A stretch of 64,000 nt of DNA from an uncultured Gemmatimonadales bacterium (GTDB lineage Bacteria; Gemmatimonadota; Gemmatimonadetes; Gemmatimonadales; Gemmatimonadaceae): contig CAWBZV010000005.1 in the NCBI GenBank assembly GCA_963793305.1, positions 160,001 to 224,000 of the forward strand, in the 5' to 3' direction. The notes beneath the pieces were generated by a model. It was given only the letters and a program-made list of their open reading frames with translations. It did not search any database and had not been told where the DNA came from. Shown in pieces: positions 1 through 64,000 of this stretch (position 1 is the stretch's first letter; every line of letters begins with the position of its first letter). Made by a program: the position numbers and the translations under genes.

Positions 1-615
1 ACGGTCGACGCCCTTCTCCCTCTCAGCCTTCTGGAAGCGGTTCGGAGCGTCGACGCACCGCAGGATGACCAGGAAACCGAGCTGGTGCCGGAGTTACGGA
101 ACAAGCGCCTGGGATTGAGCGAGACGGTCTACGCCCAGATCCGCCGCTATTCCGCCGCCGCCAAGAAGAAAGAGCGCACACCACACGACGAAGCCGTCGC
201 CCTGGCCCGCTTGATCGGACGCCGGTCCGATGCGGCCGAAGTCTTCGAATCGGCCGGCCGTATTCTGGCCCGCGAGTCGTTGGCCACCACCTCGCCGATG
301 ACGCAGCAGATCATCGTCGTGCTGCCGTCCATCCTCGGGCGGCCGCTGGCCCTCCGGCAGGCTCGCCGCATCGCGACGCGATTTCTGAACGGAACCATGA
401 CCCGCGTCGGGAGCGCGCTCGTGCTCGAGGTCCCCGTGTCCGTGACGCTCGACTCGGCGCCGAACGAGCGCGGATGTGCGTACTATGAGTCGGTCCTCCG
501 GGAGCTCGTGCGGCTGCTCGTGGGTGGCACCGGCGCCGTCGAGCATGTCCGCTGCACGAGCCGCGGTGAGGGCACGTGCGAATGGCGCGCCGAGTGGCGC
601 TCCGGCGGAGGGTAA
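1..615 (+). CDS. Hypothetical protein with V4R-like C-terminus, 5'-truncated by the window edge
   Basis: Frame is open from base 1 (TVDALLPLSLLEAV...); C-terminus GCAYYE...CTSRGEGTCEWR resembles V4R-domain Cys spacing. Confidence 0.6.
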   Translation, partial: TVDALLPLSLLEAVRSVDAPQDDQETELVPELRNKRLGLSETVYAQIRRYSAAAKKKERTPHDEAVALARLIGRRSDAAEVFESAGRILARESLATTSPMTQQIIVVLPSILGRPLALRQARRIATRFLNGTMTRVGSALVLEVPVSVTLDSAPNERGCAYYESVLRELVRLLVGGTGAVEHVRCTSRGEGTCEWRAEWRSGGG

Positions 616-619
616 GGCC

Positions 620-1785
620 ATTCTCTCCCGTGACAACCTCCCCGCGATCCAAGCCGCGCTCGCCGAAATGGGTCTCGACGGCTGGCTGTTGTTCGATTTC
701 CGTGGCACGAATCCGATCGCGGCTGCCATGCTCGGCCTCAAAGGCCTGGTCACACGCCGCTGCTTCGGCTTTATCCCGACCCGCGGCGTCCCGGTCGCGC
801 TGACACACGCCATCGAGCAACAACCGTGGGAGCGTTGGCCAGCCGAATGGGGCCGCGAGATCTACAGCGGTTGGCGGTCGCTCGAGGAGATGCTGGCGCG
901 CCACGTCCGCGGTCAGCGCGTGGCAATGGAGTATTCACCGGGCGACGCAGTCCCGTATCTCGATCGCATCCCGGCTGGCGTCATCGAGATGGTTCGCGCG
1001 GCTGGTGCGACCGTCTCAACGTCGGCCGACCTCGTGAGTCGATTCTACGCGCAGTGGACGCCGGCGCAGATCGCGTCACATCGGCGAGCGGCCGAGGCCA
1101 TCGCGGAGATCGCGCGCAATGCATTCTCACTGGCCGGCGCGCAAACGCTCACCGAGTTCGAGCTCGCGCAATGGATTCGCGACGCCTTCGCGCGGGGCGG
1201 CCTCGTGACGGATCACGGGCCGATTGTGGCGATCGGCAGCAACGCCGCGAACCCGCACTACGAGCCGACGGTTGCCCACTCCGCCGCGATCACTCCGGGG
1301 AGTGTCTTACTCATCGATCTATTCGCCCACGAACCGGACGGCGTCTGGGCCGATCAAACGTGGGTGGGCACGCTCGGCGCACCTGACACCCGGACGATCC
1401 AAATTTGGGAAGCGGTGCGCGACGCGCGCGATGCGGCGATAGCCCTGATTCGGTCGCGCCTGGTCGCCGGCCAGATCGTGCGCGGCATGGAGGCCGACGA
1501 TGCCGCTAGCGGGCCGTCATCACGCAGCGGGGATACGGCCCGAATTTCACGCACCGCACGGGCCATTCGATCGACGCCTACGAGCTCCACGGCTCGGGTC
1601 CGCACCTGGATCACCTGGAGAGCCGCGACGACCGGGCGCTCATTCCGGGCGTCGCATTCTCGATCGAACCGGGCATCTACGTACCACGCGAAATCGGCGT
1701 CCGCAGCGAGGTCAATGCCATCGTCTCGGACGCCGATCTCTTGGTCACGCCGGCCATGCCCCAGCGTGACTTGTTTGTCGTCTAG
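620..1785 (+). CDS. Xaa-Pro aminopeptidase, M24 family (apparent frameshift near 1508)
   Basis: ANPHYEP, LIDL and WADQT in the first frame; HRTGHSID, SIEPGIY and GVRSE in the second frame ending TAG at 1785; GGAGG lies 8 nt upstream of an ATT at 620. Confidence 0.85.
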
Positions 1786-2318
1786 AAAATTTCGCGCTGC
1801 TTGACTTCGTACGAGGCCGTCGCCGGGGAGCTGCGGAGACGGTGCGGGGGTATGGCGATCGCGACCAGGTGCGCCGACTTCGAAACCGTAATGGGCCCCG
1901 TATACACCGGCGAATCCCACTGGGGTTTGCTGCCGTCGAGCGTGTAATAGATCACCGCATCAGGCGCCGCATCGGAGATCGTGATCTTGATCGCGCCGTC
2001 GTACGAGCCCGACTGGAGCGAGAACGTGGGGGTCGGGGCCATACGCTCCGACTCATCCTCGATCTTCGTCCGCGGAATGCCGTGTGATTCCGCCGTGATG
2101 CCGCCACTGTTGTCCAGTGACCTCGCGTTCGCGGACATCTCGCTGAACGCCTGGCGCGGCGCGAAGACCCCGAATGGCGACTGCGCCTGATACAACGGCT
2201 GCATGCTCTGCAACTGCGAGTTGTAGGACTGCATCATGAGGCCGCAAAAACACTGGGCGTGAGCCGTCGAAACGCCGACGAGACCCAACGATAACACGAA
2301 CGCCGCGATCCGCTTCAC
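1782..2318 (-). CDS. Secreted protein with chitobiase/Fn3-associated C-terminal domain
   Basis: GTG start after GGAGG; signal peptide ending AHA-Q; motif IYYTLDGSKP...YTGPITV. Confidence 0.75.
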   Translation of the reverse strand: MKRIAAFVLSLGLVGVSTAHAQCFCGLMMQSYNSQLQSMQPLYQAQSPFGVFAPRQAFSEMSANARSLDNSGGITAESHGIPRTKIEDESERMAPTPTFSLQSGSYDGAIKITISDAAPDAVIYYTLDGSKPQWDSPVYTGPITVSKSAHLVAIAIPPHRLRSSPATASYEVKQREIF

Positions 2319-2442
2319 TTGGGACCTCCAGGGTTGATTGCAATCTAACACCGAAGCCCGCCATTGGTTGCACTGCCGGTGGCGTCGATAACCCGCCGGT
2401 TGCGCCGCGCCCGCTGTGGAGCCTGGCGGGTAGTCTCCCAGC

Positions 2443-3747
2443 ATGCGCTTGCGGCGGGCGACCTGCGGCGCGCTGGCGCTGTGGGCTGCCGTCGCGTCCG
2501 CTCAAACTACCTCGCGGCCGAACTTGAGAGCGGCCGTCTCGCCGACGTTGCGCGTCTTCCTGGATTGCACGGCCAGCGTCACCTGCGACTCGGCCTACGT
2601 CCGCACGGCGATCAACTACGTCTCCTACGTGCGCGACCCGTCGGTCGCCGATGTTCACGTTCTGTTAACAGCCGAGCCCACTGGATCTGGCGGTCAGGTT
2701 ACGACCGGCCAGTTCATCGGCCGCGCCGCGCTGGCCGGTCTCGTCGACACGATCGACATCGCGACCGCGCGCGGCGCCACCGATGATGAGCAGCGTCGCG
2801 CGATCGTGCGGCTCTTGAACCTCGGTCTCGTGCGATTCGCCGCTCGCACCGGGCTGGCCAACGACCTGTCCGTCTCCTTCAGCCCGACGACGAGCAGCGC
2901 GTCGACAATCCGTCGGCCGGACCCGTGGCACGCATGGGTCCTCGGCCTTGGGCTCGGCGGCTCGTTCGCGGGCCAAGCGTCCGGGGAAACCGCACAGCTC
3001 ACCGGCTCCTTCACCGCCGACCACATCACCAACGCCTGGCGCCTGGACTTCGCATTCACCGAGGCATACACCTCGAGCGTGATTCACGTCGACTCGGTGC
3101 GCGAGACGACCATCCAGCGGTACCTCCTCGGCACCGCCCAGATCGCGCGCAGCGTGACGCCGCACTGGTCCGCCGGCTTCGTCTCGTCCGCATCGTCCTC
3201 GACGTTCTTGAACGAGGAGCTGGCCGCCCATTTCGCGCCAGCCCTCGAATTCGACGTGTATCCCTACGCCGAAGCGACGCATCACCAACTCACGTTCCTG
3301 TACGCCGTTGGCGCCACGTATTTTCGGTTCGACCAGCGGACGATCTTCGATCGGATCACTGAAACGCGCGGCGATCAGACCCTCACGATGGCCCTGGCCG
3401 CCACCGAGCCGTGGGGTTCTCTCTCGGGTGCCTTCCAGGCGGCGGCCCTGCTCGATGATGTCCGCAAGAATCGCGAGATTCTCTCCGGAGACTTCCGCAT
3501 CCGCATCTTCACCGGCCTGAGCGTCGAGATCCAACCGAGCGTCTCGGCGATCCACGACCAGATCTACCTTCCGGCCGCGGGCGCCACGCGCGACGACATT
3601 CTCCTCGCCCGCCAACAACTCGCGACGGCGTATCAGTACCAGATGGCCATCGGCCTGACGTTCACATTCGGCAGCATCTTCAACGGGGTCGTGAACCCAC
3701 GGTTCAACCGGGCCATGACCGCGGGCACCTCGGGCTCGCCGTACTAA
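2443..3747 (+). CDS. Exported, probable outer-membrane beta-barrel protein
   Basis: Signal peptide ASA-Q, VFLDC N-terminal domain, amphipathic beta-strands, C-terminal FGSIFNGVVNPRF. Confidence 0.6.
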   Translation: MRLRRATCGALALWAAVASAQTTSRPNLRAAVSPTLRVFLDCTASVTCDSAYVRTAINYVSYVRDPSVADVHVLLTAEPTGSGGQVTTGQFIGRAALAGLVDTIDIATARGATDDEQRRAIVRLLNLGLVRFAARTGLANDLSVSFSPTTSSASTIRRPDPWHAWVLGLGLGGSFAGQASGETAQLTGSFTADHITNAWRLDFAFTEAYTSSVIHVDSVRETTIQRYLLGTAQIARSVTPHWSAGFVSSASSSTFLNEELAAHFAPALEFDVYPYAEATHHQLTFLYAVGATYFRFDQRTIFDRITETRGDQTLTMALAATEPWGSLSGAFQAAALLDDVRKNREILSGDFRIRIFTGLSVEIQPSVSAIHDQIYLPAAGATRDDILLARQQLATAYQYQMAIGLTFTFGSIFNGVVNPRFNRAMTAGTSGSPY

Positions 3748-4562
3748 CGCAATCGCCTCAAGTATCGCTCGGGCGCCGCGAGAAACTCGCGCGTGAGCCG
3801 GACGCCGGGCAGATCGTCATATGCCATTGGCGTAATCGTGCCACCGTCGAAGGCCAGTATCGCCGCATCAGGAAACGCGAGCAGCATCGGCGAATGCGTC
3901 GCGATGATGAACTGGCCGTCGTCGCGGACCATGTCGAACAGATGCGCCAGGAGCGCGAGCTGGCTCTGCGGCGAGAGCGCGGCCTCGGGCTCGTCGATGA
4001 GATAGAGTCCGCCCTTTCGGAACCTCCCGGCGAAGAACGCGAGAAAACCCTCGCCATGCGAGCGCGCGTCGAGGTCGCCGCCGTACTGCTCCTCGAGCGC
4101 GCGGGCCGAGTGCCGGGTCGGACCCGTCGCCAGCGTCCGCGCCCAGTCGGACCGACCCTCGGCGCGGTACTGCGCATCCACCTCGGCCGACTCCCGCCGC
4201 ATTGCCTCGCGCAATTGCGCGGTATGCCTCGCGAATCCAAAGAAATCCTCGGCCCGCAGGAACCACCCGCTCGCTGTGCGATGCGCCCAGCCAAGGTCGA
4301 GCTGCTTGCCGAGCACGCGTTGGCGCTCGAGCGTCGGGTCGCGCTCGACCGACTCGCTCCCGGCCGTCACCGATCGCGTCGCGGCCGCGATGGCTTCAAG
4401 CACCGTCGACTTGCCGGATCCGTTCTCGCCAACGAAGAACGTCACCGCCTTCGTGAACGCGATCTCCGTCATGGAGCGGACCACATTGACCGAGAACGGA
4501 AACGCGTCCGGACGTTCGTCGTCGGGCACCCCCCGATAGCGCACCGATGCCAGATGGATCAT
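3744..4562 (-). CDS. ABC/AAA-type ATPase (COG3910-like)
   Basis: Walker A GENGSGKS, SHGEGF, LIDEPEAALSP, IIATHSP. Confidence 0.85.
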   Translation of the reverse strand: MIHLASVRYRGVPDDERPDAFPFSVNVVRSMTEIAFTKAVTFFVGENGSGKSTVLEAIAAATRSVTAGSESVERDPTLERQRVLGKQLDLGWAHRTASGWFLRAEDFFGFARHTAQLREAMRRESAEVDAQYRAEGRSDWARTLATGPTRHSARALEEQYGGDLDARSHGEGFLAFFAGRFRKGGLYLIDEPEAALSPQSQLALLAHLFDMVRDDGQFIIATHSPMLLAFPDAAILAFDGGTITPMAYDDLPGVRLTREFLAAPERYLRRLR

Positions 4563-4583
4563 CGCCACCGTAATGGTATAACC

Positions 4584-4677
4584 GGGGGGTCCGGGGGGCG
4601 TAGTTGGGGTTGCCCCCCGGAGGCGAACCGACCAGTCGAGCAGCGCGTAGCGCTGCATCGACGAGCCGCGGAGCGGC
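4584..4677 (-). repeat. 94-bp dispersed REP/MITE-like element, copy 1
   Basis: Reverse complement matches 31161-31254 at 92/94 positions; internal hairpins CCGGGGGGC/GCCCCCCGG and GCAGCGC-GTA-GCGCTGC. Confidence 0.9.
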
Positions 4678-5607
4678 TCATCGCCGCCACATCTTGGGAT
4701 CTTCGAGGCCGAGGCGCCAGAGCGCGAGCGTCTTGGGCCCGAGCGCGCGGACCCGTCGCGCGAGCGTGTCCAGCGTGACGGCGTCGCAAAACCACACTTG
4801 CGACGAATCGGGCAAGGTCGCGTGCAGATTGAGCGATGCGCTGTCTCTGACCAAGGCCGTCCGCGAGGCCTCGTTGAATCCTACGACGGCCGCCGGCCCG
4901 TGCGCGGGCCATCGGTATCCGTACACGGGCAGCGCAACGACGACCCGGCTCGCCGATCCCGCCTGAGCGAGCCGGCGCTTCACGAGGTCCGTCACCCAAT
5001 CAGGGGACGCAATGGGACCCGGCGGTGCGGTCTGCCAGTGCTGATCGTACGCCATGATCATGACCTTATCGGTCACGTCGAGGAGCCGTCGCACGGGATA
5101 CGTCGCCGAGTCGTACCCGACAATCGTGACGCTGACCGGAGCCACGTGCCGCGCGTGCGCCGCCAGCGTGAGTGCCCGGACGGCGCTCAGGTAGGCGGCC
5201 GTATCCGCGGGCTTGAGGTCCTCAAAGTCGATGACGAGCCCGCGATAGTGCCCGTGGGCGAGTATCCGGCCAACCGAATCGGCGGCACGAGTGGGATCAG
5301 CCCCGAGGCGGCGCACGGCGTCGGGATGAAACTGCCCTCCGGACGCATTCGTGATCATCGCGAAGCTCGGCGCGGGCGACTCCGGCGTCTCGTCGGGATA
5401 GAGCAGCGCGGGCATGCCATTGCCGGAGTCGAGCCCGATCCAGGCGGCGATGACGGCGCCGAGCGCTGCGCCGTCGTGCTCGACGGTCGCATCGCTCCGC
5501 TCGTCCCAGGGCGCCGTAAACCCCCAATAGCGCGGGGGGGACGACTGGGCGGCCGTTACAGCAACGACCATGAAGACCCCTCTCCGTGCCCACCGCTGGA
5601 TCGTCAT
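4678..5607 (-). CDS. GH18-family glycoside hydrolase-like protein
   Basis: GLVIDFE catalytic-type motif, IMAYDQHW...PGPIAS, LPVYGYRW, WRLGLED; start uncertain. Confidence 0.75.
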   Translation of the reverse strand: MTIQRWARRGVFMVVAVTAAQSSPPRYWGFTAPWDERSDATVEHDGAALGAVIAAWIGLDSGNGMPALLYPDETPESPAPSFAMITNASGGQFHPDAVRRLGADPTRAADSVGRILAHGHYRGLVIDFEDLKPADTAAYLSAVRALTLAAHARHVAPVSVTIVGYDSATYPVRRLLDVTDKVMIMAYDQHWQTAPPGPIASPDWVTDLVKRRLAQAGSASRVVVALPVYGYRWPAHGPAAVVGFNEASRTALVRDSASLNLHATLPDSSQVWFCDAVTLDTLARRVRALGPKTLALWRLGLEDPKMWRR

Positions 5608-5699
5608 ATTGGTCGGATTGTCTGGAACGCTGATCCCTTCGGGATCACCCTTCCAGGCGAGCTGGCCCTGCGTCACTTCGTTCCTCCGTGCCACGTTGC

Positions 5700-6485
5700 A
5701 TGCGGCGTCTACCACTGCTCCTTATCCTCATGGCTGCGTGCTCGACGCCCGCGTCGAGCCCGGACGCTCCATCCCGGCCGTTCCATCACCGGGGCGACGC
5801 GCCGGTAATCACGCCACTGGCGACCACATATAAGATCGCTCCGCTCCCGGCATTCGGCCGGATCGCCGGCTCCGTGACATTCTCCGGCTCGGCCCCGCAG
5901 GATTCTATTACGCACGTGACCACGGATGCCGACGTTTGCGGCGCGACGCTGGTCGATGTATCGATCCGCACGCGCGGCCCGCGTCTCGCCGGCGCGATCG
6001 TCTGGCTCACCGGCATCACCGCCGGCAAGCCGATGCCGTACGCGAAGCGATTCGATCTCATGACCCAAGGGTGCCGCCTCATTCCTCGCGTGCAAACCGC
6101 GGTCGTGGGTGGCACCGTCAACGTCCGCAATGCCGACGCGACCACGCACCGCACCCGTTTCACGCGCGACGGCGAGGAGATCGTGACGGTGCCGGAGACC
6201 GAAGATGGACAGATCGTTCCGGCCGAGTCGGTGCTGACAACCGCGGGGCTGATCGAGGTCACGTGCGTAGTCCATCCGTGGACCCACGGCTGGATCGCCG
6301 CCTTTGACCAGCCGTACTTCACGACGACGAACGAGGACGGCCAGTTCACGATCGATTCGATCCCACCGGGTCGTTACCGGCTCACCACGTGGCACGAGCG
6401 GTTCGGGCTGGTGACCGATAGCGTGACGGTCAGCAAAGGCGTCACAACCTCGATCATGACGACGTTCCGGCGAGCTCGTCCCTGA
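5700..6485 (+). CDS. Lipoprotein with cupredoxin-like and carboxypeptidase-regulatory-like domains
   Basis: Lipobox MAA-C; CVVHPW motif; GQFTIDSIPPGRYRLTTWHE. Confidence 0.7.
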   Translation: MRRLPLLLILMAACSTPASSPDAPSRPFHHRGDAPVITPLATTYKIAPLPAFGRIAGSVTFSGSAPQDSITHVTTDADVCGATLVDVSIRTRGPRLAGAIVWLTGITAGKPMPYAKRFDLMTQGCRLIPRVQTAVVGGTVNVRNADATTHRTRFTRDGEEIVTVPETEDGQIVPAESVLTTAGLIEVTCVVHPWTHGWIAAFDQPYFTTTNEDGQFTIDSIPPGRYRLTTWHERFGLVTDSVTVSKGVTTSIMTTFRRARP

Positions 6486-8232
6486 ACTGCCCGCGGTAAA
6501 GGCGCGCGTAGGTACCATCGCGCGCCAATAGCGCATCGTGCGTGCCTTCCTCCACGATGCGCCCTCGATCCAGCACGACGACGCGATCCGCGCGCCGGAC
6601 CGTGCTGAGCCGGTGGGCGATGATCAAGGTCGATCGCCGGACGAGGAGCTCTTCCATGGCCTCTTCGACCAAGCGCTCGCTCTCGCTATCGAGGCTCGAC
6701 GTTGCCTCGTCGAGCACGACGACCGCGGGATCCTTCAAGAACACGCGCGCGATCGCGATGCGCTGCCGCTGCCCGCCGGACAACTTGACGCCGCGCTCTC
6801 CGACGCGCGTATCGAGGCCGTCGCTCAGGCGCTCGATGAACTCCCACGCGTGCGCCGCGCGGGCCGCCGCCACGATTAAGTCGTCCGTCGCATCGGCGCT
6901 CGCGTAGGCGATATTCTCCCGAATCGTGCCGCTGAACAACACCGGTTCCTGCGGCACGATGCCGATGGACCCTCGCAGATCGCCGAACGCGAGCGCTCTC
7001 ACGTCATGTCCGTCGAGCGTGATGCGCCCTCGCGTGACATCCCAGAATCTCGGCAGCAGCGACGCCACGGTCGTCTTGCCCGCTCCCGACGGACCCACCA
7101 ACGCGACGACCTCTCCCGGTGCGATGCCGAGCGTGAGCTCATGCAGAACCTCGGGTAGCTCATGCGTGTACCGGAACGAGACATCCTCGAACCGGACCTC
7201 GCCCCGCACGGGCCGCACGAGTGGCTCGGGCGTCACCGGCTCGGCCACCGTCGGCGCGGTCGCCAACAGCTCGAACACCCGCGTGGCCGCCCCGATCGCC
7301 TCCTGATACTGCCCGAACATCGACACGAGTGTCGCGATGGCCGACGCCACCATGAACGCATACAGGAGGAACTGGACGAGCCCGCCCGAGGTGAGCGCGC
7401 CGGTCAACACGAGTCGCCCACCTTGCCACAGGACCGCGACCACGCCACCGAACGCGACGAATCCCACGATGCCAAAGAACAGCGCCCGCAGCAACGCGCG
7501 CCGGATCGCCGCGCGAACGACATCATCGAGGAGTGCTCGATACTGGCGCGCCTCGTATCGCTCGCGGACAAATCCCTGGACGGTGCGGATCTGCGAGAAC
7601 GCCTCCTCGGCATGACCGGTGGCATTCGCGACCAGATCTTGCACGCCCGTACTCGCCTTTCTCAGCGCACGGCCAAAGATCATGGCCGCGCCGATGACAA
7701 CCGGCGTGACCGCCAGCGTCGTCAGGGTGAGCGTCGGGTGCGTGCTGGTGAGCAGAAACAGGCCGCCGATCAAGAACACGATCTGTCGCGCCATCTCCGA
7801 GATATTCGTATTTAACAGCGTCTGCAGGATCGCGAGGTCGGCCGAGAGTCGGCTCGTGAGCTCGCCGGTGCGCCGTTCCGTGAAGAACGCCGGCGACAGC
7901 TGCACGACATGCGCGAATAAATCTTCCCGCAGTTGCGCGATCACTCGCTCGGCCGTGCCGGTCAAGAGATAGACCTGCGCGAAATTCATGAGCCCTTGGA
8001 ACGCAAACAGCGCCAGCAGCACCAGCGCGACGCGATTGAGCATGCCGCCGTCGTGATGCTCGAACGCCGCGTCGAGCAGAATCCGCACTTGTTGCGGGAA
8101 TACCAGCTGCACGGCGGCCGCTGCCAGGAGGCAGATCGTCGCGACGGCAAGTCGGCCAACGTACGGCCTGAGGAGCGGGATCAGCCGCCTCAGCTCGGCA
8201 GAGCCGAGCGTTGTCCAACCGACTCGCTTCAT
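6454..8232 (-). CDS. ABC exporter, fused permease/ATPase (MsbA-like)
   Basis: N-terminal TM helices, GPSGAGKT, LSGGQRQR, LDEATS, IAHRLST. Confidence 0.92.
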   Translation of the reverse strand: MKRVGWTTLGSAELRRLIPLLRPYVGRLAVATICLLAAAAVQLVFPQQVRILLDAAFEHHDGGMLNRVALVLLALFAFQGLMNFAQVYLLTGTAERVIAQLREDLFAHVVQLSPAFFTERRTGELTSRLSADLAILQTLLNTNISEMARQIVFLIGGLFLLTSTHPTLTLTTLAVTPVVIGAAMIFGRALRKASTGVQDLVANATGHAEEAFSQIRTVQGFVRERYEARQYRALLDDVVRAAIRRALLRALFFGIVGFVAFGGVVAVLWQGGRLVLTGALTSGGLVQFLLYAFMVASAIATLVSMFGQYQEAIGAATRVFELLATAPTVAEPVTPEPLVRPVRGEVRFEDVSFRYTHELPEVLHELTLGIAPGEVVALVGPSGAGKTTVASLLPRFWDVTRGRITLDGHDVRALAFGDLRGSIGIVPQEPVLFSGTIRENIAYASADATDDLIVAAARAAHAWEFIERLSDGLDTRVGERGVKLSGGQRQRIAIARVFLKDPAVVVLDEATSSLDSESERLVEEAMEELLVRRSTLIIAHRLSTVRRADRVVVLDRGRIVEEGTHDALLARDGTYARLYRGQFRDELAGTSS

Positions 8233-8301
8233 GCGACGCAGTTTGTCGCCATGAAGCGCCGCAGCCGAGCGTAGCGAGGCTGTGGCTCCGGCGACTTGCT
8301 C

Positions 8302-9186
8302 TTAGACCCGACGGTCAACGACCATCGCCAGGAAGAGAAGGGCGAGATACAACAGCGAATACTTGTACACCGACCACGCGGCCTTCGTGGCGGCAGTGGG
8401 TCGACGAACGGCCAGCACACCGATCAGGAGGACGGCCCACAGAGCGACGGCCGCGACCAGGTACACGAGGCCGAACGCCCCGAACGCGACCGGCAGCACG
8501 GTGACCGCGCCGAGCACGATCGTGTACCACAGCATTTGGGATTTGGTCTCGCTCTCACCCCACACGAGCGGCGCCATTGGCACACCGGCGCGCTCGTAAT
8601 CGCGTTGCTTGATGAGCGCGAGCGCCCAGAAATGCGGCGGCGTCCAGTAGAAGATGATGAGAAACAAGTACAGCGCGGCCAAGTCGACCCGGCCCGTGAC
8701 CGCGGCCCATCCCACGAGCGGCGGGAACGCGCCCGCGGCGCCGCCGATCACGATGTTCTGTGGCGTCCGGCGCTTGAGCCATCGCGTGTACACGAACACG
8801 TAGAAGTAGAACCCCGCCAGCGCGAGCGCGGCCGTCAGCACATTCACGAAATGCGCCAGCAGACCCGTGGCGGCGGTCGCCAGCGCCACGCCGAACGCAA
8901 GTACGGCCGTCGCCGCCATCCGACCGCTCGGGATCGGCCGCAGCCGCGTCCGGGCCATGAGGTCGTCGATGTCGCGGTCGAGATACATGTTGACCGCGTT
9001 CGCGCCGCCGGCCATGAGATACCCGCCGAGGCTCACGATGAGCACGAGAGTCCAGCTCGGTCGTCCCGCCACGAACATGGGCGCGATAGTCGTGACCAGC
9101 AGCAGCGAGATAATGCGCGGCTTGGTCAGCGCGACGAGGTCGCTGACCATGGATCGTGTGTCGGTAGTCGCCCGGACGTGCGTCAT
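8302..9186 (-). CDS. ctaB: Protoheme IX farnesyltransferase (heme O synthase)
   Basis: LTKPRI, DRDIDDLMARTRLRPIP, NIVIGG, WTPPHFWAL; ATGA overlap with ctaA. Confidence 0.93.
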   Translation of the reverse strand: MTHVRATTDTRSMVSDLVALTKPRIISLLLVTTIAPMFVAGRPSWTLVLIVSLGGYLMAGGANAVNMYLDRDIDDLMARTRLRPIPSGRMAATAVLAFGVALATAATGLLAHFVNVLTAALALAGFYFYVFVYTRWLKRRTPQNIVIGGAAGAFPPLVGWAAVTGRVDLAALYLFLIIFYWTPPHFWALALIKQRDYERAGVPMAPLVWGESETKSQMLWYTIVLGAVTVLPVAFGAFGLVYLVAAVALWAVLLIGVLAVRRPTAATKAAWSVYKYSLLYLALLFLAMVVDRRV

Positions 9187-10103
9187 GATGCGAGCGCCGG
9201 TTGCGTGTCGACGCGAACCGTCTCCGCTCGTGCTGCCGCCACACCGCGCCCGGCGAGCGCCGCCGCGGTCACGGCCGTCACCCATACGAGCGTTCCCACC
9301 GCCTGGTGCAGCGACTGCAACGGCGCCGGCAAATGCAGCTCCACCATCGTCGCGGCAACGATGACTTGCAGCACGACCACATAGAACACCCACCGGGTCG
9401 CCAGCACGATCACGCGCCCCTCGCGACGTCGCCTGGTCATCAACGCGACCGAGAACAGGTGGCCGAACAGCAGCAACGCGAGGATTCTATGTGTGACGTG
9501 CAGCGCCAAAGGGAGCCCGCCGAGGAGCACTGAGCGGCACGCGGGAAACCCCTGACATGAGGGCGCGGCACCGGGAACGTTGGCGACCAGCGCCCCGAAG
9601 ACCACGACAACAAACGCGAGTCCGGCGGCAGCGCGAGATGACCGAAACGTGCGCCCCAATGCATCGCCAGGCTGCACATCCCGCGCGCCGAGATTGCCGA
9701 GTCTCACATTGGCGATGACGAGCGTGGCGAGCAGAAACATCGCCAGCGCATAGTGCACCGCGATCAAATACGGATTCGCTAGTGACAGCGCCACGATGCC
9801 CGCGCCGAGCAGCGCGGCCACAACAGTCGTGCCCAGCGCCAAGATGGCGGGTCCACGGATCGCCGAACGCTCACGCGCAGCAAGGATGACCAAGGCGACG
9901 AGCGTTGTCACGAGCGTCGCGGCCAGCAGCCGATGCGAGAACTCGATGATCGTCGCTGTGCTGCCCAGCGTCGGCAAAACCTGACTGTTGCAATCCGGCC
10001 AGTGCTCGCCGCACCCCATGCCGGATCCCGTGATCCGCACGATGGCGCCGAGCACCGTATGGGCGTAGGCCACGACCAAGGCAAACAAAGAAAGCTGGCG
10101 CAT
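9183..10103 (-). CDS. ctaA: Heme A synthase (COX15/CtaA)
   Basis: GSGMGCGEHWPDC, EFSHR, HRILA, SLHQ; adjacent to ctaB. Confidence 0.88.
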   Translation of the reverse strand: MRQLSLFALVVAYAHTVLGAIVRITGSGMGCGEHWPDCNSQVLPTLGSTATIIEFSHRLLAATLVTTLVALVILAARERSAIRGPAILALGTTVVAALLGAGIVALSLANPYLIAVHYALAMFLLATLVIANVRLGNLGARDVQPGDALGRTFRSSRAAAGLAFVVVVFGALVANVPGAAPSCQGFPACRSVLLGGLPLALHVTHRILALLLFGHLFSVALMTRRRREGRVIVLATRWVFYVVVLQVIVAATMVELHLPAPLQSLHQAVGTLVWVTAVTAAALAGRGVAAARAETVRVDTQPALAS

Positions 10104-10303
10104 CACGCTGGCGGGACGGCGTGCAGTACGTGCCAAGTCCACACGAGGATGGCGAGCAGCCCGATTGCCGGGACGACCGCCCACGTTGCATCCAAGGCCC
10201 ATCGTCCGGATTTGCGGGATCGCATCACCGACCGCACGATGGCGGCGTGCGCCACGAGACATGCGGCGGCGGCCAACCAGAATAGAACGAGATTCGGACG
10301 CAT
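10103..10303 (-). CDS. 66-aa two-helix membrane protein resembling the cytochrome oxidase subunit II TM segment
   Basis: LDATWAVVPAI resembles the COX2 LExxWTxxP motif; TGATG coupling to ctaA. Confidence 0.55.
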   Translation of the reverse strand: MRPNLVLFWLAAAACLVAHAAIVRSVMRSRKSGRWALDATWAVVPAIGLLAILVWTWHVLHAVPPA

Positions 10304-10355
10304 GGAAAGAGGTAATCTGGTGGTAGACCCACGTGCGACGCTATATGATGCTCGC

Positions 10356-11735
10356 ATGTCTTCGAGCCCGCCCTTAACAGGCCTCCGCCGGCGCCTCGGC
10401 CTCTGGAGCGCCACAGCGGTTCTGGTGGGTTCGACGATTGGCTCGGGGATCTTCCGGACCCCGGCTGGCGTCGCCGCCCGACTCCCGGGTCCGCTGCCGA
10501 TGCTCCTCGTGTGGGCGACGGGTGGCCTGTTCGCGCTCTGCGGCGCCTTGACGCTCGCGGAGGTCGCTGGCGCGATGCCGGCCACAGGCGGCCCCTATGT
10601 GTTCATTCGCGAAGCCTGGGGCCGAATGGCGGCATTCGTGTTCGGGTGGTCCGAGCTACTCATCATTCGGGCCGCCTCGCTGGGGGCGCTCTCCACGACA
10701 TTCGCCGAGTACTTGTTTCGGTTGATCGACCAGATCACTGGCCAAACGGGCGCGTCGCATCCGATCCACATCGTCGCCGCGCTCGCGATCGCCACGACGG
10801 CCGCGTTCAACTACATCGGGCTTGGCTTCAGCTCCGCCGTCCAGAACATCACGACGCTAGCCAAATATGGCGGCCTGGCCCTACTGGTCATCGTGGCCTG
10901 TACCGTGGGATTTTCCACCGGCGGCGCCCAGCACTTCGTCCCCGCCGTTCCCCCGGGCAGCTTCACGCCGGCCGCGTTCGGCCTCGCCCTGGTTTCCGTG
11001 CTCTGGGCGTTCGATGGTTGGGCCGATCTGTCGTTCGTGGCTGGCGAGGTGTCAGATCCCCGGCGTGTCCTCCCTCGGGCGATCATTGGCGGCACACTGG
11101 CCGTGATGGTCATCTACCTGTTGGCGAACGTGTCATATCTGGCGGTCCTGCCAGTATCAGAGATCCGTGCATCTCCGCTGGTCGCCGCCACCGTGGCGAA
11201 TCGGGTCGTCGGCGGCTGGGGCACGATCTTCGTCTCCGTCACCGTCGTCGTATCGACGTTTGGCACACTGAACGCGACGCTGATCACGGCGCCACGGATT
11301 TTCTATGCCATGGCGGAAGACGGCATGCTCTTCAATCGCATTGGAGCCGTGCACCCGAAATTCGGGACGCCGTATGTGGCGGTGATGCTGGCCGCGGCGA
11401 TGGGCATTGGCTTCGTGCTCCTCCGCACGTTCGACCAACTGGCCGATACGTTCGTGACGGCGATCGTCCCGTTCTATGCGCTCAGTGTCGCGGCCGTCTT
11501 CGTGCTGCGGCGGCGAGCGAGCTATGACCCGCCGTTCCGGGTCCCGGGGTATCCCGTAGTGCCGGCGCTCTTCGTGCTCGCGACGCTGTTCCTGCTCGTC
11601 AATGCCGTCGCTGACCCCACCAGTCGGTGGCCGACACTCGCGGTATTCGCGGCCGTGCTGGCGGGGATTCCCGTCTACTTCCTGACGGTCAGAAGATATG
11701 GATCGGGGGTACGAACTTCCCCGGATGCGTCTTGA
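10356..11735 (+). CDS. APC-family amino acid permease
   Basis: IGSGIF, WAFDGW, about 12 TM helices. Confidence 0.9.
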   Translation: MSSSPPLTGLRRRLGLWSATAVLVGSTIGSGIFRTPAGVAARLPGPLPMLLVWATGGLFALCGALTLAEVAGAMPATGGPYVFIREAWGRMAAFVFGWSELLIIRAASLGALSTTFAEYLFRLIDQITGQTGASHPIHIVAALAIATTAAFNYIGLGFSSAVQNITTLAKYGGLALLVIVACTVGFSTGGAQHFVPAVPPGSFTPAAFGLALVSVLWAFDGWADLSFVAGEVSDPRRVLPRAIIGGTLAVMVIYLLANVSYLAVLPVSEIRASPLVAATVANRVVGGWGTIFVSVTVVVSTFGTLNATLITAPRIFYAMAEDGMLFNRIGAVHPKFGTPYVAVMLAAAMGIGFVLLRTFDQLADTFVTAIVPFYALSVAAVFVLRRRASYDPPFRVPGYPVVPALFVLATLFLLVNAVADPTSRWPTLAVFAAVLAGIPVYFLTVRRYGSGVRTSPDAS

Positions 11736-12574
11736 GCTCGAGCGTCAGCGAATCGAGCCGGGCGACGAGCGAGTTGACGTGGTTGTAGAGCTCCGGATCG
11801 TTCACGAGCTTGCCGGCGCTGCCGCCGCCCGTGTCGATTTTCGCGACGAGCGCATCGAGATGCGAACGTCGTATTCGACAGATTGCTGGTCAGCGTCGTC
11901 AGGTTCGCGCTCGACGTGCGGATGTTCTTCACGGTCGAGTCGATCGCCGATGAGTCGACGGCCGACACGGCGCGGTTGAGCGAAGCCATTGTCCGGTTAA
12001 GGGCCTTCGATTGGTCCGTGGCGATCTGGCTCAGCGTCTCCACGAGCTTGTTCGCGTTGTAGAGCGTCTTCCGCAGGTCGCCGATCGCGCCGCCCTGCAC
12101 GAGCTCGACCTGTACGGCCTTGGTGACGTCGCCCAGCTGACCGCCGATCGAGTCCATTTTCATGATCAGATCGCCGATGCCCGGCGCCGGCGCAGCCGTC
12201 GGAATCGTGTCGTTCTTCGCGATGTATTGGGTGGTCGGCCGCGCCGGTTTGAGCGCGACCTCCATGTCCCCGAACAACCCGTTTGGCTCGATCGCCGCCA
12301 CGGTGTTGACCGGGATCCGGTACTTGTTCTCGATCGAGAGCCGCACGCTCACGGTCCCATCGGGCACCAATTCGACGTTGTCGACATAGCCGACGCTCAC
12401 GCCGGACAAGAGCACCGGCTGCCCTTGCTTGACGCCCGCGCCCCACCGGAACCGGGAATACAGCGGATAGCCCGACGAGAGCCCGCCCCGGATCAAGTAG
12501 ACCGTGCCGAAGACCAGGACGAGGATCGCGACCGCGGTCACCAGTCCGACCAACACTGCGTCGCGTCGTCTCAT
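11689..12574 (-). CDS. mlaD: MlaD/MCE-domain protein (apparent +1 frameshift at 11863-11868)
   Basis: N-terminal TM, GQPVLLSGVSVGYV MCE motif; corrected tail HLDALVAKID...GKLVNDPELY...HIF-stop at 11689. Confidence 0.82.
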
Positions 12575-13398
12575 TGGAGATACTTGGCCAGAGCGGCTGC
12601 CGTGAGCGCGTCGAGCACGAGAATCCAGACAGAGGTGATGACGACGGCCTTCGCCGTCGACTTGCCGACGCCCTCGGCGCCGGCGCTGGTCACGTATCCC
12701 TCATACGAGCACAGAAACGAAATCGCCCCGCCAAACATGAACGATTTGATCAGACTATAGAAGACTTGAAACGTATTGAACTCCAGTCTCAAGCCATCCC
12801 GAAAATCGAACCACTTGATATCGGTGCCGAGAATCGCGGTGATATACGCGGCCCCAATGCCCACCGCATTCGCGAAGATGACGAGCACCGGCAACATACA
12901 GAGCCCGGCAATCACGCGGGGCACAACTAAATACGCCAGCGGATCATACGCCAGCGTCTCGAGCGCGTCGATCTGCTCCGTGACCCGCATGGTCCCGATC
13001 TCGGCGGTCATCTGGGCTCCGACGCGTCCAGCCAGCACCAATCCCGTCAGCAGCGGCCCGAGCTCCAACACGAGGCTCTGTCGCGTAATCAGCCCGACCA
13101 CGGAGAGCTGAATACCGGGGAAAAGCTGGTATCGAGATTGGAAGGAAATGACGGAGCCAATAAAAGCGGAGACCAAAATGACGAGGGGGATCGAGTCGAC
13201 CCCCACGGCTTTCATCTGCTTGACGATCTCGGGCCCGTACGTCCGAGGCTCGGACAATGCGCGAAACATGTCCGCGGCGAAAAACGTGCGATCGCCGAGA
13301 CCACGCAGTGTGTTGAGAACCCCGTTCGCATACCGCTGCCAGATGCGCATCGGCAGGCTCACGCGCGGGGCGGGAATCGGGAACGTACCGGTCGTCAC
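12571..13398 (-). CDS. mlaE: MlaE-family ABC permease
   Basis: ELGPLLTG, AEIGTMRVTEQIDALE, GAEGVGKST; GTGA overlap with lptG. Confidence 0.9.
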   Translation of the reverse strand: MTTGTFPIPAPRVSLPMRIWQRYANGVLNTLRGLGDRTFFAADMFRALSEPRTYGPEIVKQMKAVGVDSIPLVILVSAFIGSVISFQSRYQLFPGIQLSVVGLITRQSLVLELGPLLTGLVLAGRVGAQMTAEIGTMRVTEQIDALETLAYDPLAYLVVPRVIAGLCMLPVLVIFANAVGIGAAYITAILGTDIKWFDFRDGLRLEFNTFQVFYSLIKSFMFGGAISFLCSYEGYVTSAGAEGVGKSTAKAVVITSVWILVLDALTAAALAKYLQ

Positions 13399-14471
13399 GT
13401 CCGCACGCGGATGAGGAGATACGCGCCGGCCAGGCCGAACAACACGTTCGGCACCCACGCCGCGAGGTCTGGCGGGATGAGCCCCTTGTTGCCGACACCC
13501 TTGGTCAGTTGAATCAGCATCAAAAACGCGATCGTCGTGGCGAGACTCACGCCGACACCGTACGCCGCGCCGCCGCGTTTCGTGCTCGTCGCCAGCGACG
13601 CGCCGAACATCACGATGATGATGCACGTCACCGGCACGGCGATCTTCTGTGCCCGCTCGACCCGCAGCTCGGCCGCGTCCCCACCGGACCGCTCGGCCGC
13701 CCTGATGTACCGGGTCAGATCGCTGTACCCCATGTCCTCGGGCTTACGCGGAATCGCCATGAGATCGGCGGGCGTCTCGCGGAACTGTTTGTCGTGCACC
13801 GAATCGAACTGCACACTGAAGTTGCGGTTCGAGTCCGGAACGACGTGCACCACGCCCCGCGCCAGTTCCCAGCCGTGCGCCGGCGTCCAGGTGCCGTGGT
13901 TCGCGGTCAGGATCACGGTGGGATAATCCGCCCCGTTGCCCTTTCGTTCGATCTCCAGGCCATCAATGGTGTGGCGTTGCGAGCTCAGGGCGCTCACCCG
14001 ATACACCCGTCCCTCGGTCCCAGCGTACGTAAAATTGTACCGGTCGGTGCCCGTCTTGAACTGGGATTCCTGCAGCAGGTCACTGCGCTTCGCGTTGGTG
14101 ATGGGCACGAGCCACGAGAGCAGCAGTCCCAGGCCGCAGGCCAGCGTCGCTCCGAAATAGATCGGCGCCGTCAGGCGGTAGAACGAGATACCGGACGCTT
14201 TGGCCGCGGTGATTTCCGCATGACGCGTAAATGCACCGATCGAGAACACCGTTGCGAACAGCACGGCCGCCGGCAACACGAGAAACATCGAGTCGGGAAG
14301 CCAGAAGATGTAACTCAGCGCGATGCTCCCGGGCGGGATATTCCGGTTCAAGTAGTCGTTGAGATGGTCGACCAGGTCGATGACGATGACCAGGATCGGA
14401 AATCCCAACGCGGTCGCCACGAAGATGTTCCACCACTCGGAGAACACATACCGATCGAGCGGACGGAACAC
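13395..14471 (-). CDS. lptG: LptF/LptG-family LPS export permease
   Basis: LDRY, EITAAKASGIS, AAWVPN; second gene of a YjgP/Q pair. Confidence 0.82.
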   Translation of the reverse strand: MFRPLDRYVFSEWWNIFVATALGFPILVIVIDLVDHLNDYLNRNIPPGSIALSYIFWLPDSMFLVLPAAVLFATVFSIGAFTRHAEITAAKASGISFYRLTAPIYFGATLACGLGLLLSWLVPITNAKRSDLLQESQFKTGTDRYNFTYAGTEGRVYRVSALSSQRHTIDGLEIERKGNGADYPTVILTANHGTWTPAHGWELARGVVHVVPDSNRNFSVQFDSVHDKQFRETPADLMAIPRKPEDMGYSDLTRYIRAAERSGGDAAELRVERAQKIAVPVTCIIIVMFGASLATSTKRGGAAYGVGVSLATTIAFLMLIQLTKGVGNKGLIPPDLAAWVPNVLFGLAGAYLLIRVRT

Positions 14472-16268
14472 TTACGCGTTCTCGGTCGAGAGGGCGGCGT
14501 TGCGACGCCGACCCCGGAAGAGCGGGGCGAGGCGCCGGCGCACGGCATCTTTGAGCTCGCTCCAATAGCCGCCGCGCGACGTACTCGACTCGCGCCCGAG
14601 TCGCGACAACAGGAAAAGGCCGACGACGCCGAACACGATATTCGACGCCCACATCGCCAGGAACGGCGAGAGGGTGCCGCGCTGCGCCAGCGGCTCGCCG
14701 GCGATGAGACCGATGTAGTAGATCGCGAACGCCGCCAGGCTCACGCCGAGGACCATCCCGACCCCCCCGCGCGGAAACCGAAGGGCGATCGGGGCCCCGA
14801 GGAACACGAAGATCACGCACGCGACCGCGATCGCGAACAGCTTGTGAATCTGGTTGTCGTAGAGATTCACCGAGCGCACCCCATTGTCCACCTCGGCCCG
14901 CGTGGCTTCGATCGTCGAGCTCAGGGTACTGAGCGCGAGCGTCGCCTGTGACGGCGGACGATACACTCGCGCGGGGACCTGCGGTACCTGTGGCCTCGGG
15001 AACACACGGGGCGGCGGCACCACCCGGGGGATCACCCGGGCTGGCGGCTGCACCCTCGGTAGCACCGTTCGAGGCGGCGGCAGTATTCGCGGTGGGGCCG
15101 GTGTCGGCAGTACCACAGGCCCGCCGGCGCTGGGCGGCAACGGCCGCATGCCCGCACTTGGTGGCACCGACATTCCCGCACTGGCTGGCACCGGTTTAGC
15201 CGACGCGATCGCTTTCGCGGGCTCCGCCAGAGGTGAGGCGGGCGCGCCAGCGCCGCCGCCTTTCTTGCGCTCAAAGCGAGCGAAAAAGCGATCGACCGCA
15301 TCCAGCCCGTCGCAGTAGACCTTCCCAAGCCCACCGCGAGCCGGCGGCGGCGCCGTTGGCCCGGGTCCGCGATTGGGAGCGGCGCCAGTCGCCGCGACGC
15401 GCGCCCCATCCACCATGAACCGCCGCACCTCGGCGATGGCCCGCCCTTGGGCGTCCTCGCCCACCGCAACGTTCGATTGGAGCTCGCAGATGGTCATCTC
15501 CCGATCGCTCTTGAAGTCGTCGTTCGTCGATCGGGTCAGCTGGTCGCCGACGCCTTTGATGCGAATGAGATCCACGCGATAGAACATGCGCTGGAGCTCC
15601 TCGGGCGTCGCCTTTTGCACTTCGTTCATCGACCCGTCGAACAGCGTGAGCTCGAGCTCCCCGCTCACGGGCGACAGGGCCATGAGCCCGCTGTCGGCAT
15701 AGATGGTCCGGTTGCGCGTCGGATCGCCCAGATCGTAGATGGTGACTTCACGAAGCCGACTCGTCGCCTGATCGATGTGCGCCGCGGCGAGAAAGAGCTT
15801 GCCCGGCGACACTTCATTGATGACCCGCGGGCGCAACGCGAACGTCGGCTTCTTGCGCGCGATATCGCTTTGCAGCGTGCGGAGCCGATGGTTGGATCGC
15901 GGGAGCACCTGGTCGTTGAAGGCGACCATCGCGAACATGATCCCACAGGAAGCGATGATCACGGGAATGAGCACCCGCCCCACGGAGACGCCGCTGGCTT
16001 TGAGCGCCGTGATCTCGTTCTCCGACGCCAGGCGGCTGAACGCGTACAGCACGGCGATCAGCACCGCCATGGGCACCGTCAGCGCCACCGTCAGCGGCAG
16101 TGACAGCAGGATAAATTCGGTGATGACCGTCCAGGGCAGGCCCTTTCCGACCAGCTGCCCGATATTCTTGGCGATGTAATTGAGTAACAAAAGGGACGTC
16201 AATGCGGCGAGCGCGAACGTCAGCGGCCCGGCGTGCTCTCGCAAGACGTACCTATTGAGTATCTTCAC
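14472..16268 (-). CDS. lptF: LptF/LptG-family LPS export permease with a Pro-rich insertion
   Basis: MKILNRY, ENEITALKASG, FLGAPIA, AMWASN. Confidence 0.82.
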   Translation of the reverse strand: MKILNRYVLREHAGPLTFALAALTSLLLLNYIAKNIGQLVGKGLPWTVITEFILLSLPLTVALTVPMAVLIAVLYAFSRLASENEITALKASGVSVGRVLIPVIIASCGIMFAMVAFNDQVLPRSNHRLRTLQSDIARKKPTFALRPRVINEVSPGKLFLAAAHIDQATSRLREVTIYDLGDPTRNRTIYADSGLMALSPVSGELELTLFDGSMNEVQKATPEELQRMFYRVDLIRIKGVGDQLTRSTNDDFKSDREMTICELQSNVAVGEDAQGRAIAEVRRFMVDGARVAATGAAPNRGPGPTAPPPARGGLGKVYCDGLDAVDRFFARFERKKGGGAGAPASPLAEPAKAIASAKPVPASAGMSVPPSAGMRPLPPSAGGPVVLPTPAPPRILPPPRTVLPRVQPPARVIPRVVPPPRVFPRPQVPQVPARVYRPPSQATLALSTLSSTIEATRAEVDNGVRSVNLYDNQIHKLFAIAVACVIFVFLGAPIALRFPRGGVGMVLGVSLAAFAIYYIGLIAGEPLAQRGTLSPFLAMWASNIVFGVVGLFLLSRLGRESSTSRGGYWSELKDAVRRRLAPLFRGRRRNAALSTENA

Positions 16269-16287
16269 TCGCTAAATTCCGTGAGCC

Positions 16288-17209
16288 TTGAGACCAATTT
16301 CAAGATCAAGAACTTTGGGCATCTTCCTTTGCGCGATCACAGTGTTCGGTGCGTGCGGTCACGGTGCGGCGCACACGCCGTTCGACGGTCGTGCCGCGCT
16401 CGCGCTCATCCGCACCCAACTCGACTTCGGACCGCGCATTCCGGGCACTGATGGCGCGCTTCGCTGCGGCGACTGGATCGTCGCGACGATGGCGAAGAGC
16501 GCGGACACCGTGATTGTCCAAAGCTGGACGCATACGACCGTCCGGGGCAAACAACTCCCCCTTCGCAACATACTCGCTCGGTATCGCCCCTCGGAGACGA
16601 ATCGCGTGCTGTATGTGACGCACTGGGACACGCGGCCGGTCTCCGACGAGGCGACCGACCCGGCCGAGCGGAGCCAGCCCGTCCCGGGGGCGAACGATGG
16701 CGCATTGGGGACCGCCTTGCTCATGGAGCTCGGCGCCGTCCTCGCCAAGACGCCGCCCACCTATGGCGTCGACCTGCTCTTTGTCGACGGTGAGGACTAC
16801 GGCACGTTCACACCCGAGCACGACGTCCTCCTCGGCTCCACCTATTTCGCGTCGCATTCTGCCGTCGTCCGATTATCGGCCCATCTTCGGCATTCTGTGG
16901 GACATGATCGGGGATCGAGACCTCCAGATCTACGAGGAGGGCAACTCCCTCCAGCAGGCTCCCGAGGTCGTCCAGCGCGTGTGGCACGCGGCCGGGGACC
17001 TCGGGTACGCCGACTACTTTGTACCCCGCTACAAGTACACGGTCACGGACGACCACGTGCCCTTGCTCAAGGCCGGCCTGCGCGTCATTGACGTGATCGA
17101 CTTCGACTACCAGGGGGTCCACCACACGCCCCGGGACACCTTCGACAAGGTCTCGGCCGCCTCGCTCCAGATCGTCGGCGACGTAGCGACCACCCTCGTT
17201 ACACAATAG
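16288..17209 (+). CDS. M28 peptidase/glutaminyl cyclase-like lipoprotein (apparent frameshift at 16855-16860)
   Basis: Lipobox FGA-C, FGPRIPG, HWDTRP, GANDG, DGEDYG, DMIGD, DDHVP, HHT. Confidence 0.85.
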
Positions 17210-17220
17210 CGGAAGGCGGT

Positions 17221-17248
17221 GGGGGGTCCGGGGGCGTGACGCCGCCGG
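17221..17248 (+). repeat. Short relative of the 94-bp element (GGGGGGTCCGGGGGCG hairpin)
   Basis: Shares the GGGGGGTCCGGGGG(G)CG end with 4584-4600 and forms a CCGG..CCGG hairpin just after a stop codon. Confidence 0.5.
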
Positions 17249-17365
17249 CAAAATGGGCGTCCTGCAAGTGCGGCGCCCCCATGGGGCGTATCGCGTTCAT
17301 TTGTTTCGCACTTTGCGCCCCGCCCCTGTGGATCAATCGCTCGCCCTTATCCCGAGTGGACACTC

Positions 17366-19189
17366 GTGCCGGCCCCGGTAACGGCCGCCGGACCTTCCGG
17401 CATCGGCGAAGCCCTGCTGCGCGAAGGCCTGATCACCAAGGATCAGCTGGCCGCGGCCATCCGGGAGCAGAAGCAAAACGGCACGTCGATCGGCTATAGC
17501 CTGGTCAAGCTCGGCCACATACCCGAGCTCGAGGTGGTCAAGGTCCTGGCCCGCCAGCACCGGATGCCGGCGGTCGATCTGTCCAAGTTCGAGGTCGACC
17601 CGAAGATCGCCAAGCTGATCCCGTCGGAACTGGCCACGAAGAATCAGGTCCTGCCCCTCAAGCGAGATGGCCGGACGCTGACCGTCGCGGTCGCCGATCC
17701 GACGAACATGGGGGTCATCGATGACCTCAAGTTCATCACCCGCTACGACATCTCGCCGGTCATCGCCGGCGAGTTCACGCTGCGCAACACGATCGAGAAG
17801 TTCTACGAGTCGTCGGACGCCGCGATGCAAACGCTGCTCGACGACATCGCGTCCGAAGGCGAAGGCGACGTCGAAGTCGTCGAAGAGAAGGACGACGACG
17901 ACAAGGGTGGGATGGCGCTCGACGATGCGCCGGTCGTCAAGCTCGTCAACGCCATTCTGACCGACGCCGTCAAGCGCGGCGCCTCGGATATCCACTTCGA
18001 GTGCTTCGAGCACGAGCTGCGCGTGCGCTATCGCATCGACGGCGCGCTGCTCGAAGTCATGAAACCCCCCATGAAGATGCGCGCCGCACTGATCTCGCGA
18101 TTCAAGATCATGGCGGCGCTGAACATCGCCGAGCGTCGCGTGCCGCAGGACGGCCGTATCAAGCTGAAGCTCGGCAAGAAAGTGATCGACTATCGCGTCT
18201 CGACACTCCCGACGCTGTTCGGCGAAAAAGTGGTCCTCCGAATTCTCGACAAGGGCAACCTGACGTTCGACCTCGAGAAATTCGGCCTCGAACCGCGCGC
18301 CGAACGCGAGTTGATGGAGGCGATCTCCAACCCGTACGGCATGTGCCTCGTCACGGGCCCGACGGGTTCCGGCAAGACGACGACGCTCTACTCGGCCCTC
18401 TCGAAGGTCAACAACATCAACGTCAACATCATGACGGCCGAGGATCCGGTCGAGTACAACCTGTTCGGCATCAATCAGGTGCTCGTCCGCAACGAAATCG
18501 GGATGACGTTCGCGGCCGCCCTGAAAGCGTTCTTGCGGCAAGATCCGAACATCATCATGGTCGGTGAGATTCGTGATCTGGAGACCGGTGGTATCGCCAT
18601 CAAGGCCGCGTTGACCGGACACCTCGTGATGTCGACGCTGCACACGAACTCGGCCCCGGAGACGGTGACGCGTCTGTTGGACATGGGCCTCGAGCCCTTC
18701 AACGTCTCCAGCGCCCTCAATCTCGTCCTGGCCCAGCGACTCGTGCGCCGCGTCTGCAACTCGTGCAAGACGAAGTACGATCCCGAGGACGCCGAGCTCG
18801 CGGGCGCCAAGGTCAAACGCACGACGACGCTCCGCGAGTTGCGGTTCACGTCCGAAGCCCTATCCGACGCCAAGATGCGGGCGACGAAAGATGCGGCGCC
18901 CTTTCTCGAGAACCTGTCGCTCGACACGCAGATCGGGGAACTGCCCTTCTTCAAGGGCAGCGGCTGCGATGCCTGCAACGGCACGGGCCTCAAGGGACGC
19001 CAGGGAGTCTACGAGGTGCTCATGATGACCCCGAATCTCCGCAAGCTGATCCTCCAAAACGTCGGAGCGGCCGAGCTCAGAGACGCCGCGGTCGAGGAAG
19101 GGATGCTCACCCTCCGAATGGACGGGTGGCTCAAGATCCTCAAGGGGATCACTACCATGGAACAGATCGTCCGGGAGACGAGCGCATGA
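17366..19189 (+). CDS. pilB: Type IV pilus assembly ATPase
   Basis: MshEN-like N-terminus, RVPQDGR, GPTGSGKTTT, LRQDP, CxxC..CxxC. Confidence 0.95.
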   Translation: MPAPVTAAGPSGIGEALLREGLITKDQLAAAIREQKQNGTSIGYSLVKLGHIPELEVVKVLARQHRMPAVDLSKFEVDPKIAKLIPSELATKNQVLPLKRDGRTLTVAVADPTNMGVIDDLKFITRYDISPVIAGEFTLRNTIEKFYESSDAAMQTLLDDIASEGEGDVEVVEEKDDDDKGGMALDDAPVVKLVNAILTDAVKRGASDIHFECFEHELRVRYRIDGALLEVMKPPMKMRAALISRFKIMAALNIAERRVPQDGRIKLKLGKKVIDYRVSTLPTLFGEKVVLRILDKGNLTFDLEKFGLEPRAERELMEAISNPYGMCLVTGPTGSGKTTTLYSALSKVNNINVNIMTAEDPVEYNLFGINQVLVRNEIGMTFAAALKAFLRQDPNIIMVGEIRDLETGGIAIKAALTGHLVMSTLHTNSAPETVTRLLDMGLEPFNVSSALNLVLAQRLVRRVCNSCKTKYDPEDAELAGAKVKRTTTLRELRFTSEALSDAKMRATKDAAPFLENLSLDTQIGELPFFKGSGCDACNGTGLKGRQGVYEVLMMTPNLRKLILQNVGAAELRDAAVEEGMLTLRMDGWLKILKGITTMEQIVRETSA

Positions 19190-20367
19190 GCGGTACAGCC
19201 GCACCAGCCGCAACGACCGCCGCACCGCCAGGCGGCGGCGTCAACCTGCGCGCCCTACTCGAGGAGATGATCGAGCGCGACGCGTCAGACCTCCACATCA
19301 CCGCCGGTGAGCGACCCAAGCTGCGCATCGACGGCGAGATCACCAACTCGCGCAACGAGTACGTGATGTCGCCGAAAGACACGCTGACGCTCGCCTACTC
19401 GGTGTTGACGGAAAATCAGAAAAAACGCTTCGAACAAGAAGATGAGCTGGACTTCTCGTTCGGTATCCAGAACCTCGCTCGTTTCCGTGGCAATTGCTTC
19501 AAGCAGCGCGGCTGCGTATCGATGGCGATCCGGCAGATCCCGTTCTCGATCAAGACGTTCCAGGATCTGGGATTACCAGCCGTCATCGCCAAGATGGCCG
19601 AGAAGCCCCGCGGTCTCGTGCTCGTCACAGGTCCCACGGGGTCGGGCAAATCGACGACCCTCGCGGCGATGATCGACAAGATCAACCGCGAGCGCCGTGG
19701 CCACATCATCACGGTCGAAGACCCGATCGAGTTTATCCACCGCCATCAAAACTGCATCGTCAATCAGCGCGAAATCGGCACGGACACGAAGTCGTTCCAG
19801 ATGGCGCTCAAGTACGCGTTGCGCGAAGACCCCGACGTGATTCTGGTCGGCGAGATGCGCGACCTGGACACGATCCAGGCCGCGCTCACCATTGCCGAAA
19901 CGGGCCACTTGGCATTCGCCACGCTGCACACGAACTCCGCGGCCGAGGCGATCAATCGTATGATCAACGTCTTCCCGGCGCACCAGCAGTCACAGGTCCG
20001 CGCGCAGCTGGCGTTCGTGCTCGAAGGCATCATCACGCAGACGCTCCTCGCCAAGGCGAAGGGGCGGGGCAGAGCCATGGCCGCCGAGATCCTGGTGGTC
20101 ACGCCCGCGATCCGCGCGCTCATCCGCGACGACAAGATCCACCAGATCTATTCGTCGATGCAGTCGGGCAAGAAATTCGGCATGCAGACGCTGAACAATG
20201 CCCTGTATGCCTTGTACATGTCACGCGAAGTCTCGACGGACGAGTGCCTCCGCGTGTCCAGCGACCCGAACGAGTTCTTGCGCATGATCGGACAGCCGCC
20301 GCTCGACGAGGCTGGCGATGCAACGAAGGCGACTAACGGGAAACCCGCAGCAACCGGTCGCCGGTAA
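19186..20367 (+). CDS. pilT: Type IV pilus retraction ATPase
   Basis: ASDLH, GPTGSGKSTT, LREDPD, AIRALIR, GMQT; ATGA overlap with pilB. Confidence 0.95.
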   Translation: MSGTAAPAATTAAPPGGGVNLRALLEEMIERDASDLHITAGERPKLRIDGEITNSRNEYVMSPKDTLTLAYSVLTENQKKRFEQEDELDFSFGIQNLARFRGNCFKQRGCVSMAIRQIPFSIKTFQDLGLPAVIAKMAEKPRGLVLVTGPTGSGKSTTLAAMIDKINRERRGHIITVEDPIEFIHRHQNCIVNQREIGTDTKSFQMALKYALREDPDVILVGEMRDLDTIQAALTIAETGHLAFATLHTNSAAEAINRMINVFPAHQQSQVRAQLAFVLEGIITQTLLAKAKGRGRAMAAEILVVTPAIRALIRDDKIHQIYSSMQSGKKFGMQTLNNALYALYMSREVSTDECLRVSSDPNEFLRMIGQPPLDEAGDATKATNGKPAATGRR

Positions 20368-20392
20368 GACCCCTTTTTCCAGGATTTGAACC

Positions 20393-21595
20393 ATGCCGCA
20401 GTTCACCTACACGGCGCGAGCGGTCAACGGCGAGTTGAAGACGGCGACCATCGACGCCGCGACGCGCGAAGATGTCGTCGCCCAACTGCGCCGCCAGCGG
20501 CTCACGGTCGTCAAGGTCGACGACGCGGGCGACCAGAAGAAGAAGCCGAGCGGTGGCGGGATCAAGATGCGAGACATCGTCATCTTCACCCGCCAGTTCT
20601 CGACGATGATCAACTCCGGTCTGCCGCTGGTGCAGGCGCTGGACATTCTCGCCAAGCAGAGCGAGAACAAACAGCTCCAGGCCGTCACCCGGGCCGTCGT
20701 GTTCGACGTCGAATCCGGCCATACCGTCGCCGACGCACTCCGCAAGCACCCGAAAGCGTTCAGCGACCTGTATGTGAACATGGTCGCGGCCGGTGAGGCG
20801 GGCGGTATTCTCGACACGATCTTGATGCGCCTCGCGACCTTCATGGAAAAGAACGACAACCTGGTCCGCAAGGTCAAAGGCGCGATGATCTACCCCGGCG
20901 TCATCATGTCGGTCGCCGCCATCGCCATCTCGATCCTGCTGATCTTCGTCATTCCGGTGTTCGAGAGCATGTTCGGCCAGGTCGGTCTCGCCCTGCCGCT
21001 GCCGACGCGTATCGTGATCGGTCTCTCGGCCTTCCTCCGTGGCATGGGTGGCATATTCGTGGTCGCGGGCGCCATCGGCGGGGGCTTCTTGATCAAGCAG
21101 TACTACGCGACGCCGAACGGCAAGCTGCAGATCGACAAGCTGATGCTCGGCTTCCCGGTCCTCGGCGACGTGCTCCGCAAGTCGGCCGTGTCCCGATTCA
21201 CCCGCACGCTCGGCACGCTGATCAGCTCCGGCGTCAGCATCCTCGATGGGTTGGAGATCACGGCCAAGACGGCCGGTAACCGCGTCATTCAAGACGCGAT
21301 CATGGCTTCCCGCACCTCGATCGCTGGCGGTGACACGATCTCTGCTCCGCTCGCCAAGTCCGCCGTGTTCCCGCCCATGGTGATCTCGATGATCGCCGTC
21401 GGCGAGTCGACCGGTGGTCTCGACGAAATGCTCTCCAAGATCGCCGACTTCTACGATGAAGAAGTCGACGCGGCCGTCTCGGGCTTGCTCTCGCTGCTCG
21501 AGCCGGTCATGATCGTGTTCCTCGGCGTGGTCGTCGGCGGCATGGTCGTCGCCATGTACCTGCCGATCTTCGACATGATCAACGCGGTGCAGTAA
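20393..21595 (+). CDS. pilC: Type IV pilus platform protein
   Basis: FTRQFSTM, AGEAGG, MIAVGESTG, AMYLPIF. Confidence 0.95.
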   Translation: MPQFTYTARAVNGELKTATIDAATREDVVAQLRRQRLTVVKVDDAGDQKKKPSGGGIKMRDIVIFTRQFSTMINSGLPLVQALDILAKQSENKQLQAVTRAVVFDVESGHTVADALRKHPKAFSDLYVNMVAAGEAGGILDTILMRLATFMEKNDNLVRKVKGAMIYPGVIMSVAAIAISILLIFVIPVFESMFGQVGLALPLPTRIVIGLSAFLRGMGGIFVVAGAIGGGFLIKQYYATPNGKLQIDKLMLGFPVLGDVLRKSAVSRFTRTLGTLISSGVSILDGLEITAKTAGNRVIQDAIMASRTSIAGGDTISAPLAKSAVFPPMVISMIAVGESTGGLDEMLSKIADFYDEEVDAAVSGLLSLLEPVMIVFLGVVVGGMVVAMYLPIFDMINAVQ

Positions 21596-21628
21596 CCTCG
21601 CGGTAGTCGAAGTCGCCGGCCCGCCTCC

Positions 21629-22750
21629 GTGAACGAGCGATACATCCCGACGCTCGACGGATGGCGGGCCGTCGCCATCCTGCTCGTCATTGGTGACCAC
21701 CTTTTCGCTTCCGCCGTAGGCTCGCCATCGGGTCGCACGACGCTTCCCGGGCAACTCGGCGTCAATATTTTCTTCGGCCTGAGCGGGTTTCTCATCACCT
21801 CCCGCTTGTTGGCCGAGCAGCCGATTTCCCTCGGCCGGTTCTACATCCGGCGGGCCTTTCGGATCCTCCCGCCGGCGCTGGCATATCTCGCTGTCCTCGG
21901 CACGCTCGGATCACTCGGGCTCATCCCGCTCTATCCGCGCGAGCTGCTGGCCGCCGCATGCTTCTTTCGCAACTACTTGCCACCGAATCTGCCGCTCGGC
22001 GGCGGATTCTATACGTGGCACTTTTGGTCGCTGGCCATCGAAGAGCACTTCTATCTTTTCTGGCCGCCATTACTCAAGCGCGTCCGCGGCTCAGCGCTCG
22101 TTGTGTCTATTGGCGTGGCCATCGCCGGAGCAGCGTGGCGGATGATCGAGTTGTTGCGCGAGGGGCACCTCTATGGCCACACGCTCGTCGGGTTCCCCTG
22201 GCGAACCGACATTCGTATCGATGCGCTCATGTGCGGCGCGGCAGTCGCGATTGCGTATGCGAACCCGCGGGGCCGGGCGTGGCTCTCGAACCGGTTCGGA
22301 TGGGTACTCGCGGCCGTATTGTACGGGCTCGTCGTCGCGCGATACGGCGTACGGCCGACGATTTGGCAATCGGCGTTGATCCCAATGCTCATCGCCGGCA
22401 CCGTCGCTCGGCCGAGGGACCCGGTTGGCCGAGTCCTCGACGCGGCACCGATCAGATGGCTTGGCCGGCTTTCGTACAGCCTGTACTTGTGGCAACAACT
22501 CTGGTTGCCGCCGAGCTGGTTCCCCCACACGCTCGGCGTCGCGCAGACGTGGCCGCTGAATGTCCTGTGCGTCCTCGCCTGCGCGACCGCCAGCTATTAC
22601 CTCATTGAGCGCCCGTCAATCCGGCTCGGTCAGCGGCTGGCACGAGCATACGAGGTTCCGGTCACCGTAGGCGCCATCGACGCGCCCGACCGTCGGCCAG
22701 AACTTGTGATCGCGCGTCCAAGCGGCGGGATACGCGGCACGCTGCCGTGA
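21629..22750 (+). CDS. Acyltransferase-3 (OafA-like) membrane O-acyltransferase
   Basis: [42 protein letters not shown]. Confidence 0.88.
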
Positions 22751-25473
22751 GTACGGCCGGTTCCACACATCGGCGGTAATCACCGCCGCGGTGTGCGGCG
22801 CCCGCTTGAGCACATTGTCATTCCGATCGGCCGTGCCCGCCTCGATCTCGCGGATCTCTTCGCGGATCGCCAGCATCGCGTCGCAGAACCGATCGAGCTC
22901 CTCGCGCGACTCGCTCTCCGTCGGCTCGATCATGAGCGTGCCGGCCACGGGGAACGACACGGTCGGTGCGTGGAAGCCGTAGTCCATGAGGCGCTTGGCG
23001 ATGTCCACGACATCCACGCCAGCCGACGCCTTGAACGCGCGCGGGTCGACGATGCACTCGTGTGCGACCAGCCCAGCCGCCCCCGTATAGAGCACCGGGA
23101 ACGCACCAGCCAGCCGGTGCGCGACATAGTTCGCGTTCAGTATCGCCACCTTCGTCGCCTTGGTCAGCCCGGCTCCGCCCATCATCGCGATATACGCGAA
23201 GGAAATCGGAAGGATGCCCGCGCTTCCGTACGGCGCCGCCGAGACGGCGCCAATGCGCTCCGGCAAGAACGGCGCGAGCTCACTGGTGACGCCGATCGGC
23301 CCGACGCCCGGTCCACCGCCACCATGCGGGATGCAGAACGTCTTGTGCAAGTTGAGATGGCACACATCGGCGCCAATGTCCCCCGGCCGCGCCAGCCCAA
23401 CCATGGCGTTCATGTTCGCGCCATCCATGTACACCCTGCCGCCGGCCGCGTGCACGAGATCGCAAATTTCTTTGATGCGCGTCTCGAACACCCCATGCGT
23501 CGAGGGATACGTAATCATGAGGGCAGCAATGTGTTCCCTATGCTGTTCGATTTTTGCCTGCAGATCCGCCACATCGACGTTCCCGTGCGCGTCGGTCGCG
23601 ACCACGACCACGGGCATATCGGCCATAGCAGCCGACGCGGGATTGGTCCCATGAGCCGATTGGGGTATCAAGCAGAATGTTGCGCTTGGTGTCGCCCCGT
23701 GCCGCGTGGAAGCCCTTGATCACGAGCAACCCGGCGTACTCGCCCTGCGATCCAGCGTTGGGCTGCACGGAAACCGCGTCGAACCCCGTGATCGTGGCTA
23801 GCGCGCTCGATAACCGCCCGATAAGCTCGGCGTACCCGGCCGCCTGCTCGGGTGGCGCGAACGGATGCATCTCCGCAAATCCCGGCCACGAAATGGGCAG
23901 CATCTCAGCCGTGGCATTGAGCTTCATCGTGCACGACCCCAGCGGGATCATCAATGTCGTGAGCGACAAATCGCGCGTCACGAGCCGGTGGAGATATCGC
24001 ACCATGTCGCTCTCCGACCGGTGCGTGTTGAACGCGGGATGCGTGAGAAACGGCGTCGCGCGCGCAAACCGCTCGTCATACCGCGCATCGACCGTCTCCA
24101 ACAGCAACTCGGCCCCAACCGGCGCCGCCGGCCCGCCATTCAGCGCCGCCAGGATGTCGTCGACATCAGCCGGCGTCGTCAGCTCGTCGAGCGTCACCCC
24201 GAGACTCCCGTCCTCGTACACGCGCAAATTCATGCGGCGCGCCGCGGCCGCCGCCGTCACGGCCGGCAACGTCCGACCTGCCGGCGTCACCCGAATCGTG
24301 TCGAAGAAGATGTCGTGCTCCACCGTGAGCCCCAGTCTCCGCGCACCCTCCGCCAGCGCCTCGGTCAGCCAATGCACCCGCGTGGCGATCCGCGTCAGAC
24401 CCTCCGGGCCATGCCACACGGCGTACATGCCAGCCATCACCGCCAGCAACACCTGCGCGGTGCACACATTGCTGGTCGCGCGCTCGCGCTTGATGTGCTG
24501 CTCGCGCATCTGCAGGGCCATGCGCAGGGCAGGGTTGCCGTCCGCGTCATGGCTCAAGCCGATGATGCGGCCGGGGATGAGACGCTTGAACTCCTCGCGC
24601 GTGGCGAAGTACGCGGCATGGGGTCCGCCGTACGCCATGGGCACGCCAAACCGTTGGGTGCTCCCCACGGCAATGTCGGCACCCCACTCGCCCGGAGGCG
24701 CGAGCAGCGTCAGGCTGAGCGGATCGGCGGCGACCACCAGCAGCGCACCAGCCCGATCCGCCGCCGCACGCAACTCCCGGTAGTCGTAGACAATACCATC
24801 AGTCGCCGGATACTGAACCAGCACACCGAAACAGCGATCCGGCAGCTTCTCGCGATGATCCCCAATGATGATCCGAATGCCGCGAGCCCGCGCGCGGGTC
24901 GACACGACAGCGATCGTCTGCGGATGGCATGTGTCCGAGACAAAAAAAGTATCTTTGTGGCCGTCATTGCTGCGCGCCGCTTGAGCCAGCGACATCGCTT
25001 CGGCCGCGGCGGTGGCTTCGTCCAACAGCGACGCGTTCGCCACCGGAAGACCGGTGAGATCGATAATCATCGTCTGGAAAATCAGCAGCGCTTCCAGAAC
25101 GTCCTTGCGCGACTTCGGCCTGGTATGGCGTGTACGCCGTATACCAGTTGGGGTTTTCGAGAATATTCCGCCGGATAACGGGCGGCAGGATGCACCCGTG
25201 ATAGCCCTGTCCGAGGAATGACCGCCAGACCTGATTCTGCCCAGCGATGCGCGCCAACTGGGCCAGCGCCTCGGCCTCGGTCTCGGCCTCTCCGATCGCC
25301 AGCGGTCGCCGTGAGCGAATGCTCTCGGGGATGACCGCGTCGATAAATGCATCGAGAGATTTATAGCCCAGCGCGGCTACCATGGCGCGGATGTCATCAT
25401 CGCGCGGACCAATGTGCCGCGAGGCGAACTGGTCGGACTCGGCCGGCATCGCCGGCGCAGTGGTTATCGTCAC
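22616..25473 (-). CDS. gcvP: Glycine dehydrogenase P protein, single chain (apparent frameshifts near 25098 and 23676)
   Basis: [50 protein letters not shown]. Confidence 0.93.
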
Positions 25474-26600
25474 GAGGGTTTGCGTTTCGGGGGATGAGAC
25501 GTGCGATAAAAGGGCAGACTGACCGTGGTCGCCGGCACTCGCCGACCACGAATGTCGATCTCGATCGTTGTACCGGCTTTTGCCTGGGCCGTAGGCAGAT
25601 ACGTGGTGCCGATCCCATACCCCAGCGTCGGGCTCATGATGCCACTGCGGACGCAGTCGACGGTCTGGCCGTCGCTCAGCACCGAATACCCGTGGCGCGG
25701 CACGGCGCGCTCGTCAATGCGAAACCCGACGAGCTTCCGAGCCGCCCCCTGCGCTTTCTGGGCGACCAGCACGTCCTTCCCGAGAAACCGGGGCTTGTCG
25801 AGCTTCGCCGTCCAGGCCAACGACGCCTCGATCGGCGTCACGCTGTCATCGATATCATTGCCATACAACATGAGACCGGCCTCGAGTCGCAGCGAGTCGC
25901 GCGCTCCGAGGCCGGCGGGTACCGCGCCGTCGATCGCGAGCAGCGCATCCCACACGGTCGTCGCATGCGCGGCGTCGAAATAGAGCTCGACGCCATCCTC
26001 GCCCGTATATCCCGTGCGCGAAACCAGCGCATGCACGCCAGCCACCACGGCGTGCGTGAAGTGATAGTACAGCACGTCGTCGAGCGACGTCGGCGTCATC
26101 GCGCGCATCACGGCCCCCGACGCTGGCCCCTGTACGGCGATGAGCGCGGTCTGATCCGAGATGTCCTCGATCGCGCAGTCGAATGATCCGACGTAGCGCC
26201 GCATGTGCTCGACGTCTTTGTCGCGATTCGAGGCGTTGACCACGACCATGACGCGATCGGCGAGCCGATACACGAGGCAGTCGTCGACGATGGTGCCGTT
26301 CTCGTTCAGGATGGTCGAGTACTGCACCTGGTTGACCGCCAATCGTCCCGCGTCGTTCGATGTGATGAAATCGACGAACGCGACCGCATCGGGGCCGGTC
26401 ACCATGACTTCGCCCATGTGGCTGACGTTGAATACCCCACACCGTCCGCGTACCGCGTGGTGCTCCGCGGTCATCCCTGGCGGATACGCCAGTGGCATTT
26501 CATACCCCGCGAACGGGACCATCTTTGCGCCGAGCGCGACGTGTCGCTCGTAGAGCGCCGTATGTCTAAGTGTTGTCACACGTGACAAAGATGCCGCCAT
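25470..26600 (-). CDS. gcvT: Aminomethyltransferase, glycine cleavage T protein
   Basis: VPFAGYEMP, VSHMGE, SRTGYTGEDG, GLGARDSLRLEAG. Confidence 0.93.
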   Translation of the reverse strand: MAASLSRVTTLRHTALYERHVALGAKMVPFAGYEMPLAYPPGMTAEHHAVRGRCGVFNVSHMGEVMVTGPDAVAFVDFITSNDAGRLAVNQVQYSTILNENGTIVDDCLVYRLADRVMVVVNASNRDKDVEHMRRYVGSFDCAIEDISDQTALIAVQGPASGAVMRAMTPTSLDDVLYYHFTHAVVAGVHALVSRTGYTGEDGVELYFDAAHATTVWDALLAIDGAVPAGLGARDSLRLEAGLMLYGNDIDDSVTPIEASLAWTAKLDKPRFLGKDVLVAQKAQGAARKLVGFRIDERAVPRHGYSVLSDGQTVDCVRSGIMSPTLGYGIGTTYLPTAQAKAGTTIEIDIRGRRVPATTVSLPFYRTSHPPKRKPS

Positions 26601-26619
26601 TGACACCTTCGATCAACGA

Positions 26620-27006
26620 TCACGAGCGACGCCCACGCCAATCGTCGAGGAGACGCCGGTCCTTTTTGGTCGGACGGCCTTCGCGCTCGTAAGTGGGAAC
26701 GGGCGCTGTCCGCATCTGCGCCGCCAGCGCCTTACGCGCCGCGATGCTCTCCGGAAGCTCCTCATAGAGCTTGGCAGCCTCAACCGCCGGCCCGCGGCGC
26801 TCCGACAAGGCTTTGACGACGAGAATGACCTCGAATGGCGGTTGCCGGACGCGCACGCGGTCGCCGACACCTAACGCTTTGGCCGGCTTGGCTTTATCGC
26901 CGTTGACCTCGACGCGCCCATTTTCGATTGCCGCAATGGCCAGGCTGCGCGTCTTATACCACCGCGCAGCCCATAACCATTTGTCGAGCCTGGTCTTGTC
27001 ACTCAT
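26620..27006 (-). CDS. hslR: S4-domain ribosome-associated heat shock protein Hsp15
   Basis: RLDKWLWAARWYKTRSLA...GRPTKKDRR. Confidence 0.9.
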   Translation of the reverse strand: MSDKTRLDKWLWAARWYKTRSLAIAAIENGRVEVNGDKAKPAKALGVGDRVRVRQPPFEVILVVKALSERRGPAVEAAKLYEELPESIAARKALAAQMRTAPVPTYEREGRPTKKDRRLLDDWRGRRS

Positions 27007-27030
27007 TGTCGCTAATATATACAGATTGCG

Positions 27031-28317
27031 ATGACCGTTACTGCTTCTCAGCCTTCTATAGAGCACACGCTCTTTCCCTCGGCAAATCGTACGGCGGCGT
27101 TCCGGCTCGATCTCGGGCGTACCGAGCTTCCGAGCCACCGTCTCCGCCCTAAGGCCGAGGTCGGTGTTCTCGACATCACGAAGTGGTTCGGCGAGACCAG
27201 CGGTGGCGTCCGGACGTACCTGCTTGAAAAAGCGCGGTACGTCGAGGCCCACACCGACATTCGCCAGGTCCTCGTCATCCCCGGGGCACGCGACTCGATC
27301 ACACAAAGCACGGGTGTCCGCTGTTATCGCTTGCGCGGTCCTCGTGTGCCGACGCAGCGACCCTATCGCTTCATGCTGGCGACTCGGTCTATTCGTCGGA
27401 TCATCCACCACGAATCGCCGTCCATCATCGAAGTCGGGAGCTGCTTCCTGGTCCCCTGGATCACAGCCCACGCCGCCAAGAAGTCCGACGTCCCGCTCGT
27501 GTTCTTCTATCACAGCAATCTGCCGCGCAGCATCTGTGCGTTTCCGGAACGCTCCTCCCGTACCCGCCAGCGCGCCCACGCCTTGGCCTGGCGCTACATC
27601 CGCAAGCTCGACTCCTTGTTCGAGCTCACTATCTGTGCGTCCCGGTCCGCGGCCGACGACCTGCAATCGCACGGCGTGGATCGAGTAGAGCGCGTCCCAC
27701 TCGGCGTCGACCTGGATCACTTCAACCCATTCCGCCGCTACCAGTCGGAAGAGACGAGAGAGCGCCTTGGGCTGCCGCTCGACGCTCCGGTCGTCGCGTT
27801 CATTGGGCGGTTTGCGAGAGAGAAAGAAGTCGATGTGTTGATCCGCGCATGGCCGGAGATCGCCCGCCGGACGGACGCGCACCTGCTCATGGTCGGTGAC
27901 GGTCCCCAGCGCGAGCGTCTGCAAGGCCTGGCCGAAAGCCACGAGCGAGTCCTGTGGATGCCATACGAGCACGATCGCGAGCAACTCGCCAACCTTCTTG
28001 CCGCGGTCGATCTCTTCGTCGCCCCAGGCTCGATCGAGACGTTCGGCCTCTCGGCGCTCGAGGCGCTGGCGTCAGGCACTCCGGTGCTGTCGGCCGACCG
28101 AGGCGGAGTCTCCGAGCAGATCGAGGCGTCAGGCGCCGGCTCGACGTTCACCGCCGGCGACCCGGGTTCGCTGAGTGAGACCGCGATCGACCTGCTTGGC
28201 GCCGATCTCTTAGGGCTAGGGCGCCGCGGCCGCGCGTATGCAGAGCGCGAGCATTCCTGGGACGGCGTGTTCGATCGCATCTTCGATATCTATCGCCACG
28301 TCCTGGCCGCCGCCTGA
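27031..28317 (+). CDS. GT4 glycosyltransferase
   Basis: SGGVRTY, GRFAREK, ETFGLSALEALASG. Confidence 0.88.
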   Translation: MTVTASQPSIEHTLFPSANRTAAFRLDLGRTELPSHRLRPKAEVGVLDITKWFGETSGGVRTYLLEKARYVEAHTDIRQVLVIPGARDSITQSTGVRCYRLRGPRVPTQRPYRFMLATRSIRRIIHHESPSIIEVGSCFLVPWITAHAAKKSDVPLVFFYHSNLPRSICAFPERSSRTRQRAHALAWRYIRKLDSLFELTICASRSAADDLQSHGVDRVERVPLGVDLDHFNPFRRYQSEETRERLGLPLDAPVVAFIGRFAREKEVDVLIRAWPEIARRTDAHLLMVGDGPQRERLQGLAESHERVLWMPYEHDREQLANLLAAVDLFVAPGSIETFGLSALEALASGTPVLSADRGGVSEQIEASGAGSTFTAGDPGSLSETAIDLLGADLLGLGRRGRAYAEREHSWDGVFDRIFDIYRHVLAAA

Positions 28318-29033
28318 CCGCGCTCCTCGTCTCCATCCATGATGTGACGCCGGCGTTGGCGTCGCGCGTCGAGGCGCTCTGGGCCCTCTGCGCGGCCCGC
28401 GGCGTCACGCCTGCGCTACTCGTTGTACCGAATTGGCACGGGGACTGGCCCCTGGAGCGCTATCCCGACTTCGTGCAGTGGATACGGTCGAGGGCCAAAG
28501 ACGGCGCCGAGGTATTTCTCCACGGCGAGCGTCACGACGAGGTCGGATCTCCACGAGGATGGCGTGATCAGTGGCGCGCATTCGGGAAGACGGCTCGGGA
28601 GGGAGAGTTTCTGACGCTCGAGGCCCCGGCCGCCCGGGAACGGGTGGAACGGGGACTTGCGCTGTTCGCGCGGTTGGGACTGGACCCCATCGGGTTCATT
28701 CCCCCCGCTTGGCTCGCGCGCGATTCCTGCGTTGGCGTGATCGGAGCACTCGGCCTGAAATTCTACGAGGACGATGCGATCGTCACGAACTGCGCCAGTC
28801 AAACGCATTACCCGTCCCCCGTGGTCCGTTGGAGTGCTCGCACGCCGTTGCGTGCGAGGGGATCGGCGCTGGTCGCCGAGTGGCGTTGGCGCGCGCAGCG
28901 CGCCGAGCGCTATGCAAGAATCGCCTTGCACCCGAGCGATCTGGACAGCCCGATCACGGCGCGCTCAGTGGAACACTCGCTCGACCGGTGGGTTGCCGCG
29001 CGACGGCCGACCCGATATCAAGACCTTGCCTGA
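28314..29033 (+). CDS. DUF2334/polysaccharide deacetylase family protein
   Basis: VSIHDV, LLVVP, LHGERH, EGEF, GFIPPAW, RIALHP; the motif needs a start upstream of 28344. Confidence 0.8.
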   Translation: MTALLVSIHDVTPALASRVEALWALCAARGVTPALLVVPNWHGDWPLERYPDFVQWIRSRAKDGAEVFLHGERHDEVGSPRGWRDQWRAFGKTAREGEFLTLEAPAARERVERGLALFARLGLDPIGFIPPAWLARDSCVGVIGALGLKFYEDDAIVTNCASQTHYPSPVVRWSARTPLRARGSALVAEWRWRAQRAERYARIALHPSDLDSPITARSVEHSLDRWVAARRPTRYQDLA

Positions 29034-29036
29034 CCC

Positions 29037-29948
29037 GTGCTGAGCACGGCCGCGGCCCTCGCACTCTGTCTCGGCCTGTTCACGGCCGACCACCTCGCGC
29101 GCGCATGGCGCGTTCAAGTCTTAGCGAGAGGGCTGGGCAATCGCACGCCTTTTATCAAAGCGTTCGCGCTGAACGCGGCGAGCGATGCGACGTCCGCCCT
29201 GACGCCGCTCAAGCTCGGCGGCGAGCCCGTGCGGTTCGGCGGATTGATCAACGCGGGCCTCAATGTATCCGACACGATCGCGCTGATCAGCGTCGAGGCG
29301 ATCATCGAATGGGCCGTCGTGATCACCCTCGGCGTCTCGATCTTCTGGCACTGGGGCGGGGCATGGTGGCGCACGCAGCAGCAAGTGCTGCTCCCGCGCT
29401 TGGGGCACGCGATCCCGTGGGTGGCGCTGATTGTTGTCGTGGGCATCGCGATCCTGTTCGGCTTCAGAAAATTCCTGCCGCAGGTCTCGATGTACGTCGG
29501 GGGAACGCTCCGCGACTCGATCCGCCTCGCGCGCCGAATGCCGTTCTGGGCAGTTGCCGCAACGGTACCCATCACGGCGCTTCACGTCGTCGCCCGCATC
29601 GCGATTCTGCCGGCGGTCTTCGCCACGCTCTCCAATCCACCGGCGCTCGGGACGGTTGTCGTCGGATCATTCGTGCTCCTCTACGGCCAGAATTTCCTGC
29701 CGACGCCCTCCGGAGCCGGCGCGATCGAGCTGGGATTCCTGGATGGCGCGGCGGGGTATGTCGGACCCGAGGCGGGCGCGTTGCTCGTCACGTGGCGGTT
29801 CTACACGACGCTGTTGCCCATCGTGCTCGGCCTCGTGTTCGGCACGGCGATGTACGCCCCGGTGCTGCATCGCATCGCGCGCTTCGTCCTCTTACGGCGG
29901 CGCCGAGCGCGCCGCACATTGCAACGTGACAACGACGCTCCGGGCTGA
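29037..29948 (+). CDS. Lysylphosphatidylglycerol synthase TM-like flippase
   Basis: LTPLKLGGEP, PTPSGAGAIE, WRFYT; multi-TM. Confidence 0.8.
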   Translation: MLSTAAALALCLGLFTADHLARAWRVQVLARGLGNRTPFIKAFALNAASDATSALTPLKLGGEPVRFGGLINAGLNVSDTIALISVEAIIEWAVVITLGVSIFWHWGGAWWRTQQQVLLPRLGHAIPWVALIVVVGIAILFGFRKFLPQVSMYVGGTLRDSIRLARRMPFWAVAATVPITALHVVARIAILPAVFATLSNPPALGTVVVGSFVLLYGQNFLPTPSGAGAIELGFLDGAAGYVGPEAGALLVTWRFYTTLLPIVLGLVFGTAMYAPVLHRIARFVLLRRRRARRTLQRDNDAPG

Positions 29949-31159
29949 CCACGACTCCGGGCGCGCCGAGGCGGCGACCGAGCTCCGGCTCGCGCTGTTC
30001 ACGGACACGTATCCGCCACAACTGAACGGCGTGTCGCGCACCCTCGAGCGCCTGGTTTCGGCGGTACAGGCACGTGGCGGTTCCGCTCGGGTGTACACGA
30101 CGACAGATCCTGAAGTCACGACGCGGTCAAGCGACATTTGGCGACGCCCGAGCATCCCATTCTGGGCCTACCCGCAACTCCGTCTCGCGCCTCCCGTCGG
30201 TGGCCGCATCTATCGCGACTTGTTGGCGTGGCGACCGACGTTGATCCACGCGGCAACACCGTTTGGCATGGGGCTCACGGGTCGTGCGTGTGCGCTGCGC
30301 CTCGGCGTTCCTCTGGTGACGTTGTACCACACGTCATTTAGCGAGTACGCGCGATTTTATAATCTGGGATTGTTAAGTGGCCTTGGGTGGGCGTTCTTCC
30401 GTTGGTTCCACAATACGGGGCAACGCACCTACGTCCCGACGCGCGCGATCGCCGATGAGCTGGGCCGTCTCGGGTTCGCACGTCTTGCGGTCTGGGGGCG
30501 GGGGATCGAGATGCAGCGGTTCAATCCGCTATATCGCTCCGCCGCGTGGCGCCAGCGACTGGGCGCCGACGACGATACGATCGTCGTGGCCTACGTGGGC
30601 CGCCTGGCCGCTGAGAAGGGGTTGGACGTTCGCGCTCTCCGCCATGCAGAGCCTCGCGTCCAACCGCCGGATCCGTTTCGCCCTGGCCGGCGACGGCCCC
30701 TACGCCGACCATTGCCGCCGCGCGGCGCCGGGCAATGCCATGTTCACCGGCCGCATCGTCGGCGAAGACCTGAGCGCATTCTACGCGTCGGCCGATCTCT
30801 TCATGTTCCCATCGACGACGGACACCTTCGGCAACGTGTTGCTCGAAGCGATGGCCTCGGGACTCCCCGTGATTGCCGCCGATGTCGGACCGACGCGCGA
30901 GCTACTGGCGAGCGGCGGTGGCGTCACGTTCCCAGCGAGCGACGCTCACGGGTTGGCCGCCCAGATCCTCGCGCTCGCCAGCGATCCGGCGCGTCGCCAT
31001 GCGCTCGCGGCCGAAGGGTTACACGCGGCGCAGAACTGCTCCTGGGACCGCATCTTCGATGCGCTCATCGCCGACTATCGTCAGGTGTCGACCGAGCCGC
31101 CCGTATGGCCCCGCCGGGCGATCACTCATACGAAGACTCGTCCGCTCTCTCGACGCTGA
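29926..31159 (+). CDS. GT4 glycolipid synthase, PimB/MGS-like (apparent frameshift at 30627-30632)
   Basis: FTDTYPPQLNGV, VGRLAAEK, DTFGNVLLEAMASG. Confidence 0.85.
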
Positions 31160-31160
31160 C

Positions 31161-31254
31161 GCCGCTCCGCGGCGCGTCGATGCAGCGCTGCGCGCTGCTC
31201 GACTGGTCGGTTCGCCTCCGGGGGGCAACCCCAACTACGCCCCCCGGACCCCCC
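31161..31254 (+). repeat. 94-bp dispersed REP/MITE-like element, copy 2
   Basis: 92/94 identical to the reverse complement of 4584-4677. Confidence 0.9.
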
Positions 31255-31280
31255 AACGACCGTGCATCGCGCGATTGCCT

Positions 31281-31481
31281 TTAAGACGACTCGTCCGCTC
31301 TCTCGACGCTAACGTCGGCGCGACCGCTCCGCGTATAGCGCACACGGACGCGCCACATTTGGCAGCAGACCTGGCAGTCCTCCTCGTATTCCTGCGTCGC
31401 CGCTCCGCCCGAATCGAGCCCCACAACATTTGGCGCGCCGCAATACGGGCACACGACGTTGGCTTCGTCATCCCGGACCAT
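31281..31481 (-). CDS. CPXCG cysteine-rich small protein
   Basis: CPYCG...YEEDCQVCC. Confidence 0.85.
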   Translation of the reverse strand: MVRDDEANVVCPYCGAPNVVGLDSGGAATQEYEEDCQVCCQMWRVRVRYTRSGRADVSVERADESS

Positions 31482-31552
31482 ACGCCAAGAAATTTAACGT
31501 CCGTCGCGCGCTAGCGTCTCACGAGGCGAACAACTCAGCAGGGGAGGACCCT

Positions 31553-31929
31553 ATGATTCGCATGACCCTAAGCGCGCTGGCGCTGGCAGTCGCGGTTGCG
31601 TTGCCCGCCACATTCGCGCGCAGCAGGCTTCGCCTGATTCGACGCCGACCCCGTCAACGACGACAGCCGCACCGCATCGCCATCACTTCGGCCGGCGCTT
31701 GTTCCACGGCGTCAATCTGACGGCGGCCGAGAAGACGCAAATCCGCGCGATCCATCAGAAGTACGAGCCGCAAATCAAGACCGCGCGCCAGTCTGGTGAC
31801 AAGCCGACGATTCGTACGCTGCGCACCCAGCAACTCGATGAGATGCGCACCGTGCTCACGCCCGACCAGCAGACGACATTCGACACCAATCGCGCCGCGC
31901 TCAGAGCGCGCGCACAGAAGCAGTCTTAA
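31553..31929 (+). CDS. Spy/CpxP-like periplasmic protein (apparent frameshift near 31615)
   Basis: GGAGG RBS, signal peptide, LTAAEK and VLTPDQ LTxxQ-type motifs. Confidence 0.7.
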
Positions 31930-32357
31930 TCGTCCCGTTGTCGCCGCCGCCGCTCCGCCTTGAGGCGCGAGCGGCGGCGTTTGTCATTGAGTCGCGTCGC
32001 GACCGACGATGCCGTTGGCCGTGTGGCCCGCCGCGGCTTGGGGACGTGCAGCGCCCGACGAATGAGTGCCGCCAATCGAGTCTCGGCCTCCTCGCGATTG
32101 CGGCGCTGACTGCGCGAGTCGGACGCGACGACGCGTACGTTGCCCTCGGCGTCCACCCGCGCACCGAGTCGCTCCCGCACCCGCGCGCGCTGGACATTGT
32201 CGAGCGCCGTCGTGCGATCGATGTTCCACACGACTTCGATGCGGGTCGATGACGTGTTGACGTGCTGCCCACCCGGCCCGCCGGACCGCGTCGCCCGCAC
32301 GGTCAGCTCGGCCCGGGGAATGCTCACACTCCCATTGACGTTGAGGTCGTCGCGCAC
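31926..32357 (-). CDS. arfB: Alternative ribosome rescue factor ArfB/YaeJ
   Basis: RSGGPGGQHVN, RSQRRNR, basic tail. Confidence 0.9.
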   Translation of the reverse strand: MRDDLNVNGSVSIPRAELTVRATRSGGPGGQHVNTSSTRIEVVWNIDRTTALDNVQRARVRERLGARVDAEGNVRVVASDSRSQRRNREEAETRLAALIRRALHVPKPRRATRPTASSVATRLNDKRRRSRLKAERRRRQRDD

Positions 32358-33223
32358 TACACGTGGGCAGCGCGGAGCACACGGAGGGCGGCAACACGTC
32401 GTCCCTCGATCGCGATGATCTCGAGCTCGCCGGCAGGAAACGGGACCCGGTCGCCGAGCTTCGGCAACCGCCCCAGCTTCGCGAACGCATACCCGCCGAT
32501 CGTTGTCCACTCTCCATCGGGGATGGCGACGTGATGTTCAGACCGAACATTGATCAACGACAGATTCCCGGCGAGCTCCAGCACGCCCTCGAACTCGAAC
32601 GACCGTCGCACGGCGGGCTCGTCCTCATCGGCGATGTCACCGATGATCTGTTCGATGAGATCTTCCATGGTCACGATGCCGGCCGTCCCGCCATACTCAT
32701 CGAGCACGACCGCGAGATGCTGCCGTCGGCGCCGCAAATCGTTCAAGACGCGCTCAGCCGGCACGCTGGCCGGCACATACACTGCCTCGCGGATCAGCGC
32801 GCCGAGATCGAACGATTCCGCCGTCCAGAGATCCTTGGCGATGAAGATGCCGACGACATCGTCGAGTGACTCCCGGTAGACGGGATAGCGCGAGTAGCGC
32901 TCCGTGCGAAGCACGGCCCGTACATCGTCTTCGGTCGAATCGATGGACAACGCGATGATCTCGGTCCGCGGCCGCATGACGTTGTGCGCCCGCTTGTGCT
33001 GAAAGTCGATGACGCCGCCGATCATCTTGGCATTGCCGGCCCGCGCGTCGGCGAGGAAGCGGCGGCGCTGCTCGGGTGGCAGTCCGCGCACCCACGCCGA
33101 CCCCACCTTGCGGCCGACCCGCCAGGTCACGCCCTGCGCCGCGGCGATAATCGCGCCGAAGATCGACTGCGCGAGGTCGGCGAATGTCGTCCACGCGCGG
33201 CCTCGTCGTGCACCTTCGTTCAC
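32357..33223 (-). CDS. CBS/CorC-HlyC domain protein lacking an obvious DUF21 membrane domain
   Basis: MRPRTEI, YSRYPVY, DEYGGTAGIVTMEDL, TIGGY. Confidence 0.85.
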   Translation of the reverse strand: MNEGARRGRAWTTFADLAQSIFGAIIAAAQGVTWRVGRKVGSAWVRGLPPEQRRRFLADARAGNAKMIGGVIDFQHKRAHNVMRPRTEIIALSIDSTEDDVRAVLRTERYSRYPVYRESLDDVVGIFIAKDLWTAESFDLGALIREAVYVPASVPAERVLNDLRRRRQHLAVVLDEYGGTAGIVTMEDLIEQIIGDIADEDEPAVRRSFEFEGVLELAGNLSLINVRSEHHVAIPDGEWTTIGGYAFAKLGRLPKLGDRVPFPAGELEIIAIEGRRVAALRVLRAAHV

Positions 33224-33277
33224 GTTGGGAAACTCCGTGCGGTCAAGCTCGTCTCTTGATAATAACCCTGTGATGTC

Positions 33278-34963
33278 GTGACGTTGATCAGTCCGTCATT
33301 GAGCCCCCCGCGGGCCAAGCTCCAGCAAGCCATGACCGATCCACGCCGCATCATGCGCGGCGTCTACGTCGGTCGCTTCATCATCTCGGTCGCGATCTTC
33401 CTCGCCGCGCAGCTCGTATGGGAGCGGACGCCGACGGAAGATGCGCGGCTGGCCTCGCTCATCTTCGCGGTCGCGATTCTCTTCACGGCCGCGTCCGCAA
33501 CGTATAGCGAAGTCGTTCACGCCGGCTCCCGCCCGATCCCGCGCCCCTTCTTCTCGCTCCAGACGGCGTTCGATATCGCGCTGGTCACGGCCGTGGTCCA
33601 CGTCACGGGTGGGTCGCTCTCCCCGTTCGTGTGGCTCTACATCCTCGTCATCGCCTGCGCCGCACTGTTGCTGCCCGTGGGCGCGGGGCTCTTGATCGCC
33701 CTCGCCTGCGATGTCTGTTACTTCGCCGAAGTCCTCTGGCTGAGTCACACGGCGCCGGACGTTGGTGTCTGGCTCCAACTCGTCGTCTTCGGCACCGTCG
33801 CACTCGGCAGCGGCTATGTCGGCGCCCGACTGCAGCAAGCCGGCGCCGGCACCGCGGCCGAACTGGTGTTCGTGCGGCTGCAGGCCGAGGACATTCTCCG
33901 CAATATCCGGAGCGGCATCATCACGATCGACGCCCGGGGATATTTGCTCTACGCCAACCCGGCCGCCACGGATTTGCTGGGAATGAGGCCACGCCGTTCG
34001 ACGGGTGCACCAGTCGTGCAACAAATCGCGTCCGTCGCGCCGCGCCTGGCGCGGGCGCTCGAGGAGGCTGCCACCCATCGGTTCAGAACCACCCGCGGCG
34101 AGGACATCGTCACGCTGCCGGATCGCGCCTTCCCCATTGGCGTCACGACGACGTTCAGCGATGGCGACGGCACCCCCGGCTCGGCCACGGCGACCGCCAT
34201 TTTTCAAGACATCTCCGGCCAGAAGCGTCTGGAAAGCCTCCACGTGCGCGCGGGCCGTCTGGAGGCGGTCGCCGAGCTGGGCGCGTCGCTCGCCCACGAG
34301 ATCAAGAACCCGCTGGCCTCTATACGCAGCGCCGTCGAACAGTTGGCGCGGATGCCCCAGGCCGACGAGGACGCGCGGACGTTGGGATCGCTGATCACGC
34401 GCGAATCGGACCGGCTGTCACGTCTTTTGACAGAGTTCCTCGACTTCGCGCGCGTGCGCGTCACGCGTCTTCAGGCCGTCGATGTGGGCTCTATCGCGGC
34501 GGCCGCCGTCGATCTGGTCGCGACGCACCCGGATCGGGCATCTGGCGTCTCCATAACCTGTTCCGTTCCCGACACTCCGCTCGTCATCGACGGGGACGAA
34601 GATCTGTTGCACCGCGCCGTGTTCAATCTCGCACTCAATGCGGCGCAAGCGACGCCACCGAACGGGAAGGTCCGCGTGGAGGTCGCGCCGGTCGCGGCGG
34701 AACAACTCCCCAGTGGCGTGTCGTTCGACTCGGGCGCGGTCGCGCTCAAGGTGAGCGACAATGGACCGGGGATCGCGCCGGAAGTGCGCGAGCGCATGTT
34801 CGAACCATTCATGACGACAAAACCAGGCGGGAGCGGATTAGGCCTGTCCGTTGTGCACCGCGCGATCGAAGCCCATCGCGGGGTGGTGCTCGTTGATACC
34901 GATGCGACGGGGACCCGTTTCACTGTGTTGTTGCCTTACTCGCAGAACGAGGACGTGGCGTGA
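33278..34963 (+). CDS. pilS: Membrane PAS histidine kinase, PilS-like
   Basis: TM helices, PAS, AHEIKNPL, DNGPG, FMTTK, GLGL; paired with a sigma54 regulator near the pilins. Confidence 0.85.
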   Translation: MTLISPSLSPPRAKLQQAMTDPRRIMRGVYVGRFIISVAIFLAAQLVWERTPTEDARLASLIFAVAILFTAASATYSEVVHAGSRPIPRPFFSLQTAFDIALVTAVVHVTGGSLSPFVWLYILVIACAALLLPVGAGLLIALACDVCYFAEVLWLSHTAPDVGVWLQLVVFGTVALGSGYVGARLQQAGAGTAAELVFVRLQAEDILRNIRSGIITIDARGYLLYANPAATDLLGMRPRRSTGAPVVQQIASVAPRLARALEEAATHRFRTTRGEDIVTLPDRAFPIGVTTTFSDGDGTPGSATATAIFQDISGQKRLESLHVRAGRLEAVAELGASLAHEIKNPLASIRSAVEQLARMPQADEDARTLGSLITRESDRLSRLLTEFLDFARVRVTRLQAVDVGSIAAAAVDLVATHPDRASGVSITCSVPDTPLVIDGDEDLLHRAVFNLALNAAQATPPNGKVRVEVAPVAAEQLPSGVSFDSGAVALKVSDNGPGIAPEVRERMFEPFMTTKPGGSGLGLSVVHRAIEAHRGVVLVDTDATGTRFTVLLPYSQNEDVA

Positions 34964-36348
34964 CCGACGGAAACGGGAATGGCAACGGGAAGCCGTCGGT
35001 CTTGGTGATCGATGACGAGTCGGGGATTCTCGACTCGTTGCGTATTCTGCTCAAGAACGAAGGCTTCCACCCGCATACCGCGCTCGGCGGCAAGATCGCG
35101 TTGGAACAGATCGACGCGATCAACCCCGACATCGTCCTGAGCGATGTCCGCATGCCGGCGGTCGGGGGCGTGCAAGTCTTGAGCGCCGTCCGCTCGCGCT
35201 ATCCCGATACGCCCGTCATTCTCATGACCGCCCAAGCGACGCTCCAGTCGGCGATGCAGGCGGTCAACGAAGGCGCTTTTTACTATATCCAGAAGCCGTT
35301 CCGGAACGACGAGCTCATCGCGATCCTCAAGCGGGCCGCCGAGCACCGTCGTCTCCGCATGGAGAACACGTCGCTCCGCCAGGAGATCAAGCGTCGCGAG
35401 CGCCGGACCGATGGCCGCCCGGTGGGCAACAGCAAGACCTGGCTCGACGTCGTCACGTTGGCCGAGACGGTCGCCCCCACCGAATCGACCGTCCTGATCC
35501 AGGGCGAATCTGGCACGGGCAAGGAAGTCATCGCCCGCTACATCCATCAGCTGTCGAACCGCACCGACGCCCAGTTCGCGTCGATCAACTGCGGCGCGCT
35601 GCCGGAGAGCCTGCTGGAAAGCGAGTTGTTCGGTCACGTCAAGGGCTCGTTCACGGGCGCCGTGAAAGACAAAAGCGGCCTGTTCACCGCGGCGGCAGGC
35701 GGCACGTTCTTCCTCGACGAAATCGGCGAGACCACACCGGCCACGCAAGTCAAGCTGCTCCGGGTGCTGCAACACCGTGAAGTCATCCCGGTCGGCGCGA
35801 CGGACCCGCTCCCGATCGATGTGCGCCTCTTGGCCGCGACGAATCGCGATCTCGAGGAAGAGATCAAGCGCGGCGCGTTTCGCAGCGACCTATTCTATCG
35901 CCTGAACGTGATCGCGTTGCACCTACCGCCCCTGCGGGACCGGCGCGATGACATTCCGCTGCTCGTCGATGCGTTCCTGCGCGGCGCCTCGGAAGCCCGA
36001 AGCGAACCCCAGAAGCGCGTCAGCGACGCGGCGCTCGAAGTGCTGCGCAGCTTCTCCTGGCCCGGCAACGTCCGCGAGCTCGAAAACGCCCTCGAACGCG
36101 CCGTGATTCTGACGCCGGGCGAGGTGATCGAGGTCAGCGCGCTGCCCGAGCGCGTGACCGAGCGCCGGTCAGAGCCGCTCGTATCCGATCGCGTCCCCTC
36201 GACGCCCACGCTCGATGTCATCGAGCGCGCGTATATCCTGTGGGTACTGCAGAGCGAAGGCGGCAACAAGACCCGCGCCGCCGACGTCCTCGGCATCGAT
36301 CCGTCGACGCTCTACCGCAAGCTGTCCCGTTTCGGGGTCGAGGCGTGA
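34960..36348 (+). CDS. pilR: Sigma54-dependent response regulator, PilR-like
   Basis: Receiver domain, GESGTGKE, GSFTGA, WPGNVRELEN, Fis-type HTH. Confidence 0.88.
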   Translation: MTDGNGNGNGKPSVLVIDDESGILDSLRILLKNEGFHPHTALGGKIALEQIDAINPDIVLSDVRMPAVGGVQVLSAVRSRYPDTPVILMTAQATLQSAMQAVNEGAFYYIQKPFRNDELIAILKRAAEHRRLRMENTSLRQEIKRRERRTDGRPVGNSKTWLDVVTLAETVAPTESTVLIQGESGTGKEVIARYIHQLSNRTDAQFASINCGALPESLLESELFGHVKGSFTGAVKDKSGLFTAAAGGTFFLDEIGETTPATQVKLLRVLQHREVIPVGATDPLPIDVRLLAATNRDLEEEIKRGAFRSDLFYRLNVIALHLPPLRDRRDDIPLLVDAFLRGASEARSEPQKRVSDAALEVLRSFSWPGNVRELENALERAVILTPGEVIEVSALPERVTERRSEPLVSDRVPSTPTLDVIERAYILWVLQSEGGNKTRAADVLGIDPSTLYRKLSRFGVEA

Positions 36349-36349
36349 C

Positions 36350-37975
36350 GTGACGAGATGGAAGGCGGCGATCGTGGCGCTGGCTCTGGCCTCATCGCTC
36401 TCGAGCGTCCGCAACGGATTCGCGTACGATGACGTGCCCATGATCTCCCAGAACACGCCGTTCCATGCGCTCGGGAGCATTGGGCATCGGTTCGTCGAGT
36501 CGTACTGGCCCAGAGACCAGGGACACGCGCTCTACCGCCCTCTGACGACAGCGCTGTTCACGCTGGAATGGGCGGTGGGCGGCGGTTCGCCGCTGCCGTT
36601 TCACATCGTCAACATTCTGCTGTACGCGGCCGTCTGCCTGGCGGTCTATGCGCTGGCGCGACGGCTCGTGTCGCCCACCGTGTCCGTGATCGTCGCCGGT
36701 CTCTACGCCATCGACCCCGTGCACGTCGAAGTATTCGCCAACAGCGTCGGCCTCTCGGAGTTGCTCACCGCCTTGAGCGTCATTGGCGCGACGATCTGGT
36801 ATATCGATCGGCGCACCGTGGGTGACCTGCGCGGACGCGATGTCGCCTTGCTGTCGTGTGTCTATGCTCTCGGGTGTCTCGCCAAAGAGTATACGATCGT
36901 TCTGCCCGCGATCTTGGTCGCGGCCGAGCTCACGGTCATTACGGACGATCGGCCGCTCATTGAGCGGGCGAGAGCACTGCGTCTCCTCCTGCTTTCGCTG
37001 ACGCTCGTCGCCGTGGCCTATATCGCCCTTCGGATCCACGTCACGGGTTCGCTCGTCGCCGAAAATCCGGCGATCCCGCTCCGCGATGCGGCCTATGCCA
37101 CGCGCTGGTGGACGATGCTCAGCCTCGTCACGGAGTGGGTACGGCTTCTGGTGTGGCCGGCGCATCTGGCCGCCGTGTACTCGCCGCCCGGCACGCCGCT
37201 CTACCAGCACGCCAATCTCCAGTCCGCGATCGGGGCCGCACTCCTGCTGGCCGTTGGGGCGCTGGCGCTCGCTGGACGGAGGCGCCTGCCGGTGGCGTCG
37301 TTCGGCATCGCGTGGATCGGGCTCATTCTGCTGCCCATTAGCAATGTCGTGGTCAAGTCCGGCGTCCTGCTCGCCGAACGGACGCTGTTTCTGCCGAGTG
37401 TCGGCGCGGCGCTCATTCTGGGCGCCATCCTCCCGATCGCGGCCACCTGGTTCCCGTGGTCTCGCGCGATGCGTCTCTCAGCCACGGCGGCCGGGGTGCT
37501 CCTGGTCGGCGCCGGGATCTGGCGCTCGGCGACGCGCGCGGTCGTGTGGCACGACAATCTGACGTTGTTCGCCGCCTCGATCGTCGACGAGCCGCTGAGC
37601 TACGCCGCGCACTTTGGAGAGGCCGGCATGATGTTCGACAATCGGAAGTATGGAACGGCCGAGCGGGAGATCCATATCGCATTGCGCTTGTATGACGGCG
37701 ATCCGCGCGTGTACGTGGACCTGGGTACCGTCTATGAAAAGACCGGCCACTGCGACGCCGCCACCCGGCTGGCGAACCATGCGCTCGAGCTCGAGCCGTA
37801 CTTCGTGATGGCGCGCCTGATGATCGCGCGTTGCTTGGAAAAGGCCGGGGACTACCGCGCGCTGCGGTCAGTCGCCATCGAGGGCCTCGCCGACGGCATT
37901 CAGACCAAGTTGTATCGCGAGGTGCTCTTCACGGCCGACAGCGGCGTTCGTGCGGCTGCTACCGGACAACATTAA
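36350..37975 (+). CDS. TMTC/DUF1736-like GT-C glycosyltransferase with TPR-like tail, copy 1
   Basis: FAYDD, YRPL, PVHVEVF, LAKE, AERTLFLPS, helical C-terminus. Confidence 0.8.
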   Translation: MTRWKAAIVALALASSLSSVRNGFAYDDVPMISQNTPFHALGSIGHRFVESYWPRDQGHALYRPLTTALFTLEWAVGGGSPLPFHIVNILLYAAVCLAVYALARRLVSPTVSVIVAGLYAIDPVHVEVFANSVGLSELLTALSVIGATIWYIDRRTVGDLRGRDVALLSCVYALGCLAKEYTIVLPAILVAAELTVITDDRPLIERARALRLLLLSLTLVAVAYIALRIHVTGSLVAENPAIPLRDAAYATRWWTMLSLVTEWVRLLVWPAHLAAVYSPPGTPLYQHANLQSAIGAALLLAVGALALAGRRRLPVASFGIAWIGLILLPISNVVVKSGVLLAERTLFLPSVGAALILGAILPIAATWFPWSRAMRLSATAAGVLLVGAGIWRSATRAVVWHDNLTLFAASIVDEPLSYAAHFGEAGMMFDNRKYGTAEREIHIALRLYDGDPRVYVDLGTVYEKTGHCDAATRLANHALELEPYFVMARLMIARCLEKAGDYRALRSVAIEGLADGIQTKLYREVLFTADSGVRAAATGQH

Positions 37976-37984
37976 TGTTCCGCC

Positions 37985-38782
37985 ATGACCGACACGCCCC
38001 GTCCACTCCACGAGCCACTGACCGGCCCCACGATTCAGCGTCTGCGGGGTCGTACGCCGATACAGCGCGGCAACGTCCGCTTGTCGGTGCTGATCCCGGT
38101 CTACAACGAGCAAGCGACGATCCGGCTGATCCTGGACCAGGTGCACGCGGTGAAGGTGCAGAAAGAGATCATCTGCGTCAACGATTGCTCGACGGATGGC
38201 ACGAAGGAGATCCTGGACACGCTCGCGGCCGAAGGGAGGATCGACACGTTGATCCACCAGCCGGTCAATCGCGGCAAGGGCGCGGCGATCCGGACGGCGC
38301 TCGCGGCGAGCACGGGCAACATCGTCATCGTGCAAGACGCCGATCTGGAGTACGATCCCGCCGACTGGCCGGTGCTCCTCGAGCCGGTGATCGACGGAGT
38401 GGCCGACGCGGTCTTCGGGTCCCGCTTCATGGGCGGGCCGCACCGCGTACTGTACTTCTGGCACTCGGTCGGCAACGCATTCCTGACGACCTGCAGCAAC
38501 GTCCTCACGAATCTCAACCTGACCGACATGGAGACGTGCTACAAGGCGATCCGCGGCGATCTCGCGCGGTCGCTCGTGCTGACGTCGGATCGGTTCGGGT
38601 TCGAGGTCGAGGTGACGGCCCGGCTGGCGCAGGCCAAGGTGCGGATCTACGAGGTGCCGATCAGTTACTCGGGGCGGACGTACGCGGAAGGGAAGAAAAT
38701 CGGGTGGAAGGACGGGCTGGCGGCCATCTGGCACATCGTGCAATACAATCTCCAGTCGCCATCGCGGTTGCCCTCGCGCTGA
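37985..38782 (+). CDS. GT2 polyprenol-phosphate sugar synthase, DPM1-like
   Basis: IPVYNE, NDCSTDGT, QDADLEYDP, DMETCYK, GKKIGWKDG. Confidence 0.9.
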   Translation: MTDTPRPLHEPLTGPTIQRLRGRTPIQRGNVRLSVLIPVYNEQATIRLILDQVHAVKVQKEIICVNDCSTDGTKEILDTLAAEGRIDTLIHQPVNRGKGAAIRTALAASTGNIVIVQDADLEYDPADWPVLLEPVIDGVADAVFGSRFMGGPHRVLYFWHSVGNAFLTTCSNVLTNLNLTDMETCYKAIRGDLARSLVLTSDRFGFEVEVTARLAQAKVRIYEVPISYSGRTYAEGKKIGWKDGLAAIWHIVQYNLQSPSRLPSR

Positions 38783-40398
38783 TCGCGGCGCTCGCCTACG
38801 CGAACAGTCTCCTCAACGGCTATACCCTCGACGACGCCGCGATCGTACTCGACAACCCCCTGGTCCATAGCCTGACCGGGGTGTGGCGCGCGTTCGCGCA
38901 TCCCTACTGGCCCGAACCGTGGGGGTGGGGTCAGTACCGCCCGCTGGCGATCGCATCGTTTACCGTCCAATGGTGGCTCGGCGGTGGCGCGCCGTGGGTG
39001 TTTCATCTGGTCTGCATCGCCTGGCACGCCACGGCGTGCGTCCTCGTGTGGCGGCTGCTCTCCGCATGGCTCGCGCCCGCCGGGGCGGCATTCGGCGCAC
39101 TCTGGTTCGCGCTCCACCCCGTTCATGTCGAGGCCGTCGCGAGCGTCGTCGGGCAGACGGAGCTCATGGCCGCCGTCTTCGTTCTCGCGGCATGTCTCGC
39201 GCACCGGCGTGGGCAGCGGATCGCCGCGCTCTGGTTCGCGTTGGCGCTGCTCTCGAAAGAGAGCGGCATCGTCTTTCTCGGCCTCGCCTTGGCCGTAGAC
39301 CTCGTAGACGGGGCTCGCCCGGCTCGCCGGTACGCGCTCTACGTGCGGTACGGCGTCGTCGCGGCACTCTATGCGGCCTGTCTCGTGATCCTGTTCGCGA
39401 GCCAACCCTTGAGCAAGATCGCGCCGACGTGGGCGGGCGCGACGGTCGGCGAGCGGTGGCTGACGATGCTCACCGTCGTGCCGCAATACGTGCAACTGCT
39501 GGTAGCGCCGACCACCCTGCATATGGATTACGGGCCGCGCGTGATCGAGCTCGCGACCGCGGTGACGCCGGCAGTTGGGCTTGGCGCCGCGTTGCTCGTT
39601 CTGCTGGTCATCGCTGCGGTGGCTGCGCGAAAGCGGGCGCCGATGGTCACGCTCGGCCTCGCGTGGATCGCGATCGCCATCGCACCAGTGGCCAACGTGC
39701 TCTTTCCCGCGGGCGTCGTGATGGCCGAACGCACCCTCTATCTGCCGAGCGTCGGTGCGGCGCTCATCGCGGGGTGGGTGGCGTATTGGGTGTCGGAACG
39801 CGTGCCACAACGGGCTGCCGCGGCACTCGCCGCCGCGTGCGCCGTGGCCTTTGCGGCCCGGACGTGGACGCGTACGCCGGTGTGGCATGACGACATCGCG
39901 TTGACGCTCGCCGCGCTGCACGACTCGCCGACATCGTACAAAGCCCATCACGCGGCCGGCGTGTTGTTCGCGCAGACCGGGCACTGGACCGAGGCCGCCA
40001 ACGAGTATCGCTATGCGCGATGGCTCTTTCCTCTCGACCTCGAGCCATATCGAGGCGGAGCTGAGGCAGCGCTGGTCGTGCACGACTACGATGCCGCCGC
40101 GGCGCTGCTCGACAGCGCTCGGCATCTGGCGCCCCGCCGCTTCTCCCCGTGGATTCGTCTGGCCGACGTTCGGTTCAAACAGGAGCGGTGGCGCGAGGCG
40201 AGCGCGCTCGCGTTCGGCGCCTATGAGATGAGTCCCGATTCCCTGCGCGCGCTCGGGATCGCCATCAATGCCAACGTGCGGGCGGGTGACATCCGCGAGG
40301 CCGCATCCATCGTCAAGCGCGGGCTCGCCGATCACCCGGGTGACGAGCGGCTCCGCCGGGAGTCAGTGTACGTCGCTGGGCTACCCGGAAAACCATGA
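38704..40398 (+). CDS. TMTC/DUF1736-like GT-C glycosyltransferase, copy 2 (start uncertain, possibly fused to the GT2)
   Basis: YTLDD, QYRPL, HPVHVEAV, LSKESG, AERTLYLPS, TPR-like tail. Confidence 0.8.
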   Translation: MEGRAGGHLAHRAIQSPVAIAVALALIAALAYANSLLNGYTLDDAAIVLDNPLVHSLTGVWRAFAHPYWPEPWGWGQYRPLAIASFTVQWWLGGGAPWVFHLVCIAWHATACVLVWRLLSAWLAPAGAAFGALWFALHPVHVEAVASVVGQTELMAAVFVLAACLAHRRGQRIAALWFALALLSKESGIVFLGLALAVDLVDGARPARRYALYVRYGVVAALYAACLVILFASQPLSKIAPTWAGATVGERWLTMLTVVPQYVQLLVAPTTLHMDYGPRVIELATAVTPAVGLGAALLVLLVIAAVAARKRAPMVTLGLAWIAIAIAPVANVLFPAGVVMAERTLYLPSVGAALIAGWVAYWVSERVPQRAAAALAAACAVAFAARTWTRTPVWHDDIALTLAALHDSPTSYKAHHAAGVLFAQTGHWTEAANEYRYARWLFPLDLEPYRGGAEAALVVHDYDAAAALLDSARHLAPRRFSPWIRLADVRFKQERWREASALAFGAYEMSPDSLRALGIAINANVRAGDIREAASIVKRGLADHPGDERLRRESVYVAGLPGKP

Positions 40399-42194
40399 GC
40401 GAGACGTTCGACGAGCAGGACCGCTGGCAGCGCTGGGCCGTCGCGAGTCTCGCGCTCATCGCCGTTCTGTGCTACGCGAACGCGTTGGCCAACGGGTACG
40501 TGCAGGATGATCAGGGCATCATCCACGACAACCCGCTGGTCACGACGGTATCCGGCCTGTGGCGGGCGTTTATTCATCCGTACTGGCCCGAACGGAACGG
40601 CGCCGGTCAGTATCGGCCGCTCGTCATCGCGTCATTCGTGTTCGACCGCGCCGTCCTGCATCTCGGCGCCTGGTGGTTTCACCTCGAGAACGTCGCCTGG
40701 CACGCGTTCGTGTGCGTGCTCGTGTATCGTCTGCTCTGTTTAACGCTCTCCTGGCGTGCCGCCTGGCTCGGCAGCGCTTGGTTCGCGCTGCAGCCTATAC
40801 ATGTCGAGGCCGTATCGAACGGCGTCGGTCGCTGCGAGCTCATGGCGAGTGCCTTTGTCCTGCTCGCGTTCTTTGCCCACCGGGAACGAAAGCGCATCGC
40901 GGTGCTCTGGTTCGCGCTCGCTCTCGCCTCCAAAGAAAGCGGCATCGTCTTTTTGGGACTCGCTGTACTGAACGACGTATTGCTGAATCGCTCGAGCACG
41001 AACACGACTGGCACGAACGCAACGGACACGAACGCGGCGGCCACCACGACAGGCGCGCAGCGCCTTCGCGAGACGTATCTCTCGTACCTCTGTGTCGCGA
41101 CAGTCTACGCGGGTGTGCTGAGCCTGGTCTTCCAGCACAAGATGTTCGTCGCCACCGCGGTGACGTGGGACGATGCGACTCCGGTCGATCGCTGGCTGAC
41201 AATGCTGCGCGTGGTGCCGGAGATCGCGCGGTTGCTGCTCGCGCCGGTCGACCTCAAAGTCGACTACACGCCGCGCACGATCGATTTGGTCACCACGGTG
41301 ACGCCGGCGGTCGTCCTCGGGGCCAGCCTGCTGGTCGCCTCGCTCATCGCGATGGTGGCGGCCTGGCGCCGCGCGCCGGCGGTCGCGTTCGGCATTGCCT
41401 GGTTCTATATCGCGTTCTCGCCGGTATCGAACGTCCTGTTTCCATCGGGCGTCGTCCTCGCCGAGCGCACGTTGTATTTGCCGAGCGTGGGCGCGGCAAT
41501 GGTGGCGGGATGGATCGCCGAGCGCGTGCTCGCGGCTCGTCCTCGTGCGGTGGCCGTGTTCGCGACCGCCCTGTTCGCGGCCTTCTCGGTGCGCAGCTGG
41601 ACGCGCACGCCCTTCTGGCACGACAAGCGGCATTTCCTGATCCAGGAAGTGTCCGAGGAGCCGGAATCCTACCGCGCGCATTTCACGGTCTGCGTGCTCA
41701 TGGCGCTGGAGAAAAATTTCAGTGCCGGTGCGTACGAGTGCCGGGTCGCGCGGCAGTTGCATTCCCGGGACATTGGCCCGTATGACACCGGCGCGGACAA
41801 CGCCCTGGGTCTCCACGACACCGCGACGGCCGAGGCGTTGCTCGACAGCGCCTTGCACAAGGGTCCCGACGACTACGCGACGCTGCTGCTCTTCTCGCGC
41901 CTGCGCCGCGTCCAGGGTCGCTATCGCGAGTCGATCGCCCTCGCGTTCTCGGCCTACGAGTCCATGCCGGACAGTCTGTCCCCTATCGACGAGTTGACGA
42001 GCTCCGCGCAGAAGCTCCACGACTTTATGGATGCCGAGGCCGCGCTCCGCCGCGCCCTGGCCGACCACCCAACCAGCGCGCACCTGCACGAGAGCTATGC
42101 CGCGATGCTCGCGGATCGCGGGGACACCGCGGCTTCGCGCCGCCAATTGGCACTGGCCAGATCTGGCGCGATCGCCACGCTGTTCAACCAATAG
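40395..42194 (+). CDS. TMTC/DUF1736-like GT-C glycosyltransferase, copy 3
   Basis: YVQDD, QYRPL, PIHVEAV, ASKESG, AERTLYLPS, TPR-like tail; ATGA overlap. Confidence 0.8.
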   Translation: MSETFDEQDRWQRWAVASLALIAVLCYANALANGYVQDDQGIIHDNPLVTTVSGLWRAFIHPYWPERNGAGQYRPLVIASFVFDRAVLHLGAWWFHLENVAWHAFVCVLVYRLLCLTLSWRAAWLGSAWFALQPIHVEAVSNGVGRCELMASAFVLLAFFAHRERKRIAVLWFALALASKESGIVFLGLAVLNDVLLNRSSTNTTGTNATDTNAAATTTGAQRLRETYLSYLCVATVYAGVLSLVFQHKMFVATAVTWDDATPVDRWLTMLRVVPEIARLLLAPVDLKVDYTPRTIDLVTTVTPAVVLGASLLVASLIAMVAAWRRAPAVAFGIAWFYIAFSPVSNVLFPSGVVLAERTLYLPSVGAAMVAGWIAERVLAARPRAVAVFATALFAAFSVRSWTRTPFWHDKRHFLIQEVSEEPESYRAHFTVCVLMALEKNFSAGAYECRVARQLHSRDIGPYDTGADNALGLHDTATAEALLDSALHKGPDDYATLLLFSRLRRVQGRYRESIALAFSAYESMPDSLSPIDELTSSAQKLHDFMDAEAALRRALADHPTSAHLHESYAAMLADRGDTAASRRQLALARSGAIATLFNQ

Positions 42195-42339
42195 CTGTCA
42201 ACAAATGCGGCAGCGGTCGAAAGGGGCACCGCAGACTGCAATGCGTCGTGCAAATCACGCCGCTGATTCATCTGGATCGCGAAGATTGCCCGACGTTCAT
42301 GTTGTTCTATGGCAATAACTTACATAGTTGAGTTCGTCG

Positions 42340-42355
42340 TGGCCCGAGCGTTGCC
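42340..42355 (+). promoter_or_regulatory. Sigma54 -24/-12 promoter of the first pilin
   Basis: TGGCCC-N5-TTGCC with exact GG-N10-GC spacing; IHF-like TGGCAA-N4-TTA at 42310-42322. Confidence 0.75.
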
Positions 42356-42432
42356 TTAGTACCGCGCAGACGTCGGTACACGGTGACGCGTGGTCACCGG
42401 GCCCTCAACACCCCCCTCCGGAGTATCTAGTC

Positions 42433-42846
42433 ATGAAGACGGCCAAGAAAGGTTTCACACTGATCGAGCTTCTGATCGTCGTGGTCATTATCGGTATTCT
42501 TGCCGCGATCGCGATTCCGAAGTTCGCTTCGACGAAGCAGAAGGCGTATACCGCCTCGATGAAGACTGACCTGCGTAACCTCGTGACCGCGCAGGAAGCG
42601 TACTTCTCCGACAACACGACCTACGCTGGCGCGACGGCGAGCCTTTCGACCTCGTTCCACGTGTCGGCTGGTAACGCGGTTGCGTTCGTCTCGAACACCG
42701 CGACGGGTTGGAGCGCGACGGCGACGAACACGTTCGTCCCGACGACCGCGAGCGGCCATATCTGCGGCGTGTGGGTTGGTGGTTCGGCGTCGCAGCCGAG
42801 TGGTATCACGGCTGACTCGATCGAAGGTGCGCCGGCTTGTTCGTAA
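42433..42846 (+). CDS. pilA: Type IVa major pilin, copy 1
   Basis: MKTAKKG/FTLIELLIV class III signal, GGAG RBS, C-terminal Cys pair. Confidence 0.92.
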   Translation: MKTAKKGFTLIELLIVVVIIGILAAIAIPKFASTKQKAYTASMKTDLRNLVTAQEAYFSDNTTYAGATASLSTSFHVSAGNAVAFVSNTATGWSATATNTFVPTTASGHICGVWVGGSASQPSGITADSIEGAPACS

Positions 42847-42869
42847 GCTGACCTGAAGTTCCGCTTTGC

Positions 42870-42906
42870 CGACGGGCCGGGGATAACTCCCCGGCCCGTC
42901 GAGTTT
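42870..42906 (+). terminator. Terminator-like hairpin between the two pilins
   Basis: 14-bp perfect stem CGACGGGCCGGGGA-TAAC-TCCCCGGCCCGTCG with a short T tail. Confidence 0.65.
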
Positions 42907-42976
42907 GCAGACCACGTTGGGACAGTCTGTCACTTCACCCTCAAGTTGCGAAAGCAGAGTGCCGATAATGAACAGT

Positions 42977-43393
42977 ATGCGATACTCTCAGAAGAAAGGC
43001 TTCACTCTGATCGAACTTCTGATCGTCGTGGTGATCATCGGCATTCTTGCCGCAATCGCGATCCCGAAGTTCGCGTCGACGAAGCAAAAGGCGTATACCG
43101 CCTCGATGAAGACCGACCTGCGGAACCTCGTGACAGCCCAAGAGGCGTACTTCTCGGACAACACGTCCTACGCGGGGGCCACTGCCAGCCTCTCGACCTC
43201 GTTCCACGTGTCGGCGGGTAACGCGGTTTCCTTCGTCTCGAACACCGCGACGGGTTGGAGCGCGACGGCCACCAACACGTTCGTCCCCGCGACCGCGAGC
43301 GGCCATATCTGCGGCGTGTGGGTTGGCGGTGCCGCGTCGAAGCCGAGCGGCATCAATGCCGACTCGCTCGAGGGCGCCCCGGGCTGTTCTTGA
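42977..43393 (+). CDS. pilA: Type IVa pilin, copy 2
   Basis: MRYSQKKG/FTLIELL; mature protein differs from copy 1 at 8 of 130 residues; alternative start at 42968. Confidence 0.9.
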   Translation: MRYSQKKGFTLIELLIVVVIIGILAAIAIPKFASTKQKAYTASMKTDLRNLVTAQEAYFSDNTSYAGATASLSTSFHVSAGNAVSFVSNTATGWSATATNTFVPATASGHICGVWVGGAASKPSGINADSLEGAPGCS

Positions 43394-43521
43394 CGGTCAC
43401 GTTTGTGATCGGGCCGAAGCCCAACGTTACCTTTGCGCCCTTCAAGTCGTGTGACTGGGAGAAATGACCGGTTCGTAGGTCGATCCGACCACCTGTCTCT
43501 CCCACTCACACGACAACGTTT

Positions 43522-44565
43522 ATGGGGCTCTTCGGCCGCAAGAAAACCACCATCGGACTCGATATCGGATCCGGCCTCGTCAAGGTCGTCGTGATCGAGC
43601 ACGGGCGCGAGCCCGAGCTGACGAGAGTCGCGATTACCCCACTGTCCGCCGACGCGATCGTCGATGGCGAGATCATGGATCCGACGATCGTCGCCGACGC
43701 GATCCGGCAGGCGCTGGAGACCGCGGGGGTGAAGAAAGCCAAGGGCGTCGTGACGGCCGTGGGTGGTCGCGACGTGATCATCAAGAAGATCCAGATCGAG
43801 CGCGTGAAGGAATCCCAAGCGCGCGAGCTGATGCGCTGGGAAGCCGAGCAACACGTGCCGTTCGACATGGAATCGGTCGAGCTGGACTTCCAGATCTTGG
43901 ACCCCGATGGGGACGGCCTGGAGATGGCCGTGCTGCTGGTGGCCGCGAAACGCGAGCTCGTCGAGAACCGCCTGCGCTTACTCACCGACGCCGGGTTGGC
44001 TCCGACGACCGTCGATGTCGATGCCTTCGCGCTCCACAATGCCTTCGAAGTGAACTATCCGGACGCGATGACCGGTGTTGTCGCGCTGGTGAACATTGGC
44101 CACGAAGTCACAAATATTAATATCTTGGACGATGGCGTCCCGATCCTGACCCGCAATGTGGCGGTCGGCACGCGCCGGCTGAGAGAAGATCTGCAACGCG
44201 AGCGCGGGCTGTCGCAGGAAGAAGCCGACGGTCTACTGCAGGGGTTCGATCGCTCGCCCCACCTGGATGCCGTGATCGAGACGCGGAGCGAGGAGATCGC
44301 GGTCGGCATCGAGCGCGCCGCGGCGTTCCTCGCCTCGTCGTCCCGCTCGGCCGGCCAGCTGCGCGCCGTGTACACGTGCGGCGGCGGGGCGCGGATTCCG
44401 GGACTCACCGAAGCGTTGGCCTCGCGCCTCCGCTTGTCGGTCGAGCAAGCGAACCCGTTGGCGAACTTGAAGGTGCGTGACGGCGCTTTCGATTCGCTCG
44501 TCACAGACGAAGTCGCGCCACTCTTGATGCTTCCGATTGGTCTCGCCCTTCGCCACGCCGCGTGA
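43522..44565 (+). CDS. pilM: Type IV pilus assembly protein
   Basis: IGLDIGSG, EAEQHVPF, VAAKRE, GGGAR, IGLALR. Confidence 0.93.
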   Translation: MGLFGRKKTTIGLDIGSGLVKVVVIEHGREPELTRVAITPLSADAIVDGEIMDPTIVADAIRQALETAGVKKAKGVVTAVGGRDVIIKKIQIERVKESQARELMRWEAEQHVPFDMESVELDFQILDPDGDGLEMAVLLVAAKRELVENRLRLLTDAGLAPTTVDVDAFALHNAFEVNYPDAMTGVVALVNIGHEVTNINILDDGVPILTRNVAVGTRRLREDLQRERGLSQEEADGLLQGFDRSPHLDAVIETRSEEIAVGIERAAAFLASSSRSAGQLRAVYTCGGGARIPGLTEALASRLRLSVEQANPLANLKVRDGAFDSLVTDEVAPLLMLPIGLALRHAA

Positions 44566-44569
44566 CACT

Positions 44570-45292
44570 ATGATTGAAATCAACCTGCTGCCAGGCGCCG
44601 GGAAGAAAGCCCGCGGGAAAGCGGGCGGTCCCGATGTCGGAGGGAAGGTCGCCTCCGCCGCGTCGGCGCTCAAGGAACCGTACCTGATTCTCTGCGTCAT
44701 GACGCTGCTGCTGGCGGGCGGGGTGATCGGGTTCATGTTCAAGCAGCAAGACGACAAGAACCAAGAGCTCACGGCCACCGAGCAGAAGAACGTGCAGGAC
44801 TCGACGCGCTACGCGGCCGTCCTGCGCGAGAAGAAGAAGGCCGAGACGCAGCGCGACTCGGTCATGCACCAGCTGAATATCATCAAGACCATCGACAACA
44901 ATCGCTTCGTCTGGCCCCACGTGATGGACGAGATCAGCCGGGCCATGCCACAGTACACCTGGTTGACGGCGCTGGAGCAGACGAGCGCGGTCACGATCGT
45001 CGGCACGGTCGACACGACGACCAAGAGCAAGAAAAAGAAGGCCGAAATGGAAGACGAGCCGGCGCCGAAGCTCACGTTCCGGATCGCCGGGAACACCGTC
45101 GACATTCAGGCGCTGACGCGGTTCATGAAGCTGCTCGAGGCGTCGCCGTTCATTCAGAACGTGCAGCTCGAGAAGTCGGATGTCGCGTTGGTCGATGGGA
45201 AGGATGTGACCGAGTTCTCGCTGTCGGCCGAGTATCAGACGCCCGACTCGACGGCGATCCGCACGATCCCCCTCACGCTGTCGGTGCGGTAA
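44570..45292 (+). CDS. pilN: Type IV pilus assembly protein
   Basis: MIEINLLP, single TM, coiled coil. Confidence 0.9.
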   Translation: MIEINLLPGAGKKARGKAGGPDVGGKVASAASALKEPYLILCVMTLLLAGGVIGFMFKQQDDKNQELTATEQKNVQDSTRYAAVLREKKKAETQRDSVMHQLNIIKTIDNNRFVWPHVMDEISRAMPQYTWLTALEQTSAVTIVGTVDTTTKSKKKKAEMEDEPAPKLTFRIAGNTVDIQALTRFMKLLEASPFIQNVQLEKSDVALVDGKDVTEFSLSAEYQTPDSTAIRTIPLTLSVR

Positions 45293-45298
45293 CCCGCT

Positions 45299-45943
45299 AT
45301 GCAATTCCCTCCGAAAACCCCGCGCGACCTGGCGTACCTGGGCTTCTGTATCGTCTGGTTCGGCGGCATCTTCGCCTACTGGACGATGGCGTACTCGCCG
45401 AAGGAGTCCGAGCTGGCCGCGGTGCAGTCGCACATCCAGCAGCTCGAGCAGGGCAACCAGCGGGCGAAGGCCGAGCTGGCCAAGGGCAGCGTGAACGATC
45501 TGCGCGCCCAGGCGCTCCGCTATCAGCAGAACCTGCAGCTGATGCGGCAGCTCGTGCCGACCACCAACGAAGTGCCGGCGCTGCTCGAGCAGGTGTCGAC
45601 GGCCGCGCGGCGAGTGAACCTCGAGCTCAACGGCGTCGATCCGGAGCCGGTGATCTCGGGCGACCAGTTCGATACCTATCGCTATCAGATCACCGTGATC
45701 GGTGACTACCACGCGCTCGCGGCGTTCCTGACGAACATCGGTTCGCTGACGCGTATCGTCGCCCCGGTCAACCTCAAGCTCGCGGCAATGTCGCAGCAGG
45801 ACGCGGACCGCCTCCATGCGGGCCGCAACAAGTCGGCGCTGAGCTCCAAGTTCGAGATCCAGACCTACGTCGCCAAGGGCGCCGCGGCCACGGTGGACCC
45901 GTCGGTCCACGGGCGGCCGGCGAAGCCCGGAGCCAAGTCATGA
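45299..45943 (+). CDS. pilO: Type IV pilus assembly protein
   Basis: TM, coiled coil, EVPALLEQV, GDYHALAAF; position in the operon. Confidence 0.88.
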   Translation: MQFPPKTPRDLAYLGFCIVWFGGIFAYWTMAYSPKESELAAVQSHIQQLEQGNQRAKAELAKGSVNDLRAQALRYQQNLQLMRQLVPTTNEVPALLEQVSTAARRVNLELNGVDPEPVISGDQFDTYRYQITVIGDYHALAAFLTNIGSLTRIVAPVNLKLAAMSQQDADRLHAGRNKSALSSKFEIQTYVAKGAAATVDPSVHGRPAKPGAKS

Positions 45944-46716
45944 TGATGCGATCTATCGGGTTCGTCCTCGCCAGTGTCGCGATCATCGCGACGCGGGCCA
46001 ACGCGCAGGGAATGATCAGCGGCGCGAAAGCGGTTGCCGGTCGTGCGGCGAGCGCAGTGAACGCGCACACCGCGGCTGAGCAGAGTCCCACCGCCACACC
46101 CACCGGCACGACCACCGCAGCGACGCCGGCGGCGTCGACCGCGGCGAGCAAGGTCACGCCAATTACCACCACCGCCAAAACGACTCCGGTCGTCACCACC
46201 ACGACGAAGTCGTTGGCGGCGCCCGCCGCCACGACCAAGGCTGCCCCGGCCGCGACAACGAAGCCCGTCGCGGTCGCCAAGGCGGCCCCGGTAGCAAAGA
46301 CGGCGCCGGCGGCTGCGCCAATGGTCACATCGGACACCGGCGCGCGCTCGATCTCGGTCACGCAGCGCGGCATGAAAGGCGAGGTCTCGCTCAACCGCGA
46401 AGTGTTCAGCTACGACGCAGGCGGCCGACGCGATCCGTTCGTCTCGCTGCTCCGCAATGGCGATCTTCGCCCGATGCTGAACGACCTGCGCTTGGTGGCG
46501 GTGCTCTACGACCCCACCGGGCGTAACTCGGTCGCCGTGATGAACAACGTCACGACGAAGGACAACCAGTACCGGGTCAAGGTGGGCCAGACGCTCGGAC
46601 GCATGCGCGTCGCCGGCATCGAGCCCCGGGAAGTCGTGTTCACGATCGAGGAGATCGGGTTCAGTCGCCAGGAAGCGCTGGTGCTCGGTGATTCATCCAG
46701 AGTGAGGACGCAATGA
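45940..46716 (+). CDS. pilP: PilP-like protein with a Thr/Ala/Pro-rich linker
   Basis: GRRDPF motif, YRVKVGQTLG; lies between pilO and pilQ. Confidence 0.7.
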   Translation: MMMRSIGFVLASVAIIATRANAQGMISGAKAVAGRAASAVNAHTAAEQSPTATPTGTTTAATPAASTAASKVTPITTTAKTTPVVTTTTKSLAAPAATTKAAPAATTKPVAVAKAAPVAKTAPAAAPMVTSDTGARSISVTQRGMKGEVSLNREVFSYDAGGRRDPFVSLLRNGDLRPMLNDLRLVAVLYDPTGRNSVAVMNNVTTKDNQYRVKVGQTLGRMRVAGIEPREVVFTIEEIGFSRQEALVLGDSSRVRTQ

Positions 46717-48672
46717 AGCATGTGAGGATGCTGATCGCCGCCTCCGGTCTGGCGCTCGGAAGCGCGCAGGCCATGGTGGTGGCTACCCCGCCGGCGCCGC
46801 GCGTCGCGGGTGCCGTCACGGGGGTCAGCGTACTCCCGTCGGCCGGGAGAGCAGACGTGGTCGTCGATGTCGACAAATCCGTCGACATCCAGGACTTCGT
46901 CTTGGAGATGCAGCCCTACCGGATCGTCGTCGACTTCACCGGCGCCCGGTTGGCGACAGGCTCACGGTTCTACGATCGCTCGCCACGCGGTGCGATCACG
47001 AACGTGCGCTACGCACAGTACAAGGCCGGCGTCGTCCGCGTCGTGATCGAGCTCGATGGCGCGCACAAGTACAGCATGACGCGCGATGACCACGCGGTCC
47101 ACGTGACCATCGATGGCGGCGAGGGCCAGTTCGCGGCCTGGTCGTCGGGTGGCGTCACGTTCCCCGTGACGGCTGCCGCGTCGATCGCGCCGGCCGCGTC
47201 GATCACCGCGATGCCCGCGGACGCGGTCCAGCAGGGGATAACCCCCGCGGCGCCGATCGTCTCCAGTGCCGCTGGCCTCGTGGTTCCGGTCGCGAAGCGC
47301 TCGCCGGTGCCAATCCCCGGCCACAGTGTGCTGCAGCACGCGACGCAGTCCACCCAGCCGCGGATCAACATTACCTATTACGACGCCGAGATCCGGGAAG
47401 TGCTCGGCGCCTTCGCTGCCTTCTCGGGCCGGACGATCATCGTCGGCCGCGAAGTGCAGGGGAACGTGACCGCCGAGATTCGCGATCAACCGTGGGATGT
47501 CGCGCTGCAGTCGATTCTGTCGGCCCAGCAGCTGGCGGCCTCGGAAGACCAGTACGGCATTATCACGGTCGACTCCTATAAGAACATTCAGGCCAAGCAA
47601 GCCAGCGAGCCGCTGATTACGCAGCTCGTGTCGATCAACTACGCGAGCGCCCCGTCCCTCGTCGCGACCGTCAATTCATTGCTGGCGCGCGACTGCGGCG
47701 GAGCGGGTGGTGGTGGCGGGACGCCGGCTGCCTGCGCACCGCGCGGGAACGTCGTCGCGGACTCGGGGACGAACAGCCTCTTGATCACCGAATCGCAGTC
47801 GCACATGAACGACGTGATCAACTACGTGCGCGACCTCGATATCCGGACGCCGCAGGTGTCGATCAAGGCCAAGATCGTGTTCATCAATCGCACGGTCGCC
47901 CAGCAGCTCGGGTTGGCCTACGACTTCGAGGAGCCGAACCAGTACTTCAACAAGCTCGTCGACCACGTCAACCCGGCGCAGGCGCCGAGCTTGTACGACC
48001 CGAATACCTATGTCGTCAACCTGGGCGGCGACGCGCTCGCTGGTATCGCCAACGCCAGCCGGCCGCTCGCGTCGGGGTCGGCGCTCAACCTGATCTACTC
48101 GATGAGCCTCGGGAAGTTCTCGCTCACGTCGTTCCTCGACGCGTTGGCGATGAACAACCTGTCCGACGTGCAGGCCGAGCCGAGTGTGGTCACGCTCGAC
48201 AACCGGCCGGCGAAGATCCAGGTCGGTCAGGAAACCCCGATCCGCGTGATCGACGCCTCGTCGAACGGCGTCGGCGGAACGGCCCGTGCGACGGTGTCCT
48301 TCAAGGAGACTGGTATCATCCTCCAAGTGACGCCGCACATTACGAACAACGGCCAGGTCCTGATGCAGCTGCACGCCGAGCAGTCGACGCTGTCACAGAC
48401 GGGCGGCGACCTCGGGTACTTCTTCTTCAAGCGCTACGCCGACAACCAGCTCCTCGTGAACGACGGCGAGACGGCGGTAATCGGTGGCCTCACGCAGACG
48501 ACAGTGACGAAGTCGAAGTCGGGCATTCCGTTCCTCTCCGACCTGCCGCTGATCGGGAGCTTGTTCTCCCAGAACGTCGAACGAGGAAGACAAGCAAGAC
48601 CTGCTGATCCTCGTGACACCGCACATTCTGCCCGAGAACGAGGCCGTCCGCACGCCGTCCGCGACGCGCTGA
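46713..48672 (+). CDS. pilQ: Type IV pilus secretin (apparent frameshift at 48578-48583)
   Basis: AMIN domain, PWDVAL, TGIILQVTPHI, GETAVIGG, GIPFLSDLPLIG; corrected tail DLLILVTPHI. Confidence 0.92.
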
Positions 48673-48735
48673 GGTCTGTTTCGCCCCGTTCGCCCGCTCG
48701 GAGCGTTCTCCGGGCGGGCGACGTATTTTGGGGTA

Positions 48736-49926
48736 ATGCTGCGCTTCACCACCGCCGGCGAATCCCACGGCCCAGCCCTCGTCAGCATCCTCGAGGGGAT
48801 GCCCGCCGGCGTCCCATTAGTCGCCGCGGACGTCAACTCGGAGCTCTCGCGCCGCCAAGCGGGCTACGGCCGCGGGCGCCGCATGCAAATCGAGCGCGAT
48901 GAGATCGAGTGGCTCGCCGGCGTCCGCGCCGGTCAGACGCTCGGCTCCCCAATCGCCATGCTGATTCGGAATCGCGACTGGTCGCACTGGCAGGATATCA
49001 TGGATCCTGCCGCTCGCCCCGAGGACACCTCCTCTCTCCGCAAACGTGCCGTCACCCGTCCGCGCCCAGGCCATGCAGACCTGACAGGCGTCCTGAAATA
49101 CGACCGCGAGGACGCGCGTGATATCCTGGAGCGCGCCTCGGCGCGCGAGACCACGGCCCGCGTGGCGGCAGCAGCGGTGTGTCGGCGGTTCCTGGCCGAA
49201 TTCGCGATCACCATCGGGAGTCATCTCGTCCATCTTGGCGGAGTAGATGCCGAGGTGCCGGCATGCCTCCCGGATGACATCAATGCCGCGGCCGATGAGT
49301 CACCGCTTCGCACGCTGGACCGCGCGGCCGAGCAAGTAATGATCGAGCGTATAGACGCCGCCAAGGCCGAGGGAAACACGCTCGGTGGCATATGTGAAGT
49401 CGTAACGCGCGGTCTCCCAGTGGGCCTGGGCTCCCATGTCTCCTGGGACCGCAAACTCGATGGCCGGCTCGCCGCCGCAATCATGTCGATCCCCGCGGTG
49501 AAGGGCGTAGAGATAGGCATTGGATTCGAAGCCGCTCGTCGAACGGGCGCAGAGGTTCATGATGAGATAGAATCGGCGCCCAATCGGCCGCTGACCGGAA
49601 ATACGCGACGGAAGACCAACCGGGCGGGGGGTCTCGAAGCGGGCATGACAACAGGCGAGCCACTCATCGTCCGCGTGGCGATGAAGCCGATCTCGACGCT
49701 CATGCGCCCGCTCCAAACGATCGACTTGAAGACCAACGAGCCGGCGGCCGCGGTGGCCGAGCGTAGCGATGTGACGGCCGTCCCGGCGATGGGAGTGATC
49801 GCCGAAGCGATGGTCGCCCTGGTCATGGCGAACGCGTTCGTCGAGAAGTTCGGTGGCGACTCCCTTGGCGAGGTCCGCCGGAATTACGACGCTTACGTCA
49901 ATCACATCGCCCAGCGCCTCAGGTGA
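48736..49926 (+). CDS. aroC: Chorismate synthase
   Basis: TAGESHG, RPGHAD, ERASARET, MKPIST. Confidence 0.95.
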   Translation: MLRFTTAGESHGPALVSILEGMPAGVPLVAADVNSELSRRQAGYGRGRRMQIERDEIEWLAGVRAGQTLGSPIAMLIRNRDWSHWQDIMDPAARPEDTSSLRKRAVTRPRPGHADLTGVLKYDREDARDILERASARETTARVAAAAVCRRFLAEFAITIGSHLVHLGGVDAEVPACLPDDINAAADESPLRTLDRAAEQVMIERIDAAKAEGNTLGGICEVVTRGLPVGLGSHVSWDRKLDGRLAAAIMSIPAVKGVEIGIGFEAARRTGAEVHDEIESAPNRPLTGNTRRKTNRAGGLEAGMTTGEPLIVRVAMKPISTLMRPLQTIDLKTNEPAAAVAERSDVTAVPAMGVIAEAMVALVMANAFVEKFGGDSLGEVRRNYDAYVNHIAQRLR

Positions 49927-50444
49927 ACGGTCACCTCGTTCTCATTGGGCTTCCGGGAGCCGGCAAAAGCACCGTCGGCCCTCTCGTGGCGCGGCGACTG
50001 GATCTCAGGTTCTGGGACTTCGACGCCGAGATCGAACGCCGCACGCGACGCACGGTACCGGCTATCATTCGTGTTGACGGCGAGCAGGCGTTTCGCGACT
50101 TGGAGCATAAGCTGACCGCTGAGCTCGCATCGGCACACCCTGCCGTCTTGGCGCCCGGTGGCGGCTGGGTAACCCGCCCTGATACGGTCGCGCTGTTGCG
50201 CCCGAGGGCGCGATTGGTCCACCTCAAGCTTACGCCGGCAGCCGCGCTCCGCCGACTTGGCAGCGCTCGACTGGCCCGGCCTCTGCTTAATGGGGAGGAC
50301 CCATTGGCCCAAATGACGGCGCTGGAAGCCGCCAGAAGGACGGCTTACGGAAGCGCAGATTGGGTGATAGATACGGAACTACTTACCGTACAAAGGGTTA
50401 TCGATATCATTGTCGAGCTTGTCTCGGCCCCCGGTGCCGGGTAG
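49923..50444 (+). CDS. aroK: Shikimate kinase
   Basis: GLPGAGKS, GEQAFRDLE, GGG, RPLL. Confidence 0.9.
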   Translation: MNGHLVLIGLPGAGKSTVGPLVARRLDLRFWDFDAEIERRTRRTVPAIIRVDGEQAFRDLEHKLTAELASAHPAVLAPGGGWVTRPDTVALLRPRARLVHLKLTPAAALRRLGSARLARPLLNGEDPLAQMTALEAARRTAYGSADWVIDTELLTVQRVIDIIVELVSAPGAG

Positions 50445-50505
50445 GTTAGCGCGACTGCTGGCGATGACGACGAATTTTTTTGGACCGGTAGTGTTATAGG
50501 ACGGT

Positions 50506-50742
50506 ATGACCTTTCGAATTTTGGGCCCACACGAGCGCGCTCGATTTGCCCCAGAGGCTTGGGGGCATCTCTTGTCGCTGCGCGGAGCGGGCATGTTGTC
50601 GGCCATTGAGCTGGAGCACGTTATTGATCGTGCGATGGCGCAAATCGATGGGCGGATTGCCTTAGACGACCTTCGATCGTTGATGGAGGGGACGGGTTTC
50701 GATGACGGTGGACCCGCCGCCGACCACGCGATCGTTCATTAG
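50506..50742 (+). CDS. Small conserved protein, Smg/DUF494-like
   Basis: FRILGPHE...LEHVIDRAM, directly upstream of topA as smg commonly is. Confidence 0.55.
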   Translation: MTFRILGPHERARFAPEAWGHLLSLRGAGMLSAIELEHVIDRAMAQIDGRIALDDLRSLMEGTGFDDGGPAADHAIVH

Positions 50743-50748
50743 AAGACC

Positions 50749-53212
50749 ATGGCAACGAAGCGGACTGGAAAATCTGGCGCGACGACGCGCACGCGTACGA
50801 GCTCGAGGCGGGCCAAGGCGCCCGCTCGCCGGCGTGCGGCCGCGCCTGTCAAAGATACGCCGGACACTGGCAGCGGTTCTGAGCGCGGCACGTCACTGAT
50901 CATTGTCGAATCGCCGGCCAAAGCAAAGACGATTGGCAAGTATTTGGGCCGTGGGTACCGCGTCAAAGCGACCGTCGGCCACATACGCGATCTCCCCGAG
51001 AAGAAACTCGGTATCGACGTCGACAACGGCTTCGAGCCGGAGTACGTCACGATCGCGGGCAAGGAGAAGACGCTCGCCGAGCTCAAGGCGGCGGCCGACG
51101 AATCCAGCGAGATCTTCCTCGCGACCGACCCTGATCGCGAGGGCGAAGCGATCGCATGGCACGTCGCCGGGCAGATCAAGAAACGCGGCGGCGCTCCGAT
51201 TCGGCGCGCCCGCTTTCATGAAATCACGAAGGACGCCGTCAAGAAAGCGCTCGAGGCAGCCGGCGAGATCGACGACAAGCTCGTCGAGGCGCAGCAAGCG
51301 CGCCGTGTGCTCGATCGCTTGGTTGGTTACAAGGCCAGCCCGGTACTCTGGAAGACGGTAAAGAAGGGTCTCTCGGCCGGTCGCGTCCAGACCGTCGCAC
51401 TGCGACTACTGGTCGAGCGGGAGCGCGAGATCCGCGCGTTCAAACCCATCGAGTACTGGACCATCGCCGCGGCATTGGAGCACGAGGGCCAGGGGTTCGG
51501 CGCGAAGCTCCATCAGATCGATGGGAAGAAAGCGGAGATCGCCAACGAGGCCGATGCCCGTCGCATCGTCGATGAAGCGGCGGACGCTGCTGCTCGCCTG
51601 CGCGAAGCCGCGAACGGGTCGGCCGCGCCGACTGGCATCGGCACCTTCCTCGTCACTGACGTCAAGCGCCGCGAGCGCCGCAAGAATCCGCAGGCGCCGT
51701 TCACGACCAGCACCCTCCAGCAGGAGGGCGCCAAGAAGCTCTCGTACGGATCCAAGCGCACGATGCGTCTGGCGCAGGATCTCTACGAAGGCATTGAGCT
51801 GGGCAAAGAAGAGGGCGCGGTCGGTCTGATCACGTACATGCGGACCGACTCGACCCGCATCGCGGAGAGCGCGGCGACGGCGGCCCGCGATTATCTCCGC
51901 GGTTTGTTCGGTGAGAACTATCTCGCGCAGGGTGGCCCGCAGCTCTACGGCGATGGCAAGGTCAAGAATGCGCAGGACGCGCACGAGGGTATCCGTCCGA
52001 CGGATCCCACGCGGCGGCCCGAGCTGATTCAGCGCTACCTGTCGGCGGACCAATTCAAGCTCTACCAGCTCATCTGGCAGCGCTTCATGGCCTCGCAGAT
52101 GGCGCCCGCGGTATTCGATACGACGACGGTCGACTACGACCTGGGTCGGTATCTCTTCCGCTCGACCGGGAGCGTCATCAAGTTCGCGGGATTCTTGACG
52201 CTCTACCGCGAGAGTCACGAGGAAGGCGAGCATCGCGTGCTCGAAGATGAGCAAGCCTTGCCGTCGCTCTCCACGGGCACGTACGTCCCGGTGCGCTCGA
52301 TCGATCCGACGCAACACTTCACCGAGCCGCCCCCGCGCTACTCGGAAGCCAGTCTGGTCAAGGAACTGGAACGCCTCGGCATCGGCCGGCCGTCAACCTA
52401 CGCGTCGATTATCTCAACGCTCGTCGACCGTCGCTACGCGCAACTCGAACAGCGCCGCTTTTTCCCGACGTTCGCTTGGCGAAAGCGTCGAGAAAGTGAT
52501 GGTTCGTCAGTTTCCGGACGTGTTTGACGTGACGTTCACGTCGAGCATGGAAGACCAACTCGACAAAATCGAGGAAGGTCAACGAAGCTGGCAGCGCGTG
52601 CTGAAGGACTTCTACACGCCCTTCTCGACCCGCCTCGCTCGCGTCGATGTCGAGGACCTGATCGCGGCCGCGCATGACCTGACCGCGGTCGCTGGCGAAA
52701 AGTGTCCAGACTGCGGCGGCCGCCTCGTGCCAAAGGGTGGTTTCTTCGGCCCGTTCCTGGCCTGCGAGAATCACCCGAAGAAGTGCAAGCACACGCGCCC
52801 GCTGCGTGGCGACCGCAAGCCGGCCGAGGTCACGGAGTACAAGTGCCACGAGTGCGGCTCCCCGATGCTCAAGCGCAACGGCCGCGCGGGCGATTTCTTG
52901 GGCTGCAGTCGCTTCCCGAAGTGCCGCGGCACGAGATCGATGCCGACGGGCGTGATGTGCCCGAAGGACGGCGGCGAGCTCGCCGCGCGGCGCTCGAAGA
53001 AGCGGGGGAAGGCGTTCTACGGCTGCGAGAACTACCCGAAATGCGACTTCGTCACGTGGGACAAACCCGTGAAGGAGACGTGTCCGGATTGCGGCTACGA
53101 GGGGGCCGAGGCCAAGTCGACGAAGGCGCGCGGAGAGTATCGCCGGTGCCTCAAGTGCCAGAACGAGTGGGACGTCCCGGCTCCGCCCGAGGTGGTGCCG
53201 GTAGCCGTCTAG
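50749..53212 (+). CDS. topA: DNA topoisomerase I with zinc ribbons (apparent frameshift at 52469-52474)
   Basis: IVESPAKA, ATDPDREGE, SAGRVQ, ITYMRTDS, GIGRPSTY, C4 ribbons. Confidence 0.95.
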
Positions 53213-53776
53213 TTTTCGGGCCGTCCAAACAGCAGCTCGATGACTCCCAGGTCGGCGGCGCGCGTCAACACATAGACGTGGTCGCCGACTTCGAGTGTCG
53301 TGGGTCCTTTCGGCGCAATCAGTGTCCGACCCCTGACAATGACCGTGACTGCCGACGCGTCAGGAATCGGGAGCTCCGAGAGACGACACCCGGCGACGGC
53401 CAGTGTCTCGTCGACATAGAATGACAAGAGCTCCCCATCCATTGGCTCTCGCGAATCGATATCCAATCCCGCGCGGGTGGGCGGCGGCACCGCGCCCCGC
53501 AAACCGACCCACCCGACGTACGCGATCTCACGCGCCGGATAGCGAAATGGCGCCAGGCACACCGCCACGATCGCGGGCCGCGCGATGAACGCCAGAGCAC
53601 ACCCGCGGGCGCGGCGTAGCGCTTGAGTGCCGCCGCCGACGTATTGAGGCCCCCGTCGAACAGGATGAGCACGAGCGCGATGGTGCCGATCCGAAACGAG
53701 AGCCCGTAGTTCTCGAACGGCAGTCGCCCGAGGCGTTCCGATCAGGCGACGAGCAGCGTGGCCGTCGCCGCGGGTT
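53209..53776 (-). pseudogene. Collapsed K+/H+ antiporter (CvrA/NhaP2) remnant with TrkA-C tail
   Basis: Fragments EPAATATLLVA-stop, LVLILFDGGLNT, ARP...WVGLRGAVP and a TrkA-C-like end are joined within about 570 bp. Confidence 0.75.
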
Positions 53777-54748
53777 CTATGGAATCTCCGCCCGCTCGCA
53801 GCGGTCGAGCAGCCGCGTGTCCACGCGCACCTTCCCGTCCCGGCTCGGCTTGATGAACACGTTAATGAACTTGGCGCCCCACAGGATCTCGCTCGCGATG
53901 TACGAGGTGCGCGTGTGTACTTGCTGCGAGAACACCTCGTCCACCGCCGTGAGCAACACCAGCACTTCGGCCGACGAGTCCACGAGCTCCTGATAGGTGA
54001 GGCCATACAGTGGACTCGTCGCATCGATCGGATGCACGATCGTCCACGTGAGCGAAAAGAAAATCACCTTCGACCGCTCGAGGGTCAGCTCGTTGAACGT
54101 GCGCGTCCGCACGCCATTGACGGTCTCGAACCGCGAGAACGTGACCGTCGCCTCGAGTTGCACGAGCTCACTCCGCCGCTCGTTCACGAGGCGGAACATG
54201 AAGGCGGATTCGCCGCGATACGGCGCGACGACCGCGCGGTTGCTGAATCGGATCCGCGGGAGAGGCCGCGCGAACCGCGAGAAGATCAGCCCGGTCGCCA
54301 ACGCAATGGTCAAGATACTGACGATCGATTCGGCGACGACGCAGAAATTGGCGGTCGTGCCCACGGGGATGATATTGCCGTACCCGATCGTCCCGAATGT
54401 CTCGACGCTGAAGAAGAACGCCTCGAGGAATCGACTCGAAAACGTGAGCCCCGGGGCGTTCAACGCGGCGGGGCCGAGTGCCAGGTAGATCCCGGCGAAC
54501 AGCGCGTTAATCAAGAAGTACGTGCCCGTGAACAGCGCCAGGAACGCCGGCCACGACATCGTGAGCAGCGACTGATAGGGCGAGAGCCGGGCGGCGAGCG
54601 ATTGCCCGGCGCGGATGGCGTTGAAGCTCCCGTCGCGATTGAGGAGCCGGAGGCGGCTTTCCCGGGCGACGACGGAGCCGAACCCGAGATCGTGATCTTC
54701 CTGGCCGGGAACGACCGGCGTCGGCGGCGGCGGCGGCGAGGGCTGCAT
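53777..54748 (-). CDS. Inward-rectifier K+ channel (KirBac)
   Basis: FFFSVETFGTIGYG filter, FSRFARP, WTIVHPID..SPL. Confidence 0.9.
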   Translation of the reverse strand: MQPSPPPPPTPVVPGQEDHDLGFGSVVARESRLRLLNRDGSFNAIRAGQSLAARLSPYQSLLTMSWPAFLALFTGTYFLINALFAGIYLALGPAALNAPGLTFSSRFLEAFFFSVETFGTIGYGNIIPVGTTANFCVVAESIVSILTIALATGLIFSRFARPLPRIRFSNRAVVAPYRGESAFMFRLVNERRSELVQLEATVTFSRFETVNGVRTRTFNELTLERSKVIFFSLTWTIVHPIDATSPLYGLTYQELVDSSAEVLVLLTAVDEVFSQQVHTRTSYIASEILWGAKFINVFIKPSRDGKVRVDTRLLDRCERAEIP

Positions 54749-54788
54749 AACTGTTCACGATTATACGTGGACGCGCTAAGTTGCCGCT

Positions 54789-56099
54789 ATGGTTGTGTCC
54801 GTAGTCGGTGGCGGCCTCGCGGGATCCGAAGCCGCCTGGCAGTTGGCCGAGCGTGGATTCTCCGTCGTGCTCCACGAAATGCGTCCGGCTCGGACGACGC
54901 CGGCGCACCACACTGACCGCCTGGCCGAGCTGGTGTGCTCGAACACGTTCAAGAGCACGGAGCGGACGAACGCGCACGGACTGCTCAAGGCCGAGATGCG
55001 CTGCCTGTCGTCGATGATCCTCGAGGCAGCGGACGAGGCCCGTGTACCAGGCGGCACCGCCCTGGCCGTCGATCGCGACCGGTTCTCTGCCGCGGTAACG
55101 TCCCGCATCACCGGTCACCCGCGCATCACGGTCCATCGCGCCGAAATGGTCGACCTTCCCTCGCCGGGTATCATCGCCACCGGTCCTCTCACGTCCGACG
55201 CGCTCTCCCACTCGATCACGGCGGCCCTTGGGACTCACGCCCTGGCCTTCTATGACGCCATCGCGCCGATCATCGATGCCGAGTCGATCGACACGTCCAT
55301 TGTCTTTCGCGCGTCTCGGTATGACAAAGAGACGTTGGATCTCGACGATGTCGGCGCGTACCTGAATTGTCCGTTCGATCGCGCAGAATACGATGCGTTT
55401 CTGGATGCCTTGCTCTCGGCCGACCAGCACCAGGGTCATGCCTTTGACGAGGTCCCATATTTCGAAGGCTGTCTCCCGGTCGAAGTGATGGCCGCCAGAG
55501 GCCGAGATGTGCTGCGCTTCGGCCCGATGAAGCCCGTCGGTCTTGCCGACCCGCGCACGGGCCGCCGCCCGTATGCCGTCGCGCAACTCCGCATGGAGAC
55601 GCGCGCGGGCCAGATGTGGAACCTCGTGGGGTTCCAGACGCGCCTCCGCATTCCGGAGCAGCAACGCGTCTTCCGCCTGATCCCGGGCCTCGGCAACGCC
55701 GAGTTTCTGCGCTACGGCTCGATTCACCGGAACGCGTATGTGAACGCGCCAGCGACGCTCTCGCCGTACCTCTCGGCGCGGAGCGATCCGCGGCTCTTGT
55801 TCGCTGGCCAGATCACGGGCGTCGAGGGCTACACCGAGAGCGCGGCGACCGGCCTGCTCGCCGGCCGCAATCTCGCGCGCTTGCTCGACGGCGAGGACCC
55901 CACGATCCCGCCACCGACGACGATGCTCGGCGCGCTCTATCGGTATCTGCGCGAGGCCGATCCCCGGCATTTCCAGCCGATGAACGCGAATTTCGGTTTG
56001 CTCGATCCTCTCCCCGAGGAGGTCCGCGACAAGCGTCTCAAGCGGGAGCGGTTCGCCGAACGCTCACTCGCCGATCTCGCGGCGTGGTCGAGCCGATGA
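54789..56099 (+). CDS. trmFO: Folate/FAD-dependent tRNA m5U54 methyltransferase
   Basis: GGGLAGSEAAW, ELVCSN, FGPMKPVG, GQITGVEGY, QPMNANFG. Confidence 0.95.
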   Translation: MVVSVVGGGLAGSEAAWQLAERGFSVVLHEMRPARTTPAHHTDRLAELVCSNTFKSTERTNAHGLLKAEMRCLSSMILEAADEARVPGGTALAVDRDRFSAAVTSRITGHPRITVHRAEMVDLPSPGIIATGPLTSDALSHSITAALGTHALAFYDAIAPIIDAESIDTSIVFRASRYDKETLDLDDVGAYLNCPFDRAEYDAFLDALLSADQHQGHAFDEVPYFEGCLPVEVMAARGRDVLRFGPMKPVGLADPRTGRRPYAVAQLRMETRAGQMWNLVGFQTRLRIPEQQRVFRLIPGLGNAEFLRYGSIHRNAYVNAPATLSPYLSARSDPRLLFAGQITGVEGYTESAATGLLAGRNLARLLDGEDPTIPPPTTMLGALYRYLREADPRHFQPMNANFGLLDPLPEEVRDKRLKRERFAERSLADLAAWSSR

Positions 56100-56986
56100 C
56101 GTCCGAGTTCCTCGTGCACCTCGAGAAAGAGCGCAACGTCTCGGCGCACACATTGGCAGCCTATACGCGCGACTTGGGCCGGTTCACCGATTTCCTGTCA
56201 TCGCGCGCGCATGGTGCCGCGTGGTCGTACGAGACCGTCGACCACCAGACCCTGCGCGCGTTTCTCGCGCACCTCTCGCGGTCTCGCTTGTCGCGTCGCT
56301 CGATCGCGCGGACCATGTCGGCCGTCCGCTCGTTCTATCGCTTTTTGCAACGCACCGATGTGATTGACGCGAACCCGGCTCGGAGCATTGCCTCACCCAA
56401 AGCCGATCGCCATTTGCCGGGGTATCTCACCCATGGCCAGGCCGAGGCATTGTTCGCGCTGGCGCAGACGCGTGCCACCGACGGTGGCATCGCGCACGTA
56501 CGCAATCTGGCGCTGCTCGAGTTGCTCTATTCGACGGGCATGCGCGTATCCGAGATCCACGGCCTGAATCGCACCGACATCGATCTCGTCAGCCAGCAGG
56601 CGAAGGTGCGTGGCAAGGGCCGCAAGGAGCGCATCGTCCCGATCGGCGATCACGCGACGCTGGCGTTGCGCAACTACGAAGCCAAGCGCGAGTCGCGCGA
56701 CCCGGCCGTCTTCCTCAACCAACGCGGCACGCGCCTGAGCATTTCGGGTATCCAAAAAATCGTGACGGCCCTCTTGGATGCCGTTGCGGGGGGCGAAGAC
56801 CTGAGCACGCACTCGGTGCGCCACTCCTTCGCCACGCACCTGCTGGATGCCGGCGCCGACCTGCGCGCGGTGCAAGAGCTCCTCGGCCATGCCTCGATCT
56901 CGACGACCCAGATCTACACGCACACGAGCGTCGAGCGCCTCAAACAGGTCTACCAGAAGGCCCACCCGAGAGGCGGGACGCGCTAG
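56096..56986 (+). CDS. xerC: Tyrosine recombinase XerC
   Basis: TGMRVSE, GKGRKER, HSVRHSFATH, LLGH, TTQIY; trmFO-xerC-hslVU context. Confidence 0.88.
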   Translation: MTSEFLVHLEKERNVSAHTLAAYTRDLGRFTDFLSSRAHGAAWSYETVDHQTLRAFLAHLSRSRLSRRSIARTMSAVRSFYRFLQRTDVIDANPARSIASPKADRHLPGYLTHGQAEALFALAQTRATDGGIAHVRNLALLELLYSTGMRVSEIHGLNRTDIDLVSQQAKVRGKGRKERIVPIGDHATLALRNYEAKRESRDPAVFLNQRGTRLSISGIQKIVTALLDAVAGGEDLSTHSVRHSFATHLLDAGADLRAVQELLGHASISTTQIYTHTSVERLKQVYQKAHPRGGTR

Positions 56987-57014
56987 CTAGAGTTTTGCAT
57001 TGCTCAACCGCTCG

Positions 57015-57344
57015 ATGACCATCGAGCGCGTTCTGACGTTTGCTTTTGGCCTGCTGGCCACGATCGCGGCGGCTTTGCTGATCGCCGACGCGATTACCGC
57101 CCCAATCCAGCCATCCGAGGAGCGTCGCCGCCGGGAGCGAGCGTCCCGCAGCCGGCCGGGTGAGGCGCTGCTGGGGCTGGGCCTCACGGGCCTGGCCGCG
57201 GCCTTATTCAGCATGGACCGCTGGCCGTGGGGCATTATCGCCGTTCTGGCCGGTCTACTGTGTTTAATCGTCGGGGCTTGGCTCAACCGACGCCTGCTGG
57301 TCGAGAGTGTTCGCAACAGGGGCGCCGCCCGCCGTCGCCGTTAG
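57015..57344 (+). CDS. Small three-helix membrane protein
   Basis: Hydrophobic ORF filling the xerC-hslV gap. Confidence 0.55.
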   Translation: MTIERVLTFAFGLLATIAAALLIADAITAPIQPSEERRRRERASRSRPGEALLGLGLTGLAAALFSMDRWPWGIIAVLAGLLCLIVGAWLNRRLLVESVRNRGAARRRR

Positions 57345-57372
57345 GGGCTTGCCCGGCCGCTAAGTTTGTTGG

Positions 57373-57917
57373 ATGTCTTCGCTGCCAACTATCTACGCGA
57401 CAACTATTCTGGCGGTCCGCCGGAATGGCCACGTCGCCCTCGGTGGAGACGGCCAGGTGACGGTCGGGGAGACCGTCATGAAGTCCAACGCCCAGAAAGT
57501 GCGCTCACTCCGAGGCGGGAAGCTCCTCGCCGGTTTCGCCGGCGCCGCGGCCGACGCCTTTACGCTGTTCGAGAAATTCGAAGAGAAGCTGGAGCGGTTT
57601 CCGGGCAACATGCCCCGGGCGGCGGTCGAGCTCGCCAAGGACTGGCGTAGCGATCGCGTGCTGCGCCGTCTCGAGGCGCTCCTGGCCGTCGCCGACCGGG
57701 ACCACGGATTTGTGATCTCGGGGACGGGGGACATCATCGAGCCCGACGACGGCATCCTCGCCATCGGGTCGGGTGGGTCGTATGCGCTCGCCGCGGCGCG
57801 GGCGTTGGTGGGCAGTACGGACCTGGGCTCGGCCGAGGTGGTTCGCCGATCGCTCCAGATCGCCGCGGACATTTGCATCTATACGAACGCCAACATCACC
57901 GTCCTCGAGCCGACATA

Positions 57918-57918
<1 letters not shown>
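57373..57918 (+). CDS. hslV: ATP-dependent protease peptidase subunit
   Basis: ATTILAV, GDGQVT, IGSGG, ICIYTN. Confidence 0.95.
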
Positions 57919-59395
<1,477 letters not shown>

Positions 59396-59399
<4 letters not shown>

Positions 59400-59539
59400 T
59401 CGTGCCGATGTCTTCGCTTGGCGCGCTTATCAAGCCAGACTTGGTGAAAGCACGCTGCGATGAAGCCGACGATCATGAGACCAAATAGGACTGGGTTGAC
59501 ATAGTCGAATAAAAAGTCGAGCCATTGAAGGGGCGTCAT
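59396..59539 (-). CDS. 47-aa single-helix membrane peptide
   Basis: ATGA overlap with the upstream ORF; hydrophobic core and basic tail. Confidence 0.5.
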
Positions 59540-59937
59540 TTCTTGAATCCTTCCTTGGTTGTGAGTCCTTGGATCACGGCGCCCCACATGAGTCCAGCGG
59601 CCGTAAGAGCCAGTGCGCAAGTATAGGCATTGCGAAGGCGTGCCACAGCGTGCAGTGCCTCTCCGACGAGGAACCCACCGTATGTCACGGCCGAAGCGAT
59701 CGTGATGAGGAGAGTGATGAACATCCACAGTGGCGACCGCTCACGTTGCGCAGGTCGGAGAAGCGCGAGTACCGCAGTGCTAGCTACCGACAGAGCGAAG
59801 AACAGCAGCTCACGGGTTGCTTCGAGGCTGAGCGCTCCGCGCTGGCCAACGAGGTAATGCGTGAGGATCCAAGCGCCGAGGGGCGCGAGCGCCATGACGC
59901 AGCCGATGCCCCACCATTCCCAGTGTTGTGTCCGCAT
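59536..59937 (-). CDS. Four-helix hypothetical membrane protein
   Basis: 133 aa with four hydrophobic segments; TATCCT lies 6 nt before the ATG. Confidence 0.6.
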   Translation of the reverse strand: MRTQHWEWWGIGCVMALAPLGAWILTHYLVGQRGALSLEATRELLFFALSVASTAVLALLRPAQRERSPLWMFITLLITIASAVTYGGFLVGEALHAVARLRNAYTCALALTAAGLMWGAVIQGLTTKEGFKK

Positions 59938-60038
59938 GAGCCGAGGATACGACCCAGCGTCAGTCGACCGTCATTCGCAAGTTGGCCACTTTCGCCCCCC
60001 GATTCTACTTTTCTGACTCCCCCCACCGTTTGCCGCCA

Positions 60039-61007
60039 ATGGCCACGACTACCGTGCCCGCGAGCTCAGCGTCCCCGGCCGCATCCGATGCGACCACTCC
60101 GCATCGCGACTTCCTGGTAATCCCGGACTTCTCGAAACAGGAGCTCGACGGCCTATTCGCCCTGGCCGAGCGGATGCGCAGTGGCGACTACTCGCGCCGC
60201 CCACTCGCCGGCCAGTCGTTCGCGATGATCTTCACGAAGTCATCGACGCGCACGCGCGTGTCGTTCGAAGTCGGCGCCTGGCAACTCGGCGCTCAGCCGT
60301 TATTCCTCTCGGCCCGCGACGTCCAAATCGGCCGCGGCGAGACCATCCCGGACACGGCCCGCGTGCTCTCGCGCTATGTCCACGGGATCATGATCCGCAC
60401 ATTTGCCCACGCGGATGTGGAGGAGCTCGCCCGTTGGGCAACGGTCCCGGTGATCAACGGTCTCACCGACTGGCAGCACCCCTGCCAGGTCCTCGCCGAC
60501 GTTGCGACGATTCGCCAGCATCTCGGGACCTACGAGGGCAAGCATGTCGCCTGGATCGGTGACGGCAACAATATGGCGAACTCGTGGATCGACGCCGCGT
60601 ATCGCCTGGGGTTCTCGTTGACGCTGGCGTGTCCCGAGGGCTACGACCCTGACGCCGCACTGGTCCGCCGCGCGCAATCGACGGCCAACGTGCGCGTCGT
60701 CCGCGATCCGCGCGAGGCGGCTGCCGGCGCGCACGTCGTGACGACCGATGTGTGGGCGTCGATGGGTCAGGAAGAAGAGCAGGCGGTGCGCGCGCGGGCG
60801 TTCGCGGGCTATGTCGTGGATGCAGCGATGATGGAGCGGGCGGCGCGGGACGCGATCTTCTTGCATTGCCTCCCCGCGCACCGCGGCGAGGAGGTGACGG
60901 CCGATGTGATCGACGGGCCCCAATCGAAAGTATTCGATGAAGCCGAGCAGCGGCTTCACGTCCAAAAGGCGATACTCGCGGTGCTCATGGGAGGAGAACT
61001 GCTGTGA
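60039..61007 (+). CDS. argF: Ornithine carbamoyltransferase
   Basis: SSTRT, HPCQ, WASMG, FLHCLP. Confidence 0.93.
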   Translation: MATTTVPASSASPAASDATTPHRDFLVIPDFSKQELDGLFALAERMRSGDYSRRPLAGQSFAMIFTKSSTRTRVSFEVGAWQLGAQPLFLSARDVQIGRGETIPDTARVLSRYVHGIMIRTFAHADVEELARWATVPVINGLTDWQHPCQVLADVATIRQHLGTYEGKHVAWIGDGNNMANSWIDAAYRLGFSLTLACPEGYDPDAALVRRAQSTANVRVVRDPREAAAGAHVVTTDVWASMGQEEEQAVRARAFAGYVVDAAMMERAARDAIFLHCLPAHRGEEVTADVIDGPQSKVFDEAEQRLHVQKAILAVLMGGELL

Positions 61008-61507
61008 TTGAGGCTGGACAGCCCGCTCCATTGTTTTCCGCGCAGGCCGATGACGGCCGGACGGTGACGCTCGAGTCACTCCGCGGCCGTTACGTGGTGC
61101 TGTATTTCTACCCAAAGGACGACACGCCCGGTTGCACCACCGAGGCCTGCGAGCTGCGCGACGCCTTCCCGCACTTCGACGCCGCCAACGCCACCATCCT
61201 GGGCGTCAGCCCCGACAGCGTCGCCTCGCATGTGAAGTTCAAGAAGAAGTTTGCTCTCCCGTTCACGTTGCTCGCCGACCCGGATCACGCGATCGCCGAG
61301 GCGTACGGCGCCTGGAAGGAGAAGCGGATGTACGGCCGCACCTACATGGGCGTCGAGCGCTCCACGTTCTTGATCGACCCCACCGGCACGCTTACCCACG
61401 TATGGCGTAAGGTGAAGGCCGATGGTCACGCCGCCGATGTCGCGACCACGCTCGCCGCTGCCACTCCGCCGGCGGCGAAGAAGAAGCGCCCGGCAAAGAG
61501 CAACTAA
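61004..61507 (+). CDS. bcp: Thioredoxin-dependent peroxiredoxin BCP
   Basis: YFYPKDDTPGCTTEAC. Confidence 0.93.
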   Translation: MIEAGQPAPLFSAQADDGRTVTLESLRGRYVVLYFYPKDDTPGCTTEACELRDAFPHFDAANATILGVSPDSVASHVKFKKKFALPFTLLADPDHAIAEAYGAWKEKRMYGRTYMGVERSTFLIDPTGTLTHVWRKVKADGHAADVATTLAAATPPAAKKKRPAKSN

Positions 61508-61736
61508 CTCCTCGCGCTTCGCGCTCGTCGCTTCGAGCGAGTCGAAGCTGCTCGAGCGAGGCGCCGCCGCTCGCACGCACGCTGGCGCCCCCATGCCATC
61601 GGACGCCGGGCCCGCGCAAGCCAACGGATGCCGGAGCCGCGCACACCACGGACGGTGCCCCGGACGGAGCCGCGCAGCTTAGTACAGCGATATTTCGACG
61701 CAAGGCGACGAGCGCGAAGCGCGAGGAGTTAGTTGC
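61500..61736. mobile_element. MITE/REPIN-like element with 32-bp perfect terminal inverted repeats
   Basis: 61500-61531 GCAACTAACTCCTCGCGCTTCGCGCTCGTCGC is the exact reverse complement of 61705-61736; no transposase inside. Confidence 0.7.
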
Positions 61737-61765
61737 CCTTTATCCGCCGTGGATTACACGCCCTC

Positions 61766-61781
61766 AGTGACCATGGTCACA
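61766..61781. promoter_or_regulatory. CRP/FNR-family binding site candidate
   Basis: AGTGA-CCATGG-TCACA matches TGTGA-N6-TCACA at 9/10 positions. Confidence 0.5.
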
Positions 61782-62021
61782 TGAATCCGCGTTAACCCCG
61801 CGTTATCGTACCCACCGCGAGGTAAACTCCCCTAATAGCGAGTTAACTCTATTCAAGACCGCGCGTTACGCAAACGGTCTCGGCTGTTATGGTGTGACGC
61901 CGGGGTCTGGGAGCGTGACGGCACATCAGCCAGGGATCCCTAGCTTGGACCTCGTACCAACGGGCACCCCAATCCGGGGGTCGCTCGCTTTGCGGTCTCA
62001 AGCACTCGACAGGGATTTCCG

Positions 62022-62609
62022 ATGAGCCATCGCCGCGGATACACGCTGATCGAAATGATGATCGTAGTGACGCTGATCGCGATCGTCACCGCGACCGCGA
62101 TGCCGCACATCGATTATCAAAACTCGCGCCAGGACGGCGCGGTGCGCGCCATTCGTGGCGCGCTGCAGCAGGCGCAGTCGTACGCCGTGAGCTCGCAGCA
62201 CGAGGTGTGGGTCATCGTCGATGCCGCCCACAATCGGGTCATTGCGGTTCAGGATCCGTCGGATAGCAACAAGTACGTCATCGGCGACCATTATTGGGCG
62301 GTACCCATGCAGGACGGCGCGAAGCTCGGGCTCGGCGCCGTCGCGCCGTTGACCGGTGACGCGGCGCCGGTCGCTGGAGTCGCGATCACGACCACGACGC
62401 CCATCACGGCTGGCGCGCTGAGCACCGTGCCGACGGGTTTTGTGTTCCGCGCCGACGGCGCGGTCAGCTCCAACGCGCAGATCTATATCACGTCGGCCCG
62501 CGGTCTCGCGAGAGATTCGAGAGCCATCGATGTCACCCAGGCGACAGGACGCGTCGACTGGTACCACTACAACGCCACGACCAACACTTGGGTCCTCGGG
62601 GGCTTCTGA
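62022..62609 (+). CDS. Minor pilin, FimU/FimT-like
   Basis: RRG/YTLIEMM prepilin motif, FVFRADG. Confidence 0.85.
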   Translation: MSHRRGYTLIEMMIVVTLIAIVTATAMPHIDYQNSRQDGAVRAIRGALQQAQSYAVSSQHEVWVIVDAAHNRVIAVQDPSDSNKYVIGDHYWAVPMQDGAKLGLGAVAPLTGDAAPVAGVAITTTTPITAGALSTVPTGFVFRADGAVSSNAQIYITSARGLARDSRAIDVTQATGRVDWYHYNATTNTWVLGGF

Positions 62610-63019
62610 TGTCTCACGCGACGGCAGGACGCCAGATGCGTCCCGGTATGACACTGATCGAGGTGATGGTCGCCTTGGTGATTCTGAGCGGCTCCTTGCT
62701 CGCAATGGGCAATTTCATGGGCAAGTTCGCCCACGCCCAGCGCCGCGCCGGGATGCGCGCCGACGCGGTGGACCTCGCGTCGGACGTGATGGATTCGGTG
62801 CAACACGATTCGACGTACGCGGCGATTCCCGGCGATTTCCAGAAGTCGGCCACGATCTCCCGCGACGGCGCGTCGTTCACGCGCTCGACGGTCGTCAAGC
62901 AGATCGGCGGCGCCGTCACGTCGAACGTCAACTATTACGTCATCACGACCACCGTGGTCAACACGCAGCTGACGCCGGCTGACACGGTGAAAAAGTCCAT
63001 CGTCATCCGGTCCTTCTAA
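62609..63019 (+). CDS. Minor pilin, PilV-like
   Basis: RPG/MTLIEVMVAL; TGATG coupling. Confidence 0.8.
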   Translation: MSHATAGRQMRPGMTLIEVMVALVILSGSLLAMGNFMGKFAHAQRRAGMRADAVDLASDVMDSVQHDSTYAAIPGDFQKSATISRDGASFTRSTVVKQIGGAVTSNVNYYVITTTVVNTQLTPADTVKKSIVIRSF

Positions 63020-63021
63020 CT

Positions 63022-64000
63022 ATGCCACACAACGCCCTTCACTCCGGTGGCCGCGCGCGACGCGGCTTCACTCCGCGTCGCGGGTTCACGCTGACCGAGA
63101 TGATCATCGCGACGACGATGCTCGGGCTGTTTGGTGCCAGCGCGATCACGTTCTACCTGCGCAGCCTGCGGTCGGTCAGCAACACCGCCGGCCGAAACGA
63201 CGCGCAACAGAACGCGTCGTTCGCGCTCGACTTCATGGACCACGACCTCCGCATCGCGGGCACGGGCCTGGCGCAGAGCCAGCCGCTGTTCATCGCGGCG
63301 ACCAACACCTCGCTCGGGTTCAACGCCGACCTGATTACGCACGACACGTCGGCCTCGGCTCCCGGGACCTACTATGATCCGAGCGTGCCGGATTCGGTGG
63401 CGCTCGCGTGGCAGCAGTCCTCGGCGCAGAACATGAAGAATTCCTCCATCGCGTATCCGGAGTCCACGTTCCACCAGTCGGCAGGCGTCATCAGCGCCGC
63501 CGAGACCGTGCAGTTCTGGCTCACCCTGGATCCGACCCCGGGTGCGCCCGCCAATCGCTACTATATGATGCGCCAGGTGAACGGCAATGTGCCGTCGATC
63601 CTCGCGAAGAACATCTATTACAATCCGGCGACCTCAACGCCGCTGTTCCAGTACTACTACGTCGACTCGACGAACGCGCTGCACCAGTTCCCGACCGCGC
63701 GCATCACGGCCGGGTTCTTCCACAACGCGACGAGCCAGGCGACGCTCGATTCGATTCGCGAAGTGCGCGTGACCCTCACGGGTTGGTTCACGGATCCACA
63801 CAACGGCCAGAACGTCTATCGCACGGTGAACGAGCAGATCCGCATGCCGAACACGTACATGTCGCGGATCGCCGAGTGCAACAGCCCCCCGAGTCCCGTG
63901 GTGAGCTTTTCGGCTACCCCGAGCACGGGGGGGCAAGACACCGTGGGTCTGACCTGGGCCCCCTCGCCCGATGACCAGGCGGGGAAGAAGACCGTGCGCA
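63022..64000 (+). CDS. Minor pilin, PilW-like, running off the window edge
   Basis: RRG/FTLTEMII, DHDLRIAG; frame open to 64000, so absent from the ORF track. Confidence 0.8.
   Translation, partial: MPHNALHSGGRARRGFTPRRGFTLTEMIIATTMLGLFGASAITFYLRSLRSVSNTAGRNDAQQNASFALDFMDHDLRIAGTGLAQSQPLFIAATNTSLGFNADLITHDTSASAPGTYYDPSVPDSVALAWQQSSAQNMKNSSIAYPESTFHQSAGVISAAETVQFWLTLDPTPGAPANRYYMMRQVNGNVPSILAKNIYYNPATSTPLFQYYYVDSTNALHQFPTARITAGFFHNATSQATLDSIREVRVTLTGWFTDPHNGQNVYRTVNEQIRMPNTYMSRIAECNSPPSPVVSFSATPSTGGQDTVGLTWAPSPDDQAGKKTVR

Follow-up and report, generated by a model that had tools for sequence, protein, structure and literature searches.

A candidate pilin O-glycosylation module between pilR and pilA in a soil Gemmatimonadota bacterium

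The TMTC family constitutes CAZy family GT105, and PglL and TfpO (PilO) belong to a Wzy_C-type family. The described system that most resembles the locus reported here centers on TfpW, the pilin D-arabinofuranosyl transferase of Pseudomonas (para)aeruginosa group IV strains Pa5196 and PA7 (10.1101/2020.04.19.049825). In the preprint's account, TfpW is a GT-C enzyme predicted to cross the membrane with 11 helices, periplasmic loop 1 contains an essential DDX motif, and the C-terminus forms a TPR domain in the periplasm; its gene lies next to pilA and is required for pilin glycosylation, and the enzyme uses a lipid-linked monosaccharide donor to modify several Ser and Thr residues of the pilin (10.1101/2020.04.19.049825). 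Within the literature that we surveyed, no bacterial enzyme of this design apart from TfpW has been assigned a substrate. The TMTC proteins, as presented by Eisenhaber et al. (2021; PMC7801869), have 11 membrane helices and C-terminal TPRs, and Table 4 of that analysis lists the motifs M1 DD, M2 SHKSYRP, M3 RxD, M4 KE(T/Q)xxT, M5 DW, M6 PxxP and M7 ERxxY; the same analysis still described the transferase activity of the animal proteins as undemonstrated.

Organization of the locus

The locus lies within a 64,000-nucleotide stretch of DNA (the window) from a soil Gemmatimonadota bacterium whose genome is 92% complete. Gene calls bore out the layout proposed in an initial annotation, in which three paralogues and a GT2 sit between pilSR and two pilins: the ORFs run in the order pilS-pilR, T1, GT2, T2, T3, pilA1, pilA2, pilMNOPQ (Table 1). 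The transferase block is packed against pilSR without gaps, the GTG start of T1 falling 1 base past the pilR stop. The start of T2 is uncertain because the GTG at 38704, which is the sole ATG, GTG or TTG ahead of its first membrane helix, overlaps GT2 by 79 nt. Downstream, pilQ matches the Pfam families Secretin, AMIN and Secretin_N.

Table 1. Features of the locus, in window coordinates
Feature	Position	Strand	Basis and remarks
pilS-type sensor histidine kinase	33278..34963	+	Pfam 6TM_PilS, PAS, HisKA, HATPase_c
pilR-type sigma-54 activator (response regulator)	34960..36348	+	Pfam Response_reg, Sigma54_activat E 3.5e-67, HTH_8
T1, predicted GT-C membrane glycosyltransferase with C-terminal TPR, divergent paralogue	36350..37975	+	541 aa; PMT_2 + TPR
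GT2, putative polyprenyl-phosphate monosaccharide synthase	37985..38782	+	265 aa; PF00535
T2, predicted GT-C + TPR paralogue	38704..40398	+	564 aa; start uncertain; TPR_19 E 2.2e-6, weak DUF1736
T3, predicted GT-C + TPR paralogue	40395..42194	+	599 aa; start overlaps T2 stop
Sigma-54-type promoter-like element TGGCCCGAGCGTTGC	42340..42354	+	~80 nt upstream of pilA1; consensus match only
pilA1, major type IV pilin, Ser/Thr-rich globular part	42433..42846	+	137 aa; N_methyl E 2.3e-9
Perfect 12-bp GC-rich hairpin, no U-tract, 3' of pilA1	42871..42900	+	fold -37 kcal/mol
pilA2, second pilin, 94% identical to pilA1	42977..43393	+	138 aa; N_methyl
pilM, pilN, pilO, pilP, pilQ (T4P alignment complex, secretin)	43522..48902	+	ORFs; order conserved in relatives

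A search of the window for sigma-54-like patterns returned 19 matches against 10.75 expected; it found no such element upstream of pilA2. Among 37 related loci, nine carry the same TGGC-N7-TTGC 84-112 nt upstream of the first pilin, versus 239 of 4377 background windows. The hairpin 3' of pilA1 stands at z -6.15 against shuffled sequences and was not called by a simple terminator scan. Because the transferase genes are translationally packed with pilSR and pilA1 has a sigma-54 promoter-like element of its own, we propose that synthesis of the modifying enzymes would be coupled to that of the regulators behind pilin expression.

The membrane proteins T1 to T3 and the adjacent GT2

T1, T2 and T3 are paralogues, as had been proposed, with similarity far above chance: pairwise alignment gave 48.8% identity for T2/T3 (551 aa, E 4e-161), 32.3% for T1/T2 (E 3e-56) and 31.2% for T1/T3 (E 1e-53). 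Each motif quoted in the initial annotation is found in the sequences, namely a di-Asp loop (GFAYDD, GYTLDD and GYVQDD in T1, T2 and T3), YRPL and KE in all three proteins, the His-Glu motif PxHVE (DPVHVEV, HPVHVEA and QPIHVEA) and AERTL (AERTLFLPS or AERTLYLPS). In 27- and 30-sequence alignments of relatives, D38, D39, R74, P75, H136, E138, K180, E181 and Y291 (T3 numbering) are invariant, and Y73 is invariant in the former and nearly so in the latter. The pair D38 and D39, present in 27/27 and 30/30 sequences, corresponds to the acidic catalytic motif of GT-C enzymes; going by the structure model and by analogy, its loop would be the first extracytoplasmic loop, on the periplasmic side. The conservation of DD, YRP, HPxHVE, KE and AERTLY in both sets of relatives argues, at the level of sequence, for active enzymes.

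T1 matches the Pfam family PMT_2 above its cut-off (E 1.7e-6). The matches to TMTC_DUF1736 (PF08409; gathering score 27 bits) are weak and below cut-off for T2 (E 3.9e-3, 17.5 bits) and T3 (E 2.2e-3, 18.4 bits); the Pfam search gave none for T1, and none above the cut-off in the bacterium's own genome. The membrane domains of 30 relatives include 10 that match PF08409 at E <= 0.01 (best 8.5e-7) and five that match PMT_2. TPR matches occur in T1, T2 and T3, and a PDB profile search also backed the TPR tail. Neither PF02366 (PMT) nor a MIR domain matched T1-T3 in Pfam at E <= 0.01, and NCBIfam gave no glycosyltransferase family for them. Some database sources name relatives of these proteins 'PilF'. 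Their own genome has no full-length family members besides T1-T3, its sole three matches covering the membrane domain; seven further PMT_2-type genes outside the locus match that family more strongly than T1 does. A eukaryotic DUF1736 cluster ranks 22 (score 0.93) among the nearest language-model clusters.

Compared by eye with the motifs printed for TMTC, T1-T3 appear to carry most of them, several in part, in keeping with the likeness first drawn. The DD of M1 is present in all three, as is the KE core of M4; M2 retains only its YRP core, with HKS replaced. M3 takes the form RxE in T3 (the acidic residue follows VGR), and L/Q replaces R in T1/T2. M5 appears as DY in the DUF1736 loop of T2 and T3 and as VY in T1, M7 as ERTLY in T2 and T3 and ERTLF in T1, and M6 PxxP was not found in this comparison.

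A predicted structure supports the GT-C fold and TPR tail that had been suggested for these proteins. The AlphaFold model of T3 (pLDDT 85.3) has 11 membrane helices followed by TPR helices at residues 411-598, with no beta-trefoil insertion. In VIA-align, residues ~5-440 match AglB (3waj; Z 20.0, 327 aa, rmsd 5.0), Pmt1-Pmt2 (6p2r_B; Z 19.7, 346 aa, rmsd 4.3), STT3 (6s7t; Z 19.1), Pmt4 (9e61; Z 17.9) and ArnT (5f15; Z 17.8), and the model further matches 5ogl (Z 16.3). The TPR tail resembles the pilus biogenesis factors PilW (2vq2; Z 18.0) and PilF (2fi7; Z 17.6), and the matches listed by Foldseek for the whole model are TPR proteins only.

GT2 matches PF00535 in Pfam (E 2.6e-31), and its top NCBIfam models are AglJ (1e-32), dolichyl-phosphate hexose transferase (2.7e-19), PpgS (1.2e-15) and ArnC, none of which reaches its equivalog cut-off. 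Among solved structures its closest relative is 5mlz, the dolichol-monophosphate-mannose synthase of Pyrococcus (E 8.5e-13), with GtrB and ArnC next. These matches, which span synthases for several different sugars, agree at class level with the earlier proposal that GT2 is a putative polyprenyl- or dolichyl-phosphate sugar synthase. No C-terminal membrane helices were seen in its sequence. The operon contains no flippase gene, the 92%-complete genome yields no GtrA-family (PF04138) match, and heme O synthase is the only UbiA-family gene within the window.

The pilin as the probable acceptor

The two pilins are identical at 125 of 133 aligned residues, and pilA1 matches the Myxococcus-type PilA model at E 3.3e-19, below its cut-off. 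The Ser/Thr count of about 25 in the last 79 residues of pilin 1 and the Cys-Ser end of both proteins, reported at the outset, were correct (25 in pilin 1, 23 in pilin 2). Two finer points did not hold: the alternating run GWSATAT is not specific to glycosylation, for it recurs as the same strand motif in pilins of relatives that lack the module, and the terminal Ser past the last Cys is not conserved. The PilA1 model (pLDDT 78.9) places strands at mature residues 74-81, 85-92 (GWSATATN) and 104-109. Major pilins have a median Ser/Thr fraction of 0.297 at 32 loci with the module and 0.244 at 14 loci without it, with overlapping ranges, and because these relatives are not independent the excess lends weak support to pilin glycosylation.

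Linkage to pili, which the initial annotation had proposed to survey, is kept in relatives: among 76 related Gemmatimonadota loci, T4P genes lie on the same strand in 65, pilR in 57, GT2 in 46 and pilA in 43. A prepilin gene stands within 1.5 kb in 32 of the 58 loci that extend at least 700 nt past the last transferase gene, and one odd-looking locus likewise combines two pilins and a GT2 with a gene of PMT_2 type. Of 20 regions from relatives without the family, 11 have pilA directly after pilR, which makes the block an insertion placed precisely between the regulator gene and the pilin gene. It keeps its place upstream of pilA despite a varying distance to pilMNOPQ or an intervening second pilS/pilR pair, and T1-T3 and their relatives fall into orthologue clades that match operon position, the T1 clade being first. 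Some observations count against pilin glycosylation. The operon lacks a flippase gene, and the numbers of transferases and pilins do not track each other (3:2, 3:1, 2:3, 3:3). The module is also optional: among 151 genomes sampled from the phylum it was found in 84 and PilM in 143, so that co-occurrence of the two does not discriminate.

We consider it fairly probable that the module O-glycosylates the major pilin in the periplasm with a polyprenyl-phosphate sugar as donor, which is our best reading of these data. Judging from its family, GT2 would move one sugar in the cytoplasm from a nucleotide sugar to polyprenyl phosphate, and a flippase encoded outside the operon would bring the lipid-linked sugar to the periplasmic face. 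T1-T3, as 11-helix GT-C enzymes with a catalytic DD in the first periplasmic loop and a periplasmic TPR domain that binds the protein acceptor, would then attach the sugar to hydroxyl groups of Ser/Thr in PilA's globular part, at a stage when the pilin remains anchored in the inner membrane and has yet to be assembled. The fold and the motifs come from the model and the sequences; acceptor and topology are suggested by analogy with TfpW and TMTC. One donor synthase would feed three transferases, which may act on different sites or may divide the labor so that one initiates and the others extend. The three are probably not redundant, because they are anciently diverged yet co-retained with a single donor synthase. 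That each recognizes its own exposed Ser/Thr, on a beta-strand or loop of the folded pilin, as TMTC1-4 would share out the strands of cadherin, is a tentative extension that we consider rather doubtful. A role of the decoration as a phage shield, suggested in the initial annotation, would be a further conjecture.

An unlikely alternative, although the likeliest of the rivals, is that T1-T3 are protein O-glycosyltransferases acting chiefly on further envelope proteins of the pilus machinery or on a wider periplasmic set, the pilin being at most one of several substrates. PilP (45940-46716) holds a ~90-residue Thr/Ala/Pro-rich stretch that makes it a candidate acceptor, and actinobacterial and fungal PMTs prefer disordered Ser/Thr-rich regions. 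Lone paralogues lie away from pilus genes at 8 of the 76 loci, some of them in genomes that also have a pilin-linked set, which shows that the family's link to pilins is not a strict one, and the TPR tail resembles generic protein-binding TPRs, including those of PilW and PilF. The block nevertheless sits directly upstream of pilA and not of pilP/pilQ, a place kept across relatives, and TfpW, the characterized enzyme of the same design, acts on pilin in the preprint's description.

Less likely again is a non-protein acceptor (lipid A, LPS or exopolysaccharide), modified in the manner of ArnT or GtrABC by enzymes merely co-regulated with pili. PMT_2, which T1 matches, also covers ArnT-like enzymes, ArnT is among the T3 fold matches, and a GT2 plus GT-C pair is described as a standard design for extracytoplasmic glycan modification (PMC11194591). 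Against this stand the C-terminal TPR domain, which points to a protein partner; the set YRP, HPxHVE, KE, DY and ERxxY, which going by the printed motifs is that of the protein-directed TMTC group; the seven other PMT_2-type genes, which could serve glycan or lipid targets; and the conserved place between pilR and pilA. It is most improbable that T1-T3 are non-catalytic TPR scaffolds or pilotin-like assembly factors with a GT-C-like membrane domain, as their PilW- and PilF-like tail and the 'PilF' name of some relatives might suggest, given catalytic and donor-binding residues invariant in 30 diverged relatives and a dedicated donor-synthase GT2 co-inherited in 46/76 loci.

The membrane domain of T1-T3 belongs to a very large family (109,151 representatives of 50%-identity clusters match its profile at E <= 0.001, and 18,631 at E <= 1e-30). 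If the family glycosylates pilins, type IV pili with a sugar coat would be widespread in soil phyla, with implications for how uncultivated bacteria adsorb phages, attach to surfaces and take up DNA, and the animal TMTC enzymes would gain a bacterial model that is simple to study by experiment. Three co-retained paralogues with one donor synthase are suited to asking whether sites are divided or a chain is extended. Were the paralogues to split pilin sites, bacteria would have evolved fold-directed O-glycosylation of the TMTC type as a way to coat pili, and pilins would be a tractable model of site choice by TPR-bearing GT-C enzymes on folded proteins.

Comparison with described systems

PglL and TfpO also modify pilin Ser/Thr in the periplasm, and tfpO, as the preprint notes, adjoins pilA as well (10.1101/2020.04.19.049825). 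They transfer preassembled undecaprenyl-pyrophosphate-linked oligosaccharides, however, and T1-T3 have no Wzy_C-type Pfam match. The GtrA/GtrB/GtrV and ArnC/ArnE-F/ArnT systems likewise pair a GT2 lipid-phosphate sugar synthase with a GT-C transferase, but their targets are O-antigen or lipid A and they come with a flippase gene, whereas here the operon lacks a flippase, the genome lacks a GtrA-family match and the transferases bear protein-binding TPRs.

The actinobacterial Ppm1/Pmt and fungal PMT (GT39) systems share the scheme in which a GT2 makes a polyprenyl-phosphate sugar and a GT-C enzyme transfers it to Ser/Thr of exported proteins, and T3 has Pmt1-Pmt2 and Pmt4 among its strongest structural matches. 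The present proteins differ in having no PF02366/MIR match and a TPR tail where PMT has its luminal MIR domain, and their genes are linked to one putative substrate gene, whereas PMT serves the secretome. The animal TMTC1-4 proteins, protein O-mannosyltransferases of cadherins with a polyisoprenyl-phosphate-mannose donor, resemble T1-T3, on the published description, in their 11 helices, C-terminal TPRs and coexistence of several paralogues. They differ in that DUF1736 falls below cut-off here; the donor lipid would be a bacterial polyprenol and the acceptor a pilin, not cadherin.

The initial annotation had set TfpW apart as a different kind of enzyme, a distinction that does not stand, for the preprint gives it the same design of 11 helices, DDX, TPR tail and a pilA-adjacent gene. 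The size is similar (646 aa for TfpW, 541-599 aa for T1-T3); GT-C class, DD loop, ~11 helices and C-terminal TPR are shared, as far as the description of TfpW goes; and the gene adjoins the major pilin gene, here and in relatives. The differences, set against the same account, are of arrangement and detail. The genes reported here precede pilA within the pilSR operon, whereas tfpW lies downstream of pilA; a single DPM1-like GT2 replaces the DprE1/DprE2 decaprenyl-phosphate-arabinose genes; and three anciently diverged paralogues with TMTC-like motifs stand where there is one TfpW. The proline-rich motif YX6PFX7P of TfpW periplasmic loop 4 is absent from T1, T2 and T3 by regular expression, a relaxed form matching once, at T2 residue 262, and no TfpX-like gene was seen in the operon. 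Because TfpW, whose action as a pilin glycosyltransferase is proven, is built in the same way, the module is not a new kind of system; likened to TfpW as described, it is a variant of that known kind, and the pili of this bacterium are probably sugar-coated much as in the TfpW-carrying Pseudomonas strains.

Organization of the module and its surroundings

We consider the T1-GT2-T2-T3 block to be, probably, a pilin glycosylation system, and of the readings of this locus it is the best supported. T1, T2 and T3 are paralogous membrane proteins with a GT-C domain and a C-terminal TPR tail, GT2 is a putative polyprenyl-phosphate monosaccharide synthase, and the initial annotation had placed the four genes as a tightly packed set between pilR and two pilin genes. 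The gene coordinates agree: from pilS through T3 they form an operon in which neighboring genes overlap or stand 1 to 9 bases apart, ahead of a gap of 238 bases and the pilins (see the table).

Features of the locus and of its surroundings in the window
Feature	Position	Strand	Remarks
UbiA-family gene	8302-9393		heme O synthase
pilB	17366-19189		T2SSE + MshEN
pilC	20393-21595		T2SSF
Membrane acyltransferase	21629-22750		Acyl_transf_3, E 1.9e-25
GT4, DUF2334 and LPG_synthase_TM genes	27031-29948		in that order
pilS	33278-34963	+	
pilR	34960-36348	+	
T1	36350-37975	+	Pfam PMT_2 above cut-off; TPR
GT2	37985-38782	+	265 aa; Pfam PF00535
T2	38704-40398	+	start uncertain; Pfam TMTC_DUF1736 weak, below cut-off; TPR
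T3	40395-42194	+	Pfam TMTC_DUF1736 weak, below cut-off; TPR
T3 insertion NRSSTNTTGTNATDTNAAATTTG	40980-41054		residues about 196-220
Sigma-54-like element TGGCCCGAGCGTTGC	42340-42354	+	consensus match, in the gap ahead of pilA1
pilA1	42433-42846	+	Pfam N_methyl
Region upstream of pilA2	42847-42976		
Perfect 12-bp hairpin	42871-42900		3' of pilA1; -37 kcal/mol, z -6.15
pilA2	42977-43393	+	Pfam N_methyl
pilM, pilN, pilO, pilP, pilQ	43522-48902	+	directly after the pilins in gene order
pilP	45940-46716		
pilQ ORF	46713-48902		
Chorismate synthase ORF	48736-49926		
HslU-like AAA ATPase, two ORFs	57873-58466 and 58821-59399		AAA; AAA_2
Minor pilin and small ORF	62022-63019		GspH/FimU-like; N_methyl + GspH

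The element in the gap, TGGCCCGAGCGTTGC, fits the -24/-12 consensus of sigma-54 promoters. The same element lies 84 to 112 nt 5' of the first pilin gene in 9 of 37 related loci, versus 239 of 4377 background windows. The hairpin after pilA1 is without a U-tract and was not called in a simple terminator scan. The pilA2 gene sits behind this strong hairpin, with no sigma-54-like element of its own in its upstream region; it may be expressed by read-through only, or it may be a spare or variant copy.

PilP carries, after its signal sequence, a Thr/Ala/Pro-rich low-complexity linker of roughly 90 residues, a mucin-like composition that could make it an O-glycosylation target itself. About 15 kb upstream lie pilB and pilC, the latter followed directly by a membrane acyltransferase of the Acyl_transf_3 type, enzymes that O-acetylate glycans elsewhere. 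Further along, a GT4 akin to N-acetylglucosaminyl-phosphatidylglycerol synthase (E 3.6e-78, below cut-off) precedes two genes, one for a DUF2334 protein and one whose product has an LPG_synthase_TM domain, in what looks like a membrane-lipid glycosylation cluster. The secretin match of the pilQ ORF ends at residue 624 of 729, beyond which an Arg-rich tail runs for about 100 residues, and the chorismate synthase ORF overlaps this ORF by 167 nt; the tail and the overlap could stem from a frameshift, from misassembly or from a wrongly chosen start. The HslU-like ATPase, preceded by an HslV-like proteasome subunit, falls into two ORFs and may be broken or mis-assembled. The minor-pilin gene and small ORF at the window's end may be the start of a minor-pilin cluster.

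Fold and family of the putative transferases and donor synthase

The initial annotation had called the three membrane proteins paralogues, and pairwise comparison bears this out: identity is 48.8% between T2 and T3 (E 4e-161) and 31-32% between T1 and either of them (E about 1e-54). Every motif quoted for them is present in their sequences, and the TPR-like tails attributed to them are matched by Pfam in all three. An AlphaFold model of T3 (built with 27 relatives, pLDDT 85.3) has eleven long helices in the membrane and, behind them, ten TPR-like ones (residues 411-598).

The fold of the membrane part was seen only in a wide VIA-align search in which every representative chain was aligned. The top rows were GT-C enzymes, each with 314-349 membrane-domain residues aligned and interspersed with TPR proteins aligned to the tail: AglB (Z 20.0), Pmt1-Pmt2 (19.7), STT3 (19.1), Pmt4 (17.9), ArnT (17.8), ALG12 (17.3) and PglB (16.3). 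For helical membrane proteins a Z under about 13 can reflect a common arrangement of helices, and all of these values lie above it; the membrane domain has a GT-C fold, as had been proposed. Foldseek with the whole T3 model returned TPR proteins only among the matches listed, and PDB sequence searches with T3, with a full-length profile and with a membrane-only profile returned TPR proteins only or nothing significant.

In the membrane domain, an alignment of 30 relatives holds D38, D39, Y63, W64, R74, P75, H96, A131, P134, H136, V137, E138, G145, K180, E181, P284, L287, Y291, P293, N346 and G352 invariant and A356, E357, R358, L360 and L362 nearly so. Between membrane helices 6 and 7, T3 carries the Ser/Thr/Asn-rich insertion NRSSTNTTGTNATDTNAAATTTG, modeled at pLDDT < 50 over residues 203-216 and, by the inferred topology, in a cytoplasmic loop; T2 lacks it, and several relatives carry other insertions at that site.

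The membrane-domain family to which T1-T3 belong is very large: its profile hits 109,151 cluster representatives when E <= 0.001 is allowed, 82,115 when the limit is 1e-10 and 18,631 when it is 1e-30. Of the 30 relatives' membrane domains, 10 match DUF1736 of Pfam at E <= 0.01 and 5 match PMT_2, and in a language-model atlas bacterial PMT_2 clusters are nearest, a eukaryotic DUF1736 cluster ranking 22 (score 0.93). A tblastn search of plasmids with the T3 membrane domain gave a single weak archaeal match.

By sequence, GT2 has its closest relatives among enzymes that attach a sugar to a lipid phosphate. Its nearest NCBIfam models are AglJ, dolichyl-phosphate hexose transferase, PpgS and ArnC, every one below cut-off, and its solved relatives are headed by the Pyrococcus dolichol-monophosphate-mannose synthase (E 8.5e-13), followed by GtrB and ArnC. 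GT2 would supply the lipid-linked sugar, and a flippase would carry it across the membrane. The UbiA-family gene was considered as a possible arabinose-pathway prenyl-ribose transferase and rejected, since it encodes a heme O synthase.

Linkage to type IV pili and the candidate acceptor

Among the matches listed, the database proteins and loci closest to the module are all Gemmatimonadota MAG records. Our search for related loci matched at least 677 stretches, of which at least 615 were confirmed; the best 80 were retained, representing 76 loci, all of them in Gemmatimonadota, which we annotated by tblastn with twelve proteins of the window. The expected linkage to pili was borne out in these 76 loci: type IV pilus genes lie on the same strand in 65, pilR is present in 57, GT2 in 46 and pilA in 43. 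One transferase gene was detected in 31 loci, two in 29, three in 15 and four in 1. These counts are underestimates; in L053, a locus with apparently one transferase, the stretch before the pilins adds a PMT_2-type gene (E 3.6e-8), a long membrane ORF and a GT2. A prepilin ORF lies at most 1.5 kb away in 32 of the 58 loci having at least 700 nt past the last transferase gene. The 11 loci without pilus genes comprise three short contigs (2.7-5.7 kb) and eight lone paralogues. Seven of these eight are flanked by 10 kb on each side, and seven form one clade nested in the tree among pilin-linked genes; several share assemblies, by record names, with a pilin-linked set. Two (L022 and L030) lie in unrelated, uninformative neighborhoods.

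The Gemmatimonadaceae-like genome from which the window comes (5.7 Mb, 92% complete) yields 17 matches to the full-length profile; T1-T3 alone cover the membrane domain, 13 cover TPRs only, and the last is a weak match to another PMT_2 gene. PF13231 has ten matches in this genome, T1 included. Of 151 genomes sampled evenly across the phylum, 84 have a match to the membrane-domain profile at E <= 1e-20 (82 of 149 of high quality, 17 of 31 from the same family), and 143 have PilM. The sample includes two genomes flagged as unpublished (G053 and G093), on which only these tallies rest. The pilus is therefore near-universal and the module optional; with PilM present in nearly every genome of the sample, a phylogenetic-profile test cannot discriminate here. 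We also took 20 regions upstream of pilM from genomes that lack the family. In 11 of them pilA comes straight after pilR, which places the insertion of the block precisely at the junction of regulator and pilin. In two further of these regions a GT2 adjoins pilA, presumably with a more divergent transferase. In many related loci (L016, L018, L023, L033, L040, L043, L046 and L055 included) a further pilS/pilR-like pair, absent from the window, lies after the pilins and ahead of pilM; it is divergent, at 29-36% and 40-46% identity to the window's own pair.

The pilins would be the acceptors. The two are near-duplicates (125 of 133 aligned residues identical); as first described, Ser and Thr make up 25 of the final 79 residues of pilin 1, and both end in Cys-Ser. 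Neither of two features noted earlier marks glycosylation: the alternating Ser/Thr run belongs to a GW(S/T)A(T/S) strand also found in pilins of genomes without the module, and the residue that follows the final Cys differs from pilin to pilin. In the pilin model (pLDDT 78.9) three strands accompany the customary long helix at the N-terminus; the conserved GWSATATN forms strand 85-92, so that S87, T89 and T91 would share one face. The median Ser/Thr fraction of the globular part of major pilins is 0.297 beside the module (32 loci) versus 0.244 without it (14 loci; one-sided Mann-Whitney p 2.4e-4), with overlapping ranges and relatives that are not independent. A predicted T3-pilin complex scored 0.00, with controls not run, and speaks neither for nor against binding.

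Comparison with TMTC proteins and TfpW

The proposed kinship with animal O-mannosyltransferases TMTC1-4 stands in architecture and, on comparison by eye with the printed motifs, in most of these; it fails at the Pfam TMTC_DUF1736 cut-off, which neither T2 nor T3 reaches. Of the seven motifs tabulated for human TMTC1-4 by Eisenhaber et al. (PMC7801869), T1-T3 have DD (M1), the YRP core of M2 and the KE core of M4, and T2 and T3 have ERxxY (M7), which is ERTLF in T1; M3 appears as RxE in T3, M5 as DY in T2 and T3 and VY in T1, and M6 (PxxP) was not found in the three. T1-T3 are TMTC-like, yet short of Pfam's threshold.

Within the limited library that we searched, we found no paper on such enzymes from Gemmatimonadota and, TfpW work aside, none on a TMTC-like or PMT_2/TPR enzyme with a pilin as its substrate. 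TfpW, the Pseudomonas pilin D-arabinofuranosyl transferase, is described by Villela et al. (10.1101/2020.04.19.049825) as a GT-C protein of 646 residues with a cytoplasmic N-terminus, 11 predicted membrane helices, a DDX motif in periplasmic loop 1, mutation of which leaves the pilin unglycosylated, and a large C-terminal periplasmic TPR domain. Encoded immediately downstream of pilA, it transfers D-arabinofuranose from a lipid-linked donor to several Ser/Thr of the pilin, and several proteobacteria have homologues next to pilA. Pilin glycosylation by TfpO or TfpW shields against pilus-specific phages (10.1101/150227; PMC11841053), a role that the module might share. TfpW, T1-T3 and TMTC have a common design, TfpW being compared by its description and not by sequence; the TfpW motif YX6PFX7P, as given there, was not found in T1-T3. 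This kind of system is already known, from TfpW, and the Gemmatimonadota form is a variant of it. Unlike in the TfpW system, the donor enzyme here is a single DPM1-like GT2; the genes lie upstream of pilA, within the pilSR operon; and the transferases number three, paralogues that sort into position-specific orthologue clades and may divide the labor among them.
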